Source of the DNA: Lytechinus pictus | Taxonomy: Eukaryota | Assembly (NCBI RefSeq): GCF_037042905.1 | Contig: NC_087251.1 | Location: 18,168,001 to 18,232,000 of the forward strand | Direction: 5' to 3' | DNA: 64,000 bases | Shown: piece after piece, positions 1 through 64,000 of the stretch | Layout: the number at the start of each line of letters is the position of its first letter | Numbering within the stretch: the stretch's first letter is position 1 | Notes under the pieces: generated by a model | What the model saw: the letters and a program-made list of their open reading frames with translations, nothing else | What the model was told of the DNA's origin: nothing | The model's database searches: none | Position numbers and translations under genes: made by a program

Positions 1-534
1 CCTAAGTGAGTTGAGGGTGTGGGGGAATGCGTGAGTGCGTGTGTGTGTAACTGAGGAAAGAAAGAAGGAAGGAAAACAACAACATATGTTTGTGCATTTT
101 TATTTTAGGCTTGTTTATTTGCAATATAGTCTCGGCGGTGCATGCCGCGAATGTATACCCACCGAACATTATACTAACATAGCAGCTTGTGATATCTATG
201 CAGCAAAATGAGCCGGCAAAAATGTCAACATTGTTATTACAAAAATCCAATTTTCTTTCAAATGTTGACATAAAATTCAGAAAAATATAATAATTTCACC
301 CTTCTGTCCTTTTTTTTTCTTTCTCGGTCATTAAAATTTTGGGAGGACAAGCGCCCCTAAGCCCCCCCCCCCCCATCTATACGCCATTTTGCTTATAATC
401 TTTTAAATTTCATATTGTTGTTACTATTTGATAAATAGTTTTCATCGAAACGACTAGTTCAGAAAACTAGTACTGAACACAGCCTTGAAATCGCGAAAAG
501 CTCCCCCGGTTGTCCCGAAAGGGTGCGTTAAAGG

Positions 535-571
535 CATAGAGATATATATTACAAGTTTGCATATCTCTATG
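535..571. mobile_element. 37-bp minimal TIR element (CATAGAGATAT...ATATCTCTATG) with 8-bp TSD, hAT/P-like
   Basis: GTTAAAGG is repeated at 527-534 and 572-579 around an 11-bp inverted repeat. Also present in the duplicate near 11617-11653. Confidence 0.65.
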
Positions 572-1613
572 GTTAAAGGTCAAGTCCACCTCATAAAATT
601 TTGATTTGAGTAAATAGAGAAAATCAAACTAACATAACACTGACGATTTCATCAAAATCGGATGTAAAATAAGAAAGTTATGATATTTTTAGAATTTCGC
701 TTGTTTTTCAAAAAGCAGTGATATGCACGAATCAGCGACGTGTAAATGAGACAGTCAAAGACTATGTCCTTCACTCACTATTTCTTTTGTTTTTTATTGT
801 TTGAATTATATAATATTTCATTTCTTACATATTTGACAATAAGGACCGACTTGACTGAACACAATCAAACTCGTTGAATTAACTCAAGTTTAAAGAAGAT
901 TAATAAACAAAATAAATAAAATACACATTATAAGCGAGCTTGTCGACGTAACACAAATTATAATTGAGGTTAGTCCTATATTCGTAGTCAGTGGAGTAAT
1001 AAGTAAACCATTTGAGGGAGAGGTTCTGAATAGTCGTGAGAGAGAGAGAAGCAATAGAGTCAATTTTTGTACCTTTTTAACTGATAATATAATTGTGCTA
1101 CAGATAGAACATAATGTCCTGAAAATCATTTTATATCTTACTTTTTCCCTTTCATTTCCTTTTTTTTTCTTTCTCGTTCAAGAATCTTTGAAATTGAGAA
1201 AAAATACATGTACATTAAACGAAATCAAAATGTTTACTAGTTGTAAACATGTTTAATGTCATGCCCTACTAAAATCCGTTTTTCCCGTTCATATTGTGTG
1301 CACTTTTTTGCCATATCAGTTTATTTGCAATCACACAGATGTATTTTCGTTATGTTGACTACACAGACTTGGGCAGTTTCACTACAGATGCTCTGATATT
1401 CCAAGAAAATTTCATCGATTCTTAAAAAAGTCATGTATTCAAGTTGTTTTATGTCAACAAAATAAATTACGATTTTAAAGTTTCTGAGCAACTAATCGCA
1501 TAAAGGAATTAAACATAATATTATTCAGAGCTTCAACACACAACCGGTCAGCTTCATATCAACACAATAATTTGCTAGGGTACCGGTGTACTCCAATCAT
1601 TGTTATATTATTC

Positions 1614-1792
1614 TCATTCACACTCGAGAAAGCCAAGTTCAAACTTCATCTTTTCATTTGAACTGCCAGTATCTCTGAAGTGTAGCCTTGTGACCGGAAG
1701 TCGATCTCTATCAGTTAGGTAGCCATCATCTGTTAACCACATATCTGAAGAACGGTAACAATTGCAGGGAGCATCCACGCTGTAGTGACAAG
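1614..1792 (-). pseudogene. Duplicated copy of terminal exon 6 of the secreted gene
   Basis: Near-identical to 12706-12884 with intact acceptor and TGA. Substitutions ALC->APC and FGDTGGS->FRDTGSS. Confidence 0.8.
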
Positions 1793-1936
1793 CTAAACAG
1801 GGAAACGAAATTTAAAAAAAAATGAATTCAAGCTTTACCCACATAAAATAATGTATGTAATATCATAATAATTGTTTTCTTTGTATCCGTTTCGTGCCTA
1901 TAGATGCATCCATAGCAACTAATCAATAAACAACAA

Positions 1937-2355
1937 CGTAACAAAAGACTTAATGGCTGATCGTCAACAAAACGGAGTGTCGAGTGAGCCTGGACGCTAG
2001 CCTGTAAAACCTCTCCATTTCATTAAATTATTGAAAATCAAGCCTTGTTTCAAATAACTAGAACTTTCTTATTTCTTGACCATTTTCTTTAATTGAGGTA
2101 TCAAATAAAAGAGCAGATGTTGAACTTTTTAGGCATGTGATTTTCTTTTTTTAATTCAGATAGCCTCCGCCAAATCACTTTTGGTATCCCCTCTTCAAAT
2201 TGTTTTGCTCACTCATGCGTGAATGAGAAATAATCTTAGTAATTTCAGATGAAAGAGGAGATTCTAAGCTTTACAATGGTAGGTCATTTGTCTATTGCAT
2301 TTGTGATTAAGATATCATCGATAAATCTCGGTTTCGTTTTTTCTGGGACGCACTG
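1937..2355 (-). mobile_element. Tc1/mariner-like non-autonomous element fragment (CAGTGCGTCCCAG terminus in a (TA)n tract)
   Basis: 1983-2355 is the reverse complement of the copy at 23653-24034, with a TA|CAGTG terminus. Left boundary is approximate. Confidence 0.65.
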
Positions 2356-2419
2356 TATATATATATATATATATATACACGCACACACTCCCTCCCACAC
2401 ACACTTAAAAAAAAAAAAA

Positions 2420-2593
2420 AAGTTCACACCTAGTAACCAATAATGCATATAGCACTTCCATTTATTTGAAAGCAAGATAAAAGAGCATCGTAGATTAAAT
2501 GCCTTGCTCACGGGCATAGCTGCCGCGGCCGGAGATCGAACCCCAGACTTTTTCATGTATAGCCAGGCGCCTTAGACCACTCGACCACGGGAC
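2420..2593 (-). mobile_element. tRNA-derived SINE
   Basis: Minus-strand head gtcccgtggtcgagtggtctaaggcg...ggttcgatctcc (A and B boxes) followed by non-tRNA body. Confidence 0.7.
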
Positions 2594-3474
2594 GCACACA
2601 CTCGACCACGGGACACACACACACACTCACCCCCACACCCTCACCCTGATACACACCATACACCCTTCCAAACACCCGTCATCATTAAGTCTCATCCCTA
2701 TTATAACGCATACAGGTATAATGGGTAAAAAAATCATGTAAAACATTTAAAAAAATCCCTACTAAGCCGAGATACCCCTCCCCCAACCAACCTATCCCTT
2801 TGTGATTCATTTCCTTAAATTAGCTAACGTCCTTTTGAAACTGGTAGTGGTATTAGATTGTTGCATTTTAATTGGTAGTGAGTTCAAGCATTGAGCCCCC
2901 CCCCCCCCTTGAACCTAAAAGTTTTCTTACCTGATTCGGTTTTTGCTTGGGGGATATTTAAAGTTAGTGGACCTGACCGTGTATTATTATGTATGCCTAT
3001 AAAATGAAAATCTTTCAAAAAAATATGTCGGTGCCTATCCTGTCATTATCTTAAATATCATTATAGCAATGTTGTCACTTCTGTTTTCTTGTAGCGTTAC
3101 CCATTTTAATTTATTTAAATTTTCTTTGGAAGATGAATACCATGGAGATCGATTTATTATTCGGGCAGCCCTAGTTTGTAGCTTTTGAAGAACTTTCTGA
3201 TTAATCAACCCGCAGTTATCCCCATACAGCATCACAATAGCTTAAATGTGACACTATCGAGGAATTATAAACAATGATCAGATCATTTTCGTCGACGAAG
3301 TTCTTTATAGACTTTAACATGAATAAACCACCATTTACTTTCTTCTGAACATAATTAACATGGTTTTGCCATGTTAAATTAGAATCAAGAATAACACTTA
3401 AATATTTACATTCATCTACCTTACGTAATGGAGTATTATCAATATGTATCTGAAACAGCATTTTCAATTTTACA

Positions 3475-4432
3475 GAGCCTTTGTTTGGTACCTAGTACCC
3501 ATGGTTTGAAAGGAACACAAATACAAGGACACTAAGAACAAGAAGAATATGTATGGAACCTAGAAGTAGAACTGATTGCTACAGGAACAGCCCAGTCCCC
3601 TTCTTTACGAGACTTTTAAACTCCCATGGACTGTGAAGAACTATGTTTTCATACCTTTGTTGTTTTATTTGTAGGTTCTCTTAAACTGTAACTGACTTTT
3701 GAAATATTTTTTTATTGTTAATTTCTGCAGTAATCATTGAACTTTCTTTTCCGAAAAGTCACTGGCTCATAATGTTATAACCCACTTTAAATTTATATTT
3801 ATATTTTTTGTACAGATCATATTACTTCAACGTCCTATTAGTTTTAATTTTAATTCCTTTTGAGATAATTCTTTATATATGATTATCATTTATGACTCCG
3901 ATTCCTACAACTATTGTTATTACCATCAACGCAGTGTTTCTTTAGAATCATTATCAAGCATATCGAGAACAATCCCAACCCAGATTACTGTTTCATTTAT
4001 AAATCCTTTGTATGAAATATACATTTTCCTCCTTCAATTTGACCCTAATTAATAGCTTTCTTTTGTTTCTTTTCTAAAAAAAAGCAAGTATTATTTTATA
4101 CAATCCACTCTTTAATCTACATGTATTGTTATTCATTCAAAATTTGTTAGATATATATTTATGCTAAAATGTTCATTATGTTAAAGGTATATACATTTTA
4201 GTCTACTCCTTACCCCTCCTTACCTTTCCCCATTCCTGCTTTTGACATTACTTCTCCCTCTGTATACTTACCTTTCCAATATTATACATTAGTATACTTT
4301 GTTTGGTTTTTTTATTGTTTTGCTTGTTTGTTTACTTAAATTTTACTCTGTACAAATTCATGTAATTCAGCCTTTGGCTGCTAATTGAATGTTTATCACA
4401 ATAAATACCATTTATCTATCTATCTATCTATC
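3475..4432 (+). mobile_element. Insertion in the LINE: probable 3' end of another retroelement with AATAAA and (TATC)n tail
   Basis: Interrupts the RT reading frame between ORFs 4420-4776 and 3216-3467, and ends cacaataaataccatttatctatctatctatc. Confidence 0.55.
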
Positions 4433-6344
4433 TCTAGTACAATGTACTCGGTTTTATCGATGTTTAAATGTAGTTTATTTTTAATCAGCCATTTTCTAAT
4501 GTTTTCTAGATCTTCATTAATCCTAAAACATAGTTCAGTGGGGCTTTTGCCTGAGCAATAAATCATCGTATCATTTGCATACAAGCTAACTTTACAATGT
4601 TTTAAAATAGACGGTAGATCATTAACAAATACGATAAAAAGTAGAGGTCCCAATATTGATCCTTGGGGAATACCACCCAGGATAAGGCGAGTTTGTGATA
4701 TATGATGGCCACTGACTCTTGTAACCTGCCCTCTTCCTGTCAAATAATTCCATTTTGTGCACTCTATCCAGGCCATACTGACATAATTTATCGATTGACA
4801 ATTCGTGACTTACAGTGTCAAATGCTTTGCGCAGATCAAGCATTACAGCACATACAATACGTTATCAAATTCATCAAACCAAGCATCGGTGATTGAAAGC
4901 AGTGTTGTCATGGTTGCATGAAGGGGCCTATACATGTATAGAGCCTAATTGGGAAGCATTCAAGAGATGATTAGAATTAAAGTAATTGTACAATTTGTAA
5001 AAAAAAACTATTTTTTCTAAGATCTTTGATAAGATCGGTAAAATAGAAATCGGTCTGAATAATTAAGTTCATTAGAGCCTCCTTTGTGTAATGCAGTCAC
5101 GATGGCATTTTCCCACATTTCAGGAACTTCACCGAATATAAAAGACAGGTTCATTATATGTCTTAAGGGCTGAGTGATATATTCGGCAACTAATTTGATC
5201 AATTTAGCGGGTAACAAATCGCACCCCATAGCTTTATCATTTTGGTAAATTCAAGATATACCTATACGCCTCACTTTCATTTACCAGTGTGAAATGTAAC
5301 TGTATTTTGAGGCAAATAATGGAAAGAATACGTAAGTTCGGAATTAATTGTGGGCTCTATAATTGAATTTGCTAACTTGGTTCCTATATTAACAAAATGT
5401 TCATTTAATTTTTCGGAAATCAGAATAGGATCATGAATATCAATTTCATCACATTTTATAAACGGCATTTCATTTGATTTATTGTTTCTATTCAATAGCA
5501 TATTCAGATTTTTCCTTGTTTCTTTTACATCGCCTTTCGAAGTCTCGATTTTTTTTTTAAAGTAAATCTTTTTCTTGTACTCCAGTTTTGTTGTTACAAA
5601 ATTCTTAATTTTCTTATATGCATTCCAATCTTCATCCTGATTATCTTTAACTGCTTTTCTTTTCATACTGTCTCTTTTACGAATCATTGCCAGAATATCT
5701 GCATCAATCCATGGAAAGCTGTCCCTTTTTATCTTCTTTTTTTCTTAATGGGACAAATTTATTACATGATAACGAAAAAGAATTTGTAAAAGAATTGGCA
5801 GACTCATCAACCGTTGAAGAACTAGACACATCTTTGTAATTAGTATTACCTACTTCTTCACGAAATGCGTCGTCGTTGAATCTTTTATAATTCCTGTACA
5901 CCTTGTACGCATGATGACATTTTTTAAACCACCTTTTTCCAAATAAAGCAAAAACAAGTGAATGGTCACTAATCACGGTGTGTATAACGCCGCTCTCTTC
6001 TATATTTTAGAAGTATTGGAAGTATAGATAACATCAATGAGAGTTTGAGACTTTTGATCGACTCTGGTTGGTGTCTCAATTATTTGACGTATGGAATAAC
6101 AATTCGTCAATTCAATTAGTCTCTTTTAATAGCAGCTGGGAGGGAAAGCTAATAGATAACAATTTAAGTCCCATATTAGGATACTATCCTTAGATTCATC
6201 ATCCAACTTGGCTAACACATTTTCAATAACATCAAACAAATACATGCTACAGCCAGGTGGACGGTACTAGGCTAGTATAATAATCGCAGCAGACTTTGGT
6301 TGTCTCACTTTTACAGCAATCATTTCAAGGTCTTCTGACATTAA

Positions 6345-6932
6345 AGGTCAACTCCACCCCAGGAAAATTCTGACTTGAATAAATAGAGAAAAATCAAACT
6401 AGCATAGTGCTGAAAATCTCATCAAAATCGGATGTAAAATAAGAAAGTTATGACTTTTTAAAATTTTGCTTATTTTTTACAAAACAGTGATATGCACAAG
6501 GTGAGTCAGTCGATGATGTCCATCACTCACTATTTCTTTTGTTTTTTTTATTGTTTGAATTATACAATATTTCATTTTTTTTATATAGATTTGACAGTGA
6601 GGATCAACTTGACTGTACCATATAGTATTAAACAATGCTAATTCCACATGTTCAGGGAGGAAATAATTGTTGTATCACTTAAAAATGAGGAGAAAAATGA
6701 GAATATTTCATATAAAGAAATACAAAATAAAAAGTGAGTGGATGACATCATAGTCTCCTCATTTACATACCAGCCAGGATGTGCATATAACTGTTTTGTG
6801 AAATTAAGCGAAACCTTGAAATGTCATATCTTTCTTATTTTACATCCGATTTTGATGAAATTTTTAGTGTTATGCTTGTTGGATTTTTCTCTTTTTATTC
6901 AAATCAATGTTTTGTTGGGGTGGACTTGTCGT
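6345..6932. mobile_element. Kolobok/piggyBac-like MITE with TTAA TSD, nested in the LINE endonuclease
   Basis: TTAA|AGGTCAACTCCACCCC...GGGGTGGACTTGTCGT|TTAA. Removing it restores RSDLMSEDLEMIAV. Family members at 48395-48980 and partial copies at 577-890 and 11659-11970. Confidence 0.85.
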
Positions 6933-7816
6933 TTAAATCTGATCTTAATGTATGTTCGAGGCGTTTTTCATACAAGTACGCCTCCACCCTGCCTATTTCT
7001 GTCTTTTCTATATACCATTTAATCATTAATATGTATTTGTTTGTTATCAATCGTGTCACATAATCGGGTCTCATTCAGTCCCAAGACATCGAAATTATGT
7101 TCATTTACTAAAATGTTCACTTGATCTAGGTTTGGATATAGAGTCCTGACATTAAGATGGGCAATGCTAATTCCGAGCTTTTTTACAGACGATGATTTGT
7201 GAAATTTAGTAGTAAATATTTTATTAGAAATGTCAAACCTTCGGTCAGTAGCTATTGTAACTTCTGACATCAAATCGTCTTGTGTATATGAGCTTAATAA
7301 AGATAAATTGGGACTGATAGAGCAATGCTCCATTTCATTATGTTAAGTTACAATCGCATTTTGTTGAGATATAAAATAATATGTGAGATTATATGATGAT
7401 AATTGTATGATGATGCCAAAATAGGTTGCCTCCTGATTTGAGAGCTATACAGTAAAGATGTGACTTTATAATCACGTTTGTCCAATGTTGTCCATTGAGG
7501 AAAATGTTTTTTTTACGTTCATCTGCATCTGCGTTCACTCGTGTATATTAAATCTTTTCGGATTACTTGTTATGCATGTGGTGTGTCATATAGCTAGCAA
7601 GACTATTTTCGTTTATATATTTGTCAAAATATGTCTCTCTCTCCTTATACTCTCCTTTCCTCCCCTTCTCATTATGACTAGTTTCAGGTGAATAATTATA
7701 ATAAAAAACTTTCTAATACGCAAATATGGTGATCACAGTCACCCCTTCCTAAATCGCCACCCAAACCATCCGCAATAATTTCAACTTTTTTCTCTTGACG
7801 AAACCCACGAGCCTAC

Positions 7817-7999
7817 CTGGTAGTGTACAGATCTTTGGTGATGTAGGGCATTTAAAATGGTCGACATCGCCATGGTTGCGGATCATCATTTGGCGGGAAG
7901 CCCATTTGATGACAAGTTGAATCGTCTGTCCCGATGCAGTGTTTATACTTTTACAATGTATAATGTTATCATTGCATGAATTCACACCGACCGCTCCAT
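7817..7999 (-). pseudogene. Duplicated copy of exon 2 of the secreted gene (orphan paralogous exon)
   Basis: Near-identical to 21662-21844, frame open, AG and gtaggc sites kept. Homology with the main copy stops about 7 nt into the acceptor (~8006). Downstream intron ~7350-7816 matches ~21225-21661. Confidence 0.75.
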
Positions 8000-8109
8000 C
8001 TGTTGACGCAGCAATCATCCACGACATCATCATCGACACCATCATTAACCACGTTACCGCCGAAATGAGAACCATCATGAGTGTTGTCGACACTCGACCA
8101 TCTATGATA

Positions 8110-10263
8110 TTAGTATCTCTTATCATCCAAATATCAACAGATTGATCTTTATTGTAATCGTAAATCCTATCCATCCGTTCAATCAAACCAATTACTTGGT
8201 TAACTTCAACGATAATTTAATGCTTTTAGGTGATTGTAAAGCTCTTGTATGATATGTGAGTGACAATCATGACAATGAGAAATATCTATTTTTGTCGTCT
8301 TCAGAGTGTTAATATGTTAAGATGGTGCCCTCGACTGAGAGAAATATAATTTCTTATCATCCAAATATTAACAGATTGTGTGGTAAATTTCAATCGCACC
8401 GTGCGAGGGAGAACAAATCCTATCTTTATTGTAATCGTAGATCCTATAGCCATCCGCTCAATCGAACTAATTACTTGGTTACCTTCAACGATAATTTAAT
8501 GCTTTTAGGTGATTGTAAAGCTCTTGTATGAGATGTGAGTGACATTGAGCAATATCTATTTTTATGGTCTTTAGAGTGTTAATATGTTAAGATGGTGCCC
8601 TGGACTGAGAGAAATATAATTTGAACAAATAAATCATTAGACACTAAAATACTTTCATCCAAATCGGTCAAGGAGTAAAAAAGTTATGACATTTTTCATT
8701 TTTGCTTAATTTCGGTGAAAACTAGTTCTATGCATGTCTTCATGAATATCCTTTGTGCAACTTAATCTATTATAAGGGAGAAAACACTTTCATGGAGGCT
8801 TGCGTTATAAATGTTTTCAAAAAATATTGCTGAACTTTAAAAGTGAAGTTATTTGCTATCAGATTTTGATCACATTTTCAGCGTAGCGTCTATATATTTT
8901 GATAGAGATAGTCATTTTCCGCCTGGAGTACTCCTGAGTTTGCATACACTCTATAAAGAGGGTTTACCCAATATTAGGTAAAATGGGAACATGCCGATGG
9001 AATAGCCCAATTATATGGGGTAAAAGAATAAAATACCCAGCAAACATGCATGTTTTTATAATTTAAAGTGGGTTTACATTTCATTTTTCATTTGATTCTT
9101 GTTTCTCCACACTTTTCAAAAGCTTGACAATGAAAAATAAAATGAAAAACAAACGTTAGCAATTTCATGTAAATCACAGCTCAGTGTAAAGCAAATATCG
9201 TCACGATGGCCTCGGTGTGTGGGGGAGTGGGGTGGGGCGCAATGCACTCTTCGAAATGTTTTGGGCAAGGAAACAATTAAAAAAGGTAAGAGATATCTTT
9301 AAATCAATTTTACTAGCTAAATTCCACGTGTTCTTCATGATTAAGGTCTACTTTTATTCGCATAACTATTTTTTTCATTTTAATTCAATCATTTAAAAAA
9401 TCAATATACAAACCAAAATATATACAAAATCATTCATGAATATACAGTATAGTTTAAATGATTAGGGTGCCCCTAAATGCAAATCATTTTCACTAACTTT
9501 TCAAAAGTAAGTGGTGCACCATAATCGGCACCATCATTAACCACCATCATTAGTGTCAGTATCCCTTATCATAAAAAATATTCAATGTGTGGTAAATTTC
9601 AATTGCACCGTGCAAGGGAGAATGAATCCTATCTTTATTGTAATATTAGATCCTAGCCATCCACTCAATCAAACCAATTACTTGGTTACCTTCAACGATA
9701 ATTTAATGCTTTTAGGTGATTGTAAAGCTCTTGTATGAGATGTGAGTGACAATGAGCAATATCTATTTTTATGGTCTTCAGAGTGTTAATATGTTAAGAT
9801 GGTGCCCTGGACTGAGAGGAATATGATTTGAACAGATAAATCATTAGACACTTCAAAAAAATTCATCCAAATCGGTCAAGGAGTAAAAAAGTTATGACAT
9901 TTTTCATTTTTGCTTAATTTCGGTGAAAAATAGTTCTATGCATGTCTTCATGAATATCCTTTTTGCAACTTCATCTATTATAAGGGAGAAAACACTTTCA
10001 TGGAGGCTTGCGTTATAAATGTTTTCACAAAAATATTGCTGAACTTTAAAAATGAAGGTATTTGCTTTCAGATTTTGATGGCATGTTCAGCGTTTATTTA
10101 AAAGGAGATAATCATTTTCAGCCTGGAGTTCTCCTGAGTTTACATACACTATAAAAAGAGAATTTACCCAATATTAGGTAAAATGGGAACATGCCGATGT
10201 ATTTCATCGGCATGTTCCCATTTTGGGGGTAAAAGAATAAAATACGTAGCAAACATGCGTGTT
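8110..10263. repeat. Local tandem duplications: ~240-bp unit (8110-8352) and ~700-bp units (8353-9055 and ~9555-10263)
   Basis: Repeated blocks ttacttggt.accttcaacgataatttaatgcttttaggtgattgtaaagctcttgtatga in three copies, and long colinear identity between the two large copies. Confidence 0.9.
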
Positions 10264-11382
10264 CCCTTTGGGTGGAGAAGGCGGGAAGATCGGAAGAAAT
10301 AAGGGAGGGGTTGAAGGAGCTAGGAAAGGAGAGATAGTCCATAGTCATAAATCAAATTTGGAGTTTAGTTTATAATGATAATAATTATTCACCGTCATAA
10401 ATACATTATCTGGAGAAGGGGTTAAGGGATCTTCTAATAATTCTGCAACGTTATTCCACGGCCTGGTACTTTCATACAAATAAAGAATTAATAAAACCTG
10501 CAGGAGTATTAGCCTAACGAAGCAAATTATCATCAGCGTGATTAGCTGTTTATACAACGAAAATGCGTCTGCAATTTTCTGAGTAAATGAATTTAAAATT
10601 TAATCTTTCGAATAAAAAAGACTATTTAAAATCAAGAGACTGGTAAATCTAACGAATCAAGCGGCAAGTGAGAATCGTCTGCGCTCGCGGAGCAGGGGGC
10701 AGCGGCACCCTTTTGAAAAAAAAACCGGAGAGCTTTTCTCGAAAGGGTTGGTCGAGGGAGGGGAGTCAACTTAATGCACCTTTTCGAGACAACCGGGGAA
10801 GCTTTTCACCAAAGGCTGAGGTGAGAAGTCTCTTGTACCAGCTGTTTATTTGTGTGTCTGTGTAAGTTTATGTGAGGGTATGGCGGCCTAAGTGAGTTGA
10901 GGGTGTGGGGGTATGCGTAAGTGCGTGTGTGTGTAACTGAGGAAAGAAAGAAGGAAGGAAAAAACAACAATATATGTTTGTGCATTTTCATTTTAGGCTT
11001 ATTTATCTTCAATAGTCTCGGCGGTGCATGCCGCGAATGTAAACCCACCGAACATTATACTAACATAGCATAGCAGCTTGCATGATATCTATGCAGCAAA
11101 ATGAGCCGGCAAAAATTTCAACATTGTTATTACAAAAATCTAATTTTCTTTCAAATGTTGACATAAAATTCAGAAAAATATAATAATTTCACCCTTCTGT
11201 CCTTTTTTTTTCTTTCTCGGTCATGAAAATTTTGGGAGGAGGACAAGCGCCCCTAAGCCCCCCCCCCCCATCTATACGCCATTTTGCTTATAATCTTTTA
11301 AATTTCATATTGTTGTTACTATTTGATAAATAATTTTCATCGAAACGACTGGTTCAAAAAACTAGTACTGAACACAGCCTTG

Positions 11383-11572
11383 GGCGTTGTGGCATGCGCC
11401 TATATATAATCCAAGCTGTGGGGGAAGTTACAAATTGATGCAGAGTTTCGAGGTTCGAGCCCTGGTCACGTCTTTCGGATGGTTACGTTAAAGGTCGGTC
11501 CCAGACGTAAATAATCATATCTGATTGATACACGTCTGACAAAACTCAAATACACACACAGTCACACACACA
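11383..11572 (+). mobile_element. tRNA-derived SINE with (CA)n tail, absent from the duplicate copy
   Basis: B box ggttcgagccc, CA-repeat tail, flanking CTTG direct repeat. Empty site agccttgaaat at 481-491. Confidence 0.8.
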
Positions 11573-12705
11573 CTTGAAATCGCTCCCCCGGTTGTCCCGA
11601 AAGGGTGCGTTAAAGGCATAGAGATATATATTACTAATTTGCTTATCTCTATGGTTAAAGGTCAAGTCCACCCCAAAAAATGTTGATTTGAGTAAATAGA
11701 GAAAATCAAACTAACAAAACACTGACGATTTCATCAAAATCGGATGTAAAAGAAGAAAGATAAGATATTTTTAAAATTTCGCTTGTTTTTCACAAAACAG
11801 TGATATGCACGAATCAGAGACGTGTAAATGAGACAGTCGAAGACTATGTCCTTCACTCACTATTTCTTTTGTTTTTTATTGTTTGAATTATACAATATTC
11901 AATTTCTTACATATTTGACAATAAGGACCGACTTGACTGAACACATCAAACTCGTTGAATTCACTTATGTTTAAAGAAGATTAATAAACAAAATAAATAA
12001 AATACACATTATAAGCGAGCTTGTCGACGTAACACAAATTATAATTGAGGTTAGTCCTATATTCGTAGTCAGTGGAGTAATAAGTAAACCATTTGAGGGA
12101 GAGGTTCTGAATAGTCGTGAGAGAGAGAGAAGCAATAGTCAGAGTCAATTTTTGTACCTTTTTAACTGATAATATAATTGTGCTGCAGATAGAAAATAAT
12201 GTCCTGAAAATCATTTCATACCTTACTTTTTCCCTTTCATTTCCTTTTTTTTTCATTCTCGTTCAAGAAACTTTGAAATTGAGAAAAAATACATTAAATG
12301 AAATCAAAATGTGTACTAGTTGTAAACATTTTAAAAACATTTTTAATGTCATGCCCTGTACTAAAATCCGTTTTTCCTGTTCATATTGAGTGCACTTTTT
12401 TGCCATATCAGTTTATTTGCAATCACACAGATGTAATTTCGCTATGTTGACTACACAGACTTGGGCAGCTTCATTACAGATGCTCTGATATTCCAAGAAA
12501 ATTTCACCGATTCTTAAAAAGGTCATGTATTCAAGTTGTTTTATGTCAACAAAATAAATTACGATTTTAAAGTTTCTGAGCAACTAATCGCATAAAGGAA
12601 TTAAACATAATATTATTCAGAGCTTCAACACACAACCGGTCAGCGTCATATCAACACAATAATTTGCTAGGGTACCGGTGTACTCCAATTATTGTTATAT
12701 TATTC

Positions 12706-12884
12706 TCATTCACACTCGAGAAAGCCAAGTTCAAACTTCATCTTTTCATTTGAACCGCCAGTATCTCCAAAGTGTAGCCTTGTGACCGGAAGTCGATCTC
12801 TATCAGTTAGGTAGCCATCATCTGTTAACCACATATCTGAAGAACGGTAACAATTGCAGAGAGCGTCCACGCTGTAGTGACAAG
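12706..12884 (-). CDS. Same gene, terminal exon 6 (TCHYSVDALCNC...DDGYLTDRDRLPVTRLHFGDTG...LGFLECE*)
   Basis: Acceptor ccctgtttag, 179 nt, TGA at 12706-12708. The CNC...DxGxLTxxxxLPVxxxxFGDT...LGxLxC motif is typical of Caspr/neurexin IV. Confidence 0.9.
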
Positions 12885-13452
12885 CTAAACAGGGAAACGA
12901 AATAAAAAAAATGAATTTAAGCTTTACCCACATAAATGTATGTAATCTCATAATAATTGTTTTCTTTGTATCCGTTTCGTGCCTAAAGATGCATCCATAG
13001 CAACTAATCAATAAACAACAAATAGAGAAGAGCATTCACCTTTTGACCAAAACAACGAAAGTGAAGGTAATCAATGTTTCATTATGTTTCTTGTTCGATG
13101 CCATTGGAATTCTGAGAAAATGTTAAATTATTTTGGGACTCTACGAGACAGGACGAGAAGTCGAGAACCTTCCTGTTATGAAAAAAATGGATTTGAATAC
13201 TCGCACTGGCTTACGTGCAAAGTTTCCCTAAAAGTGAAATTAATTTGTCCGAATAATGTCAGAAAAACACAGGCATATTTTTGCGGTAGCGTTAAACTGT
13301 TATAATTAAAGGATTATTCCATTAGATTGGATATTTGCTGTTTTTTTTTTCTTTCTTTTTATTGTTCTCAGACCAGATATGAGATGCCGGGAAGGTTCCC
13401 GTCCTCTTCCGTAAATTCTTTTAAAATAAAGGAAAGTACGATATTACTTTAC

Positions 13453-13749
13453 TTCGATTTATGCCGCAGAGACATCCTACGACGTCACTCGGAGCGTTCC
13501 CCCAGTTTGGCATCACAACACCTTGTCTTGATACCCAATAAGCAGTGTGATCGCCATCATTATCGTAGATGTGAGTGTTAAAACATGTAGCTCTGATGTA
13601 TTGTCTGCAGCTCTCGGAGTGATTTAGAATGGTAACGATTGCATCCATGGATAAGGTATACACCACATCCTTCCTGTAAGAACCATGCTCTTCAAATCCA
13701 TTGGGAACGGTTTGCTCACCAACCACGTCATGGGTTATGATAACTTTCC
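13453..13749 (-). CDS. Same gene, exon 5: core of Caspr/neurexin-IV-type fibrinogen-like domain
   Basis: Acceptor tttgcaag, donor CGAA|gtaaag, 297 nt, phase 1-1. Motifs IxHD, GSYxxxxxY, SxxCxQxIxxxC, WVSRxG, WG...CxCG are typical of the Caspr fibrinogen-like region. Confidence 0.9.
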
Positions 13750-14059
13750 CTTGCAAACGTTTAATCGAGAGGAAAAAAAAGCATTTGAAATACTTGTAAA
13801 ACTATGTTAAATGTTCACGCCAAATTTGCAATCTTCCTTGTGTTCACAATTAAGTCTTTTTTTTTGGCCTGACTTTTTAAATCACTAAGAAGTTGTAATT
13901 GTATTTTTTTTGTAGATCGAGAACCTTCAACCAATACGACGTAAATAAATGATAACGCTGTCGAAAGTAATGAGACAGTCTGTCATTTCCGAGTTAATTT
14001 GGATGTAGCTCTTTCTAAATCAAAGTATCTGAAATATAGCGTGTACATTCATATTGCAA

Positions 14060-14460
14060 AAAACCTTGTTTAAGATAGTACACACTGCAACACACCTTAT
14101 CTAAGATAGTACACAGCACAACAAAACCTTATCTAAGATAGTACACAGTGTCACAAACCTTGTTTAAGATAGTACACAGTGTAACAAACCTTGTTTAAGA
14201 TAGTACACTGTGTAACAAACCTTGTTTAAGATAGTACACCGTGTAACAAACCTTGTTTAAGATAGTACACCGTGTAACAAACCTTGTTTAAGATAGTACA
14301 CAGTGTAACGAACATTGTTTAAGATAGTACACAGTGTAACATACCTTATTTAAGATAGTACACACCACAACAAACCTTATCTAAGATAGTACACAGCACA
14401 ACAAACTTTATCTAAGATAGTACACAGTGTAACAAACCTTTAGATAGTACACAGTGCAAC
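14060..14460. repeat. 31-bp minisatellite (AAACCTTGTTTAAGATAGTACACAGTGTAAC), about 13 copies
   Basis: Head-to-tail units with 31-nt period and no unique spacers. Degenerate units resume at ~15000-15060. Confidence 0.95.
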
Positions 14461-14465
14461 AATAC

Positions 14466-14986
14466 CCCGGGGGGGGGGGCACTCAGTATATAAAACATAG
14501 TGGGTATGTGCCGCGGAGGGGACCCCCATGTTTACACTCAAATTTCCGTTCCAGGGCATAGCATTTTCATCTTATTAAGAAAAAGAACTAAGAAAGCCGC
14601 TCCGAAGCATAGCATTTTATTCTTATCGAGAGAAAATAAGAAAGAAATCCGCTCCAAAGCTTCGCATATTTTTCGTTACGCCGTTCCGGTCGCATTGATC
14701 CGCCACAATTTGGTGAAAAGCGGCCGCTGAGCGCTGTCCGACCATCGCCTCTGCGCGAGCGCACCCCGCGCCCGGGCCTCTGCATACACGTATGCCCGTT
14801 CCATAGGGATGCACCGTGCGCAAGCGACCCGTTCCAAGGACCCCCGTTTTCACAAGCATTTGTAGTTCCGAAGCCCGTTCCGAGGACCCTCCTTTTTACA
14901 ATAAGTCCGCTCCAAGGCCCCCGGTTTTTGTCTCGCCCGCGGCACACACCTACCAATTTTTTGGTCGAGTGCCCCCCCCCCCCCGG
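14466..14986. mobile_element. MITE with CCGG(G)nCACTC TIRs and 8-bp TSD AACAATAC
   Basis: TSD at 14458-14465 and 14987-14994. Termini cccgggg..gcactc / gagtgc..ccccgg, with subterminal tgtgccgcgg inverted. Confidence 0.85.
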
Positions 14987-16145
14987 AACAATACTCTTTG
15001 ACAAAACAAATTCTTAGATGGTACACAGTACAGCAAACATTACCTAAGAAATTACAAAATACAACGATCTTTATAATGCAAGGCTGACACTTGCACGACT
15101 TTTGGTCACGGTTTTGCCATCTCAAGTCGTGTCAATTTGGGGCATGATAGGAGGCTCCCGCACTCTTCACGACTAGTTCACGCAGAGTACACGACGAGTT
15201 CATGAATAGTCCACGAATGCGTGCCCATCAATGTCCACATTGACACGAACTGGCACGACGAGTTCAGGCATAGTTTGCACATCGTTTGGCACGACGAGTT
15301 TGCGCAATTCAGACGATGTCGTGCCGACTTGGGCACGCCATATAAAAAGGGGGCCTCCCCAACCCCTGGTCATTTTTTGATTGACTGTGGAAGAGACAAC
15401 ATGCTGAATGTCAGAGTCACAATCATTGCAGGGAAGAGAAGATGCCTATACCTGGCCGCTGATCTAGACATTGTTGAAAAGCAGCAGAAAAGGCTAAAAG
15501 AGGAAGAAGAGCAAGAAAAAGCAACCCCACCTCGAAGAAATCCACGAAGGAAAGTGTATGGGTCAGGGAATGAATGAGCAGAAGGCACGATGTTGGACAG
15601 TATAATAGTCTACTGACCTGTTCCAAGAGATGGTTGAAAAGTTATCCCCTGCAAAGAAATAATATAAACAAAAAGAAACAAAAAAAGATACGAAAAAAAA
15701 GACAAGGAAAAAGAAACGGAAAAGAAAAGGGGGAAAAAGAAAAGGGGGAAAAAGAAAAGGAGAAATGAAAACGCATAATAAATGTAAAAAAATCCCCTTC
15801 CCCACTCACCCAAAAGAAAACAAAAAAAACGAAGAAAATGAAGTAAATGAAGTAAACGAAAAGAGAAATTGAAAAGAAAGATAAACGGAAAAGAAACAAA
15901 AGGAAAGATGGATTTTTTGGGGGGATGGTAGTGGGTGAGGGGACTTTCTTGCATGTCTTCATATTTCCTTTTTTAGTTTCTTTTTCTTCTTTTTTCTTTT
16001 GTTTGCTTTCGTTTCTTTTTCGCTTTATTTTTTTTTCTTTTTATTTCTTTTTTTTGGGGGATGGGGAGTTTTGTTATTTTTGTCCTTAATTTTTTTCGTT
16101 TATGGAATGGCGAGTAGTTTCCAGGAAGTCCTATTTATACCCCTG

Positions 16146-16316
16146 GGACCAGTTTCATAAAGCTGTTCGTAAGTTACGAACAACTTTACGCACGACTGGT
16201 GACCCTTTCTTGTGGTAAATGATATCCCTATGTAGCTGACTTATGTATAAGAACATGTTCCAGTCGTTCGTAAAGTTGTGCGTAACTTTACGAACAGCTT
16301 TATATGAAACACCACC
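16146..16316. mobile_element. Palindromic MITE nested in the Harbinger element
   Basis: tttcataaagctgttcgtaagttacg ... cgtaactttacgaacagctttatatgaaa inverted repeats, CTG on both flanks. Confidence 0.65.
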
Positions 16317-16663
16317 CTGGACCGACGCGAGAGCCACTGTCGCGTAGTAGTCTAAACTACTCATGAACTCTTCGTGAACTGCTCGTGCCATGCGCACACC
16401 ATTCGTAAAGTGCCTAAACTAGTCGTGAACTAATTGATCATCGATGCGTGAAGTACACGTGTCCGTGTCAGTGGGAAGGCACGGCCACGCTGCGACGCGC
16501 ACTAATTCTTTATCATGTCGTGAACTACTCGTGAACTCGACGTGAGCTGTTCGTGAACCATTCGTGGCAGTTCGTGATAGTCGTGGCATGGCACGCGCTG
16601 CCACGCATCCTCCCTCATCTTCTCGACGAGTTCACAGACAATTTGCGCATAGTTTACGACCTG

Positions 16664-16791
16664 GGTCCCGTAACACAAAGGTTAGCGATTGATCGTACGC
16701 TTGATTTTCACGATTGATTGTACATTGTAGTCAATGGAATCAATCGTAGAAAAATGTTCTACGATCATTGCTAAGTTCTGTGTTACGGGCC
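16664..16791. mobile_element. Palindromic MITE (GGTCCCGTAACAC...GTGTTACGGGCCC) with CTG TSD, nested in the Harbinger element
   Basis: Terminal inverted repeats. Related copies near 33670-33822 and 39238-39354. Confidence 0.7.
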
Positions 16792-17083
16792 CCTGGTCGC
16801 TAAATTTTGTCGTGACCAAAATTGTGAACAAATTCTCGATGCGACATGGCACGCCGTCACGACGGGTTTACGCACACTTCACGCCAGTTTACGAGTAGTT
16901 TGCGCACCGGCATGACTCGCGTCGTGCCTATAGGGCCTACTTGCCACAGAATCGTGCAAGTGTCAGCCTAGCTTAATACTCGGTTCAACACGTTCACGCT
17001 TTTCATTTTGCACATTCTCCAAATGGGGCTAATGATAACGTTTGTTGTGACTCAATACATTAAACAATGTGGAAAATGTTTAC

Positions 17084-17194
17084 CGTTTTGACATTGTACT
17101 GGTTCGGAAAGATTTGAGTTCAGGTCTTTTAGATCAAGAAGATAGGTCCGGTTAAGTTCTGGGCATAGGCCTATTCGTTGAGCACGGGGTATAT
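17084..17194 (-). CDS. Same gene, exon 4 (DIPRAQRIGLCPELNRTYLLDLKDLNSNLSEPVQCQN), start of fibrinogen-like module
   Basis: Acceptor ttctaacacag, donor AACG|gtaaac, 111 nt, phase 1-1. The C...YxxD...PVxC pattern matches the start of FBG-like domains. Confidence 0.8.
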
Positions 17195-17668
17195 CTGTGT
17201 TAGAATAATGTATAAAGGAATTAATGTATTTTGTCATCCAACAATATTTACAAAAAGAATTGTTATAAGATTGAATAGGTATGCTGTAACTAGTTTGGTT
17301 CCATTACGTGTGTGATGTATCAAGAAGAAGCTTTCCATTTTCTGTATTCCCATTCTTAAGTGACCTTGAGAAATACCACCCTGGTAGTATGAAAAATACA
17401 TTTGAAATAATACATCTTACTTCGCATCACAGAAAACATTCCTGGTCAAATGACCCACTTACGTGAAATTTTATTTGCCCCCTAATTGACCATCTTTACA
17501 ATTAATGAGAGTCAAAGTGAGTAATATCGTACTTGTATCAGAACATGTTTTTGCCGCATGAGAGATGGCTCATTCACTATTATATAACACTTATGACACA
17601 ATAACAGGAACCACTTGTCAGTGCATGGAACTCTTTAAGACGTGACCCATGCGTGTATATATATATAT

Positions 17669-18270
17669 GATCCTTGGCCGAGTCATGCCAAAGACTTTTA
17701 AAAATGGGACCTTCTGCCTTCTTGCTGGGCGCTCAGCATTTAGATTGGAGAAGGATAATAATTAAAAAAATAATAATAATGACAAAAATTTACATTTATA
17801 TAGCGCTTATTACACTTTGTTTCTAAGCGCTTTACATTGCAATTATTATTACCCCGGTCATCGGATCCTTGCATGCCCGCAAACAATGTATGCAATTTCT
17901 CCACTCCCTGGTGAGCATTCAAACAAGAGTTCCAAGACTCAATTGATAGGTATACTACATAGGCTTTCGCATCCTACCGGGTACCCATTTTACACCTGGG
18001 TGGAGAGTGGCAAAGTGTGGATTAACGCCTTGCCAAAGGACGCTAGGCCGTGGTGGGATTCGAACACATGACCCTATGATCGCAAGACAAGAACCGCTAC
18101 ACCACGCCGCTTCAACAGTAATAAAATATTATGTTATGCAGGGCCCGCTTGTAGAGCAGTTTCCTAACTGAAGTGGCTACCCTGGATAAATAAAACGTTA
18201 TTATTATTATTATTATTACTTTTATCATTATTATTATTGTTATTATTGTTATTATTACCATTATTATCAT
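17669..18270. mobile_element. Nested SINEs: plus-strand SINE with (TTA)n tail interrupted by a minus-strand tRNA-SINE (~17790-18113)
   Basis: Minus-strand B box gtgttcgaatccc and core acccaggtgtaaaatgggtacccggtag. Outer element ends aataaaacg(tta)n. Confidence 0.6.
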
Positions 18271-18323
18271 TATCTTCATGTATACAGTTAAAAAGTAAAA
18301 TCATTTTAAATAAGCAGGCCTAC

Positions 18324-18425
18324 CTTCAAAGTGATCATTGCTACCATCACCCGGACAGATGCACGTATAACTGTCATCAGTCTCCATACAGGTACATCCA
18401 TTCTGACAGGGAGAACTCAGACAAT
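18324..18425 (-). CDS. Same gene, exon 3: EGF-like domain (DCLSSPCQNGCTCMETDDSYTCICPGDGSNDHFE)
   Basis: Acceptor tttgtacag, donor GAAG|gtaggc, 102 nt, phase 1-1. Classic CxSxPCQNG...YxCxC EGF pattern. Not shown in the ORF track. Confidence 0.88.
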
Positions 18426-20964
18426 CTGTACAAATTTAGAATTAACATGATTAAGGGGGTTAGTAATCAGAATTTGAAGCAGCAGGATTGAAAAGGATTA
18501 GCAAAATTATGTTTAAAAAAAAGTTCGTGAAATCGTGGAAAACTAGGAATGTGCCCATTTTGTCAACGATTCTTGAAAATGGCTTGCCGGGTATAAAGGC
18601 CTACTTAATATCAGCATGGACCTACTACTATTGTTGTAGGTCCATGATATCAGTGGAAGATTTTCAAATATGCCTTTCTGGAAATCCCAGGGGGACGCGC
18701 CCCCTACCCAAAATAGTAGAGGGACAGTTGATATTGATATCAAACGTCCCTACTATTTTTGGTCTTTTATGATGGAAAGAAATACATCATTCAAAATCCA
18801 AATAAAACATGTATTTTGGACGAGATGACCTTACTTTTTGGGTGATAACCTTTTTTTTTCCTTGCTTGTCGAATTTATTTTGGTATAAATGACCTTACAT
18901 TTGGGGTGATAACCTACCTTTGAGGAGAGATTTCCGCCCTTGGGGAGTTACATTCTAATAAATTCTTAATGCATAATTACCAGCTAAAAACAGTTTGGTG
19001 TAACTTTGAGAATAGTTGATTAAACTATTATAAATGGTCATTTGTTTGTTTAAATCTATCAAAGTATACTTAACATCTATTCACTGTTCGGCAGTTGCCC
19101 GTAAAGTTCATATCTCCAAAAATAAAACAGCTCGGTAAAATCTCGGTCATGTGCATTAATGTACTTGACTACTAACATTGAGTAAGTAATTGAGGAGAAA
19201 TGAGAATTTTAACATTTTATTGATTTACTGAAAGCAAGCATTGATTTGTCATATTCAGTTATCTGCCTGAACAATGAGCATTTAGATGATTATGAACTAC
19301 CCCAAATATATCAATAATCGTGATAATGGGCATTTATATGAATAGTAAATGGAACACACGGGATTCTGATTATGTGACAAACAAAGTTATCTGACTGGCT
19401 CCAAATACGTTACAATGGGAACGAATTTTTTGTTGAAATATATACAAAAAGTATTATTATTTTTTAATACTTTAATACTTAGTGGCAAATCTATAAGGGG
19501 GAGGGGCACGGAATTAAGAGCAATCAATGTATGTAAAATACCAGAGCATGTACCGGATCCTGCCCTTAGCACATTCGAAAACTTAGGAATGAATACTCTT
19601 TATACTGCATAAATGTATTCTTTTCCTAACAATTTCTCATGATCAGTTTAATTTATGGACAAATCAGTGGTGGGTCCAGAATCTTAAAATGGGGGAGGGG
19701 CCTATAATCGGGGGAGCCACCAACATTTTCAAATTTAAACATGATCTAACAAGTTGTAGAGGATACTACCATAAACCCCTATGATGATACGTCACAATAC
19801 AGGGGCCGGGGATGGGTTTTCAAAGTGGGGGGGGGGGCTGACCATGCAAAAAATCACAATCCTATGGTCATTTATACATTTTTGTACATGCTTTTGGAAA
19901 AAGTGGGGGGGGCTGAAGCTCCCCGCCCAACCCCCCCCCCCCCGCTTTCGCGGCCCCTGCAATACATTGTGCTCACTCAACCATGAACATAATGATATCA
20001 AAATTGTGTGTGGAGTGGCTAAATGATGGATAGTAAAACAGCATAACACCATAAAATTCACCTAAAGACAACATTTGCCCAACTTTGTATTTGCACAATC
20101 TGAAAAACGACTCTTGTGACTTTCAAAAATGGTCATTTTTAATTCAATCTTTAATTACTCATGCATGACTCAAGCGATCAATCTTATTTTTCCCCAGGAG
20201 TTGCTTAATGAGTGTAGAAAACCACCTACGGAATATCATATCTCAAAATAATTCCGTTCAAAAGTTACAGCAATTTAATTTAGGGGGGACTTACTTTTTT
20301 TGTTGTGTATATATCAGTTGATATTCAATTAAGGTTGTTCTTATACAATTGAAGTCTACCTAACCATATAAACTTAATTTGAATCAATATAGAAAACCAA
20401 GCAAGCGCTATTCTGGAAATTATTTAAAATCCGGTTCTAAAGTAAGGAAATCAAAGAATTTTAAAGTTTTATTATCATTTATTAAACAATTACTTTATAT
20501 GGACGTCACAGGTGACACGCAAAACATGCAAGGGTCTTGGGTTGTCGAATTATTACTATCTCTATTTATTGTGTACTTTCTTTGTATGAAAATTATATGA
20601 AATATTTCATGTTCTTCCTCTTATTAATGTAAAACATTAGTTTATTTTACCTTGAACATGTGGAATTGTCATTATCCTAACATGTTATTAATCAATCAAG
20701 ATTTTCCTCCTGATCAAATCTACACAAATTCACATGTTAAAGAAAAAACATGAGAAATAATTAGTATGATGTATGATTATTGCATATCATCTGTGTCGTG
20801 CATACACTACTAGTATTCGGAGAAAATACGGGACACTTCAAAATCCATTATTTTCTCGTTTTACATCCAATTTGGATGAAATATTCAGTAAGGCGTATTT
20901 ATTTTGATATTCAAACCAAATTCTTCTTTGGGTGAACTTGCATAGAATGATAATAAAAAAATAA

Positions 20965-21205
20965 TGTAGGATTTGGCACACGAATCCACATTGCTAAGTG
21001 CTCAAGGCGCTCCTATACTACCCCGGCTAAGTTAGTCTACCGATTCCGGTGCTCACAGCTTTTTGAGGAATTACTACCTGCCGGTACCCATGCCATTTAC
21101 CTCACCTGGGTTGAGTGCAGCACAATGTGGGTAAATTTCTTGCTGGGAATCGAACCCACGTCCCTCAGATTGAAAGACGAGAGTGTTAACCACTAGACCA
21201 CGGCG
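20965..21205 (-). mobile_element. tRNA-derived SINE
   Basis: Minus-strand head gccgtggtctagtggttaacac...gggttcgattccc, with core related to the 17790-18113 SINE. Confidence 0.65.
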
Positions 21206-21661
21206 CGTCGCGGCGCCCCATATATATTATAACTTAGATATAAAATAATACACTTTTGTATGGTCATACCAAAATAGGTAACTAGCTGATTGGAGAGATG
21301 TGAGATTGGCAAAGATGGAGAGATTGGCAAAGATGTGACGTTATAATCACTTTTGTCCAATTTCGCCCATTAAGGAAAATGGTTTATTACGTTCATCTGC
21401 GTCCACTCGTGTACAAGCTTTTCGGATTACTTGCATGTGTTGTCATAGCTAGAAAGACTAATTTCGTTTATATATTTTTCAAAATATGTCTCTTTCTCCT
21501 TATACCCTCCTTTCCTCTCCTTCTCATTCTGACTAATTGCATGTGTATAATAATAAAAAAAAATCTATTTCCCAAATATGGTGATTACCCCCTTGGCCAC
21601 CTCAACAAACCATCCCCAATAATACCAGCCTTTCTTCTCTGAACGTAACCCACAAGCCTAC

Positions 21662-21844
21662 CTGGTAGTGTACAGATCTTTGGTGATGTAGGGCATTTAT
21701 AATGGTCGACATTGCCATGGTTTCGGATCATCATTTGGCGGGATGCCCATTTGACGACAAGTTGAATCGTCTGTCCCGATGCAGTGTTTAAACTTTTACA
21801 TTGTATCACGTGATCATTGCATGAATTCATACCGACCGCTCCAT
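21662..21844 (-). CDS. Same gene, exon 2 (DGAVGMNSCNDHVIQC...YKCPTSPKICTLP)
   Basis: Acceptor tttattttcaacag, donor CCAG|gtaggc, 183 nt, phase 1-1. The other two frames stop early. Paralogous copy at 7817-7999. Confidence 0.8.
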
Positions 21845-22044
21845 CTGTTGAAAATAAAGAAGCATTAATAAAACGTAACAATAAGAAAAAAAAAAGTACA
21901 TGGAGATTAAATTAATATTTTCGTCTGTCAATTTTGATGTCTAAAAGTGATATAAACGCAATTTTTCGGTCTGCTCAAAAGTTTCCCCACTGGCAATAAT
22001 TCAACTCACGAGCATTTATCAAATTTTCTTCATCTTTCTTAATT

Positions 22045-22078
<34 letters not shown>

Positions 22079-22089
22079 TTTTTACATAC

Positions 22090-22135
22090 CCGAGAATAAG
22101 ATAAACATCAGTGGAATAACAATCACCCACTCCAT
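22090..22135 (-). CDS. Secreted EGF + Caspr-type fibrinogen-like protein, coding exon 1 (signal peptide MEWVIVIPLMFILFS)
   Basis: ATG at 22135, hydrophobic run, donor G|gtatgt after 22090. 46 nt, phase 1, joins exon 2 to give ...LFSDGAVG, a plausible cleavage site. Confidence 0.8.
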
Positions 22136-23563
22136 CACTGTATGTATCTCCCCTCTCTTTGAAAAGATTTACACCAAATGAAATGAAACCATACTACTCT
22201 TTATCGTTGCAAACGGGGTCAATAAATACAGTATGATTTCTTCATCTACTCAGCTTCCACATTCATTCCAGCCTCAGGTATTGATTACATGCACTCGGAA
22301 TAATCAATTATAGACAAAAAAAGAAATACACTTTGAGTCCTCTTTAAATCCTATTTTCAGATTTGGTTAACTTCCACAAAATAATGAATCCACTACATTA
22401 CTAGATTATATGCCCCGATAACAGTGTGGAACATAATATGCGTTTTATTGAATAGATTTTGAGATCATAAATGAACATTTATTTTGGATATGAAACTGTA
22501 CTTCTCAAGCATGGAATGATCTTTCTCTACAGCTTTCTGATATTCAGTTACAAAATTTTGAAGATATAGGCCTATATCGTGTTTAAAGGGGCCTGTTATT
22601 TAAAGAAATATTTGTTACTTTGTTACATATTACTACATAATACATAAATAATATTTGTTACATACTTATCTGTGATCCTAATAATAAGTTATTTTACCTT
22701 GTTATAATTGTTTGAAATGTAAACTTTTTCAATTCAGCTTTTGCCGCAAAGAAATTTTTTCAATAAACCATTTTGAATTGAATTGAATTGAAGATCACTA
22801 GAGGGAGCGCTAGATACTTCATAATGGCAGCTATTACTCAAGCATTTGTTTTGCTTATAAAGTTTGCTGCTGCATCTTTTCATTACGTTATCTTATGCTT
22901 ATATTGTATTTTTGTCTAAATTTATGTTACTGCTGTTCTGTTATAAATCTGTCACTTTACAATGTAATTTGTCATAATTATGTCTATGCTAAATTTATTT
23001 TGACAATAAATGTAGAAACTCCTGCACAAACACCTTATTTGAATTAAAAGAATAACGGTTAAAATCAAATGCCTATGAATGTTAGATGATACTCGAGTAT
23101 ACTTCACTTGATTGACCTTTTATGCCAAAGCTTTACACTAGACTCAATAGGCCTAAAGTTGGGCTACGCAAGTCTTAGTTTAAAGTTAAGCTCAGAATTA
23201 AGATATATGAAATAGTTTTCAGGGAAGAGTTTAACTTTGATCCATATCATATGTTTATTCTTTCGTTGGTTTTCCTTCTTTATTTTTAATTCACAATACA
23301 CTGCATGCATTTAGCACAGTGACCATCGAGATGATCTTTACAGGATACTTTTAAAGGTTAAAAACAAGGCGGAATACAGAACTAATTTTTTTAGTGCTAA
23401 AATCTGATTTATGAACTTATAATAATTTTCGACTCGGGCAAAGTCTTAATCTACAAGACCGTTGTTTCTCTATTAATTTGCCACAGGGCTTACACTGTAG
23501 GCCTATATGTCATTGTGTTTTATTACAAACGTAATTCCATTATAGAATAATAATGGTGATAGA

Positions 23564-23597
<34 letters not shown>

Positions 23598-23604
23598 CTT
23601 TATA

Positions 23605-23637
<33 letters not shown>

Positions 23638-23652
23638 ATATATATATATATA

Positions 23653-24034
23653 CAGTGCGTCCCAGAAAAAACGAAACCGACATTTAGCGATGATTTATCA
23701 TAACTTAATCGCAAAAACAATAGACAAATTACCTACCATTGTAAAGCTTAGAATCTCCTCTTTCATCTGAAATTACTTAGATTATTTCTCATTCATGCAT
23801 GAGTGAGTAAAAACAATATGAAGCGGGGATGCCAAAAAGTCACTTGGCGGGCTGTATCTGGGTTTCCAAAAGAAAACCACATTTTCAAAAAGTTCAATAT
23901 CTGCTCTTTAATTTGATACCTCAATTACAGAAAATGGTCAAGAAATAACAAAGTTCTGGTTATTTGAAATAAGGCTTGAATTTCAATAATTTCATAAAAT
24001 TAAGAGGTTTTACAGGCTAGCGTTCAAACTCACT
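23653..24034 (+). mobile_element. Tc1/mariner-like non-autonomous element fragment between (TA)n tracts
   Basis: TA|CAGTGCGTCCCAGAAAAAACG terminus, homologous to 1983-2355. Confidence 0.65.
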
Positions 24035-24593
24035 ATATATATATATATATACATATATATACATATACACACAAAATATATACGCCCTATCAAAAAAATA
24101 CACTGTTAGACCTTTATATTGTTTAAAAGACGAAAGATAAAGCTAGGTCTCAATCTGAAGAAAATAATGAAATACAAGAGAAAATAAGCATTTGTGCATG
24201 GAAAAATCAAATATATTTTTTATACAGTTTACGAATGCAAACCTGGAAATCTATCATTGTCCGACTTCAAAAATAAATTTATTGATGCATGTTTTTGCGG
24301 GATCAAATCAGTTTCAGTACCAGATGATCTAAAAAAAAACCACATGATCACTTTAATCAATCAAAGCTTTCAACCGCCATTATCGTACATGGGATATCAT
24401 CAGTCATTGGGGACTACCATGTAGATAGACCTGCTCCGCCCCCCCCTCCCCATGGGGGCCCCATTTTTCTTCTAAATTTATGACAAGGAAAACAAACTCT
24501 TGATGTCATACATGGTGGGGACTAAAATAATTATGTTTAGACCTAAACATTTCATATACGTCTTTTTCCAACATTTTCACATTTGCCCCCAGC

Positions 24594-24705
24594 CAGTGGC
24601 GGACGTGACCCTGATTAGACAATGATAGGAGGGGCACTGTATTGTTTGTGAACAATGTTGTGCCCCTCCAATGCTTTGTCTCCTTCGGGTCACGGTCCGC
24701 CACTG
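24594..24705. mobile_element. 112-bp hAT-type MITE with 8-bp TSD CCCCCAGC
   Basis: TIR CAGTGGCGGAC-GTGACCC / GGGTCACGGTCCGCCACTG, TSD at 24586-24593 and 24706-24713. Confidence 0.8.
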
Positions 24706-26529
24706 CCCCCAGCTATGGGCTCCCGGCTACCCCTGGATCCGCCACTTTATACACCACCGTAAACTTTGTGATTAAGCAGTAAAAACGCACTTAGTTTAAT
24801 TACACACTGCTTCTAATCATTGTCTAAAAAAATACTAAATTATTCACTGCACCAGACAGATTTAATCAGCCATACGATCATGTCAATTGTAATGAATTAT
24901 GAGATTATATCAATCAGGCTAGGTGTCATGGATGAATGCATCCCTCGCCTTCAGTGGCCGTGAGCAGTGACATGCCCCCCCCCCTATATACACTTTTTCG
25001 AATAAAATTTGTATTATGATAAAAGGAGGCTCATATACAACCCCCCCCCCCCAGGTGTGGGGGGTGGCTGAACCCATAAGGTCTTTGGCTGAACCTCATG
25101 CATGCGAGGGAGCACATATCGAATATGGCCAATGACGGAGGATGTGTGTGAGTGTGTGTGTGTGTGTTTTGTTGTTTTGATTTCCAATGTGGAATTGAGT
25201 GTTGTGATGTTTTCTCGAGATGGTATTATGTGTACAATTTCCGTGTTTAATTGCATATTGGGTAGGCCTACTTATTGTCATAATTATGTAAAAGAGCAAC
25301 AAAGTTAGACCCCCCCCCCAAAAAAAAAAAAAGACCATGAAATTCAAAGGGAGGGCCGGACGACAAGCTAAAAAATGCGGGCTAAAATGCCACAAAAATT
25401 GTTTATGTCATATATATTTGTCAATATATTTTTGTATCATAATCTTTTACGAATACTCAATATCAAATTATTTAACATACTTACTTTACGTTATAATTTT
25501 ATCCAACGATGATATTTTGATGATTATAATCATTGTCATCTATTTTCTTTAATAGCACTTTGTGAAATGTAACTGTTTGAAAATAAAAACATTTATCATC
25601 AAACTGAATTGAATATTCAAATGCACTGCTTTTTCTATATATGAATTTGTTTCACTCGTGTATTGTCATAAACTATCACGTCGACATCAAATTTGTGTGT
25701 AGTCGATTTGGTAAAACAACATGGAAGTCCACTTTCAATATAACATCTTTGCATGGCGTCATGCAGTTTTGTAAAGATAACTTGGAGGGATATTTTCTGT
25801 AAACATAGAGAAAAAATGTTTGTGTTATTAAAGTCGACTTTGTGAAATAATTCATACCACCCGTCGAATGTCAACTAGTATTTGATAAGTCAAAAAGGAT
25901 ATACTGTATATTTACATATCGACAAAATATCTCGACCATTAGTCGCAACTTTTGATAGAAATAAATTACCAGCACTCTTGAACGTGACCAGCTGTATAGG
26001 GATATCCATCTTAACTGTGCTTTCACAGATGGCTTGCTCATTTCCAAGCTGAAACATTAATTTTTTAGAGATTATTGCGGGTTCTCAGTCTCATCAGATC
26101 GTTTGATTGGGCAACTTTCATGTTGATGGCGCTCTACAAACTTTCGAATCGGATTGGGTTGGATAAAATATGGAGATCAATTATACTTTGTGAGTTTAAA
26201 AAAAATTGACACCTGACAAACCACAATTTTAAGAATAAATGATAATGGCCGGGAAGAGGACTCAGGAGGTATTCTTTAGTGGTGTAAATTTTGATTTGCG
26301 CCAAAGTAAGTCATGACTGCAATGATGATGTCATGATCCTATATGTGTTCGTAAACATAATTTTTATTTGCAAATCTCTTTTCAATTATTAAATTGAGGA
26401 TGATAGTGTTTATTGAACAATAATGTAAATTACTGAAAAGGGGTGTTTTTTACTCTTGTATAGCCTAGAGATTATGGCATCATTGACTTTTGGCGCAAAT
26501 CAAAATTTACATTGCTGCAAAGAATACCT

Positions 26530-26832
26530 ATGGGGAGCGTTTTATGGAAGGACTTGTCAGACGTTTTATCCGACAAGTCCTGCTTTATCCGATAATTACT
26601 ACAGCGCCAGTGCCTCTTTTAGCCAATCAAAATCAAGGAAAGATGTCAGATCTGACAATTTGTCGGACAATCATGAAAGGACTTGTCGAACGCTTTATGT
26701 GACAAGTCCAGGTTTATCCGACAGTAACCTTTAACGTTAGTAATACTGCTTCTCAGCCGATCAAAATCAAGAAAAGTTGTCAGATATGACAGCTTGTCAG
26801 ACAAAAATATTGATGAAAATGAATGCTGCCCT
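26530..26832. repeat. Internally repetitive MITE-like interspersed repeat
   Basis: Two ~140-bp sub-repeats (ggacttgtc..tttatccgac..agccaatcaaaatcaagg). A related fragment lies at ~62430-62505. Confidence 0.55.
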
Positions 26833-27239
26833 GATCACCCAAGCCGTTAACACATACCGGTATATAATAATTATGTGTTCATTACATATTTTCCTTACAT
26901 TGGGGATTTGTGAGATATCATTTTTTTTCACTCACACGGTAGTTCTGTGCATGCTACTTTTCTTTATCCGGTAAAACCACCGACGGGCAAATTTTATATT
27001 TCCTTCATTCTTCTTTGTAAAATCACTTATGATGTTCAGGGAAATAAGACATGTAGATTCATTGGTTCTGTGTCGTTTCAAGAACCGAGTTGTCTTGTTT
27101 AGAACCCCAGTTCTTTTTCCAAATTGAGAAAATGATAAATCTGAGAATGGGAGGGTGGTGTATCGTTGGGAAAAAGAGAATGAAAGAGAAAGAGGGGGAA
27201 GAGAGCAGAAAAAGCTTCGAGAAGAAAAAAAAAAGGAGA

Positions 27240-27320
27240 ATTGGGAGAAGAAGGAGAAGAAGAAGAAGAAGAAGAAGGAGAAGAAGAAGAAGAAAGATCG
27301 AAGAAGAAGAAGAAGAAGAA
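27240..27320 (+). repeat. (GAA)n purine microsatellite
   Basis: Direct inspection. Confidence 0.95.
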
Positions 27321-27424
27321 CTTTGATCCACCCTATGATGACTTGGAGGAAGACGGCAAAGATCGACGAAGAAGAATAGGGCTTTGGAATAAATCAAGCT
27401 ATATGAACAGGCCTTGGAATAAAT

Positions 27425-27607
27425 TGAAGAGCGCCATCTTTCTTTTTCCTAAATTATTTTGGTGCAGCAGCACTTGGACTGGAGTCTTTTGGAGACCATT
27501 TTTTGTACATTGGGAACAGAATTATAGTTATACCTTCTGGAAGTTCACCGCGAGGCATATTCATCGCATTCCTAAATCTAACTCCTATATTTTAAGAAGC
27601 TGTGCAG
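27425..27607 (+). promoter_or_regulatory. Candidate non-coding first exon / TSS region of the CEP170-like gene
   Basis: YY1-like GCGCCATCTT at ~27430 and consensus donor CAG|GTGAGT at 27607/27608 in a CpG-richer zone. No transcript evidence. Confidence 0.35.
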
Positions 27608-27769
27608 GTGAGTAGATCTACTCTTAAGTAATTCAGTCAATTTATTGTGGTGAGAGGGTGACGAACAAGTGAACGATGAACAGACTGCTTTGCCTGGCTT
27701 TGGAATTGGCATTGCAATTTGCATTGCCATTACAGCTGGCAGCCGTCTGCGTCTGGACTCTGTAACTTA

Positions 27770-28752
27770 CCGTAAGTAACGGTGTATTAACCGCACCTTT
27801 TTCTCGGCGGGATATAAGCAAAAGTCGGGGGTGCGGTTTATACACGGTGACGGGTCTGAGCCCGCCCGCGTAGCCCCTCCCGAACATGTAAGAAGTCTGC
27901 CAGTTCACAACACATCGAGTGGCCGGCCGTAGCCGCCCAGTGCAATGTCGTTTAGAGGGGTATGAGCCGCGGGTAATGGGTAGCGATTATTATGATCTTA
28001 TGATCAAATACTGTCGTAACAAATGCACCCACCTTCATGACACTAATTTCGACTTTATTCTCGATTCAAAGCAGCGAAGTTCCCTGGCTAAGTTCATAGA
28101 GACGCCAAGCATTCTCGGTAATAATTTGTCACAGCTGAGCGAGAGCCAAGAGCTAGCTTGCGTTGTATTTTGGTTTTAGTGCGACTTAAGCTGGCGCTAT
28201 TCATTTAATTTAACCCCTCAAAGTCCCGTTTCGCGCCAGCTTATTTTTTTCTTTCCCGTTTGCTTTTCATAAGATACCATGTACACCGTGCACCACGCAC
28301 GATAGAGACGGCACGAAGCCGTCAAACAACTGGAAAAAATACAAATTTCTTTGTTTCTTGAACCTTCCTGTAATCCCGTATCCAAAATTCATGCTAAGAC
28401 ATCGAATGCTAGACAAATTCTGAAAGTGATTGTGAGGTTGTGATGCAAGAAGTGTGAAAGACACAGATCACAATTTGATAAGATGTACTGGTAGTGGTAC
28501 CGTATCGAAGTTTGAAATGTACATGTACAAGAAAGGCAGTGCTGTGTGTGTGTACACTGTGACTGTGAGGTGAGTGAGTGTGTAAATTGCCAATATTGGC
28601 GGGACCTTTCTTTCTTGCTAACAGTAACATTTGTAGATGAATTGATCAAGAACAGCAGATTTCTACATACTGGTAATCTCTTTGAATACTTTGAAATCTT
28701 TAACTTTAATAGTTTTTGTTTCTTCGTACCTAAAATATGCATGTAAATGTGA

Positions 28753-28809
<57 letters not shown>

Positions 28810-28858
28810 TGGGGGTGCGGTTTATACACGGGTGCGGTTAATACACCGTTACTTACGG
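27770..28858. mobile_element. Tc1/pogo-like non-autonomous DNA transposon, perfect 28-bp TIRs, TA TSD
   Basis: CCGTAAGTAACGGTGTATTAACCGCACC at both ends, TA at 27768-69 and 28859-60. Internal direct repeat ggtgcggtttatacacgg. No transposase ORF. Confidence 0.9.
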
Positions 28859-30649
28859 TAGTCTGTTTGGAGGAGTTTAAAAAAAAAATTAATTTTTTTA
28901 ATTTCTCCTTGAATGCAGACGGCTCGTGATCGTGCAGCCGCCATTAGATGGTTAAGAATGCAAAATCTCCCCGACGGGGCTCATCAATTTTTGTCGGCCT
29001 TTAATGATATTGAATATTGATAAAGTCACCTCTCTTCTCGGATCTCGTGTGTGTGTGCTCGTTGTGTATGGTAGTGGATCGTATTACCAAACACTTTTCA
29101 TGAATTCAATCATATCAAACACATTTTTCTCATAAAATTCACCAAACTTTCACCATAAATACACAATTACCTACAAAATATAAATATGTAAAAATTTTGC
29201 CGAAATTGTATTTCCTTTTTACGATATTAGCTTCCAATCGGACCCCTCTTCGCATGTGAAATATTTTGGTCACTTGAAAAAGGTATCGTATTACCGAACG
29301 TGTGTTTTCTATGGGAAAAGTTGAGAAAACAACAAAATCACTGATGAGCTATTTTGACCATATTTTATTATTTTTAGAATATTAAGACTTTGAAAATGTG
29401 TTTTTTACAATTTTTCATCATCTTTCTATTCAAGTTCTCTTTGGAAGGATTCTGCAAAATTTTGAGCGTATGAAATTATTTCTGATGCGTATGATGCGCG
29501 CGTTCGGTAATCAAGGCCGGTCGGTAATACAAGCACTCACTATTATTACTACGTCACTACTACAAAGTCAATGGGAGAGCTACGCGGGCGGGAGCCCAGG
29601 GGCTTACCGTGTATTTGCATGACCATAGTCACGGGACTAGGGTAATTTATGGTTTAAATATCTATAAAAATGAATTGTGAAAACAGAAATTATGCACTTA
29701 CCACGATTATATGGATGAAGGTCTAATGTGGCAGTATCCTGACATCGAGGCACAGACTGGAACCTCAAAAAAACGAAAAGTTCTGTCGCGGTAGCTCTCC
29801 TTCTTTCAGAATTCATAGCAAAATGGCCGATCGAGACCGGTACCGAGGGTGTAGGGCGCATGCGCGAATTTGACCAAGTCTATATGCGCTAGTGCTATAG
29901 CGCTCGGTCTTGATCAGCCTTAACTACAGTATCTATGGAGAAAAGGGTGTGCTGGCGCACCCTCCTTGATTACTTCTAAATTTTGCTTTTTGACGGGGTA
30001 AAAGGGAAGAAATAAAGATTAATTCATATAAGATAGATTCAGCTTATGATGGTGGGCCCCAAGTCTGCGCACCTAACAAAGTGAGTTAAGATTTAACATG
30101 AATTTCTTCTTATTTCACAAAATATTTTGGTTACGGTAATAGTGTTCCTTATATTATTAAGAGTAAGTGTACCAAATTTCTCATTAATAAATGAAAGAAA
30201 ATATAAGATTTTCTTGAAAAAACCTTTGGGCAGTCATTTTCAGATTGAAAAAAAAATGGTACCCCATGTCTGCGCACTCATTCACTTTGCACACGATTCA
30301 GGGATTTTGATGACAAAGGCTGCATTTACGCGGGTGCGCAGACTTGGGAGACCGCGCAGACATGGGGGAACTGACCATACTACCTTTCCTAAAAATATTC
30401 TGGAAAATAGCGAATTTTGATGACAGACGATCAGGATCAGCCAGATTCTTCTTTGATCGCTTGATCGCCGTCAGCACAGCTACAGCTGAGCATACGAATG
30501 TGCCAGCCAATCCGCTGGCGCGTCCGCATGCTCAGCTGTAGCTGACGGCAATCATCCTTCTGTGTAGGAGGAGGACCAAAAAAAATCAGAAAATCTTGAA
30601 AAACTCCTCCGAAACAGCGGATTCATGGAATACACCTGGTGGAGGCTGA

Positions 30650-31378
30650 TAAAGCAAATACCTTGGTGTAAACTTCCAGGAAAACCTGAAGTGGAATCAC
30701 CATGTAGACAAAACAACTAAGTCTGCCAACTCAGTCAGCAGCTTCCTGCAGAGAAATATCAGGGACTGCCCTCTCAAGACGAAAGTGTTGTGCTACAAAG
30801 CACTTGTCCTTCCAGTACTGGAATATGCTGCTGTGGTATAGGACCCATTTACCCAGAGGAACATCTCAAAACTGGAAATGGTACAACGCCGTTACGCCCG
30901 CTTTGCTTTAGGAGACTTTCGACGTACCAGCAGCGTATCAGATATGCTAAAGCAACTCCAGTGGGCTACGCTTCAGGAAAGAAGGGCACAACAGAGAGCT
31001 AGCATGGTCTACTGCATCATCAACAAGCTTATTGACATCCCGGATGACCAGTTTATTCCATCAACTGGACCATGTACACGTGGAAATCCTGATAAGTTCC
31101 AAATCCCATGTGCCAGAACACAAATATATCACACAGCATTCTTTCCTGATGCTATCAGAATATGGAACTCACTCCCAGCAAAGATAGTTAACAGCACCTC
31201 CCTCGCGTCTTTCAAGCAGGAGGTGCAGCAAAGGAGGCTTCGTTAAGGCCTCTTCTGTTTTTAGCCGCACATAGTTTTGTAGAGATTTTTACTCGCACTA
31301 TTCATCTGGGCACTTGACAAGCACAAGTACGATAATATGCCAACGGCAGTCTGTACTTTACAGGAAGAAGAAGAAGAT
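30650..31378 (+). mobile_element. 5'-truncated CR1/L2-group LINE (RT C-terminus, 3' UTR, (GAA)n tail)
   Basis: KYLGV..LKWNHHV..FLQRNI..LEY..LEMVQRRYARF..FFPDAIRIWNSLP*, tail caggaagaagaagaaga. Confidence 0.9.
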
Positions 31379-34300
31379 GTATCAGTCTACCCCCTCCCTG
31401 GCTCTGACCCCAATATTGACCTGACTGTCCACGAAGTGGCAGCCAGGGGTGGCGTTCGGGCCGGTAATGTGACAAGCCGACCCTCGTGGCACAACTTTAC
31501 AAGCTATTGGTTGTTGTGGGTGCTGCTCAACCCCAGTATGTGTGTTTAATTGAGTTTATAAAGTCGTGTACCCGTACCGTATCCATCGAATATGATTATT
31601 TACGTATGGGACAGACCTTTAATTCCTTGAGAAAGACTTGATCTGGGCTTGAACCTCTGCATCAATCCCAGATATCTGACTAAGGCGTTTTGTATAAAAT
31701 CCGAGTAAACCTAGATGCTTGTTTGGAGGATTGGTGATCACATGAATTGAATAAATATGCCTACTCCATTCTTCAATGCAGCATGCATTTTGGTTAGACT
31801 AGATCTAGAGTAACCAGAGGGGGGCAAATTTGACCCCCTTTTTTACATTTTCAAAAATATCTTTCTAAATAAAACATGCTGAAAAATAATAATTTCGATT
31901 TCAAAAGAAAATTTTAGAACTTGACAGAGGCTCATTTACTATACATATTTTCTTCAGTTTTCAAACTTTCTGGGGGGGTAGGGGCAATACTCCTCTCAAA
32001 TGCCCCCCCCCCCCCCCTTGGTGCCGCCACTGAGTGCTTAGAATGTCAAATTTTCAAGTCTAAATATGAAAATATTTGCTTTATTTGTTTGGTGAAATAT
32101 GTATACCGGTATATGATTATGAGTCATTGGAAACAGTCCTTAACAGGTTTAATCTTTTGTAGCTAGATCAGCTATAAGCTAGTGTATAGGCCTACACAAA
32201 AAATTTCAGCTCGCGCTCAGTCGTGCCTCTCCTGATCTCTGTTTAGTTAGATCATCTTGTTAATGATTACAAATAATAATAACAATGTGATTTTTAATGC
32301 ACCAAATCCACTCGGCAGAGTGCCAAAGGCGCAGAAAATACTGCTCAGAATATTCAATATAAAGGTATATTATAAAATCTCACAAAATTTGAGGTCGCAC
32401 GCTTGATACAGGCCTTATCTTGTTGAAGCTGAGATGAATCTACTTAAACTTCAGTCTGACTATTAGACCCCTCAAAAAATAAAGCCGATCTGGAAAAAAA
32501 TATGAATGAAAGTAGGCCATAATGTATTTTCCGGACCCTTGATGAAAGCTGGATCTGCCCCTGGGTATGAGGAAAGAAATGTAACTGAGAAGAATGAGGA
32601 ACACCATCGTGACTCCTGGTCAGTAATAGGTACCAATCAATGAGGCCTCCACACCCCACCACCTTGGAGCCTCCCCACTGGAATAGGCCTAGCGACGCCC
32701 CTGCACCCCCATTATAAGGTGGGGTGATAACTTCACGTAGATCCAAACTTCAATTGCGCACAGCTTTTATGGATCTCGATCACTTGTGTAATTTCTTGGT
32801 AGCTTGGTTCTTTGAAAGACACCATAGAAAAAATGTGCTTGCTAGCTTCAGGAATTCACCCCAAACTTGCACGGAACTTAATACCCACCATTTACAACAA
32901 GCTGCCTGGCCTGGTGAAAAAATTTATTGAAAAATTTCAGGTAGAAGCAGGCCCTAGGTCTATATACATGTAGATGAGTCCACCACATATCGACCACCTC
33001 TTTTGAAACCGATCACCTTGCGTGCGCGCATGAAGATTATTGCATATTACAAATGCTGTGCGAGTAGGCGCAGTGTCCATAGGAACGATAAAAATCAATT
33101 TTACAAGAGAAAAAGAGGAATAAAAAGGTAGAAAATTTGTAGAATTTATCAATATTGTATTGACCAGACCCAAACTCCACTGCAAAATAGCTGTTCATAC
33201 CAAGAAATCAAATCGGAAACGGCTTTAGAACATATTTCCGTCGTCAATCGTCATATCATGTGCCAGAGCCTGCAATGGAAGTAGCGAGAAAATCAACCAG
33301 CATATGACATCATTGAACTCGACTTGGAAGAGTAGAAATATTTTGCCAGCACGACAAGAATCTGCCTCAAAATTTGTGTATGGCGGGTGGTCAGTCCTAA
33401 AAAAGGGGTGCAAATGAGCAACTTTGAACCCATCGCACTCGCATCACAACATGTACTGTATAAGATCTGCAGTTAAAATGCAGATAATTAGAAAAATCAG
33501 CTCATACCTACAGCTAATTATTCACCTGTTCATCCATTGTGACGTCAGCACGCAGAGTGTAAAATATCCGCAGATCATAATGCGCACAAACATAACTGGA
33601 ACGTCCTTAAATTTGGAAACCGACATTGAACATACCCTATAGAACGAGAAGAAGCATGAATTCAATACAGGGTCCTGTAACACAATTGTTTGCAATTATT
33701 TGCTAAATTACCTATCAAGATAATCGTTGCATGCGCATTTTGCTCAATAGACTAATAAGGAACCAATCAAAATTGCTCTTTCAAATTAGCGATTAATCGC
33801 TAACCCTTGTGTTATGGTTCCCAGGTGTCAAACGATTTTCCTTTGGAGTTGGGAATAGTTAGGGTACTCCTGATTTTTTTTAAGGGGGAGGGGTGGGATT
33901 GGGACTTGAAATTGAAATCACATTGTTGTTTTATTGTTTAGCTTGATGGAAATTCATTTTGTTTACATGCGAACATACAAATTACAACACATAAAGAAAA
34001 TATACATAAATCAAGGAGAAACAAGTTCAAAATATTGGCGTGATAATGAGATCATTATTATAATACAATAAGTAGGCCTATTCAGTATCAAATCAAATTT
34101 TGGATCATTTCAGAACTTTTCAATGAATAAGAGTATCAGGTCATTAAATTTATTTTCTTTTTATTACTTGAAGCATGATTCACATATAAATTTACAACTC
34201 AAATTAACCATGCTGACGGTAAAACTATTCATTGTTGTAATTTTGCTGTTACTATTATTATTATTGTTATTATTATCATTATTATTATCATTATCATTAA

Positions 34301-36939
34301 TATTATTATTATTATTATCATTATTACTACTATCATTACTCTTTACTTTTGTGGCAGTTGTTTGTGTTTGTAAGGAGACATAGATGACAATATTGAAGGA
34401 TAAGAGTAATTTTGTAATTGGGTGACTTGTTCTCTATTTAATGATTCAGAAGACGAATTGTGTAAAGGAATAAAAGAATAAAATAAATACATTGTGTTCT
34501 TCTCTGCTGCGTGACGCTACAAAGTGAACATTAATCCAATGTTGCTTTTATTCTATTTTCAATTCTTATGGAAAGCTAAACCAAAAGATTTGGTTTGTCC
34601 TCATGAAAATGTAAAATAATGAACATTTGCAAGTGGTAGGCCTATACACCAGACGAGTAGTGCATGAAGCGCATCATCTGGATATTGCTTGTAGTGCTCC
34701 TGAATGTCACAAGCTCCACGTGGAAGTTCAATTCATCCTGTGATAATGCAACATGTCACACACATACACACATCTCTCCAATGATATGTACAAATGCATG
34801 TAGCCTTTCTCGTATTTCCAAGGGGCCTCTGTAATAAACTTGGGGGAAGGATTTTTAGTAGCAGGGTGTCTAGACTATGGCCTGGATATATAAGCGTGAC
34901 GTCAAACTAGAGGGCTCTCTAGCTTGTATGTAATGTAGTAGTGTTTTCGCTGGTACATTTGCTCCTCAAAATGCTATTTCATTTCTTCTTCTGAAGTGTA
35001 TTGTATCAATGGTTGCTTTTGTACCCACCCAATGAAAAAGAAAGTGAATTTCTTTCAATACCTCCTCAAAAGAAAATACCTTAAAGATAAGGGCCTTTGC
35101 AAAATTACAAAAACGTTTGAGGGATCTCTCCTATATTGCAGGATATTTGCAACTGTGTGAAAGCAAATAAAAGGGTGAGGAAAGAATTCACTACCGTATA
35201 TGCCTCACTTGCTATGGGAATGCAATTTATGTTTCAGGCTCAGAGCTCTTTCTGGTTCAGGCATGTGTGAATATGAGAAACAATTAAAATTATATTGATA
35301 TTTTATTTGATTCATTCTGTAACATAGTAACAAAATAGAGCGGTTACCTGATAGAGACACTAACCAAATTCCCATTTCTCAAGAGACTTTCAATCTCACT
35401 TCAAGGCAAATTGTATAAACATATTGATCAAAGTCCAGATGGTGACCCCTTAGAAATAGCGGAAAAGAAATTTGTCTTTCCTGACATGTGACCAGGAATA
35501 GTAAATAATGAGTGAGGAAGCATTCCACGCTGGCTGGCTAGTGGGTCGTTCAGGTGTATGCTCCCTATCTCAGTGACTCATCGATGAATCACTCATTCAA
35601 ATTGGATGCAGAGAATGGTGCTGGTGCCGAGTTGATGAAGGAAAAAAAATAAAGTAAGCAATTATATATTGAAATTTGCCTTAGGGGATTGGGAAGATGG
35701 CCATATTGGAGGAAATAGATTGGCATTAATGTAGCTCATTTGAGGATGATATGAAAGGGAGGGATATGATACTGCTGTTTGGGGGTATTCTGGTCATTGT
35801 AGCAGCTTGGTCGTCATTGGAGTGTAGCAAGTAAGTCTGGGATTGCCTCTGGCTGGTTTGTGTTTGGTCTTTGACTTCACTTTGTGGTACCTGTGAGTAT
35901 CATGGTAAGTTGTCGAGTTTGCTTGTAAGATTCTTGTGAAACGAAATTGAAAGATTTGCTGATTTTGTCGATATACAGTACATGTATGCCTCCATCTAGT
36001 GAAATGTTGCCATGATAACTTTTATTTGTTGGACATTTTTTGGATGACAATTTCAAAGGATACTGTATAAAGAACGTATAAAAAAATTCAATATTTTATT
36101 TGTTTGAGGAAACAAAATCTATAAACTTTTACAATTTTCTCAGTCTATATCTAATATCTAAAACAGCATGACCCTGATCTGCTCTGCGTGTTTCCCTAAA
36201 AATATCCAATCTTAAATTTCAATATAAAAATGTGTTATAAAATCCTAGTAATAAGTATTACTTGTGTACAGTAAATTTATGTAGAAAACAATTTTAACTC
36301 CATTGGATTCTACCTGTATGTTGTATGCAGTGCTGTTTCTGTATCAGTGTGTACTGTGTAGTACATGTACACTTACATGTATGTATGCTTTGGAGTTTGT
36401 ACTGAATTTTAGTATTCAGTTATAAAGTAATTTATTTTTCATGATGAAATATCATGAGTGATGAATCTTTTTCAAAAGTACCTCTTATATACTAGTAGAT
36501 AGAATTTTATTTTAACAGATGTGTCTATAAATTGTTTTTCACAGAGAATGATAATTTGTCTTGTTTATAGTAGGCATCGCCATACACCTCTTTTGTCATT
36601 TTGACAATTAATATGACAGATGCATATTAAAAAATTGTACATCCATTGTGAGGAAGGATGATACAGTTATGAGTCATACATGTACAGTAGTACATGTTAG
36701 CCAAGTGATATACATGTACTGTATGCGACTCTCCATATATCCATAATTGCACTGACATTTGTCATCTAATGTCATTACCGTCACTGTATCGAAGTTTTGT
36801 CGGTCTACACAATATATTGGATGTAGAATGTTTGGCAGAAATAGGCACATTGTTTACCATTTGCATGCAGATCTTCCCTTTCAAATGTTCTTTATTTATT
36901 TTATTTATTTATTTATAAGTCTTATTTTAGTAGGGTGGC

Positions 36940-37380
36940 TCCATCAGTAATTGGTATACTGTTGTCCTTGGAGGCCCTACAACAAAAATACAAACATATA
37001 ACAAACATGGGTAAAATAGTGTACAATGTAAGTTGAAACGAACAAACTGTAAAGAAAAGAACAACACATAAGGGCCAGTTTATAAATTAAGATTATTATA
37101 ACGCCAAAATAAAAGACTAAATGAGGATTCGGATTGGGCATTTCTTAAAAAATTTGGTAAATTGTTCCAAATGAATGCACCAGCAAATGAAAAACTTTGT
37201 TTGCCCATTTCTGTTCGAATTTTGGGTAAAATCAAACCTGTGCTTTGTGCACTACAAGTACGAATACTATGTACAGTTTCAGATTTTTTAAAGATATTTA
37301 ACAAATAGGCTGGATTTTTATTAAAGAATACAGAAAATATCATTTTACATTTAAAATATTTCCATCTATCTTCTGTCTTT
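36940..37380 (-). mobile_element. LINE (L2-like) 3' fragment
   Basis: PAYL..LPKIRTEMGKQSFSFAGAFIWNNLP is a typical C-terminus of L2-group ORF2. Confidence 0.75.
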
Positions 37381-38940
37381 TCATTCATTTCAAATTGGGC
37401 AACATCCCCAACCATTCCATGAGTGTTGTTCACTGTTCCACTTAATTGCTATGAGTTTGTTTTTCCTAAAATGATTATGGTGTGTGGATGATATGGAATA
37501 AAGTTAGTGGATGTATTTTGTGGTTTAACATACAAAATATTTTGAATCAGTATTTGGTACCTGATTGATGTATTTTTAATCTTGTTGGTATGAAATCATT
37601 ATCAAACATGGATTGAGCTGGAAATTTAGGATATGAACTTTCTAGCTTCCTGATATGCAATTACGAGATATACATGTATAAAATAAGTGCTCCAAGGGGT
37701 GCTTTTGAAAGGGAGAGGGCCCAGCAGGCATATCATGTAGGCCCTTGATATTTTTGATGTAAAATAATAATTTAAAAAATAATGAATCATGGATAAAAGA
37801 ATGGTCACTACATTTTTAATACAAGATTCTAATTTAAGATGATACCACAATATATGTACATTGTAATTCATATTATTGAACCTTGTGTGCGCTTGCAAGC
37901 ATTGAGATATTGCAGTCCATTTGTTGCATTTTGTCAATGTTTTACATTATTTTGCTTGATGTAATGTAATTTCCTGTTTTGTATGCGTCTTGACTTTATT
38001 ATTTATTTCTGTTGCATGTTTATTGTTTTATTTCTGTTCTTTTGCTTTTGTCCTCCCTCTTTTATTTCCCATCACAGCCTACATGTATCATTGTGCTTGG
38101 CTTTGATTGAGTTTCTGCTTCATCAACATCAGCATGACCTCAGATGACCTTTGAATAGTGCATTGACCCATATCCTGAACCTGATAGTCAAATGTTTGTC
38201 AAATCCATGTGTCTCTCATTCTCTATCCCTGGATGTATGGATTAGCTCTGGATTTAATGGGGGGAGGTCAGATTCCCTATCAGGCTAAAGGAAGTTGAGA
38301 TCTGTTGCATTTGGCTACAGAAGTACTGGGGGAAGATCGCAATCACTGGAAATTACTCCTAAATTCTTTGCAAACAGCTCATGCCTTGTGTGCCTTCCTG
38401 TAATGCTACAAACATGCACGGTTGGAATATTAGAGAACATAGCTAGGGGCTGCTGCTGCTTGCATGCCTTTGGCCTATGAACACATATGTTTATCTACCC
38501 TGTTTACAGCTGAGCGTTACATATGCTGAAGTTCAAGTAGAGTTGATTACCATGGAAGCGAAGATGTAATCTGCGTATAACATAGATCTGGAGTAATGTA
38601 ATAACAGACCTAATCAGCAAGTTTTGAGGGGCAAGATGCTGTTTTCATAATTGGGCCAAGTAACCGCATATCATCAGCTATGTTTGTTGGAGGAAACGCT
38701 AATTTCCAATAAACTCATCAAGTTCTGTGCAAGTGCACTTTAACTTTTAGTAGGACATCACATTACGAGGCTACCCATGAACTGTTATGTTTGGATGCTC
38801 ACACATACATTTGACATACTTGCCACAAAAGTACATCTCTAGCAGCCTGACCTGGGATTACGGGACATAAAAGATCAATTTTGTAAGGAATCCCTCCCCA
38901 TTACCTCTGCCCTGTTGACCCATTGTGGCATGTTGTTGCT

Positions 38941-39036
38941 ATGGCGTGGTGTTTGGTTGCCAACACGGGAATGCTGCACATCCTACAGCAGGATTTGATG
39001 TTGATTGGTCGAGACCAGTGTGACATCTCCATCCAG
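38941..39036 (+). CDS. CEP170: CEP170-like, coding exon 1 (MAWCLVANTGMLHILQQDLMLIGRDQCDISIQ)
   Basis: Aligns by eye to the vertebrate CEP170 N-terminus (W.LV..G..H.L.....GRD.C...Q). In-frame upstream stop at 38884. Donor CAG|gtgagt, phase 0. Confidence 0.85.
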
Positions 39037-42000
39037 GTGAGTAATGAATGACCTTGTCCTTGATTTGCCCCACCCCCATATTCTATTTCTATCCTGCCAT
39101 GAGAAAAACATTAAATTCTACCTTATGGAAACAAAACAATTCGGCCAGATCATCACCATATTCACTCTACAGCTTTCTTTTTGTAGTAGATTTTAAATTT
39201 GAGGTCTATGTAAGATACATAGTGGGTTCAAGATCTGGGTCCCCGTTTCATGATAAATATTAATCATTGGCCAATCAAATTGAAAGATTTCAGTAGCTTT
39301 GAATTGTTATTGCAAAATTGTTATAATATCAAGTTATTTTTTTTACGGGGCCCCGTAGGGGACTGGGTGTTGTGTTCAGGAAAATCAATATAATTTGATG
39401 ATCATATTTAAAGGATTAATAATCTGAGTAAAAAATGAAAAGCTGATTTGTCTGACATTTTATTCCAAACACAAAGATTATTCATGGATGGGCCATAAAT
39501 GACCCTTGGAATCAGTAGCTCAAATGATTCCCTGTATTGATCTGAGCTTACCAATATGGATGCTTTATATATGCAGATTATTCAGAATACAAGTATTATT
39601 TCCTGTATGGTCACAATTTCTATGCAGGCAGTAATGAATGAACGGCTTTGCATTTGTTTCTGTCAGAGTGCATGATTAATCTTTATACTTGTAGCATTAC
39701 ATGAAAATTGCATGATTATCAAAATATTTGTTGTGTGTACTAATTTATCAACAGATCTTGTGAATTATGTTGTGCTCTATGTACCTGTACAATAGCAGTG
39801 AGCTGTTAAATATTGAACTGGGAATAATAATATGCCAATTAACGTTGATTAGGACAATTGTCGAGGAATCCTGCGTGTACACGGTCGCTGCTACGTTTCT
39901 CTCGATCATTGCATTGTTAATTGACACTGAACTTTTGTAAGGATATTCAATCTCCCACAGCTGTTGGTTTTATAGCCTACACAGTTACTACATGACACAC
40001 AGGCATAACATCATAGTCTGTATATCATACTTGTAGGTCATATCTACATGTTTGTAATAAGTTATTTGGTACTCTGTAATATTAAGACTAAAGAGATACA
40101 ATCAATATCTAAAATTGATTGTAATTTATTGTTGATGAGTTGACATAAACTTACAATTACATTCAATTGTATTGATTTTATCTTTCACAAGAGTAACAAT
40201 ACAGGGCACCGGTGAAAACTAAAAGTCCACTTATGTTGATTCTTTTTTAATAGATCTTGTAGTTTCATTTCATATTTTGATAAGGTGGTTTTTATATATT
40301 GTTTTGAAAGCAATATTGATATAAAATGTTAAAGATGAATGCAGAATGCTGTGATTATTGGTAATGTTGTTGATTAGGCTTGTTGATAAGATTCATAATT
40401 GTTTGATATGTAGCCATTGCCTTACAATGGAATTCTGCACTCCATTCTGCCAAGTATTGATAACAACCTTACATCCAAAAGTTAAATGTATGTTTTGGAT
40501 TTTTACTGTGCTATTGTTTTCAGACCTACATGTAGGCCTATATTGAAATGCAAAAAGATTAAAGCTAAGTACTGCATACTATAGCATACTGCATAAGCCA
40601 TCAAGTATGTTTGTACAATTGTAATTTGTATCTCACCTTTCAGTGTCAGATTAAAAAAAAATTCTGTGTACTTTCAGTGCAATTATTACTGTGGGTGGTT
40701 TCAGATGTTACCACCTCCATGCAATCAGTCACTAGTGATGACAAGTAACACATCACTTACATGCTATCCCCACTTGCAGTTGATTGCAACAGGTGATCAT
40801 TAATGTGCCATTCAGATGATATCACCAATTGTAACACGTTTTACACTTTTTATTTACAGCATTGTGATGTATGACACATTGTAAACAGTTCCACACGGTA
40901 TTACATGCATAGAAGCTCCATGAAGTTAATCAGTGGTGTTCTGTAACTAGTCATTTATAATTATATCCTGACTTTTTGTACAAACATGATTGCAAGTGGT
41001 GATCAATCACCACTCCTGATCATGATAAAGGAGTATGTACATGTATGTATTTAGATGTATAATCCATCTCCACTGGTGATTGATAGCGTTATCTGTTGCC
41101 ATTTTTATAACGTCTGCAGGGAATAATTTTGCTTTACAAATATGAATAGTATTTTTGGACTCATAAGAGTAAAAATATGCTATACAAAAGACTATGCATA
41201 GCAGTCTTTCAAAAATGTAGAGCAAATTGCGATGCGATACCGGGAAAATTATTCCCTGGTCTGTAAGGGAGGCTACTATGTTCCTGAGAAGAACATTATG
41301 CATCAACCATTTGTGAGAATGCTGAAGGGAGTCTGCGATGTGACTGCGTGTCAATACAGAAAGCTTCTAATCATGTTCTTGAATCTGATGAAAAACAATG
41401 TTCATTAAGTCTAAAATTTTTAGTAATTTTTCTTGTTCATGAGTAGAAGAAAAAGGAAAAGAAAGAGGACAGTCTACAACTTAAAGTAAGTTTTTATGGG
41501 AAACCACATGAGCTGAAAACAGGAAATGTATTGTAGACTTACTACTTTTATACTATCTAAGTTGATGGGAATAATTTCATCAATTGCAATGCAGAACCTG
41601 AGCAAGAAACTTGTAATAAGATTTCTCTGATTCAAAATGACAAAAAGATCAATCTAATTTATATGTTAGAAACGGAAACGATTTGGTCTGCCTTTTTTAA
41701 AGTATTTGCAGGGCAATCAAGTGATTTGTCTCTATTTGACATACTGTCAGATATGCATACAAAGTTAGCTGCAATGCAAATATTGTTCATCTTTCTATTG
41801 ATCATGCAGATCTGCATACCCAGAATGTGTGTGTATATCAGGCTTGGTTTTGCAATTTAATAGCCTTATTACACTGGCATTCCAGTTTCATTTACTCTCA
41901 CACCTAGTCATTATTCTGAAGTGGATGGAATAGAAAGTCTGGGACTCTTCAATAACATGTAGTCTGTATGTCCTATTGGAACTACAGTGCTGTCAATACT

Positions 42001-42502
42001 GTGGACATGTACAGTATAGGCCTATGTGTTGGTTGGCAAATGAAATTTGTTTACATGAGAATACAGGCTTCTGTCTTTTTTTTCTAAAATCTTTGAATAT
42101 ATTCCAGTTTGTTGATCTGTATTGCTAAATTATTATCAATGTCTATTTGAAAGATATTGTCAATAAATTTGATACACACAGTGTGGATTAGGATTTTGTT
42201 GATTTCTGTATAAATTTGCTAAATGAGAAAAACATAATTGACAATGTCAATTGTTACATGGAGGTGGATGGAGAGCAGATATGCCCCCTAATCAATAGGC
42301 TATGCAGGGCTTGATGAAGGGCTACTATAAACCTGCAATTGTTTGGAAATATCTGTGAATTCATAGCATATCACATAAACAGCTCGGTACAGATTAATCT
42401 ATTTATCAATTAGTTCAACATCATGGAAATCACTTAACCTTATTCTTTAATTATATTCATTTCACCCTTTCCTCCATTGTGTTTTGTTTTTATTTATTTC
42501 AG

Positions 42503-42592
42503 TCTCGCAGTGTAGACAAACAGCATTCAGTGATTGCCTATGACCAGGTTGACGGGTCGCATTCCATAAAGGACGTTGGAAGTCTCAACGGG
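42503..42592 (+). CDS. CEP170: CEP170-like exon 2, FHA domain (SRSVDKQHSVIAYDQVDGSHSIKDVGSLNG)
   Basis: SRSVDKQH...KDxGSLNG is the CEP170 FHA signature. tttcag acceptor, gtgagt donor, 90 nt. Confidence 0.93.
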
Positions 42593-43749
42593 GTGAGTTG
42601 TTCTTTCATTACTTTAGAATCATCAATATGTAGGCCCTATCTGACCTTTGACCTCATTGATGTATTGATTTCAAGATCAATAGTGTTGTTGAAGGATTTT
42701 TGGGGGTAAATGTGTGAAAAATTACAATTCATTGTAAATATTACTGTAACTTATTCAATTCTTATTCACTTTAACTTAAGACGCAAACACACACAGACAT
42801 GGTATGTTAAAAAATCTGTGAACACATCTTCATAGCATAAAATGTTTTGTGAAACCCTCTGTTAGTTGGAGCATACTTTTTTTTCCTTCACTTCCTATCT
42901 TAGACTGAAGAATTGACCATCAGGTTGACCGACCTCCCTGTCCACTTTGGCCAATAAGCGTAGGCCAGTCCTTAAATATGATTCTAAATGTTTTGTAAAA
43001 AAGAGCCATTTCCCATGATTATTCTTGATGAGTAAAACTACTGTGGATGTGGCAAAACACAAACCCTTGTTTTTCCTAGTCTGCAGACAAATTAATACTT
43101 CAATCACTCACATGTAGGTCTTGAAAGAAATCCAGCACAAGCTATCTCTGGTTCTCTATAAAATGCAGCATTGTTTCTTATTTAATTGAATTAGTTTTAT
43201 GCTATATACAAAAAGAATCATTCCTAAATTGGAAAATATGCAGGTATAAATAATCATAACTTAATGGTATGTGCCATGTTCACACAGACTGCAACAACAC
43301 CAACATTGCTTCGCTCTATAGTTACTTTAGTACACAATTCCTTCAGTCTCTCGTAGACTGAAATTTTAAATTCAGAAAACATGTTTTGATAAACCAAGAG
43401 CTTAAGCCTGCAACTTTTTTATAAATTAGATGTATGATATAGTATAGGACAGTTTAATAGATCACACAGGACTTTTTAATTAAAATACATTGTTTTTGTT
43501 ATTCCTAATATCTGGATATGAATCCAGACATTATCTGAGAGATTAAATAGCCATAAGAAAATGAATTCAGCTTTGACATATTTGTTGAAGAGTGCCTAAA
43601 AAGTCCATTTACTTTGGTCACAATATGATGCCTCATTGGAATATTAAAATTCTTTCATAGCTTAATTCATTTACCATGAAATGAACCTAGTTCTTGACTT
43701 GATGTAGTCCTCAATGCACGTATTTATGTTTGAGCAGTCGAAAATGTGA

Positions 43750-44380
43750 ACTTGTCTTGTCTTGGGTTAAGTCGGCATATGCAGACTTGCTGTACTCCGC
43801 CAACTTTATTGATGTGTGTGAAATCACCAAGTAAGCAGGTCACTTGCTAGGTTTTTGATTGAGTTTGGATTTGAAAGAGTCTAGTGAGTTTATCAATGTT
43901 GTGTCCATGTTTAACTCGTTCCAATCTTTGGTAGTTCGAGGGAAGAAGCTGTATCTATGAACATCCCTTTTGACTAGTAGATGCTGGAGCTTGATACTAT
44001 TTCCTCTAGTCTGCCGGGTGTTTTGCTGGATGAAGTTTTTGGGGTTGATGGCAACAAGACCTTTGATTATTTGGAACATTAGGCTCAGTCTACTGTATTT
44101 CCGTCTGTCTTCCAATGAGTCCCATTCTAAGGCCCGTAACATGGTTGTGATGCTACTGGTTTGTCTGTAGTTCCCCATACAGAAACGAGCTGCCTTTCTC
44201 TGAATGGCTTCTATTTTCTGGGTATCCTTCTTGTAATGGGGATCCCATGCAGGGGAGGCGTATTCCAGGATTGGTCTCACCAACGTTTGGTAGGAAAGTT
44301 GTTTTATTTCCTTGGGAGCAGACCAAAAGTTCCTTCTCAGGAAACCGAGTACTCTGGAAGCTTTGGAGCAGACTTTGTTG
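43750..44380 (-). mobile_element. 5'-truncated CR1/L2-group LINE fragment
   Basis: LGFLRRN..LVRPILEYASPAWDP..IQRKAARF..SFFPRTTKDWNEL, tail (CAAGA)n. Confidence 0.9.
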
Positions 44381-45734
44381 ATCGTCGTTCTTCAAATACC
44401 AGCCTCAATCACAAGCCAGGACAATAAAACAGTCATTTGTTCAACATTCATTGTTGAACTAGATTTGAACAAGTTCATCCCGAAGTTGTGATTATTTATT
44501 TCTATATTTCTGTAAAGTAATGACATTTGATAGTCTATCAGACCAAAATAGGTGTACATTTTATCTTCCTTATTGGGGAAAAACGTACAAAATGGGTGCA
44601 AATAAAATACCAGAGCTGCTCTTTCTGAGGAAAGGGTTTGCCTGTATAGACACTGCATAAGCAATTACACCATGGTATAAAATGTTCTATTAGCACTGGC
44701 TAATGACCAGAAGGAAGATGGTAATTAATATTGGATTATTAATGAGAACTTGACCTTGGCCGTTTGCATGGCAAATAAGTGGCTCTAAGTCCAAGAACAT
44801 GTTAGAGATAGCCAACCTCAGCAGGACACAAGACATCATGTCTGGAAATATTAATCACTCAATTACTAGATCATTGATCGTCAGCAGTGTAGGCCTATGC
44901 GCTTAGGTGCACTTAATATATTTTTATAACGAAAGAAAATATATCATGGATTTCACTTTGTGATGTACGCTATTAAAACCCCTACTGTTGGTCTAACTTG
45001 TATAATTAAGGTGTGGACAAGGGTGTAAAACAATCTCTGATTTTGTTCTATCATTCCAAGAAATGTAGGTGATTTATGAACTAAAATCAAATCATGTGAA
45101 GAAAGTATAAATTTGATATTAAGTTTGGAATAATTATAGGGTAGGTTTGAACAACTGTACATTTGATGTAGCCTAGGCCAACAAATATAATGTCTACATA
45201 TAAATCTAAATCATAAAAAATATGTTCACAAGAAATATTTTTCATTCCAAAGAATGATGTATGAAGGCATAAGGTGTGTAATATTTTGATATGTTGAGAG
45301 TTCTTCCTATGAGTTCCTGCAAGCAGGAAATCTCAAGTAGCAGCATGTACTTCCCCTGCTACGGAACCAACCCTGTGCCCTATGAAAACGTCTACATAGA
45401 CTCTAACCTCTCAAGATATGGTGTCAATACAAGAAGTTCAATTTTTTATTTAAGGTGTGCTGCACATTATCTATGTGTGTTTTCCATGCAGTGATGCAGT
45501 CATGTGAATAGTGAGCAGAATGGTCTGAAACTTCACACCATCTCCTTTATTTTGACACCTTTTGAATTTCAATGATTTATCAGAAATGGAAATAATAATC
45601 GAAGGCTTTATACTCAACAGCAGATGTATTTGTGATTTTTTTTGTACATGTTGTGATGTACCTTACTTATTTATTCACATTGAGCTTGAATCCCTGCTAT
45701 TATTATTTCCTTTTTCTTCTTTTTCTTTTTCTTT

Positions 45735-46050
45735 ATTATGCTCCCGCAGACGAAGTCCGGAGGGGGCATTAAGCATTGCCCCTGTCCGTCCTTCCCTCCA
45801 TCCACCCCCCCCACTTGATTTCCGCGCAATAACTCGAAAAATATTCAATGGATTAAAAAAAATTATGGTGTGTAGGTAGATGACCCCAAAATACAGGCTA
45901 AGTTTGAATTCGGAGTCCGCAGGTCAAAGGTCACAGCTCATTAAATATGCAAGTTGGTTTCCGCATGATAACTTATAAAATATTCAACAGATTAAAAAAT
46001 TTTGGGTATTTAGGTAGATGACAACGAAATACAGGCTAAGTTTGAATTAT
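45735..46050 (+). mobile_element. Helentron/HINE-like repeat, 5' fragment
   Basis: T-rich target, atgctccc..ggggcat hairpin, tgtccgtcc microsatellite seed, internal ~125-bp direct repeat. Confidence 0.45.
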
Positions 46051-48394
46051 TAATAGTAGTATTAGTATCATTATAATAAAATATCAGTAGTGATTTGTAC
46101 AGTATATCTGAAAACCAAACATTTAAACCCCATTGTTTATTGTGCTTTCTGAAATTCTTCATATTTGTAACAAAAAGTTATTATTTGCACACAGGAAAAT
46201 AAGAACTCATGTCCATCTCTCAATGAAATATCAATCCAGAGACAAATATGAAAATAATGAAATGAAAAGTAGATTATCTTGGACCACACACCAGCTTTTC
46301 ATTCAGTACTTGGAGGAAATCCCAGTTATCAGTAGGTGATTCCCCCCTCAACGGAACAGGAAGACTTCCTAATACACATCAATCATGACAGTAGGAAAAT
46401 ATAAATCTGGAATTTTGTCAGGAGCCCTATACATGCCATGCAGTTTAACATAAAATGACATTTGGAAGTTCCTATCCCATTTGTAGTGTACTCTTTTATG
46501 CTCCTCTTGTGGTGATATAATAAAGTGAAGAATTATTTATTCCCTAATGTTTTTTTTCTTTCATATCCCATAATGGTGTGATTACTCAGTATTGCCAATT
46601 CTATTTTATAGGCACACCTCACTGCCCCACATTTCGCCCCCTCTGAAAAGGCTTCGATGAAACTTCAGATCCAATTTGCCACTTCTTTCAAAAACGTGGT
46701 TGGCAAATGTGAAATGTGACGATATTGTGCCTGACAGAATATCATTCAATGGCATTCGTCCTCCCAATGCTCTCACGCATGACTAGAAAATGATCCAGTC
46801 ATCAATAAGGTTTATAGAACTAAGTGTTTCATATTTATGTTTCATAAGTGTGACAAAGGGAGATACGGTTGAGAAGCTGCCATGTATGGTGGGGTTAAAA
46901 AGTGAGTTAGGGTGTATTTGTATCTAGCAGTGTATCATTTTAATTCCAACCCGTCTACCTGACTGGATCACACCCGTTTTACAGGGAAGATGGCAGTGGT
47001 ATGGCTAGTTAGAAGGTATGTACTTGTACAATAATTGTATAGTTTTGTTTATGTTATGAGTGCTTGAAGTATCTGAAACAATCTTCGAATCAGAAATTAC
47101 ATTGCATAAGTACTGGTGACAGAAAAATATTGTTATTTTAGCAATAAGCTTTGAAATTACAATTTATCTCAGAACTGTCTGCATTCTGGATATTAAAGTT
47201 ACATTATAAATAATCAAACATGTGCACTTTTTTTTTAACTTTTCAATTCATACACTATTTCTTTATTTGTATGCAATCTGCAAGAATTGATATTGGACAT
47301 AGTATATATGTATGTGCTCAGAACGGTTTCTGACATAGATTGTTTGAGTGAGTCAGTTCAAATTTTAGCAAATCAATAAAAAATTTTGTTAGTAAGGACC
47401 AGATCAGCCGTAAGTTGCAAATTTGAAATTAATTTCAAGACCTGTGATTAATTTGCATGTTTCTTGCAACACCATATTTGAAAGGGATATGCATTGTACA
47501 TGGAGGCATACAGGGTGAATAAAGAAATTTGTAATCCTCTGACTGAAAACCCAGAGTTTCACTCATAGAGCTTTCTTGTTACAATTTGATTTTCCTGTCC
47601 TGCACTTTTTATTATAGTAAACCAAATATTACTTTCTTCAACATTAGGACCCTATAGGGTCTACGTATTTTTTTTTTCTTCTACCATTTATGTGCCCCAT
47701 GGTCCTGTATTATAGTTGTATCCTATAAGAAATCTAAATATTTTGAATACCATAGGTATTTAGCTTGTGTCAAAGCCATGTACAGGTAGTCCACTCATCT
47801 GTGACCTGAAGTGACCTTGCTTCCTATTGTCTGTTGAACAGTTGCCTGGACCACACCTTGGTGTGTAATACATGGAGAGTTGTAGGGAAAAGACCTCTCT
47901 CTATCTGTCATTTCGACTGTTGACAATGCATTGACTCATACATTATTAATTCATAAACAGTATGTATTGGTACAGTAATGTCAATTTTTTATTTGTCATT
48001 TGATAGTAATGTGGGGACCTCCATACATGATTACATGATCAAATGATTTTAGGAAAACTGATAAACAAGACATTGATGTTATACAGTATCAGCTATACAT
48101 TATAAGCACCAAGGATATTAACCTATATGCAATGCCATTGGGATTAGGACTGTCGACTTGTATGCATTGTAATTCTAGATTTATTTATAGTCATCCAACT
48201 GAAACAGATAAATTTTAATAAATTGATAGAAAAATCCTTCCATTAGACAATGCTTCTTGGAAATGTTCCCACAATTCTAACACTAACAGAACTATTGTGT
48301 TCAGTTTAATTTGCAAAGAATTTCCTTTTTTTTGGCAACACTTAATCTTTCTATTCACATAAAGCTGAGTGATCGATCAGATACTCGATTTTAA

Positions 48395-48980
48395 AGGTCA
48401 AGTCTACACCAATGAAAAGTTAATTTGAATAAAAAAATAAAAATCAAACAAGAATAATGCTGAAAAATTCATCGAAATCGGATGTAAAAGAAGAAAGTTA
48501 TGGCATTTCAAAGTTTCGCTAAGTTTCACAAAACGGTTATATGCACGTACTGGTCAGTATGCTAATGAGGAGAGTCAGGAGAATGATGACGTCATCCACT
48601 CACTATTTATTTTGTATTTTATTGTATGAAATATGAAATATTCTAAATTTTCTCATTGTCAAGTGAAACAAAGATTAAGCGTTATTTTAATACTATATGG
48701 TTCAGTCAAGTCGGCCATAATTGTCAAATCTGTAAAAAATAAATATTGTATTTAAACAATAAAAAAAAAGAAATAGTGAGTGAGGGACATCACCAACTGT
48801 CTCATTTGCATGTCACTGAGTTGTGCATATTTATGATTAGTGAAAAATAAGCAAAACTTGAAAATGTCATAACTTTCTAATTTTGCATCCGATTTTGATG
48901 AAATTTTCAGCATTATGCTAGTTTGGTTTTGATTTTTCTCTATTTATTCAAATCAATTTTTTTTGTGGTGGACTTGACCT
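48395..48980. mobile_element. Kolobok/piggyBac-like MITE, full length, TTAA TSD
   Basis: TTAA|AGGTCAAGTC...GACTTGACCT|TTAA with long imperfect inverted arms. Same family as 6345-6932. Confidence 0.88.
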
Positions 48981-49307
48981 TTAAATATTTAAGCTCTGTG
49001 TTATGGAGGCTCCACCAAGTATCCCCGTCCTGCTGCTCTCCTTGCACCCCCCCCCCAATCCCTTCAACATGGGTTGGGGTTGTGTCCACTACTTTCCTAT
49101 CTTATCCTCCTTTTGCATTCTTCTCTCTTCTCTCTCCCTTATTTTTGTTTCCTGTCCCCTTCTATGTATCTCCTCTTCTCTTCTTTCTTCTGCAGTCCTC
49201 TGTCATTCTCTATATGTCCCATATGCAATGTGTATTCCTCTCATTTTTGTTCTTTGTTTATTACTGTCACATATATTTCTTCTGTCTCCCTTCTCTCGTC
49301 ATTGCAG

Positions 49308-49386
49308 ACGTTCGTGAATGATTCGAGGATTCCAGAGGAGACCTACATCCAGTTGAAGAAAGGCGACTCCATCCGGTTTGGATATG
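49308..49386 (+). CDS. CEP170: CEP170-like exon 3, FHA domain (TFVNDSRIPEETYIQLKKGDSIRFGY)
   Basis: Strong match to the CEP170 motif TFVNDxRIPExTYIxLK...RFGYD. Acceptor attgcag, ends at the U12 donor ATATCCTTT, 79 nt. Confidence 0.93.
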
Positions 49387-52166
49387 ATATCCTTTTTGTT
49401 TGTATTAATCACATTCATTACACTGCTGAGTGATGGATAAACCTGTGCCAAGGTGGCTGTATTCTAGACATTACTGCGACATCATTCTTGGTAAATGGTA
49501 CAAGCATGGAGATATGTCTTTGAATTATGAAATCAGATATTTATTTGCTTCAAATCCGATACAGAATATCTCTAAAACAAACAAATTTTATTTATATAAC
49601 ATAGTGGAAATGGTATGTAACAAACAATATCTTTAGATGCCAAAATCAGATCTAGAACTTTAATAATTGTAAACCACCATGAAAACTTTAATTTTGATTG
49701 GCTGCTGAGTGCTGAGCTCTGTTACCATGACTTTAACTATTTTTTGTTCTATTAATGTAATATTTGTACGATCAAAAACACTGAAGCTGACAATTAACAT
49801 GGGTTCTGCCTTTTATTTGAATCAAATATACATATTTTGGATAAAATAATAAACATATGAGATTGCTGTCAATTAAATTATGCTAACATAAATCAATGCA
49901 ATTTGTTTTGGAGCAGTAGGAATCTTGAGTAAGAAAACAACAGTAATTCAGTCAGCCAAATTGATATTGATAGTACAGAGACAATTTGTCTTCATTCATA
50001 AGCAGGAAAGAATTACTAGTATGTGTATGTGCACAGGAGAACTACATACATGCACGTCTAGTAAATGTATATTAATAATGTGTACATTATTTATGTGTAC
50101 TTGATCTATCCCATAGTTGCATGTACATGTATGAATTGATGAAAGGAAGACCCAATTACAGAGGACTGATATGAATCAGAAATTTCTCCCAATCAGATAA
50201 ATTCATTACTTAAATCCCAAATTTGGATCAAGATCATGTTTTCATTCCAAACCACATCCTGGTTATTCAGATCAACGCCATGTTAAATTGTTTACTGTTT
50301 TGAAAACTAAAGTAATATATTAATCAAACAGATTTATACTGCATAGTCAGACTGCAGAAACGAAAAGTTATACAACAATGTTTTCTAAACTATCCATGCT
50401 ATCATTTTGCAATATGGTATGAAAAATGTAAACGCAGGTATTGTTATACATCTGAAGAGATGATCTTTAGAGTGCATAAAGTTGTACATACAAGATAAAC
50501 TGGTGCATACTGCATACAAATCTTTAGCATACTCTGCACTTCGCTGTAATATTGCATTCTATGTTCTAATTTAACAGAGTACACACCAGTGATGTGAATG
50601 ATTGCAATAAGATCTATGAGAAATCCCCTGTGGTCAATATAATGAACTACTAGCTAGCCAATACAGATCATTTGATTTCTTTTTTTTTCTCATTGTCATT
50701 TTTCCGGCACTCTTCCAATATCCCAGCATCCACCAGACTAGCGGGATGTCTGAGGGCTTTTAATTCTCTCATCATCTTGTTGACTGGCGTCTGAGAGATC
50801 GGCTTTCCCATTTGGGGCATTCACACCTGTGTTATTTTTAACAAAAATAACTTTTTTTCGTAAGAGAATTCATAATTTGCCAGTGCGGAAGCAAATTACT
50901 TGTATTATCTGCATAAGAAAATTCATGCAGATTGCACTTTTTTTCTCAAAATTATGATGATTTATACCAGGATATTTCTGATGCTGGAGGGATAAATGCA
51001 GTGTGAAAGCAAATTATGAGAAAATCTTATCTCATTGGAGGTAGGGAGATGGACCAAGAATATTATGGAAATGAGAATATATTATATTTCATTGTTTGCT
51101 TATCATCACTATAGTTTAAGCAGGTGTGAAAGCATGAAATGATTATCAACTTGAACAAGTGCATGAAATCAAGGATACTTTCCCTGACCAGGCGGGTGTG
51201 AATACATCTTATTGTCACGCCATAGATGAGTGAGGAGACAAGTTCTCCTGATTGAATTGAGGACCACTGAGGTTGGGCATTCTGGTTCATACGATGAAGA
51301 TGGGGGAATGGGAGGGGGGTGGGGTATGACTTGGATGAGGGTATGCATGAGAAGCTACCTTCTTAGAGGGGGGGGGGGGGATGGATGATTGGATATGAAG
51401 GAAAAATGAATTTGAATGAAAATGATGTAAGACGGAGTAACATGCATGCCCAACTGAAGGGCTGTACTGAGGGAGGAACTTTCTTCTGTGTATAGTTAGG
51501 GTTTTTTTCTGGGGGGGGGGGTGTTTGCAGGAAGGAAAGTGGTGTAGAAAAATGTATGCTCCTTTGGTAACCTTTCCAGGATTTTGAGTGATTGTATATA
51601 TGTGGGGATATCGTAAAATTTGTATTTATAAATCTGTTTAAAAAAATAACAGCAGCATCGTTATCTTGGCAACATGGACAAGGTTACCTTTAACCATGTA
51701 CATGTAGGTAGTCCTGTAAATGGCTGTTGTTTAAAAGGAAATTGTACAGACGGTTCACAGAAAGATGAGGCAAGACTAGATAAATTAGAAGGGAGGTTAG
51801 AAGTCAAGTGGGTAGACTTCAAATCCTCTCTAATTTTGTAATAGATGTCTGTTGTGTGTATCCTATTGTTCTTTTAAGAGCAACTACATGTACTTCACTG
51901 CATTAGACCTAATTGCCTTTTTCTCTTGTTTGATGTACTTTGATTCTCTTGTATTCTTACCTCATGATTTTCTTTTACGTTGTTCAATTGATAAAGTTAT
52001 TCCAATTGTAATTGAATAGATGACAAAAGATATGATCACCTTTCTGACTCTTATTTAAATCATCTTCCAGTTCTACCTTGCTATTCTCTTATATTATGTG
52101 GTTGTTTGATTTAAATTATTACTTTGATTGTTGTTGTGATTATTCCTTGACTCACTAGTATCTCAC
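49387..52166 (+). other. AT-AC U12-type (minor spliceosome) intron, 2780 nt
   Basis: 5' ATATCCTTT, branch site TTCCTTGAC at 52143-52151, terminal AC at 52165-66. Splicing gives in-frame FGY-D-PITYRF. Confidence 0.9.
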
Positions 52167-52246
52167 ATCCCATAACCTATAGGTTTGACAGTCTACAGCT
52201 AGATAATATATCAGTGGTCAAGGACCAAGAAGGCTTTATCAAGCAG
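52167..52246 (+). CDS. CEP170: CEP170-like exon 4 (DPITYRFDSLQLDNISVVKDQEGFIKQ)
   Basis: Follows the U12 acceptor, 80 nt, phase 1-0, donor CAG|gtatgc. Completes the last FHA strand. Confidence 0.85.
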
Positions 52247-55087
52247 GTATGCTTATATTTCATTCAGTTCAATCATATAATTATCTTATATTAAACAGCT
52301 AAATGCACAATTGAATACTTTACAAGGAAATTGGATTTGTAAGTAACAATGTGCATGTATCAACAGTACCAACTGTTTTCAAGAAAAACTTGCAAAGAGG
52401 CAAACAGCTGCAAATCTCCATAATAAATTTGCAGTATCTTAATATACCCCTTTATTTGTCACAAGTGCAGTGAAGAAATAATGCCACTTTAGCGTCCATG
52501 GTCAGCACACTACCAGTGCATTGGAAATGACCTTTGAGCATAGAATAATCATGAATTCAGAAATGAAATAGAGTGCAGCACTCAAATAATGCAGCTTATT
52601 CTGGTCCTCGACCTTTCATCCGATCTGTATCTACAAGTCATTAAAGGGGTATTGCAAGACCCGTTGGAAATCATGCATTCAGAAAACAGTTCTTTGATAT
52701 GTGAGAAATGTTCCTAATTTGGAATTCTCTAAAACAAGATTTTTTTTCTTTCAATTTTTTTTTTAAAGCAGGACGATTATAGGGATATCAGTTCTATGCA
52801 TTGGAACAGTCAACCCTTCATGATATACCATGGATCCGATCCATGAACGAAAAAAAAATGACATCACTATATACTGTAAAGTACAAATAAATCATATGCT
52901 TATTGCATTTATAATGCAATAAACACTTGGGCCTTGTTAATCCTTCATACTCTATATTCTCTGTATCATACGGGTATGTTTGTAAATTGGAGGGTCCTCT
53001 AGATAAAAGAGAAAATGGGTTTTAAGAATTCATGCAAATTGTAAACAAAGCATTGAATAGTAATTGAACCAGATGGTGAAACGTTCATCAAATCTCATGG
53101 GGTTATCCATAATCATAAAGCAAGGATTAATACAACAGACTCTTTATCATAGAGAATGAACAGCATAACAAGTGCCAGGATGGTACTATTGTATTGTTAA
53201 TTCATATGTTCTTATCGGCATGGTGTATCAAAATCACATGACAATGTTTAAATAGTTCAGGAAATGTAGTTCAATGAATTTGAGGTGTTTTTTTTCCTCT
53301 TCTGTGGTAATACCACAAGTTAAAAAATGATACAACAATGTATGTATCCCATGTCAAATTGATATTGAAATCTATTGCAGTATGTACCAAACACTATTTA
53401 TTTTCTGCTCTTTATATGCCATTGCTTTAAAAGTTTTTCAATTTTTTGTTTGTTTTTATTTCACTTCATGCTTTTCAATGATAAAAAAGGAATCGTGTAA
53501 AGAAAGCCGTCCCTCTGAATTGATATGGATTGGATATGATGATAATGAAGAGGTGTGTCTTGTAAATGTAATGAAAGATTTGAATGTTTTAAACATTTTT
53601 ATCCAGACTATGTTATTATCAAATTATAGTAACATGAACATTCAGCATTTAAATATTTTTTGTTTATTTTTTTCTGAGTATGAAATTGCCGTATTCCTGC
53701 AAAGTCATTCAATTATACTGTGTGATGTGATGGTTATAGCACCCTCTTGTGGTGAAGTGTATTTTTTGTGTGTGTCTATCTTTTGGTGATGCATGTTGCC
53801 GTTGTAGAAGTATGGCTGTTGGTGGAAAAGTTTTTATTGCATGATGAAGATTATATATGTACAAGTACTTGTCTATATGATTTAGTTTCAGTGTAACTTG
53901 TGTGCTTTACATGTATTTTGCAGTGTTATCGAAGATTGTTTTCAATATGTGAGTAAACTTTCAATGATCAAAATAGGTTTTTTAATCTACATGCTCAAGT
54001 GGTCCAGAAGATTTAAATAGTATAAAGTAGAATAATGATAATTGAATGAGAATTCATAATTCAATGTGATCGATTGGATCCACAAGTACACTTTATCATT
54101 CCTTTCTGATTCATAACATTTTACAGGAAGGATAATGATATTCTCTAATGTACACATTTAGGAATGGAAATAAAATAAAAAGATCATTTATAGTAACCAT
54201 TATTAATAAAGCACTAGACCTTTATCCCCTCCTCATTAAAGGTTTATGAAAATAGACTGTGTCCCAGGGTATTTCTGTAAATGAGAAGTGGATTTATTTT
54301 GTCAAGATACATGTATATCATTTGTAATATCTGCTAATGAAAATTGATGCCTGTGACCGATCAGGCAGGGTGATATTTCAAAACAGATCTCAGATTTCAG
54401 AGATAGTACATTATCCCACAGAGATCAGTCACATCATGGGGTTATCACCAACGGTCCTCCTTCTTCGTCCACAACTTACTATTTCAAATTCTCTTTTACT
54501 TTATATATTTCAGTGTTTGATAGATTCAAGATATGAAAGCTGTATAGTTGTTTTGTTCCATGTATAAAATGTTGAATAGAATATCTTCAGTATTTTTCCT
54601 TATATATTTCATCAATAATTTTTACTGCTCTACATGTCTGTTTTACAGCTATGAAAACAATAAAAAACAAATTGTTTCAAAAAATCCAAATGTGTTGATG
54701 GGTCACTTTACATAAAGAATAAAGGAGATCATCTTTAGGGACACTCTTGTATTTTATCTTACTGTTACATGAAGCTATGACAAAATAATAGAAATGTGCC
54801 AAATACATGTATGTATTTATAATGTTTATTTTGATGGTCAGCTGATCTAAAAGTTTTATCTGAAAATATGGGATTACACGGGGATTACATTATTGCAAAT
54901 GTTATAGGATTCTGAAATTTTCCTTTGCATTTGCTGTCCATGTATATCTGTATTAGACAAGTAAACCATAACTTTGTGACTGGTTGGTATCTTTCAGTTT
55001 GGCATACTTTTTTTTGTCAGTAATTTGTATGTCTCATTGTGTGTGTGTGCTGACTCTATCCCCCATCCACCCCCTTTCCCGCAACAG

Positions 55088-55147
55088 GAAATGAATGATT
55101 TGAGGGACTATTATTATGAAGTAGAGGAAGATGAGGAGTATGAGGAT
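55088..55147 (+). CDS. CEP170: CEP170-like exon 5 (EMNDLRDYYYEVEEDEEYED), possibly a cassette exon
   Basis: Pyrimidine tract plus caacag, donor GAT|gtgagt, 60 nt, phase 0-0, open frame. Confidence 0.65.
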
Positions 55148-56954
55148 GTGAGTCTATTGCCAAGCCTTGCAGCATGTACGTCCTGATATACTAGTATAGC
55201 AGCATGCCCCCAGCATGAAACTATTATAGAAGATACTAAGATAGAACTAAAATAGAATGGAAGCAAAGCCAGTATTAATCAATTTTTGTGACCATGAAGA
55301 TTATTCAAAAGTCGACTGCATTAGTAAATAAAATGATGTCGTATGATGGCAAAACAATTCAGACAATAAGCCCTACTACTGTATTTGTTAAGTGTCCCTG
55401 GTGAATATGATGTTTTCTTTTGAAAAAAGAATAAAATTTAATTGATGATAAATGTTCACCTTTATCTTTGTAACTTTAAATAGCATGAACATATTTTATC
55501 TGGCCATATCAGCATTCAAACAATAGTTTGAAATCTGCACTTATGATATGATTTGGACATTCCAGTTGTGGGTTTAAAATGTATCTTGTATTTCTTGTTT
55601 GTATAAAATGCATGATGTTTTTTAGCTTTGAGTTTATGTGTTTAGATAAATGTAAATAATAGTACAAACAACACATGTACATGTATAGAAAAGAGAGAGT
55701 GAGAACTAAGACTGGACTGGATAAAATATGAATAAATCCAAATGAAACCATGATTAGATGTATGTCACTCATGGATAAATCATGTAAAGGTATTACATGC
55801 ATAGAAATATGATCTACAGCTTTTCATGTAAGTAATATGAATGTAATCCTTTCAAATCCATGATGTGTTATTTTAGATCCTTTAATAGTGTTTGAGAAAT
55901 TATAATTGGCATTTAATGTTAGTCATATGACTATTACTTTTATCCCCACCCTTGAGAGTTTGTTCTCATGTCTTCACCCTGAATAGATAACACACCTTGT
56001 TATACTACTGATTGTCATGTTTCATTCATATATAGCTGTCATGAATTTGATATATGTGAATTGGAAAAGGGATAAAAAGGAGACAATTTGAGAAGAGTCA
56101 GGAAAAGACTCCAAGAACATTCCTGAAATTAGCAACTTCTATTATACCATTCCAGCAGTACTTGCCATTCTGGAATACATTTCATTGACAAACCAAACAC
56201 ATTAAAAAGATCTGAAATCTGGCATGTAGATTTATTTAGTTCTCTGTTCGATTTGAGATTATTGCTTTTTGGATATTGGCAAATGACATGAAGACCATGT
56301 TGGGTTATAATCATGTTTGGAATATACCTCAGTATCCAGAACTTATTCTCACTCTCTCTTCAAGTTGCTTTTCTCAAATGGATCTTGGTAAGTGTAAGTC
56401 ATTTGTTTGTTTTGTTTTTATTTGAAGAGCCTTGAAAGGAAGATAACAGCCATAACAACACTTGAGATTCAACAAGTAGTTCATGCATGGATTGATGCTC
56501 TTTTGATTTACAGATTTGTATGCTTGTGTATGAGCTTGTATTTTGTTCTAGAAAGTCATTAATTATTAACAAGATACCTGACAAGTTATCTACTTGAAGG
56601 CCAGAGATAATAATTTACTTTACCAACAATGAGTTAGATGGAGTACTGCAGTACTTTGATTCATGCAGTGCTCATATGGGAGCTTATGATTTGGTTAATC
56701 ATATTAAACTTCATAAAATACAGGATGGAACTTGTTTGGAGATTTCCCTGCATGCAACAGCTTGACCTTAACCAGTTATTAACAATTTTGTACCAAGTCA
56801 AGGAATCGGTCCACTATAAAAGTCTTATTGATACTTAAAGTGAAGAGAGTTTTGAGTTGATCACTGTGTTTTGTGATCATATTCAGTGTATATGGATATT
56901 TTGTTAATGGAGTACTAAATTGTTTTTGTTTTTTTGTTTTGAAAAATGTGTTAG

Positions 56955-57069
56955 GCGTTCTTGACGAGGCAGAGCCCACCGGATTACAACCAGTCCCTTC
57001 GCAGGGCAATGCAGAAGAGAAATGCCAAGGAAAGCAGGAATACATACGGCAAGCAAGCTAGCTTACAAG
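56955..57069 (+). CDS. CEP170: CEP170-like exon 6 (AFLTRQSPPDYNQSLRRAMQKRNAKESRNTYGKQASLQ)
   Basis: ttag acceptor, CAAG|gtgggt donor, 115 nt, phase 0-1. Supplies the phase change needed to reach the exon at 62644. Confidence 0.72.
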
Positions 57070-57111
57070 GTGGGTCCTCTATTACACTCCACATGAATAC
57101 AAATGTATGAG

Positions 57112-58009
57112 TAGCCTCTTGTCGAGGCCCTGGCTGCTGCTTCCCGAGCGAAGCGAGGGATTTTCTAATTCGCGAAGCGAATTAGGCCTGGCGCGAGCCA
57201 GGGCCTCTTGACATCTGAGCTGAATTATATATTCATGAGGAACGTCTTCCTAATGAATATACATGAGTCATGAGATTACCGGTCACCTAGTAAACCAATG
57301 AAATGTCAAAGCTGTTTCGTCCGGGGTTCGGAATACTAGAGTAGTCCACTATTCTGCAGGGGATTCATTTAATTGCGGGACACTAAAGGGGATATAACCA
57401 GCAAAATGCTACAAGTGGTGGTACTGCTACTACTAGTACTGGCCGTAACAGACCCATCACCGCCCCGAAACTTGCCGGGAGATGCTGGTCAGCCGCTGGT
57501 CAGACTCGAGTCAAGGGGAAGCTCCACTCCAGCATTACCTCACCGCACAGCGGAGATCGATAATCGACGCATAGTGGAATCGCATGAAATATTACATTTT
57601 TTCCATATCCTGTGGGTAGATTTACAAAAATATCTCATCCTTTCAGTGCAGATTTAATTTCATCGACTTGCAAATCCTTAAATCGGTCAATATTTAGCAT
57701 TTTAGAGGCATATTCAATGCTCTTTGATATTTTGTCGTCACTCTTCGCCAAGAATCCACGGGTCGCCATTCAAGATGAGCTCATGAATATTCAATATGAC
57801 GTCATAGCGGCCCGCGCTCTCAATGGATGATTTTCACCGACCAGTTCTTGGTCGGTATATTGGTAAAAACAATAAAAAACAAAAGAAAGTCGGTGAAATT
57901 CGGGTCAGATGTCAAGAGGCCCTGTCTCGCGGCGCTCTGCTTCGCTCTCTCCCTTGCTTATAGCCATGTTTGCTCGGAAAGCAGCCGACAGGGCCTCGAC
58001 AAGAGGCTA
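57112..58009. mobile_element. Non-autonomous DNA transposon with TAG...CTA termini and 9-bp TSD (Academ- or MULE-like)
   Basis: 21-bp TIR TAGCCTCTTGTCGAGGCCCTG, TSD ATGTATGAG at 57103-57111 and 58010-58018. Second inner inverted repeat gggcctcttgacatctga. Confidence 0.9.
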
Positions 58010-59819
58010 ATGTATGAGCTGATATTTCACTGTTCAGATATTCTCCTAATACTCATTCAGGAATTTCTCTAGTTGTTATATTCACAATTTGTGTTTTGTG
58101 TGCAGTAAAGGCTATTTCCATGCAATCTTTTGGTGTTGAAGCTCCTTGTTTGGTGACATCCATAACAGAAAGAGATTCAATGCCTTGATCTCTGAAACAT
58201 GGTTGTAGAAATGCAAGGGATTGATTCTTCAGACTTTTTCAAGCATTTTTTGAAGTATGGCATAAATGATGACAGAGTATATCAACGAGTTGAAGAATAA
58301 TGTAGTATTAAACTTTGCATTGTAAAATAAAGGTGAAGTATACCAGAAGGTCCATGAGTATACAAAGTCAAAATAATGTATCTCATCAATGATACTACAA
58401 GGGGAAGATTGGGCACTTCGATTATTTTTTGAAACGCTCCCAAACGCCCGAAAAATGCTCTTGGGGAAGGACGCCCACTAGCGTTGAGTAAGTAAACTAT
58501 CACACATCGGCACGCAGCTGTGTATAAAACATGGGGGAAATGAGAGAGGGGACATTGGAGAGGGCTCAAGGGTGGTGCATGGGAATAATTCTACCTTTTA
58601 TTACCCAGAAACCTCTGAAATATATTCATCTTTAATTTAAGAAAAAAAATTGGATGGAAAAAATTTTTAAATGTAAAAATTGTGTATTCCTTCAACCCTT
58701 CACCATTTCTTTCATATGTTTTGTACACAACCATCTCGCGATACGCAAAGGTAAAAAAAGGTTGTTACTTTTTAAACTCTGTAGGGGGGGTTTTCCCGAG
58801 CGTTTCATTACCCGGTCTACATGTATGTACTGTCTGATCTCCCCCCTTGTAGTATCTTTGATCTCATATATCAAGCGTTTGTTTTTTAGGTTTCATTTAT
58901 CATTCTGTTAAAATTACCATAAATATTCCAATCTGTGTTCAAAGGTAAAAGGATTATCAATCGATTCTACTCTTCGGAAAAAAAGACTTGGAATCATATT
59001 AACATGCAAATGTATGTAGGATCGGATGTAGAGAGAAACTATTCAATTCAATTGCATTCTAGACACTGTAGAATGTTATATCCAGAATGTATACTGATGG
59101 ATGATAATCAACAATGACATTTCAAAACTGAAAACTGGAAGGAATCCGATCTGGCATTACGACTCGGCCACATTTCAACTGATCAGGAAACTTTGGTAAT
59201 TGATTGAGAGGACTCTGATACATAATACATGTAAAGCCACTGATCTTGTGGGTGCCCCTGGATTTCAAGCTACAAACTCTTAGGCTCATCGCAAGTGCCA
59301 ACAGGAAACAACATTCAACAAAAGACCCCCACTCTCCACAATTTGAACTCTGAACACAAATAACTTCCTGCTTTTTTTTTTCAATCCAGCATATGGGTTA
59401 GTGTCTCAGAATGTGGCATTTTCTTCCCCTTCACGGCTGTCAATTAGTCATCTTTCCTTGTTAGTTGAAATAATGTGTCTAGTTATTTTTTAGTCCAAGG
59501 ATAGTGTAGTGTCTTGGGTTTAAGAACAGGACATTGTGGAGACACGGATGGGAACGTTGTTGTAGAGACACTGGTGAGGGTAAGATTATGGTACTTTAAA
59601 TTCTTAACATGTGCTTCACTTTATTTTTGTTTAAAAGGATGTATGATTTGGGATATTTTCTGTCATTTTTTTCATTCCAAAACTATAGTTTGTATTAGAA
59701 AACCAAGCAATGAATATGGTTTTTACTATGGATGTTGCCCTTAGAAAGTTTATATTCTATTAATACGCATTATCTGATTTAGATAGTAGAGGAGGGAGCA
59801 GTGATTTGCTAAGATTTTT

Positions 59820-61464
59820 TTAGGTGGTCTGTCTATGACAGATCACCTCTTAATTTCGTCAGAGTTTTCTTTATTCATTTATTTCATTTATTATTCATTT
59901 ATTCGCACCTATGTTTTTCGCCAACTTTTCTCCGAATCGGCTTTGTCAATTTGGCTGAATTTTTTGTCATTTATAGAGTCTATCTTAGAGACGCTCTACT
60001 AAGCTTTTCAAGGTCATCTGGTCATGATGACGTCATCTACGCGCCATTTTGTACAATTCTTAATTTGGTCATATCTACATAACGGATAATCAATAGTCAA
60101 TCATATTTACATCAAATAAACTTTAGGTCAAAGGTCATCTGTCAATGTCATCAAAGGTCATGTAAAGGTCATGACGCGCGCGTCAAAGCAAACAAATTCT
60201 CAAAATGGCCTATACAAATTTTTGGGTACGTTTCAGGTCATTTTAAGCATTTCAAAATTTTGCGTGCGTGCACATATGTGCGTGCGTTTTCATGCGTAAG
60301 GGCATTACGCAGCATAAATTCGCTGTTTTTTCTATGCGTATCTATCATTGATATAATTCTGATCAAATTGATACCTCGATCAGCTCTCTACGATCATTAA
60401 TGAGGGAATGAGCACCCATTAAACTTTGCAGCACGCGTGCGCGCGAGCTCTTTCCATAGGCTCTTTATGGGCAAAAACATGCCCATTAAAAATTCACTGT
60501 AGCTCTTCAGAATGAACGGGGACCCCCAATTTTTTTTTCATATTTCGATAAGAGTATGAATCATACATATGATTTCATGTCTCATTGGACCCTAACGTAT
60601 ATTATGACGTCATCAAAATGGCGTCGGAAGTCAAAATATCCATTTTGCGTGTTATGATGTCATAATAATTATGCAAATTTTGCTCTAACTTTGTGAATAT
60701 TGATCAATTTTCGCCCAATTTTGGATATGTTGTAGCTTAGGTCTTACTCTTTCTGAGTTTATCCTTCATTTTTCATTTTAATAAAGGGATCATCCTGAAA
60801 AATTGCAAATAAAGGCATGTCATTTTTACTCATTTTGCGTGTAATCTCTATGGGACATGACTTTTTCTCAAAACTAGATTCTACATTCCTCTATTTCGTG
60901 AGCCATATCTCCACTTTTTCTTGTCAGTTTTCCCTGAGCTTTTAGTATGTTGTAGCTGAGATTCTAAGCTTTCGTAAGTGTTCCCTCCATTTTTTTATCA
61001 GATGCCGGGATCATGCCAGTTTTTCGCTTGCAAAATTGGATTTGTAATTCTCAAATTTGCTTACGTGTAATCTCTATGGGGAATATCGTGGCTGAATGGA
61101 TAACGCACTTGACTAGCGTCTTTGGGGTCCCAGGTTCGAGTCCTGGGGTGAACAAGATTTTTTTTTTTCTTTTTACCACCTCGTACATGATCCTTTATGA
61201 CAATTAAAATGTATAAAAGTTAAAATTTAGCAAGATAAAACAGATTATAATTACTTTTTTCATATCACATGTATTGTCATATATTAAAGAGACCTTTTTC
61301 ACAGTGCTTTATCATCTCCCGTCTTTCACAAGTATTCCATCCATAATGAACATTCCGTTGTCATCATGATCATATTGATCTGCCTGAACATGGTAATAGT
61401 GATCATGATGGCGAGAATAAGGACAGACCACCTAATTCGTCCGCATGACGAATTAAAATCTAGT
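59820..61464 (+). mobile_element. Helentron-associated (HINE/DINE-1-like) non-autonomous element
   Basis: 5' subterminal IR TTAGGTGGTCTGTC with local hairpin, (TTCATTTA)n-like tract, 3' IR GACAGACCACCTAA at 61422-61435, stem-loop TAATTCGTC-cgcat-GACGAATTA, CTAGT end, T-rich flanks, no TSD. Confidence 0.75.
61081..61168 (+). other. Degenerate tRNA-like Pol III unit inside the HINE-like element
   Basis: A box TGGCTGAATGG, perfect T-arm CCAGG-TTCGAGT-CCTGG, followed by a T11 run. Acceptor and anticodon stems are mispaired. Confidence 0.6.
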
Positions 61465-62643
61465 ATTTTAATTATTATTATCTTTTTTAGTTTTGTGAAA
61501 TGAAATTCTGATTTGGATACACATACCATCCCAGTAATTGATTCTATGCGAATAAGTATGGAATTAAAAAAAAGGGTAAACGATGGATAGGCAGGGATAT
61601 ACATGTAGTTTGTTCAGTTAGACAAAATTAGTGAGAGAAGAATGAATCAAACACTTCTATGATACTGCAAATGAAAATGAATTTCAATGAAAATGAATTA
61701 CATTTATGTTTGTAGTGAAGAATAATAGCGAAAACAAACTATTCAAAGAACATAACTATTTAAATAAACAAGGGAATGTATAGAACAATCTGAAGGCAGA
61801 TTCATGGGAGTCACCATGAACCTCTTGAGAAGCCTGTTACTTGGGTAATATCATTTAAGTGGATAATTGACAAACTATAGGAGTGTAAGTCAATGGAAAA
61901 TGTGTGATTCACAAGTGCTAATGACTTAGGAAATGAATCTAAGTGGGAAGGTTGTAATGGAAGTTTTAGAAAGGCTTCTAGAAATGAAGTTTTTTTTTCT
62001 AGCCATTTGTCATTTGTTCTTTTATGAAATATGCAATTTATTGTGGAATGTAGAATGAATGTGAATTTAAAGGATGTGAATGAAGTGAATTTGAATTACA
62101 TGTAAAATTAAAAACTGTATGCATGCATGATGTACTTATAATTGTAAATGACAAGTGCTTCTGAATTCTACAGGACACTGATTTTTTGTCTTTCTTTTAA
62201 TCTAAATGTGTAAATCACTGTGTAGTTGTCGTATTTGATTATTTGCTGGTCATGTTTATGGTTTATGGTATGAAACTTGTTGCTGTAAGAAATTTTCACT
62301 TATTTTGAAAAGGTATATCACAGGTGTATTAAAGGTAAATTCCGGGGCCTTTTGTTTATAATTCTTAAATCAATTCTTGATTGAAATACATGTATGAACA
62401 ATTCCAAGCTATGGCATTAATTTCTTGCTTCTCAGCCAATTAAAAACAAGGAAAGTTGTCAGATCTTACAACTCGGAGGAAAAATGTTGATGAAACGCTC
62501 TCCTGTTGGTTGTTGCTCTGTCAGCCAGTCCATTGGTCGGTCCGCCCTCACATAAAGGCAGGGGTTATTAATCAACTCCAGTAATATTTCTAGTCATTGA
62601 TGTACTATAGAAATTTGTTTGTTTATTTCTGTTTTTGTGTTAG

Positions 62644-62781
62644 ATCATCGACCAACATCCCATGGTTCTCCCTTGTATGGTCAACCAGCATGGTGGGGTG
62701 AAAGTGAAGATCCTTCACCTGATGGTAGTAGTACTTCACCGGACGACCTGAGACCAAGAGCTGATACTTACTCAACTCAAG
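62644..62781 (+). CDS. CEP170: CEP170-like exon 7 (DHRPTSHGSPLYGQPAWWGESED...TQ)
   Basis: PLYGQPxWWG is a conserved CEP170-family motif. gtgttag acceptor, CAAG|gtatac donor, 138 nt, phase 1-1. Confidence 0.9.
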
Positions 62782-63030
62782 GTATACATACCAAATATGC
62801 CGTTTATTATAATGAAAAATATCATGATGCAACAGCTGTATGATAACACCCCAATGATGATAGAGATTATAAAGATGATGACAGTAAAAGTAAATTAAAT
62901 TTTCATACATATTTATGGAGAAGATACAGAGAGAATCAACACAATTTTGTCACATTGCCAGTTTAGGGGCAGAATTCTAAGAGTTTCAAGTACCCCATTT
63001 CTCCCCAAATTGTTTTCCTTTACTGTGCAG

Positions 63031-63413
63031 GTTCATCAGACGACAACCACACGCTAGAATCACCGTCCCCTCACGAGCGACCTTCCAGACTTCCTTCCAA
63101 CGTGCCCGAACGGGACATCCCCGTCGTAATCTACAACCGCTCTGACCGCCGTCCCGTCCATCAAGAGACTCCGCCCCACCCCCAGCCCCAGGCGGAGATA
63201 ACCCTGATGGCGTCGAGTGAGAAGGCCATCGGCTTCACCATCGACTTTGGGAGCAACGATGATGCTGCCCCGAAGATGGCGAGGCCAGACAGCCTCCAGA
63301 ACTGCATTCCACAGAATGTGAGGCAGAAGATAGAGAAGAGCACACGTATGATGGAGGAGCTCAAGGCAGAGAGATTGATGAAGAAAAGCCAGGAGGAGGA
63401 AGCAGTCATGCAA
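63031..63413 (+). CDS. CEP170: CEP170-like exon 8 (GSSDDNH...GFTIDF...EAVMQ); gene continues beyond the window
   Basis: tgtgcag acceptor, phase 1, open frame, FTIxF motif as in CEP170, probable donor CAA|gttagt. Confidence 0.82.
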
Positions 63414-64000
63414 GTTAGTCAAAATTTATTTTATCTTTAATCTACTTAGAATATTGATGATAAGACAAAACTTTCTTTAATAACACTTACTTTTAAAGGA
63501 GAACGAAAAATATGACAGCCACAACATGACAACACTGGAGCTAATGGGATGCTGTTTCATTTGACATGTTAGCCTGGATTCAATTGCTGTGAGAGAAATA
63601 TGTAATTTATATAAGATTTTATATGATAGATTTAGAACAAAAGAAATTTCCTCCAAATTTGATGTACAGGGTTTTGTCACTCAAGGGGCAATGTGTTAAA
63701 GAAGAAGGCCTTTATAGAAAGCAAGTCTTAAGAAAATCCTTATTTCTTTCCATTTTTGGTTTGGAACGGCTAAGCAGAGAATTGAGTTAAGACTCATGCT
63801 TCCTTAATGCATTGGAATATTGGGTTGGAGAATTAATCAGTTCAAACCCCTCGAACTTCCAGCACACTTAACAGATTCTAGAGCTGCATAAGGATAATGC
63901 TCATCTGTAATCTGAAATCTACCAAAAGATCATCACAAAGAAGGGAAGAACTGTCCCTGCCCAGAATCACTAATAGTATACTTTAGTCCTTGATAATGTA

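Follow-up and report, generated by a model that had tools for sequence, protein, structure and literature searches.

Proteins of the Caspr/CNTNAP/neurexin IV type are defined by a discoidin domain and four LamG domains and contain an EGF domain followed by a 'fibrinogen-like' domain (PMC10084454). The NEC module is a small N-terminal alpha-beta3 unit that neurexins and collagens have in common with the fibrinogen family (Pradel et al. 2004, PMC2211786). Collagen C-propeptides carry a stalk coiled coil and two inter-chain cysteines (PMC5353611 and PMC13351861), and their trimerisation is driven by calcium, for which the ligands in collagen I are D59, N61, and D67 (numbering of PMC13351861). Skeletal proteomes include 'contactin-associated' proteins, with XP_781951 as an example in a table of PMC5460417, and such proteins also appear in the skeletal proteome of bioRxiv 10.64898/2026.03.24.713908; in both cases they may be short forms or true Caspr. 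A literature search, with most subscription papers outside its scope, returned no description of the urchin subfamily treated here or of the stand-alone family.

The window, a 64-kb stretch of Lytechinus pictus DNA, contains a gene from a large, little-studied animal family that databases mislabel as Caspr or neurexin-4; within this family it is an ordinary and somewhat damaged member, and its closest named relatives are from Lytechinus. We consider it likely that this gene encodes a small secreted protein with a C-terminal COLFI/NEC-fold domain and belongs to a small tandem urchin subfamily of this family, which is neither collagen nor Caspr. Its architecture, including the segment encoded by exon 2, is already known from RefSeq models of three urchins, namely S. 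purpuratus XP_011663050 ('contactin-associated protein-like 2', 303 aa) and XP_011670846 ('neurexin-4-like', 301 aa) and the 330-aa models XP_041467639 of L. variegatus and XP_054759823 of L. pictus. Labels of this kind were foreseen in the initial annotation, which expected the protein to be misnamed 'contactin-associated protein-like'. Like the window gene, the four models encode a hydrophobic leader, a Cys segment, an EGF domain, and the C-terminal domain followed by the stop, and they are 51-65% identical to it in exon 5 and exon 6, each taken separately. The four models have a canonical six-Cys EGF, the D-P-D-G loop, an N-terminal segment with three Cys, and a leader rich in Met; in the window gene, the EGF is broken, the loop reads D-L-K, the segment has four Cys, and the leader lies on an exon of its own. 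The probable orthologue, judged by sequence, is L. variegatus XP_041467735 ('notch homolog 1-like', 152 aa; P0179), which is identical to the window gene at 51 of 61 aa in exon 2 and 32 of 34 in exon 3; this model has another first exon and a short exon-4 acceptor, and it ends in intron 4 without exons 5 and 6.

Gene structure and transcript support

The six-exon gene model of the initial annotation was reproduced in all its parts. On the minus strand, exon 1 (22090..22135, 46 nt) encodes a short hydrophobic leader, a probable signal peptide (residues 1-15); exon 2 (21662..21844, 183 nt) encodes 61 aa with four Cys; exon 3 (18324..18425, 102 nt) a degenerate EGF-like domain; exon 4 (17084..17194, 111 nt) most of the NEC unit, the base region of the COLFI-like domain; exon 5 (13453..13749, 297 nt) the core of this domain; and exon 6 (12706..12884, 179 nt) its end and the stop codon. 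Joined, these exons give 918 nt and 305 aa plus stop, with no internal stops, and all five introns are GT..AG and in phase 1. Within exon 4, position 17170 provides a second acceptor in the same frame, which is the one used in P0179. A possible alternative first exon (27534..27558, minus strand, phase 1, eight codons, without a signal peptide) matches the N-terminus of P0179, and that gene model is its only basis. The N-terminus is hydrophobic (19-residue Kyte-Doolittle mean 1.96), the top 19-residue mean past residue 45 is 0.83 with no TM-like stretch, and the window protein may be cleaved at its signal peptide and is probably secreted.

Spliced contigs from the gene are present in two related species, and its expression is weak. 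Exon 5 is represented by contigs without differences in X1 (X1 and X2 are data sets that are only presumed to be RNA) and by X22 RNA reads at about 3x, and no expression was seen on it in X21. The predicted junctions are borne out in part. The exon 5-exon 6 joint was found directly and exactly in an 845-nt contig (X2 record 9) that ends 23 nt past the stop, and the exon 4-exon 5 joint was not found in contigs; none of the 15 joints listed was an exon junction of the gene (473 further joints lie beyond these). The length of the contig equals 15+46+183+102+297+179+23, so that exons 2 and 5 are separated by 102 nt instead of 213, and the middle exon that it lacks is most likely exon 4; we infer its use of exon 1 from depth arithmetic (54 nt in that bin). 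As the sole contig across the gene has this middle exon missing, the complete six-exon splice form was not found, and exon 4 is intron-containing in X2. Contigs of the 3' UTR span 12380-12697, and a candidate poly(A) signal AATAAA lies at 12412..12417 on the minus strand, about 290 nt past the stop.

These contigs bear on the view that the locus is just a piece of an ordinary Caspr gene, broken off or wrongly interpreted, towards which only the database names of its relatives point. The transcript contig passes through the exon 6 stop into the 3' UTR with no LamG or TM exon following, and the 64 kb contain no such exons. When five full-length Caspr-type proteins were compared with the window, the significant matches were confined to exon 5, exon 6, and a second copy of exon 6 (exon 6'), with one weak match of the Caspr discoidin region (E 0.006) in intron 2 and no LamG match. 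Furthermore, S. purpuratus has a separate Caspr of 1303 aa. A Caspr fragment is therefore extremely improbable: the gene is real and spliced, and its product is a stand-alone protein that, as first described, ends directly after the domain and has no LamG or TM segment.

Fold of the C-terminal domain

The fold was predicted for the S. purpuratus paralogue P0005, which is ~57-60% identical in the domain and served as a proxy for the window protein; an initial prediction from a 3-row alignment (pLDDT 32) was set aside. The P0005 model has a pLDDT of 94-98 over residues 141-303, and the exon-2 segment and EGF reached 35-68 in the second prediction. Foldseek matched the model to the procollagen III C-propeptide at E 3e-9, and VIA aligned it with the procollagen C-propeptide at Z 14.7 (rmsd 4.0, 177 aligned, 18% identity), the next match having Z 6.4. 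Matches to carbohydrate-binding modules, at Z 4-6, are background. Fibrillar procollagen C-propeptides (COLFI, PF01410; PDB 4ae2, 5k31) align with the domain in whole-domain fold and in the calcium-loop motif, and the fold predicted across the whole domain is the procollagen C-propeptide (COLFI/NEC) fold. By sequence, the window domain is below the Pfam COLFI cut-off (exon 6 alone E 0.18), and searches of PDB sequences found no close solved relative.

The initial description of the domain as fibrinogen-like throughout is not supported by this model. The FReD fold with its A, B, and P subdomains was rejected for the whole domain, as the structural match is poor (best FReD E 6e-3, TM ~0.2, rmsd ~14) and at the sequence level only the N-terminal unit matches, the family profile aligning with fibrinogens over about positions 90-142. 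Fibrinogen would thus share only the N-terminal NEC unit, which corresponds to exon 4 and the start of exon 5. NEC names this small unit only; in the window protein a COLFI-type C-terminal part follows, and the NEC unit is the most altered region of this paralogue.

With such a fold, the protein might be a free, calcium-dependent homotrimer like the procollagen C-propeptide, displaying three N-terminal arms. In addition to the whole-domain match, the family D-P-D motif falls on the calcium loop of collagen in the alignment (both Asp in 54 of 82 rows), some relatives have collagen repeats or coiled-coil-like N-termini, and there is the precedent of calcium-trimerised collagen (PMC13351861). However, the collagen stalk coiled coil and inter-chain cysteines have no counterpart in the window protein, which, unlike fibrillar collagens, lacks a Gly-X-Y triple helix, has an EGF directly before the domain, and has extra C-x-C and C-N-C disulfide motifs. 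Of the calcium ligand positions, the family does not conserve the third, and the window paralogue has lost the second: its exon 4 loop has changed from D-P-D to D-L-K, keeping the first Asp and replacing the second ligand by Lys. Many relatives also have the domain in tandem or internally. A homotrimer prediction for P0005 residues 106-303 scored 0.01, in a run in which the alignment was unused and the controls were not folded, and is given no weight for or against a trimer. We regard the homotrimer as quite unlikely. The window protein would instead be monomeric or only weakly oligomeric, since it lacks the coiled-coil stalk and inter-chain cysteines of collagen and has a changed calcium loop.

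Family distribution and phylogeny

Relatives of the domain comprise 1018 clusters (50% clustering, E<=1e-3). Among the best 150 of these, 94 end no more than 12 aa from the domain, 79 are single-domain proteins of up to 520 aa, and 42 have at least two domain copies. The domain had been taken to sit normally inside Caspr between LamG domains, but LamG was found in only 8 of the 149 relatives scanned, and the sequences indicate a mobile, mostly C-terminal module. Its partners include Ig, PAN, F5/8, collagen repeat, CUB, Link, SRCR, C-type lectin, C1q, TSP1, and VWD. The family profile scores the window protein at 185 bits over residues 120-305, and 53-58 of 98-99 exon 5 residues are identical to those of four urchin paralogues. 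Stand-alone 'neurexin-4-like' or 'CNTNAP-like' proteins of 250-450 aa from amphioxus, crinoids, brittle star, priapulid, brachiopod, corals, and Ciona share the C-terminal domain and the misleading names with the urchin relatives and carry different modules at the N-terminus (PAN, Ig, coiled coil, collagen repeat, F5/8).

The suggestion that the gene is a one-off product of exon shuffling, in which EGF and 'fibrinogen' exons came from the urchin's own Caspr/neurexin-IV gene, draws on the EGF-then-domain order seen in Caspr (PMC10084454), on the phase 1 introns, and on the 36-42% identity of exons 5 and 6 to the homologous domain after the EGF in S. purpuratus Caspr (P0072). Quick trees were built from 68 rows (8 urchin, 8 LamG, and the top 52 of the others by rank, out of 151 usable domains) and, for the AU test, from 26 hand-picked rows. 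The small urchin proteins form their own clade (support 98), whereas P0072 groups with other LamG proteins, and a union of the two was rejected (p-AU 0.007, 26 rows). Moreover, many proteins other than Caspr, among them coral ones, have an EGF or another module ahead of the domain. Apart from its separate clade, the window protein differs from Caspr in lacking the discoidin and LamG domains, the TM segment, and the cytoplasmic tail. Lineage-specific shuffling out of Caspr is thus very improbable, although a much older shared origin is possible because the deep branches do not resolve.

N-terminal segments and a partial second copy

The exon 2 segment was initially said to resemble no recognised domain, and it indeed has no match in Pfam (top E 0.07, CD47 V-set, below the cut-off) and no usable match in the ESM Atlas. 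A PAN/Apple assignment was rejected (hhalign probability 0.7%, 9 columns; the profiles were shallow, with 8 and 7 rows). It is not unique, as six urchin proteins have homologues, although only two of the four Cys are kept throughout this set. The segment is 35% identical over 48 aa to P0005 (pairwise E 3e-8), and a profile built without the window lineage recovers exon 2 at E 2e-6; a word search gave one match among three candidates. The segment was not found in any of the stand-alone relatives from other animals listed above (190 proteins searched), and its restriction to sea-urchin family members, judged from these sequences, is provisional because such searches are weak for a fast-evolving piece of 60 aa.

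The EGF identification stands in part. Exon 3 passes the Pfam EGF cut-off (E 3e-5, residues 1-24 only) but departs from the canonical six-Cys spacing, with Cys6 replaced by Phe and an extra Cys between Cys2 and Cys3. Both changes also occur in P0179; in six other urchin relatives, the Cys pattern is canonical.

Parts of a second copy of the gene lie downstream on the minus strand. Upstream of exon 2' (7999-7817, within 7817..8126), the frame stays open and takes in a hydrophobic, Met-rich leader from 8126, and exon 6' (1614..1792) differs from exon 6 at 5 nt; comparison of the window with itself revealed no second copies of exons 3-5. Between exon 2' and exon 6' is a broken LINE-like element (approximate limits 2800..7350, minus strand) with fragmented frames and an RVT_1 match (E 1.5e-14) at 4423-4809. 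P0008, a distant paralogue that is only ~55-60% alike elsewhere, has an N-terminus nearly identical to the copy-2 leader. X1 record 1 corresponds to 7817-8020 without differences, and X1 suggests that the start of copy 2 is joined to copy-1 exons.

Several of these features could mean that the window gene is a decaying paralogue, weakly transcribed and losing function from its N-terminal end (EGF, exon 4), with an intact Lytechinus paralogue of the P0007/P0008 type doing the job. The sixth EGF Cys and the D-P-D loop are lost, exon 4 has indels and two acceptors and is probably skipped, and the first exon 2 Cys is Tyr in L. variegatus. In addition, pN and pS are about equal between exon 2 and exon 2' (0.061 and 0.062, from 11 nt changes), and the second copy lacks exons 3-5 and carries the LINE. 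On the other hand, all six exons are open, spliced contigs exist in both species, and the EGF changes are common to two species that differ at 2 of 34 exon 3 residues. Family-conserved domain positions are kept at 24 of 25 sites, compared with 82 of 162 other positions (P ~1e-6), and pN is 0.022 against a pS of 0.051 between exon 6 and exon 6', from only 5 changes. Decay is unlikely on this balance.

Proposed function and significance

The preferred reading, in which the gene is a genuine member of its subfamily, would make the product a small secreted glycoprotein composed of a leader, an urchin-specific Cys segment, a degenerate EGF, and the COLFI/NEC-fold C-terminal domain. It would act as an extracellular binding module, with the COLFI-like domain attaching to a ligand in the matrix or on the cell surface and the N-terminal parts forming a short stalk. 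By analogy, a role in matrix or adhesion has close to an even chance, immune-type recognition is a less probable but serious candidate, and the absence of any role through decay is improbable.

A wider and speculative proposal, to which we give limited credence, is that the Caspr 'fibrinogen' domain is one branch of a large superfamily of non-collagen proteins in which the procollagen C-propeptide fold acts, throughout animals, as a mobile terminal binding module. One urchin branch would then be a fast-changing tandem cluster of small secreted recognition proteins that swaps leaders and first exons by unequal crossing-over, with the window paralogue being a re-purposed, calcium-independent form and its NEC unit splice-optional.

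As a single gene, the locus carries little weight, since RefSeq models from three urchins already show its architecture and the copy described here may have decayed in part. A small, soluble, naturally stand-alone form of the domain lends itself well to structure determination, and the collagen C-propeptide fold points to testable calcium binding, oligomer state, and ligand. More broadly, many invertebrate 'neurexin-4-like' and 'contactin-associated protein-like' proteins are not Caspr, and a neural or septate-junction reading of these names in transcriptome and skeletal-proteome lists can therefore mislead.

Gene structure and transcripts

The gene is real and newly adds a member to a known, poorly described kind. 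Its six minus-strand exons (22135-22090, 21844-21662, 18425-18324, 17194-17084, 13749-13453, and 12884-12706) splice into 918 nt encoding 305 aa with no internal stop, and all five introns are GT-AG and in phase 1. Five Caspr-type proteins matched the window only at exons 5 and 6, the exon 6 copy, and, weakly (E 0.006), in intron 2. The initial annotation had described the gene correctly. The protein starts with a hydrophobic segment (best 19-residue mean 1.96), has no TM-like stretch past residue 45 (best mean 0.83), and contains 20 Cys and four N-glycosylation sequons. A 31-bp tandem array of 13 copies (14061-14462) lies in intron 4, directly upstream of exon 5.

Four sequencing runs were aligned to positions 7600-23400. 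In X2, presumably RNA from a related species that is 2-7% different on the exons, an 845-nt contig carries an exon-2-like piece (62-244), exon 5 (348-643), and exon 6 with 23 nt of 3' UTR (644-845). The exon 5-6 joint, among the junctions initially predicted, is directly visible here, as is the transcript continuing past the stop. We infer that this contig omits exon 4 and joins exons 1, 2, 3, 5, and 6, because its length equals 15+46+183+102+297+179+23 nt and depth arithmetic places 54 nt on exon 1; alternatively, the EGF may be skipped and exon 4 shortened. Run X1 shows no differences from the window on exon 5 or on exon 2' of the second copy, a downstream partial duplicate on the minus strand (exon 2', 7999-7817; exon 6', 1792-1614). 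Its 370-nt contig comprises exon 2' with 20 bases upstream, then 166 nt that would correspond to exon 3 (102 nt) and 64 nt of exon 4, the length implied by the depth in the exon 4 bin. None of the 15 joints listed is an exon junction (473 further joints fall outside this list), and raw RNA reads cover exon 5 about threefold in run X22 and not at all in X21. These data establish low-level transcription and partial splicing of the gene. Of the spliced 305-aa product first proposed, transcription, splicing, and the exon 5-6 joint stand, whereas no exon 4-5 joint appears in the four runs on 7600-23400; the six-exon form is plausible.

A predicted collagen-type fold in a widespread domain

The fold was predicted for the S. 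purpuratus paralogue P0005 from an 82-row alignment, as a proxy for the window protein. Its pLDDT is 94-98 at residues 141-303 but drops to 35-68 in the Cys segment and EGF. Foldseek returned 17 matches at E<=1e-3, headed by the procollagen I and III C-propeptides (best E 3e-9); all 11 of those listed are procollagen C-propeptides, and the best FReD follows at E 6e-3 with an rmsd of 14. VIA-align superposed 5k31 with Z 14.7 and rmsd 4.0 (177 aligned over 108-303; next match Z 6.4), and Atlas feature matches bear COLFI or GON. Sequence matches to fibrinogens cover the N-terminal unit only, with coiled-coil matches upstream. By this proxy, the domain is predicted to have a COLFI-type fold. The collagen link is partly known already, since a passage in Pradel et al. 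2004 (PMC2211786) names the N-terminal unit NEC, after neurexins and collagens, and a figure legend in PMC3133641 treats NEC and a COLFI-related domain as the same.

With P0003 as query, phmmer found 1018 clusters (50% identity level) at E<=1e-3, of which 501 pass 1e-10 and 40 pass 1e-30. The initial annotation had placed the domain normally inside Caspr (layout described in PMC10084454), between LamG domains, but 94 of the best 150 clusters finish with a complete domain no more than 12 aa from the C-terminus, and Pfam scans show LamG in at least 8 of 149 (one protein was too long; for some, only the best five families are given). Judged from sequence, Caspr proteins are not the main setting of this domain, although the best 150 are ranked by likeness to the urchin query and the clustering merges conserved Caspr orthologues into few rows. 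Among the 94, 79 are single-domain proteins of <=520 aa, 23 of them with a hydrophobic start; some of the short rows could be incomplete sequences. At least two domain copies occur in 42 of the best 150 and a TM-like stretch in 14. Named short members come from amphioxus, crinoids, brittle star, priapulid, brachiopod, corals, and Ciona. Partner domains include Ig, PAN, F5/8, collagen repeat, Link-CUB-SRCR, C-type lectin, C1q, TSP1, VWD, Sushi, Kunitz, and cadherin.

Link, CUB, and SRCR accompany the domain in eight relatives (P0013, P0017, P0018, P0020, P0021, P0026, P0052, and P0079). P0013 is an uncharacterised protein of the frog Pyxicephalus, and vertebrates therefore have the domain outside Caspr. 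An ApeC-CUB-LDLa-LRR 7TM receptor and a long cadherin (P0047, P0139) carry it as well. Short members of the P0055 and P0056 clusters lie on NCBI/ENA contigs of 0.04-1.9 Mb and are placed with coral proteins in the tree.

An urchin subfamily and its exon 2 segment

An exon 5 search retrieved six proteins among 15 candidates. Four urchin proteins named CNTNAP-like or neurexin-4-like share the build: S. purpuratus XP_011663050 and XP_011670846, L. variegatus XP_041467639, and L. pictus XP_054759823. They are identical to the window protein at 16-19 of 55-57 aa for exon 2, 17-18 of 34 for exon 3, 11-17 of 32 for exon 4, 53-58 of 98-99 for exon 5, and 36-38 of 57-58 for exon 6. L. variegatus XP_041467735 (P0179), retrieved by exon 2, is the probable orthologue; this 152-aa model uses another first exon (27558-27534) and a short exon 4 acceptor (17170) and ends inside intron 4. 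Its terminal stretch matches a repeat-rich part of intron 4 (16898-16860, minus strand), possibly a cryptic exon.

Eight urchin sequences, among them the distant P0157, carry homologous exon 2 segments, and a profile built without the window lineage recovered both window copies (E 2e-6 and 2e-7 among 1411 sequences). The segment was found in none of the non-urchin proteins among the 190 searched and has no match in Pfam or Atlas. Of its four Cys, two occur in every one of the eight rows (one of these offset in P0157); the first is replaced by Tyr in L. variegatus, and only the window lineage has the third. We found no description of this subfamily in the literature.

The window EGF lacks Cys6 and has one extra Cys, both changes being common to the L. 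variegatus orthologue and absent from six other urchin relatives. The collagen calcium loop (ligands D59, N61, and D67, from a passage in PMC13351861) aligns with the family's D-P-D, of which both Asp occur in 54 of 82 rows, the third position being variable; the window protein has D-L-K, with indels nearby. It keeps 24 of 25 conserved domain positions vs. 82 of 162 others, which argues that the domain has been constrained for most of its branch, the test being silent on constraint today.

Origin and locus

Membership of the window protein in the family is established. The eight small urchin proteins form a single clade with an SH-aLRT of 98, and in a 26-row tree this clade stands weakly (81) beside stand-alone echinoderm proteins from outside the urchins. 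S. purpuratus Caspr falls among the other LamG proteins; joining it to the small urchin proteins was rejected (p-AU 0.007).

Downstream of the first copy follow exon 2', a broken LINE-like element (RVT_1), and exon 6'. Exon 2' differs from exon 2 at 11 nt (pN 0.061, pS 0.062) and exon 6' from exon 6 at five. Upstream of exon 2', the frame stays open into a Met-rich leader (8126-7999, minus strand) that shares 38 of 43 residues with the N-terminus of the L. pictus paralogue P0008, while the following segment is only ~30% alike, which suggests that old paralogues exchanged sequence recently. Together with the X1 contig, this P0008-like leader suggests that 5' ends were exchanged between tandem paralogues; an assembly error or a third copy would fit too. 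The two L. variegatus paralogues have contigs of equal length and probably lie on one chromosome.

Upstream of the second copy (8145-10263), a 210-bp unit occurs three times and a 680-bp unit twice (~89% alike). A MITE-like interspersed pair with long terminal inverted repeats lies at 6341-6938 and 48390-48986, a second element pair at 1983-2377 and 23631-24034, and further LINE-like frames, without a Pfam match, at 30842-31246, 37080-37448, and 43840-44391. Coding-looking exons of a plus-strand neighbour gene lie at ~49309-49385, presumably resembling a CEP170-type FHA domain, and at 62967-63440, which has no Pfam match.

Possible role

The window protein would be secreted and glycosylated, and its COLFI-like domain may bind an extracellular ligand. 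Unlike the procollagen C-propeptide, it has neither the collagen stalk nor the inter-chain cysteines (described in PMC5353611), and its calcium loop is altered, which makes collagen-like trimerisation improbable. Two proteins labelled 'contactin-associated' appear as Clytia cell markers in PMC12225738. Only skeleton proteome lists of echinoderms and corals, with 'contactin-associated' proteins that may be either the short form or Caspr (PMC5460417, bioRxiv 10.64898/2026.03.24.713908), point to a matrix or adhesion role. Recognition is another possible role, suggested by analogy from the partner domains and the instability of the tandem locus.
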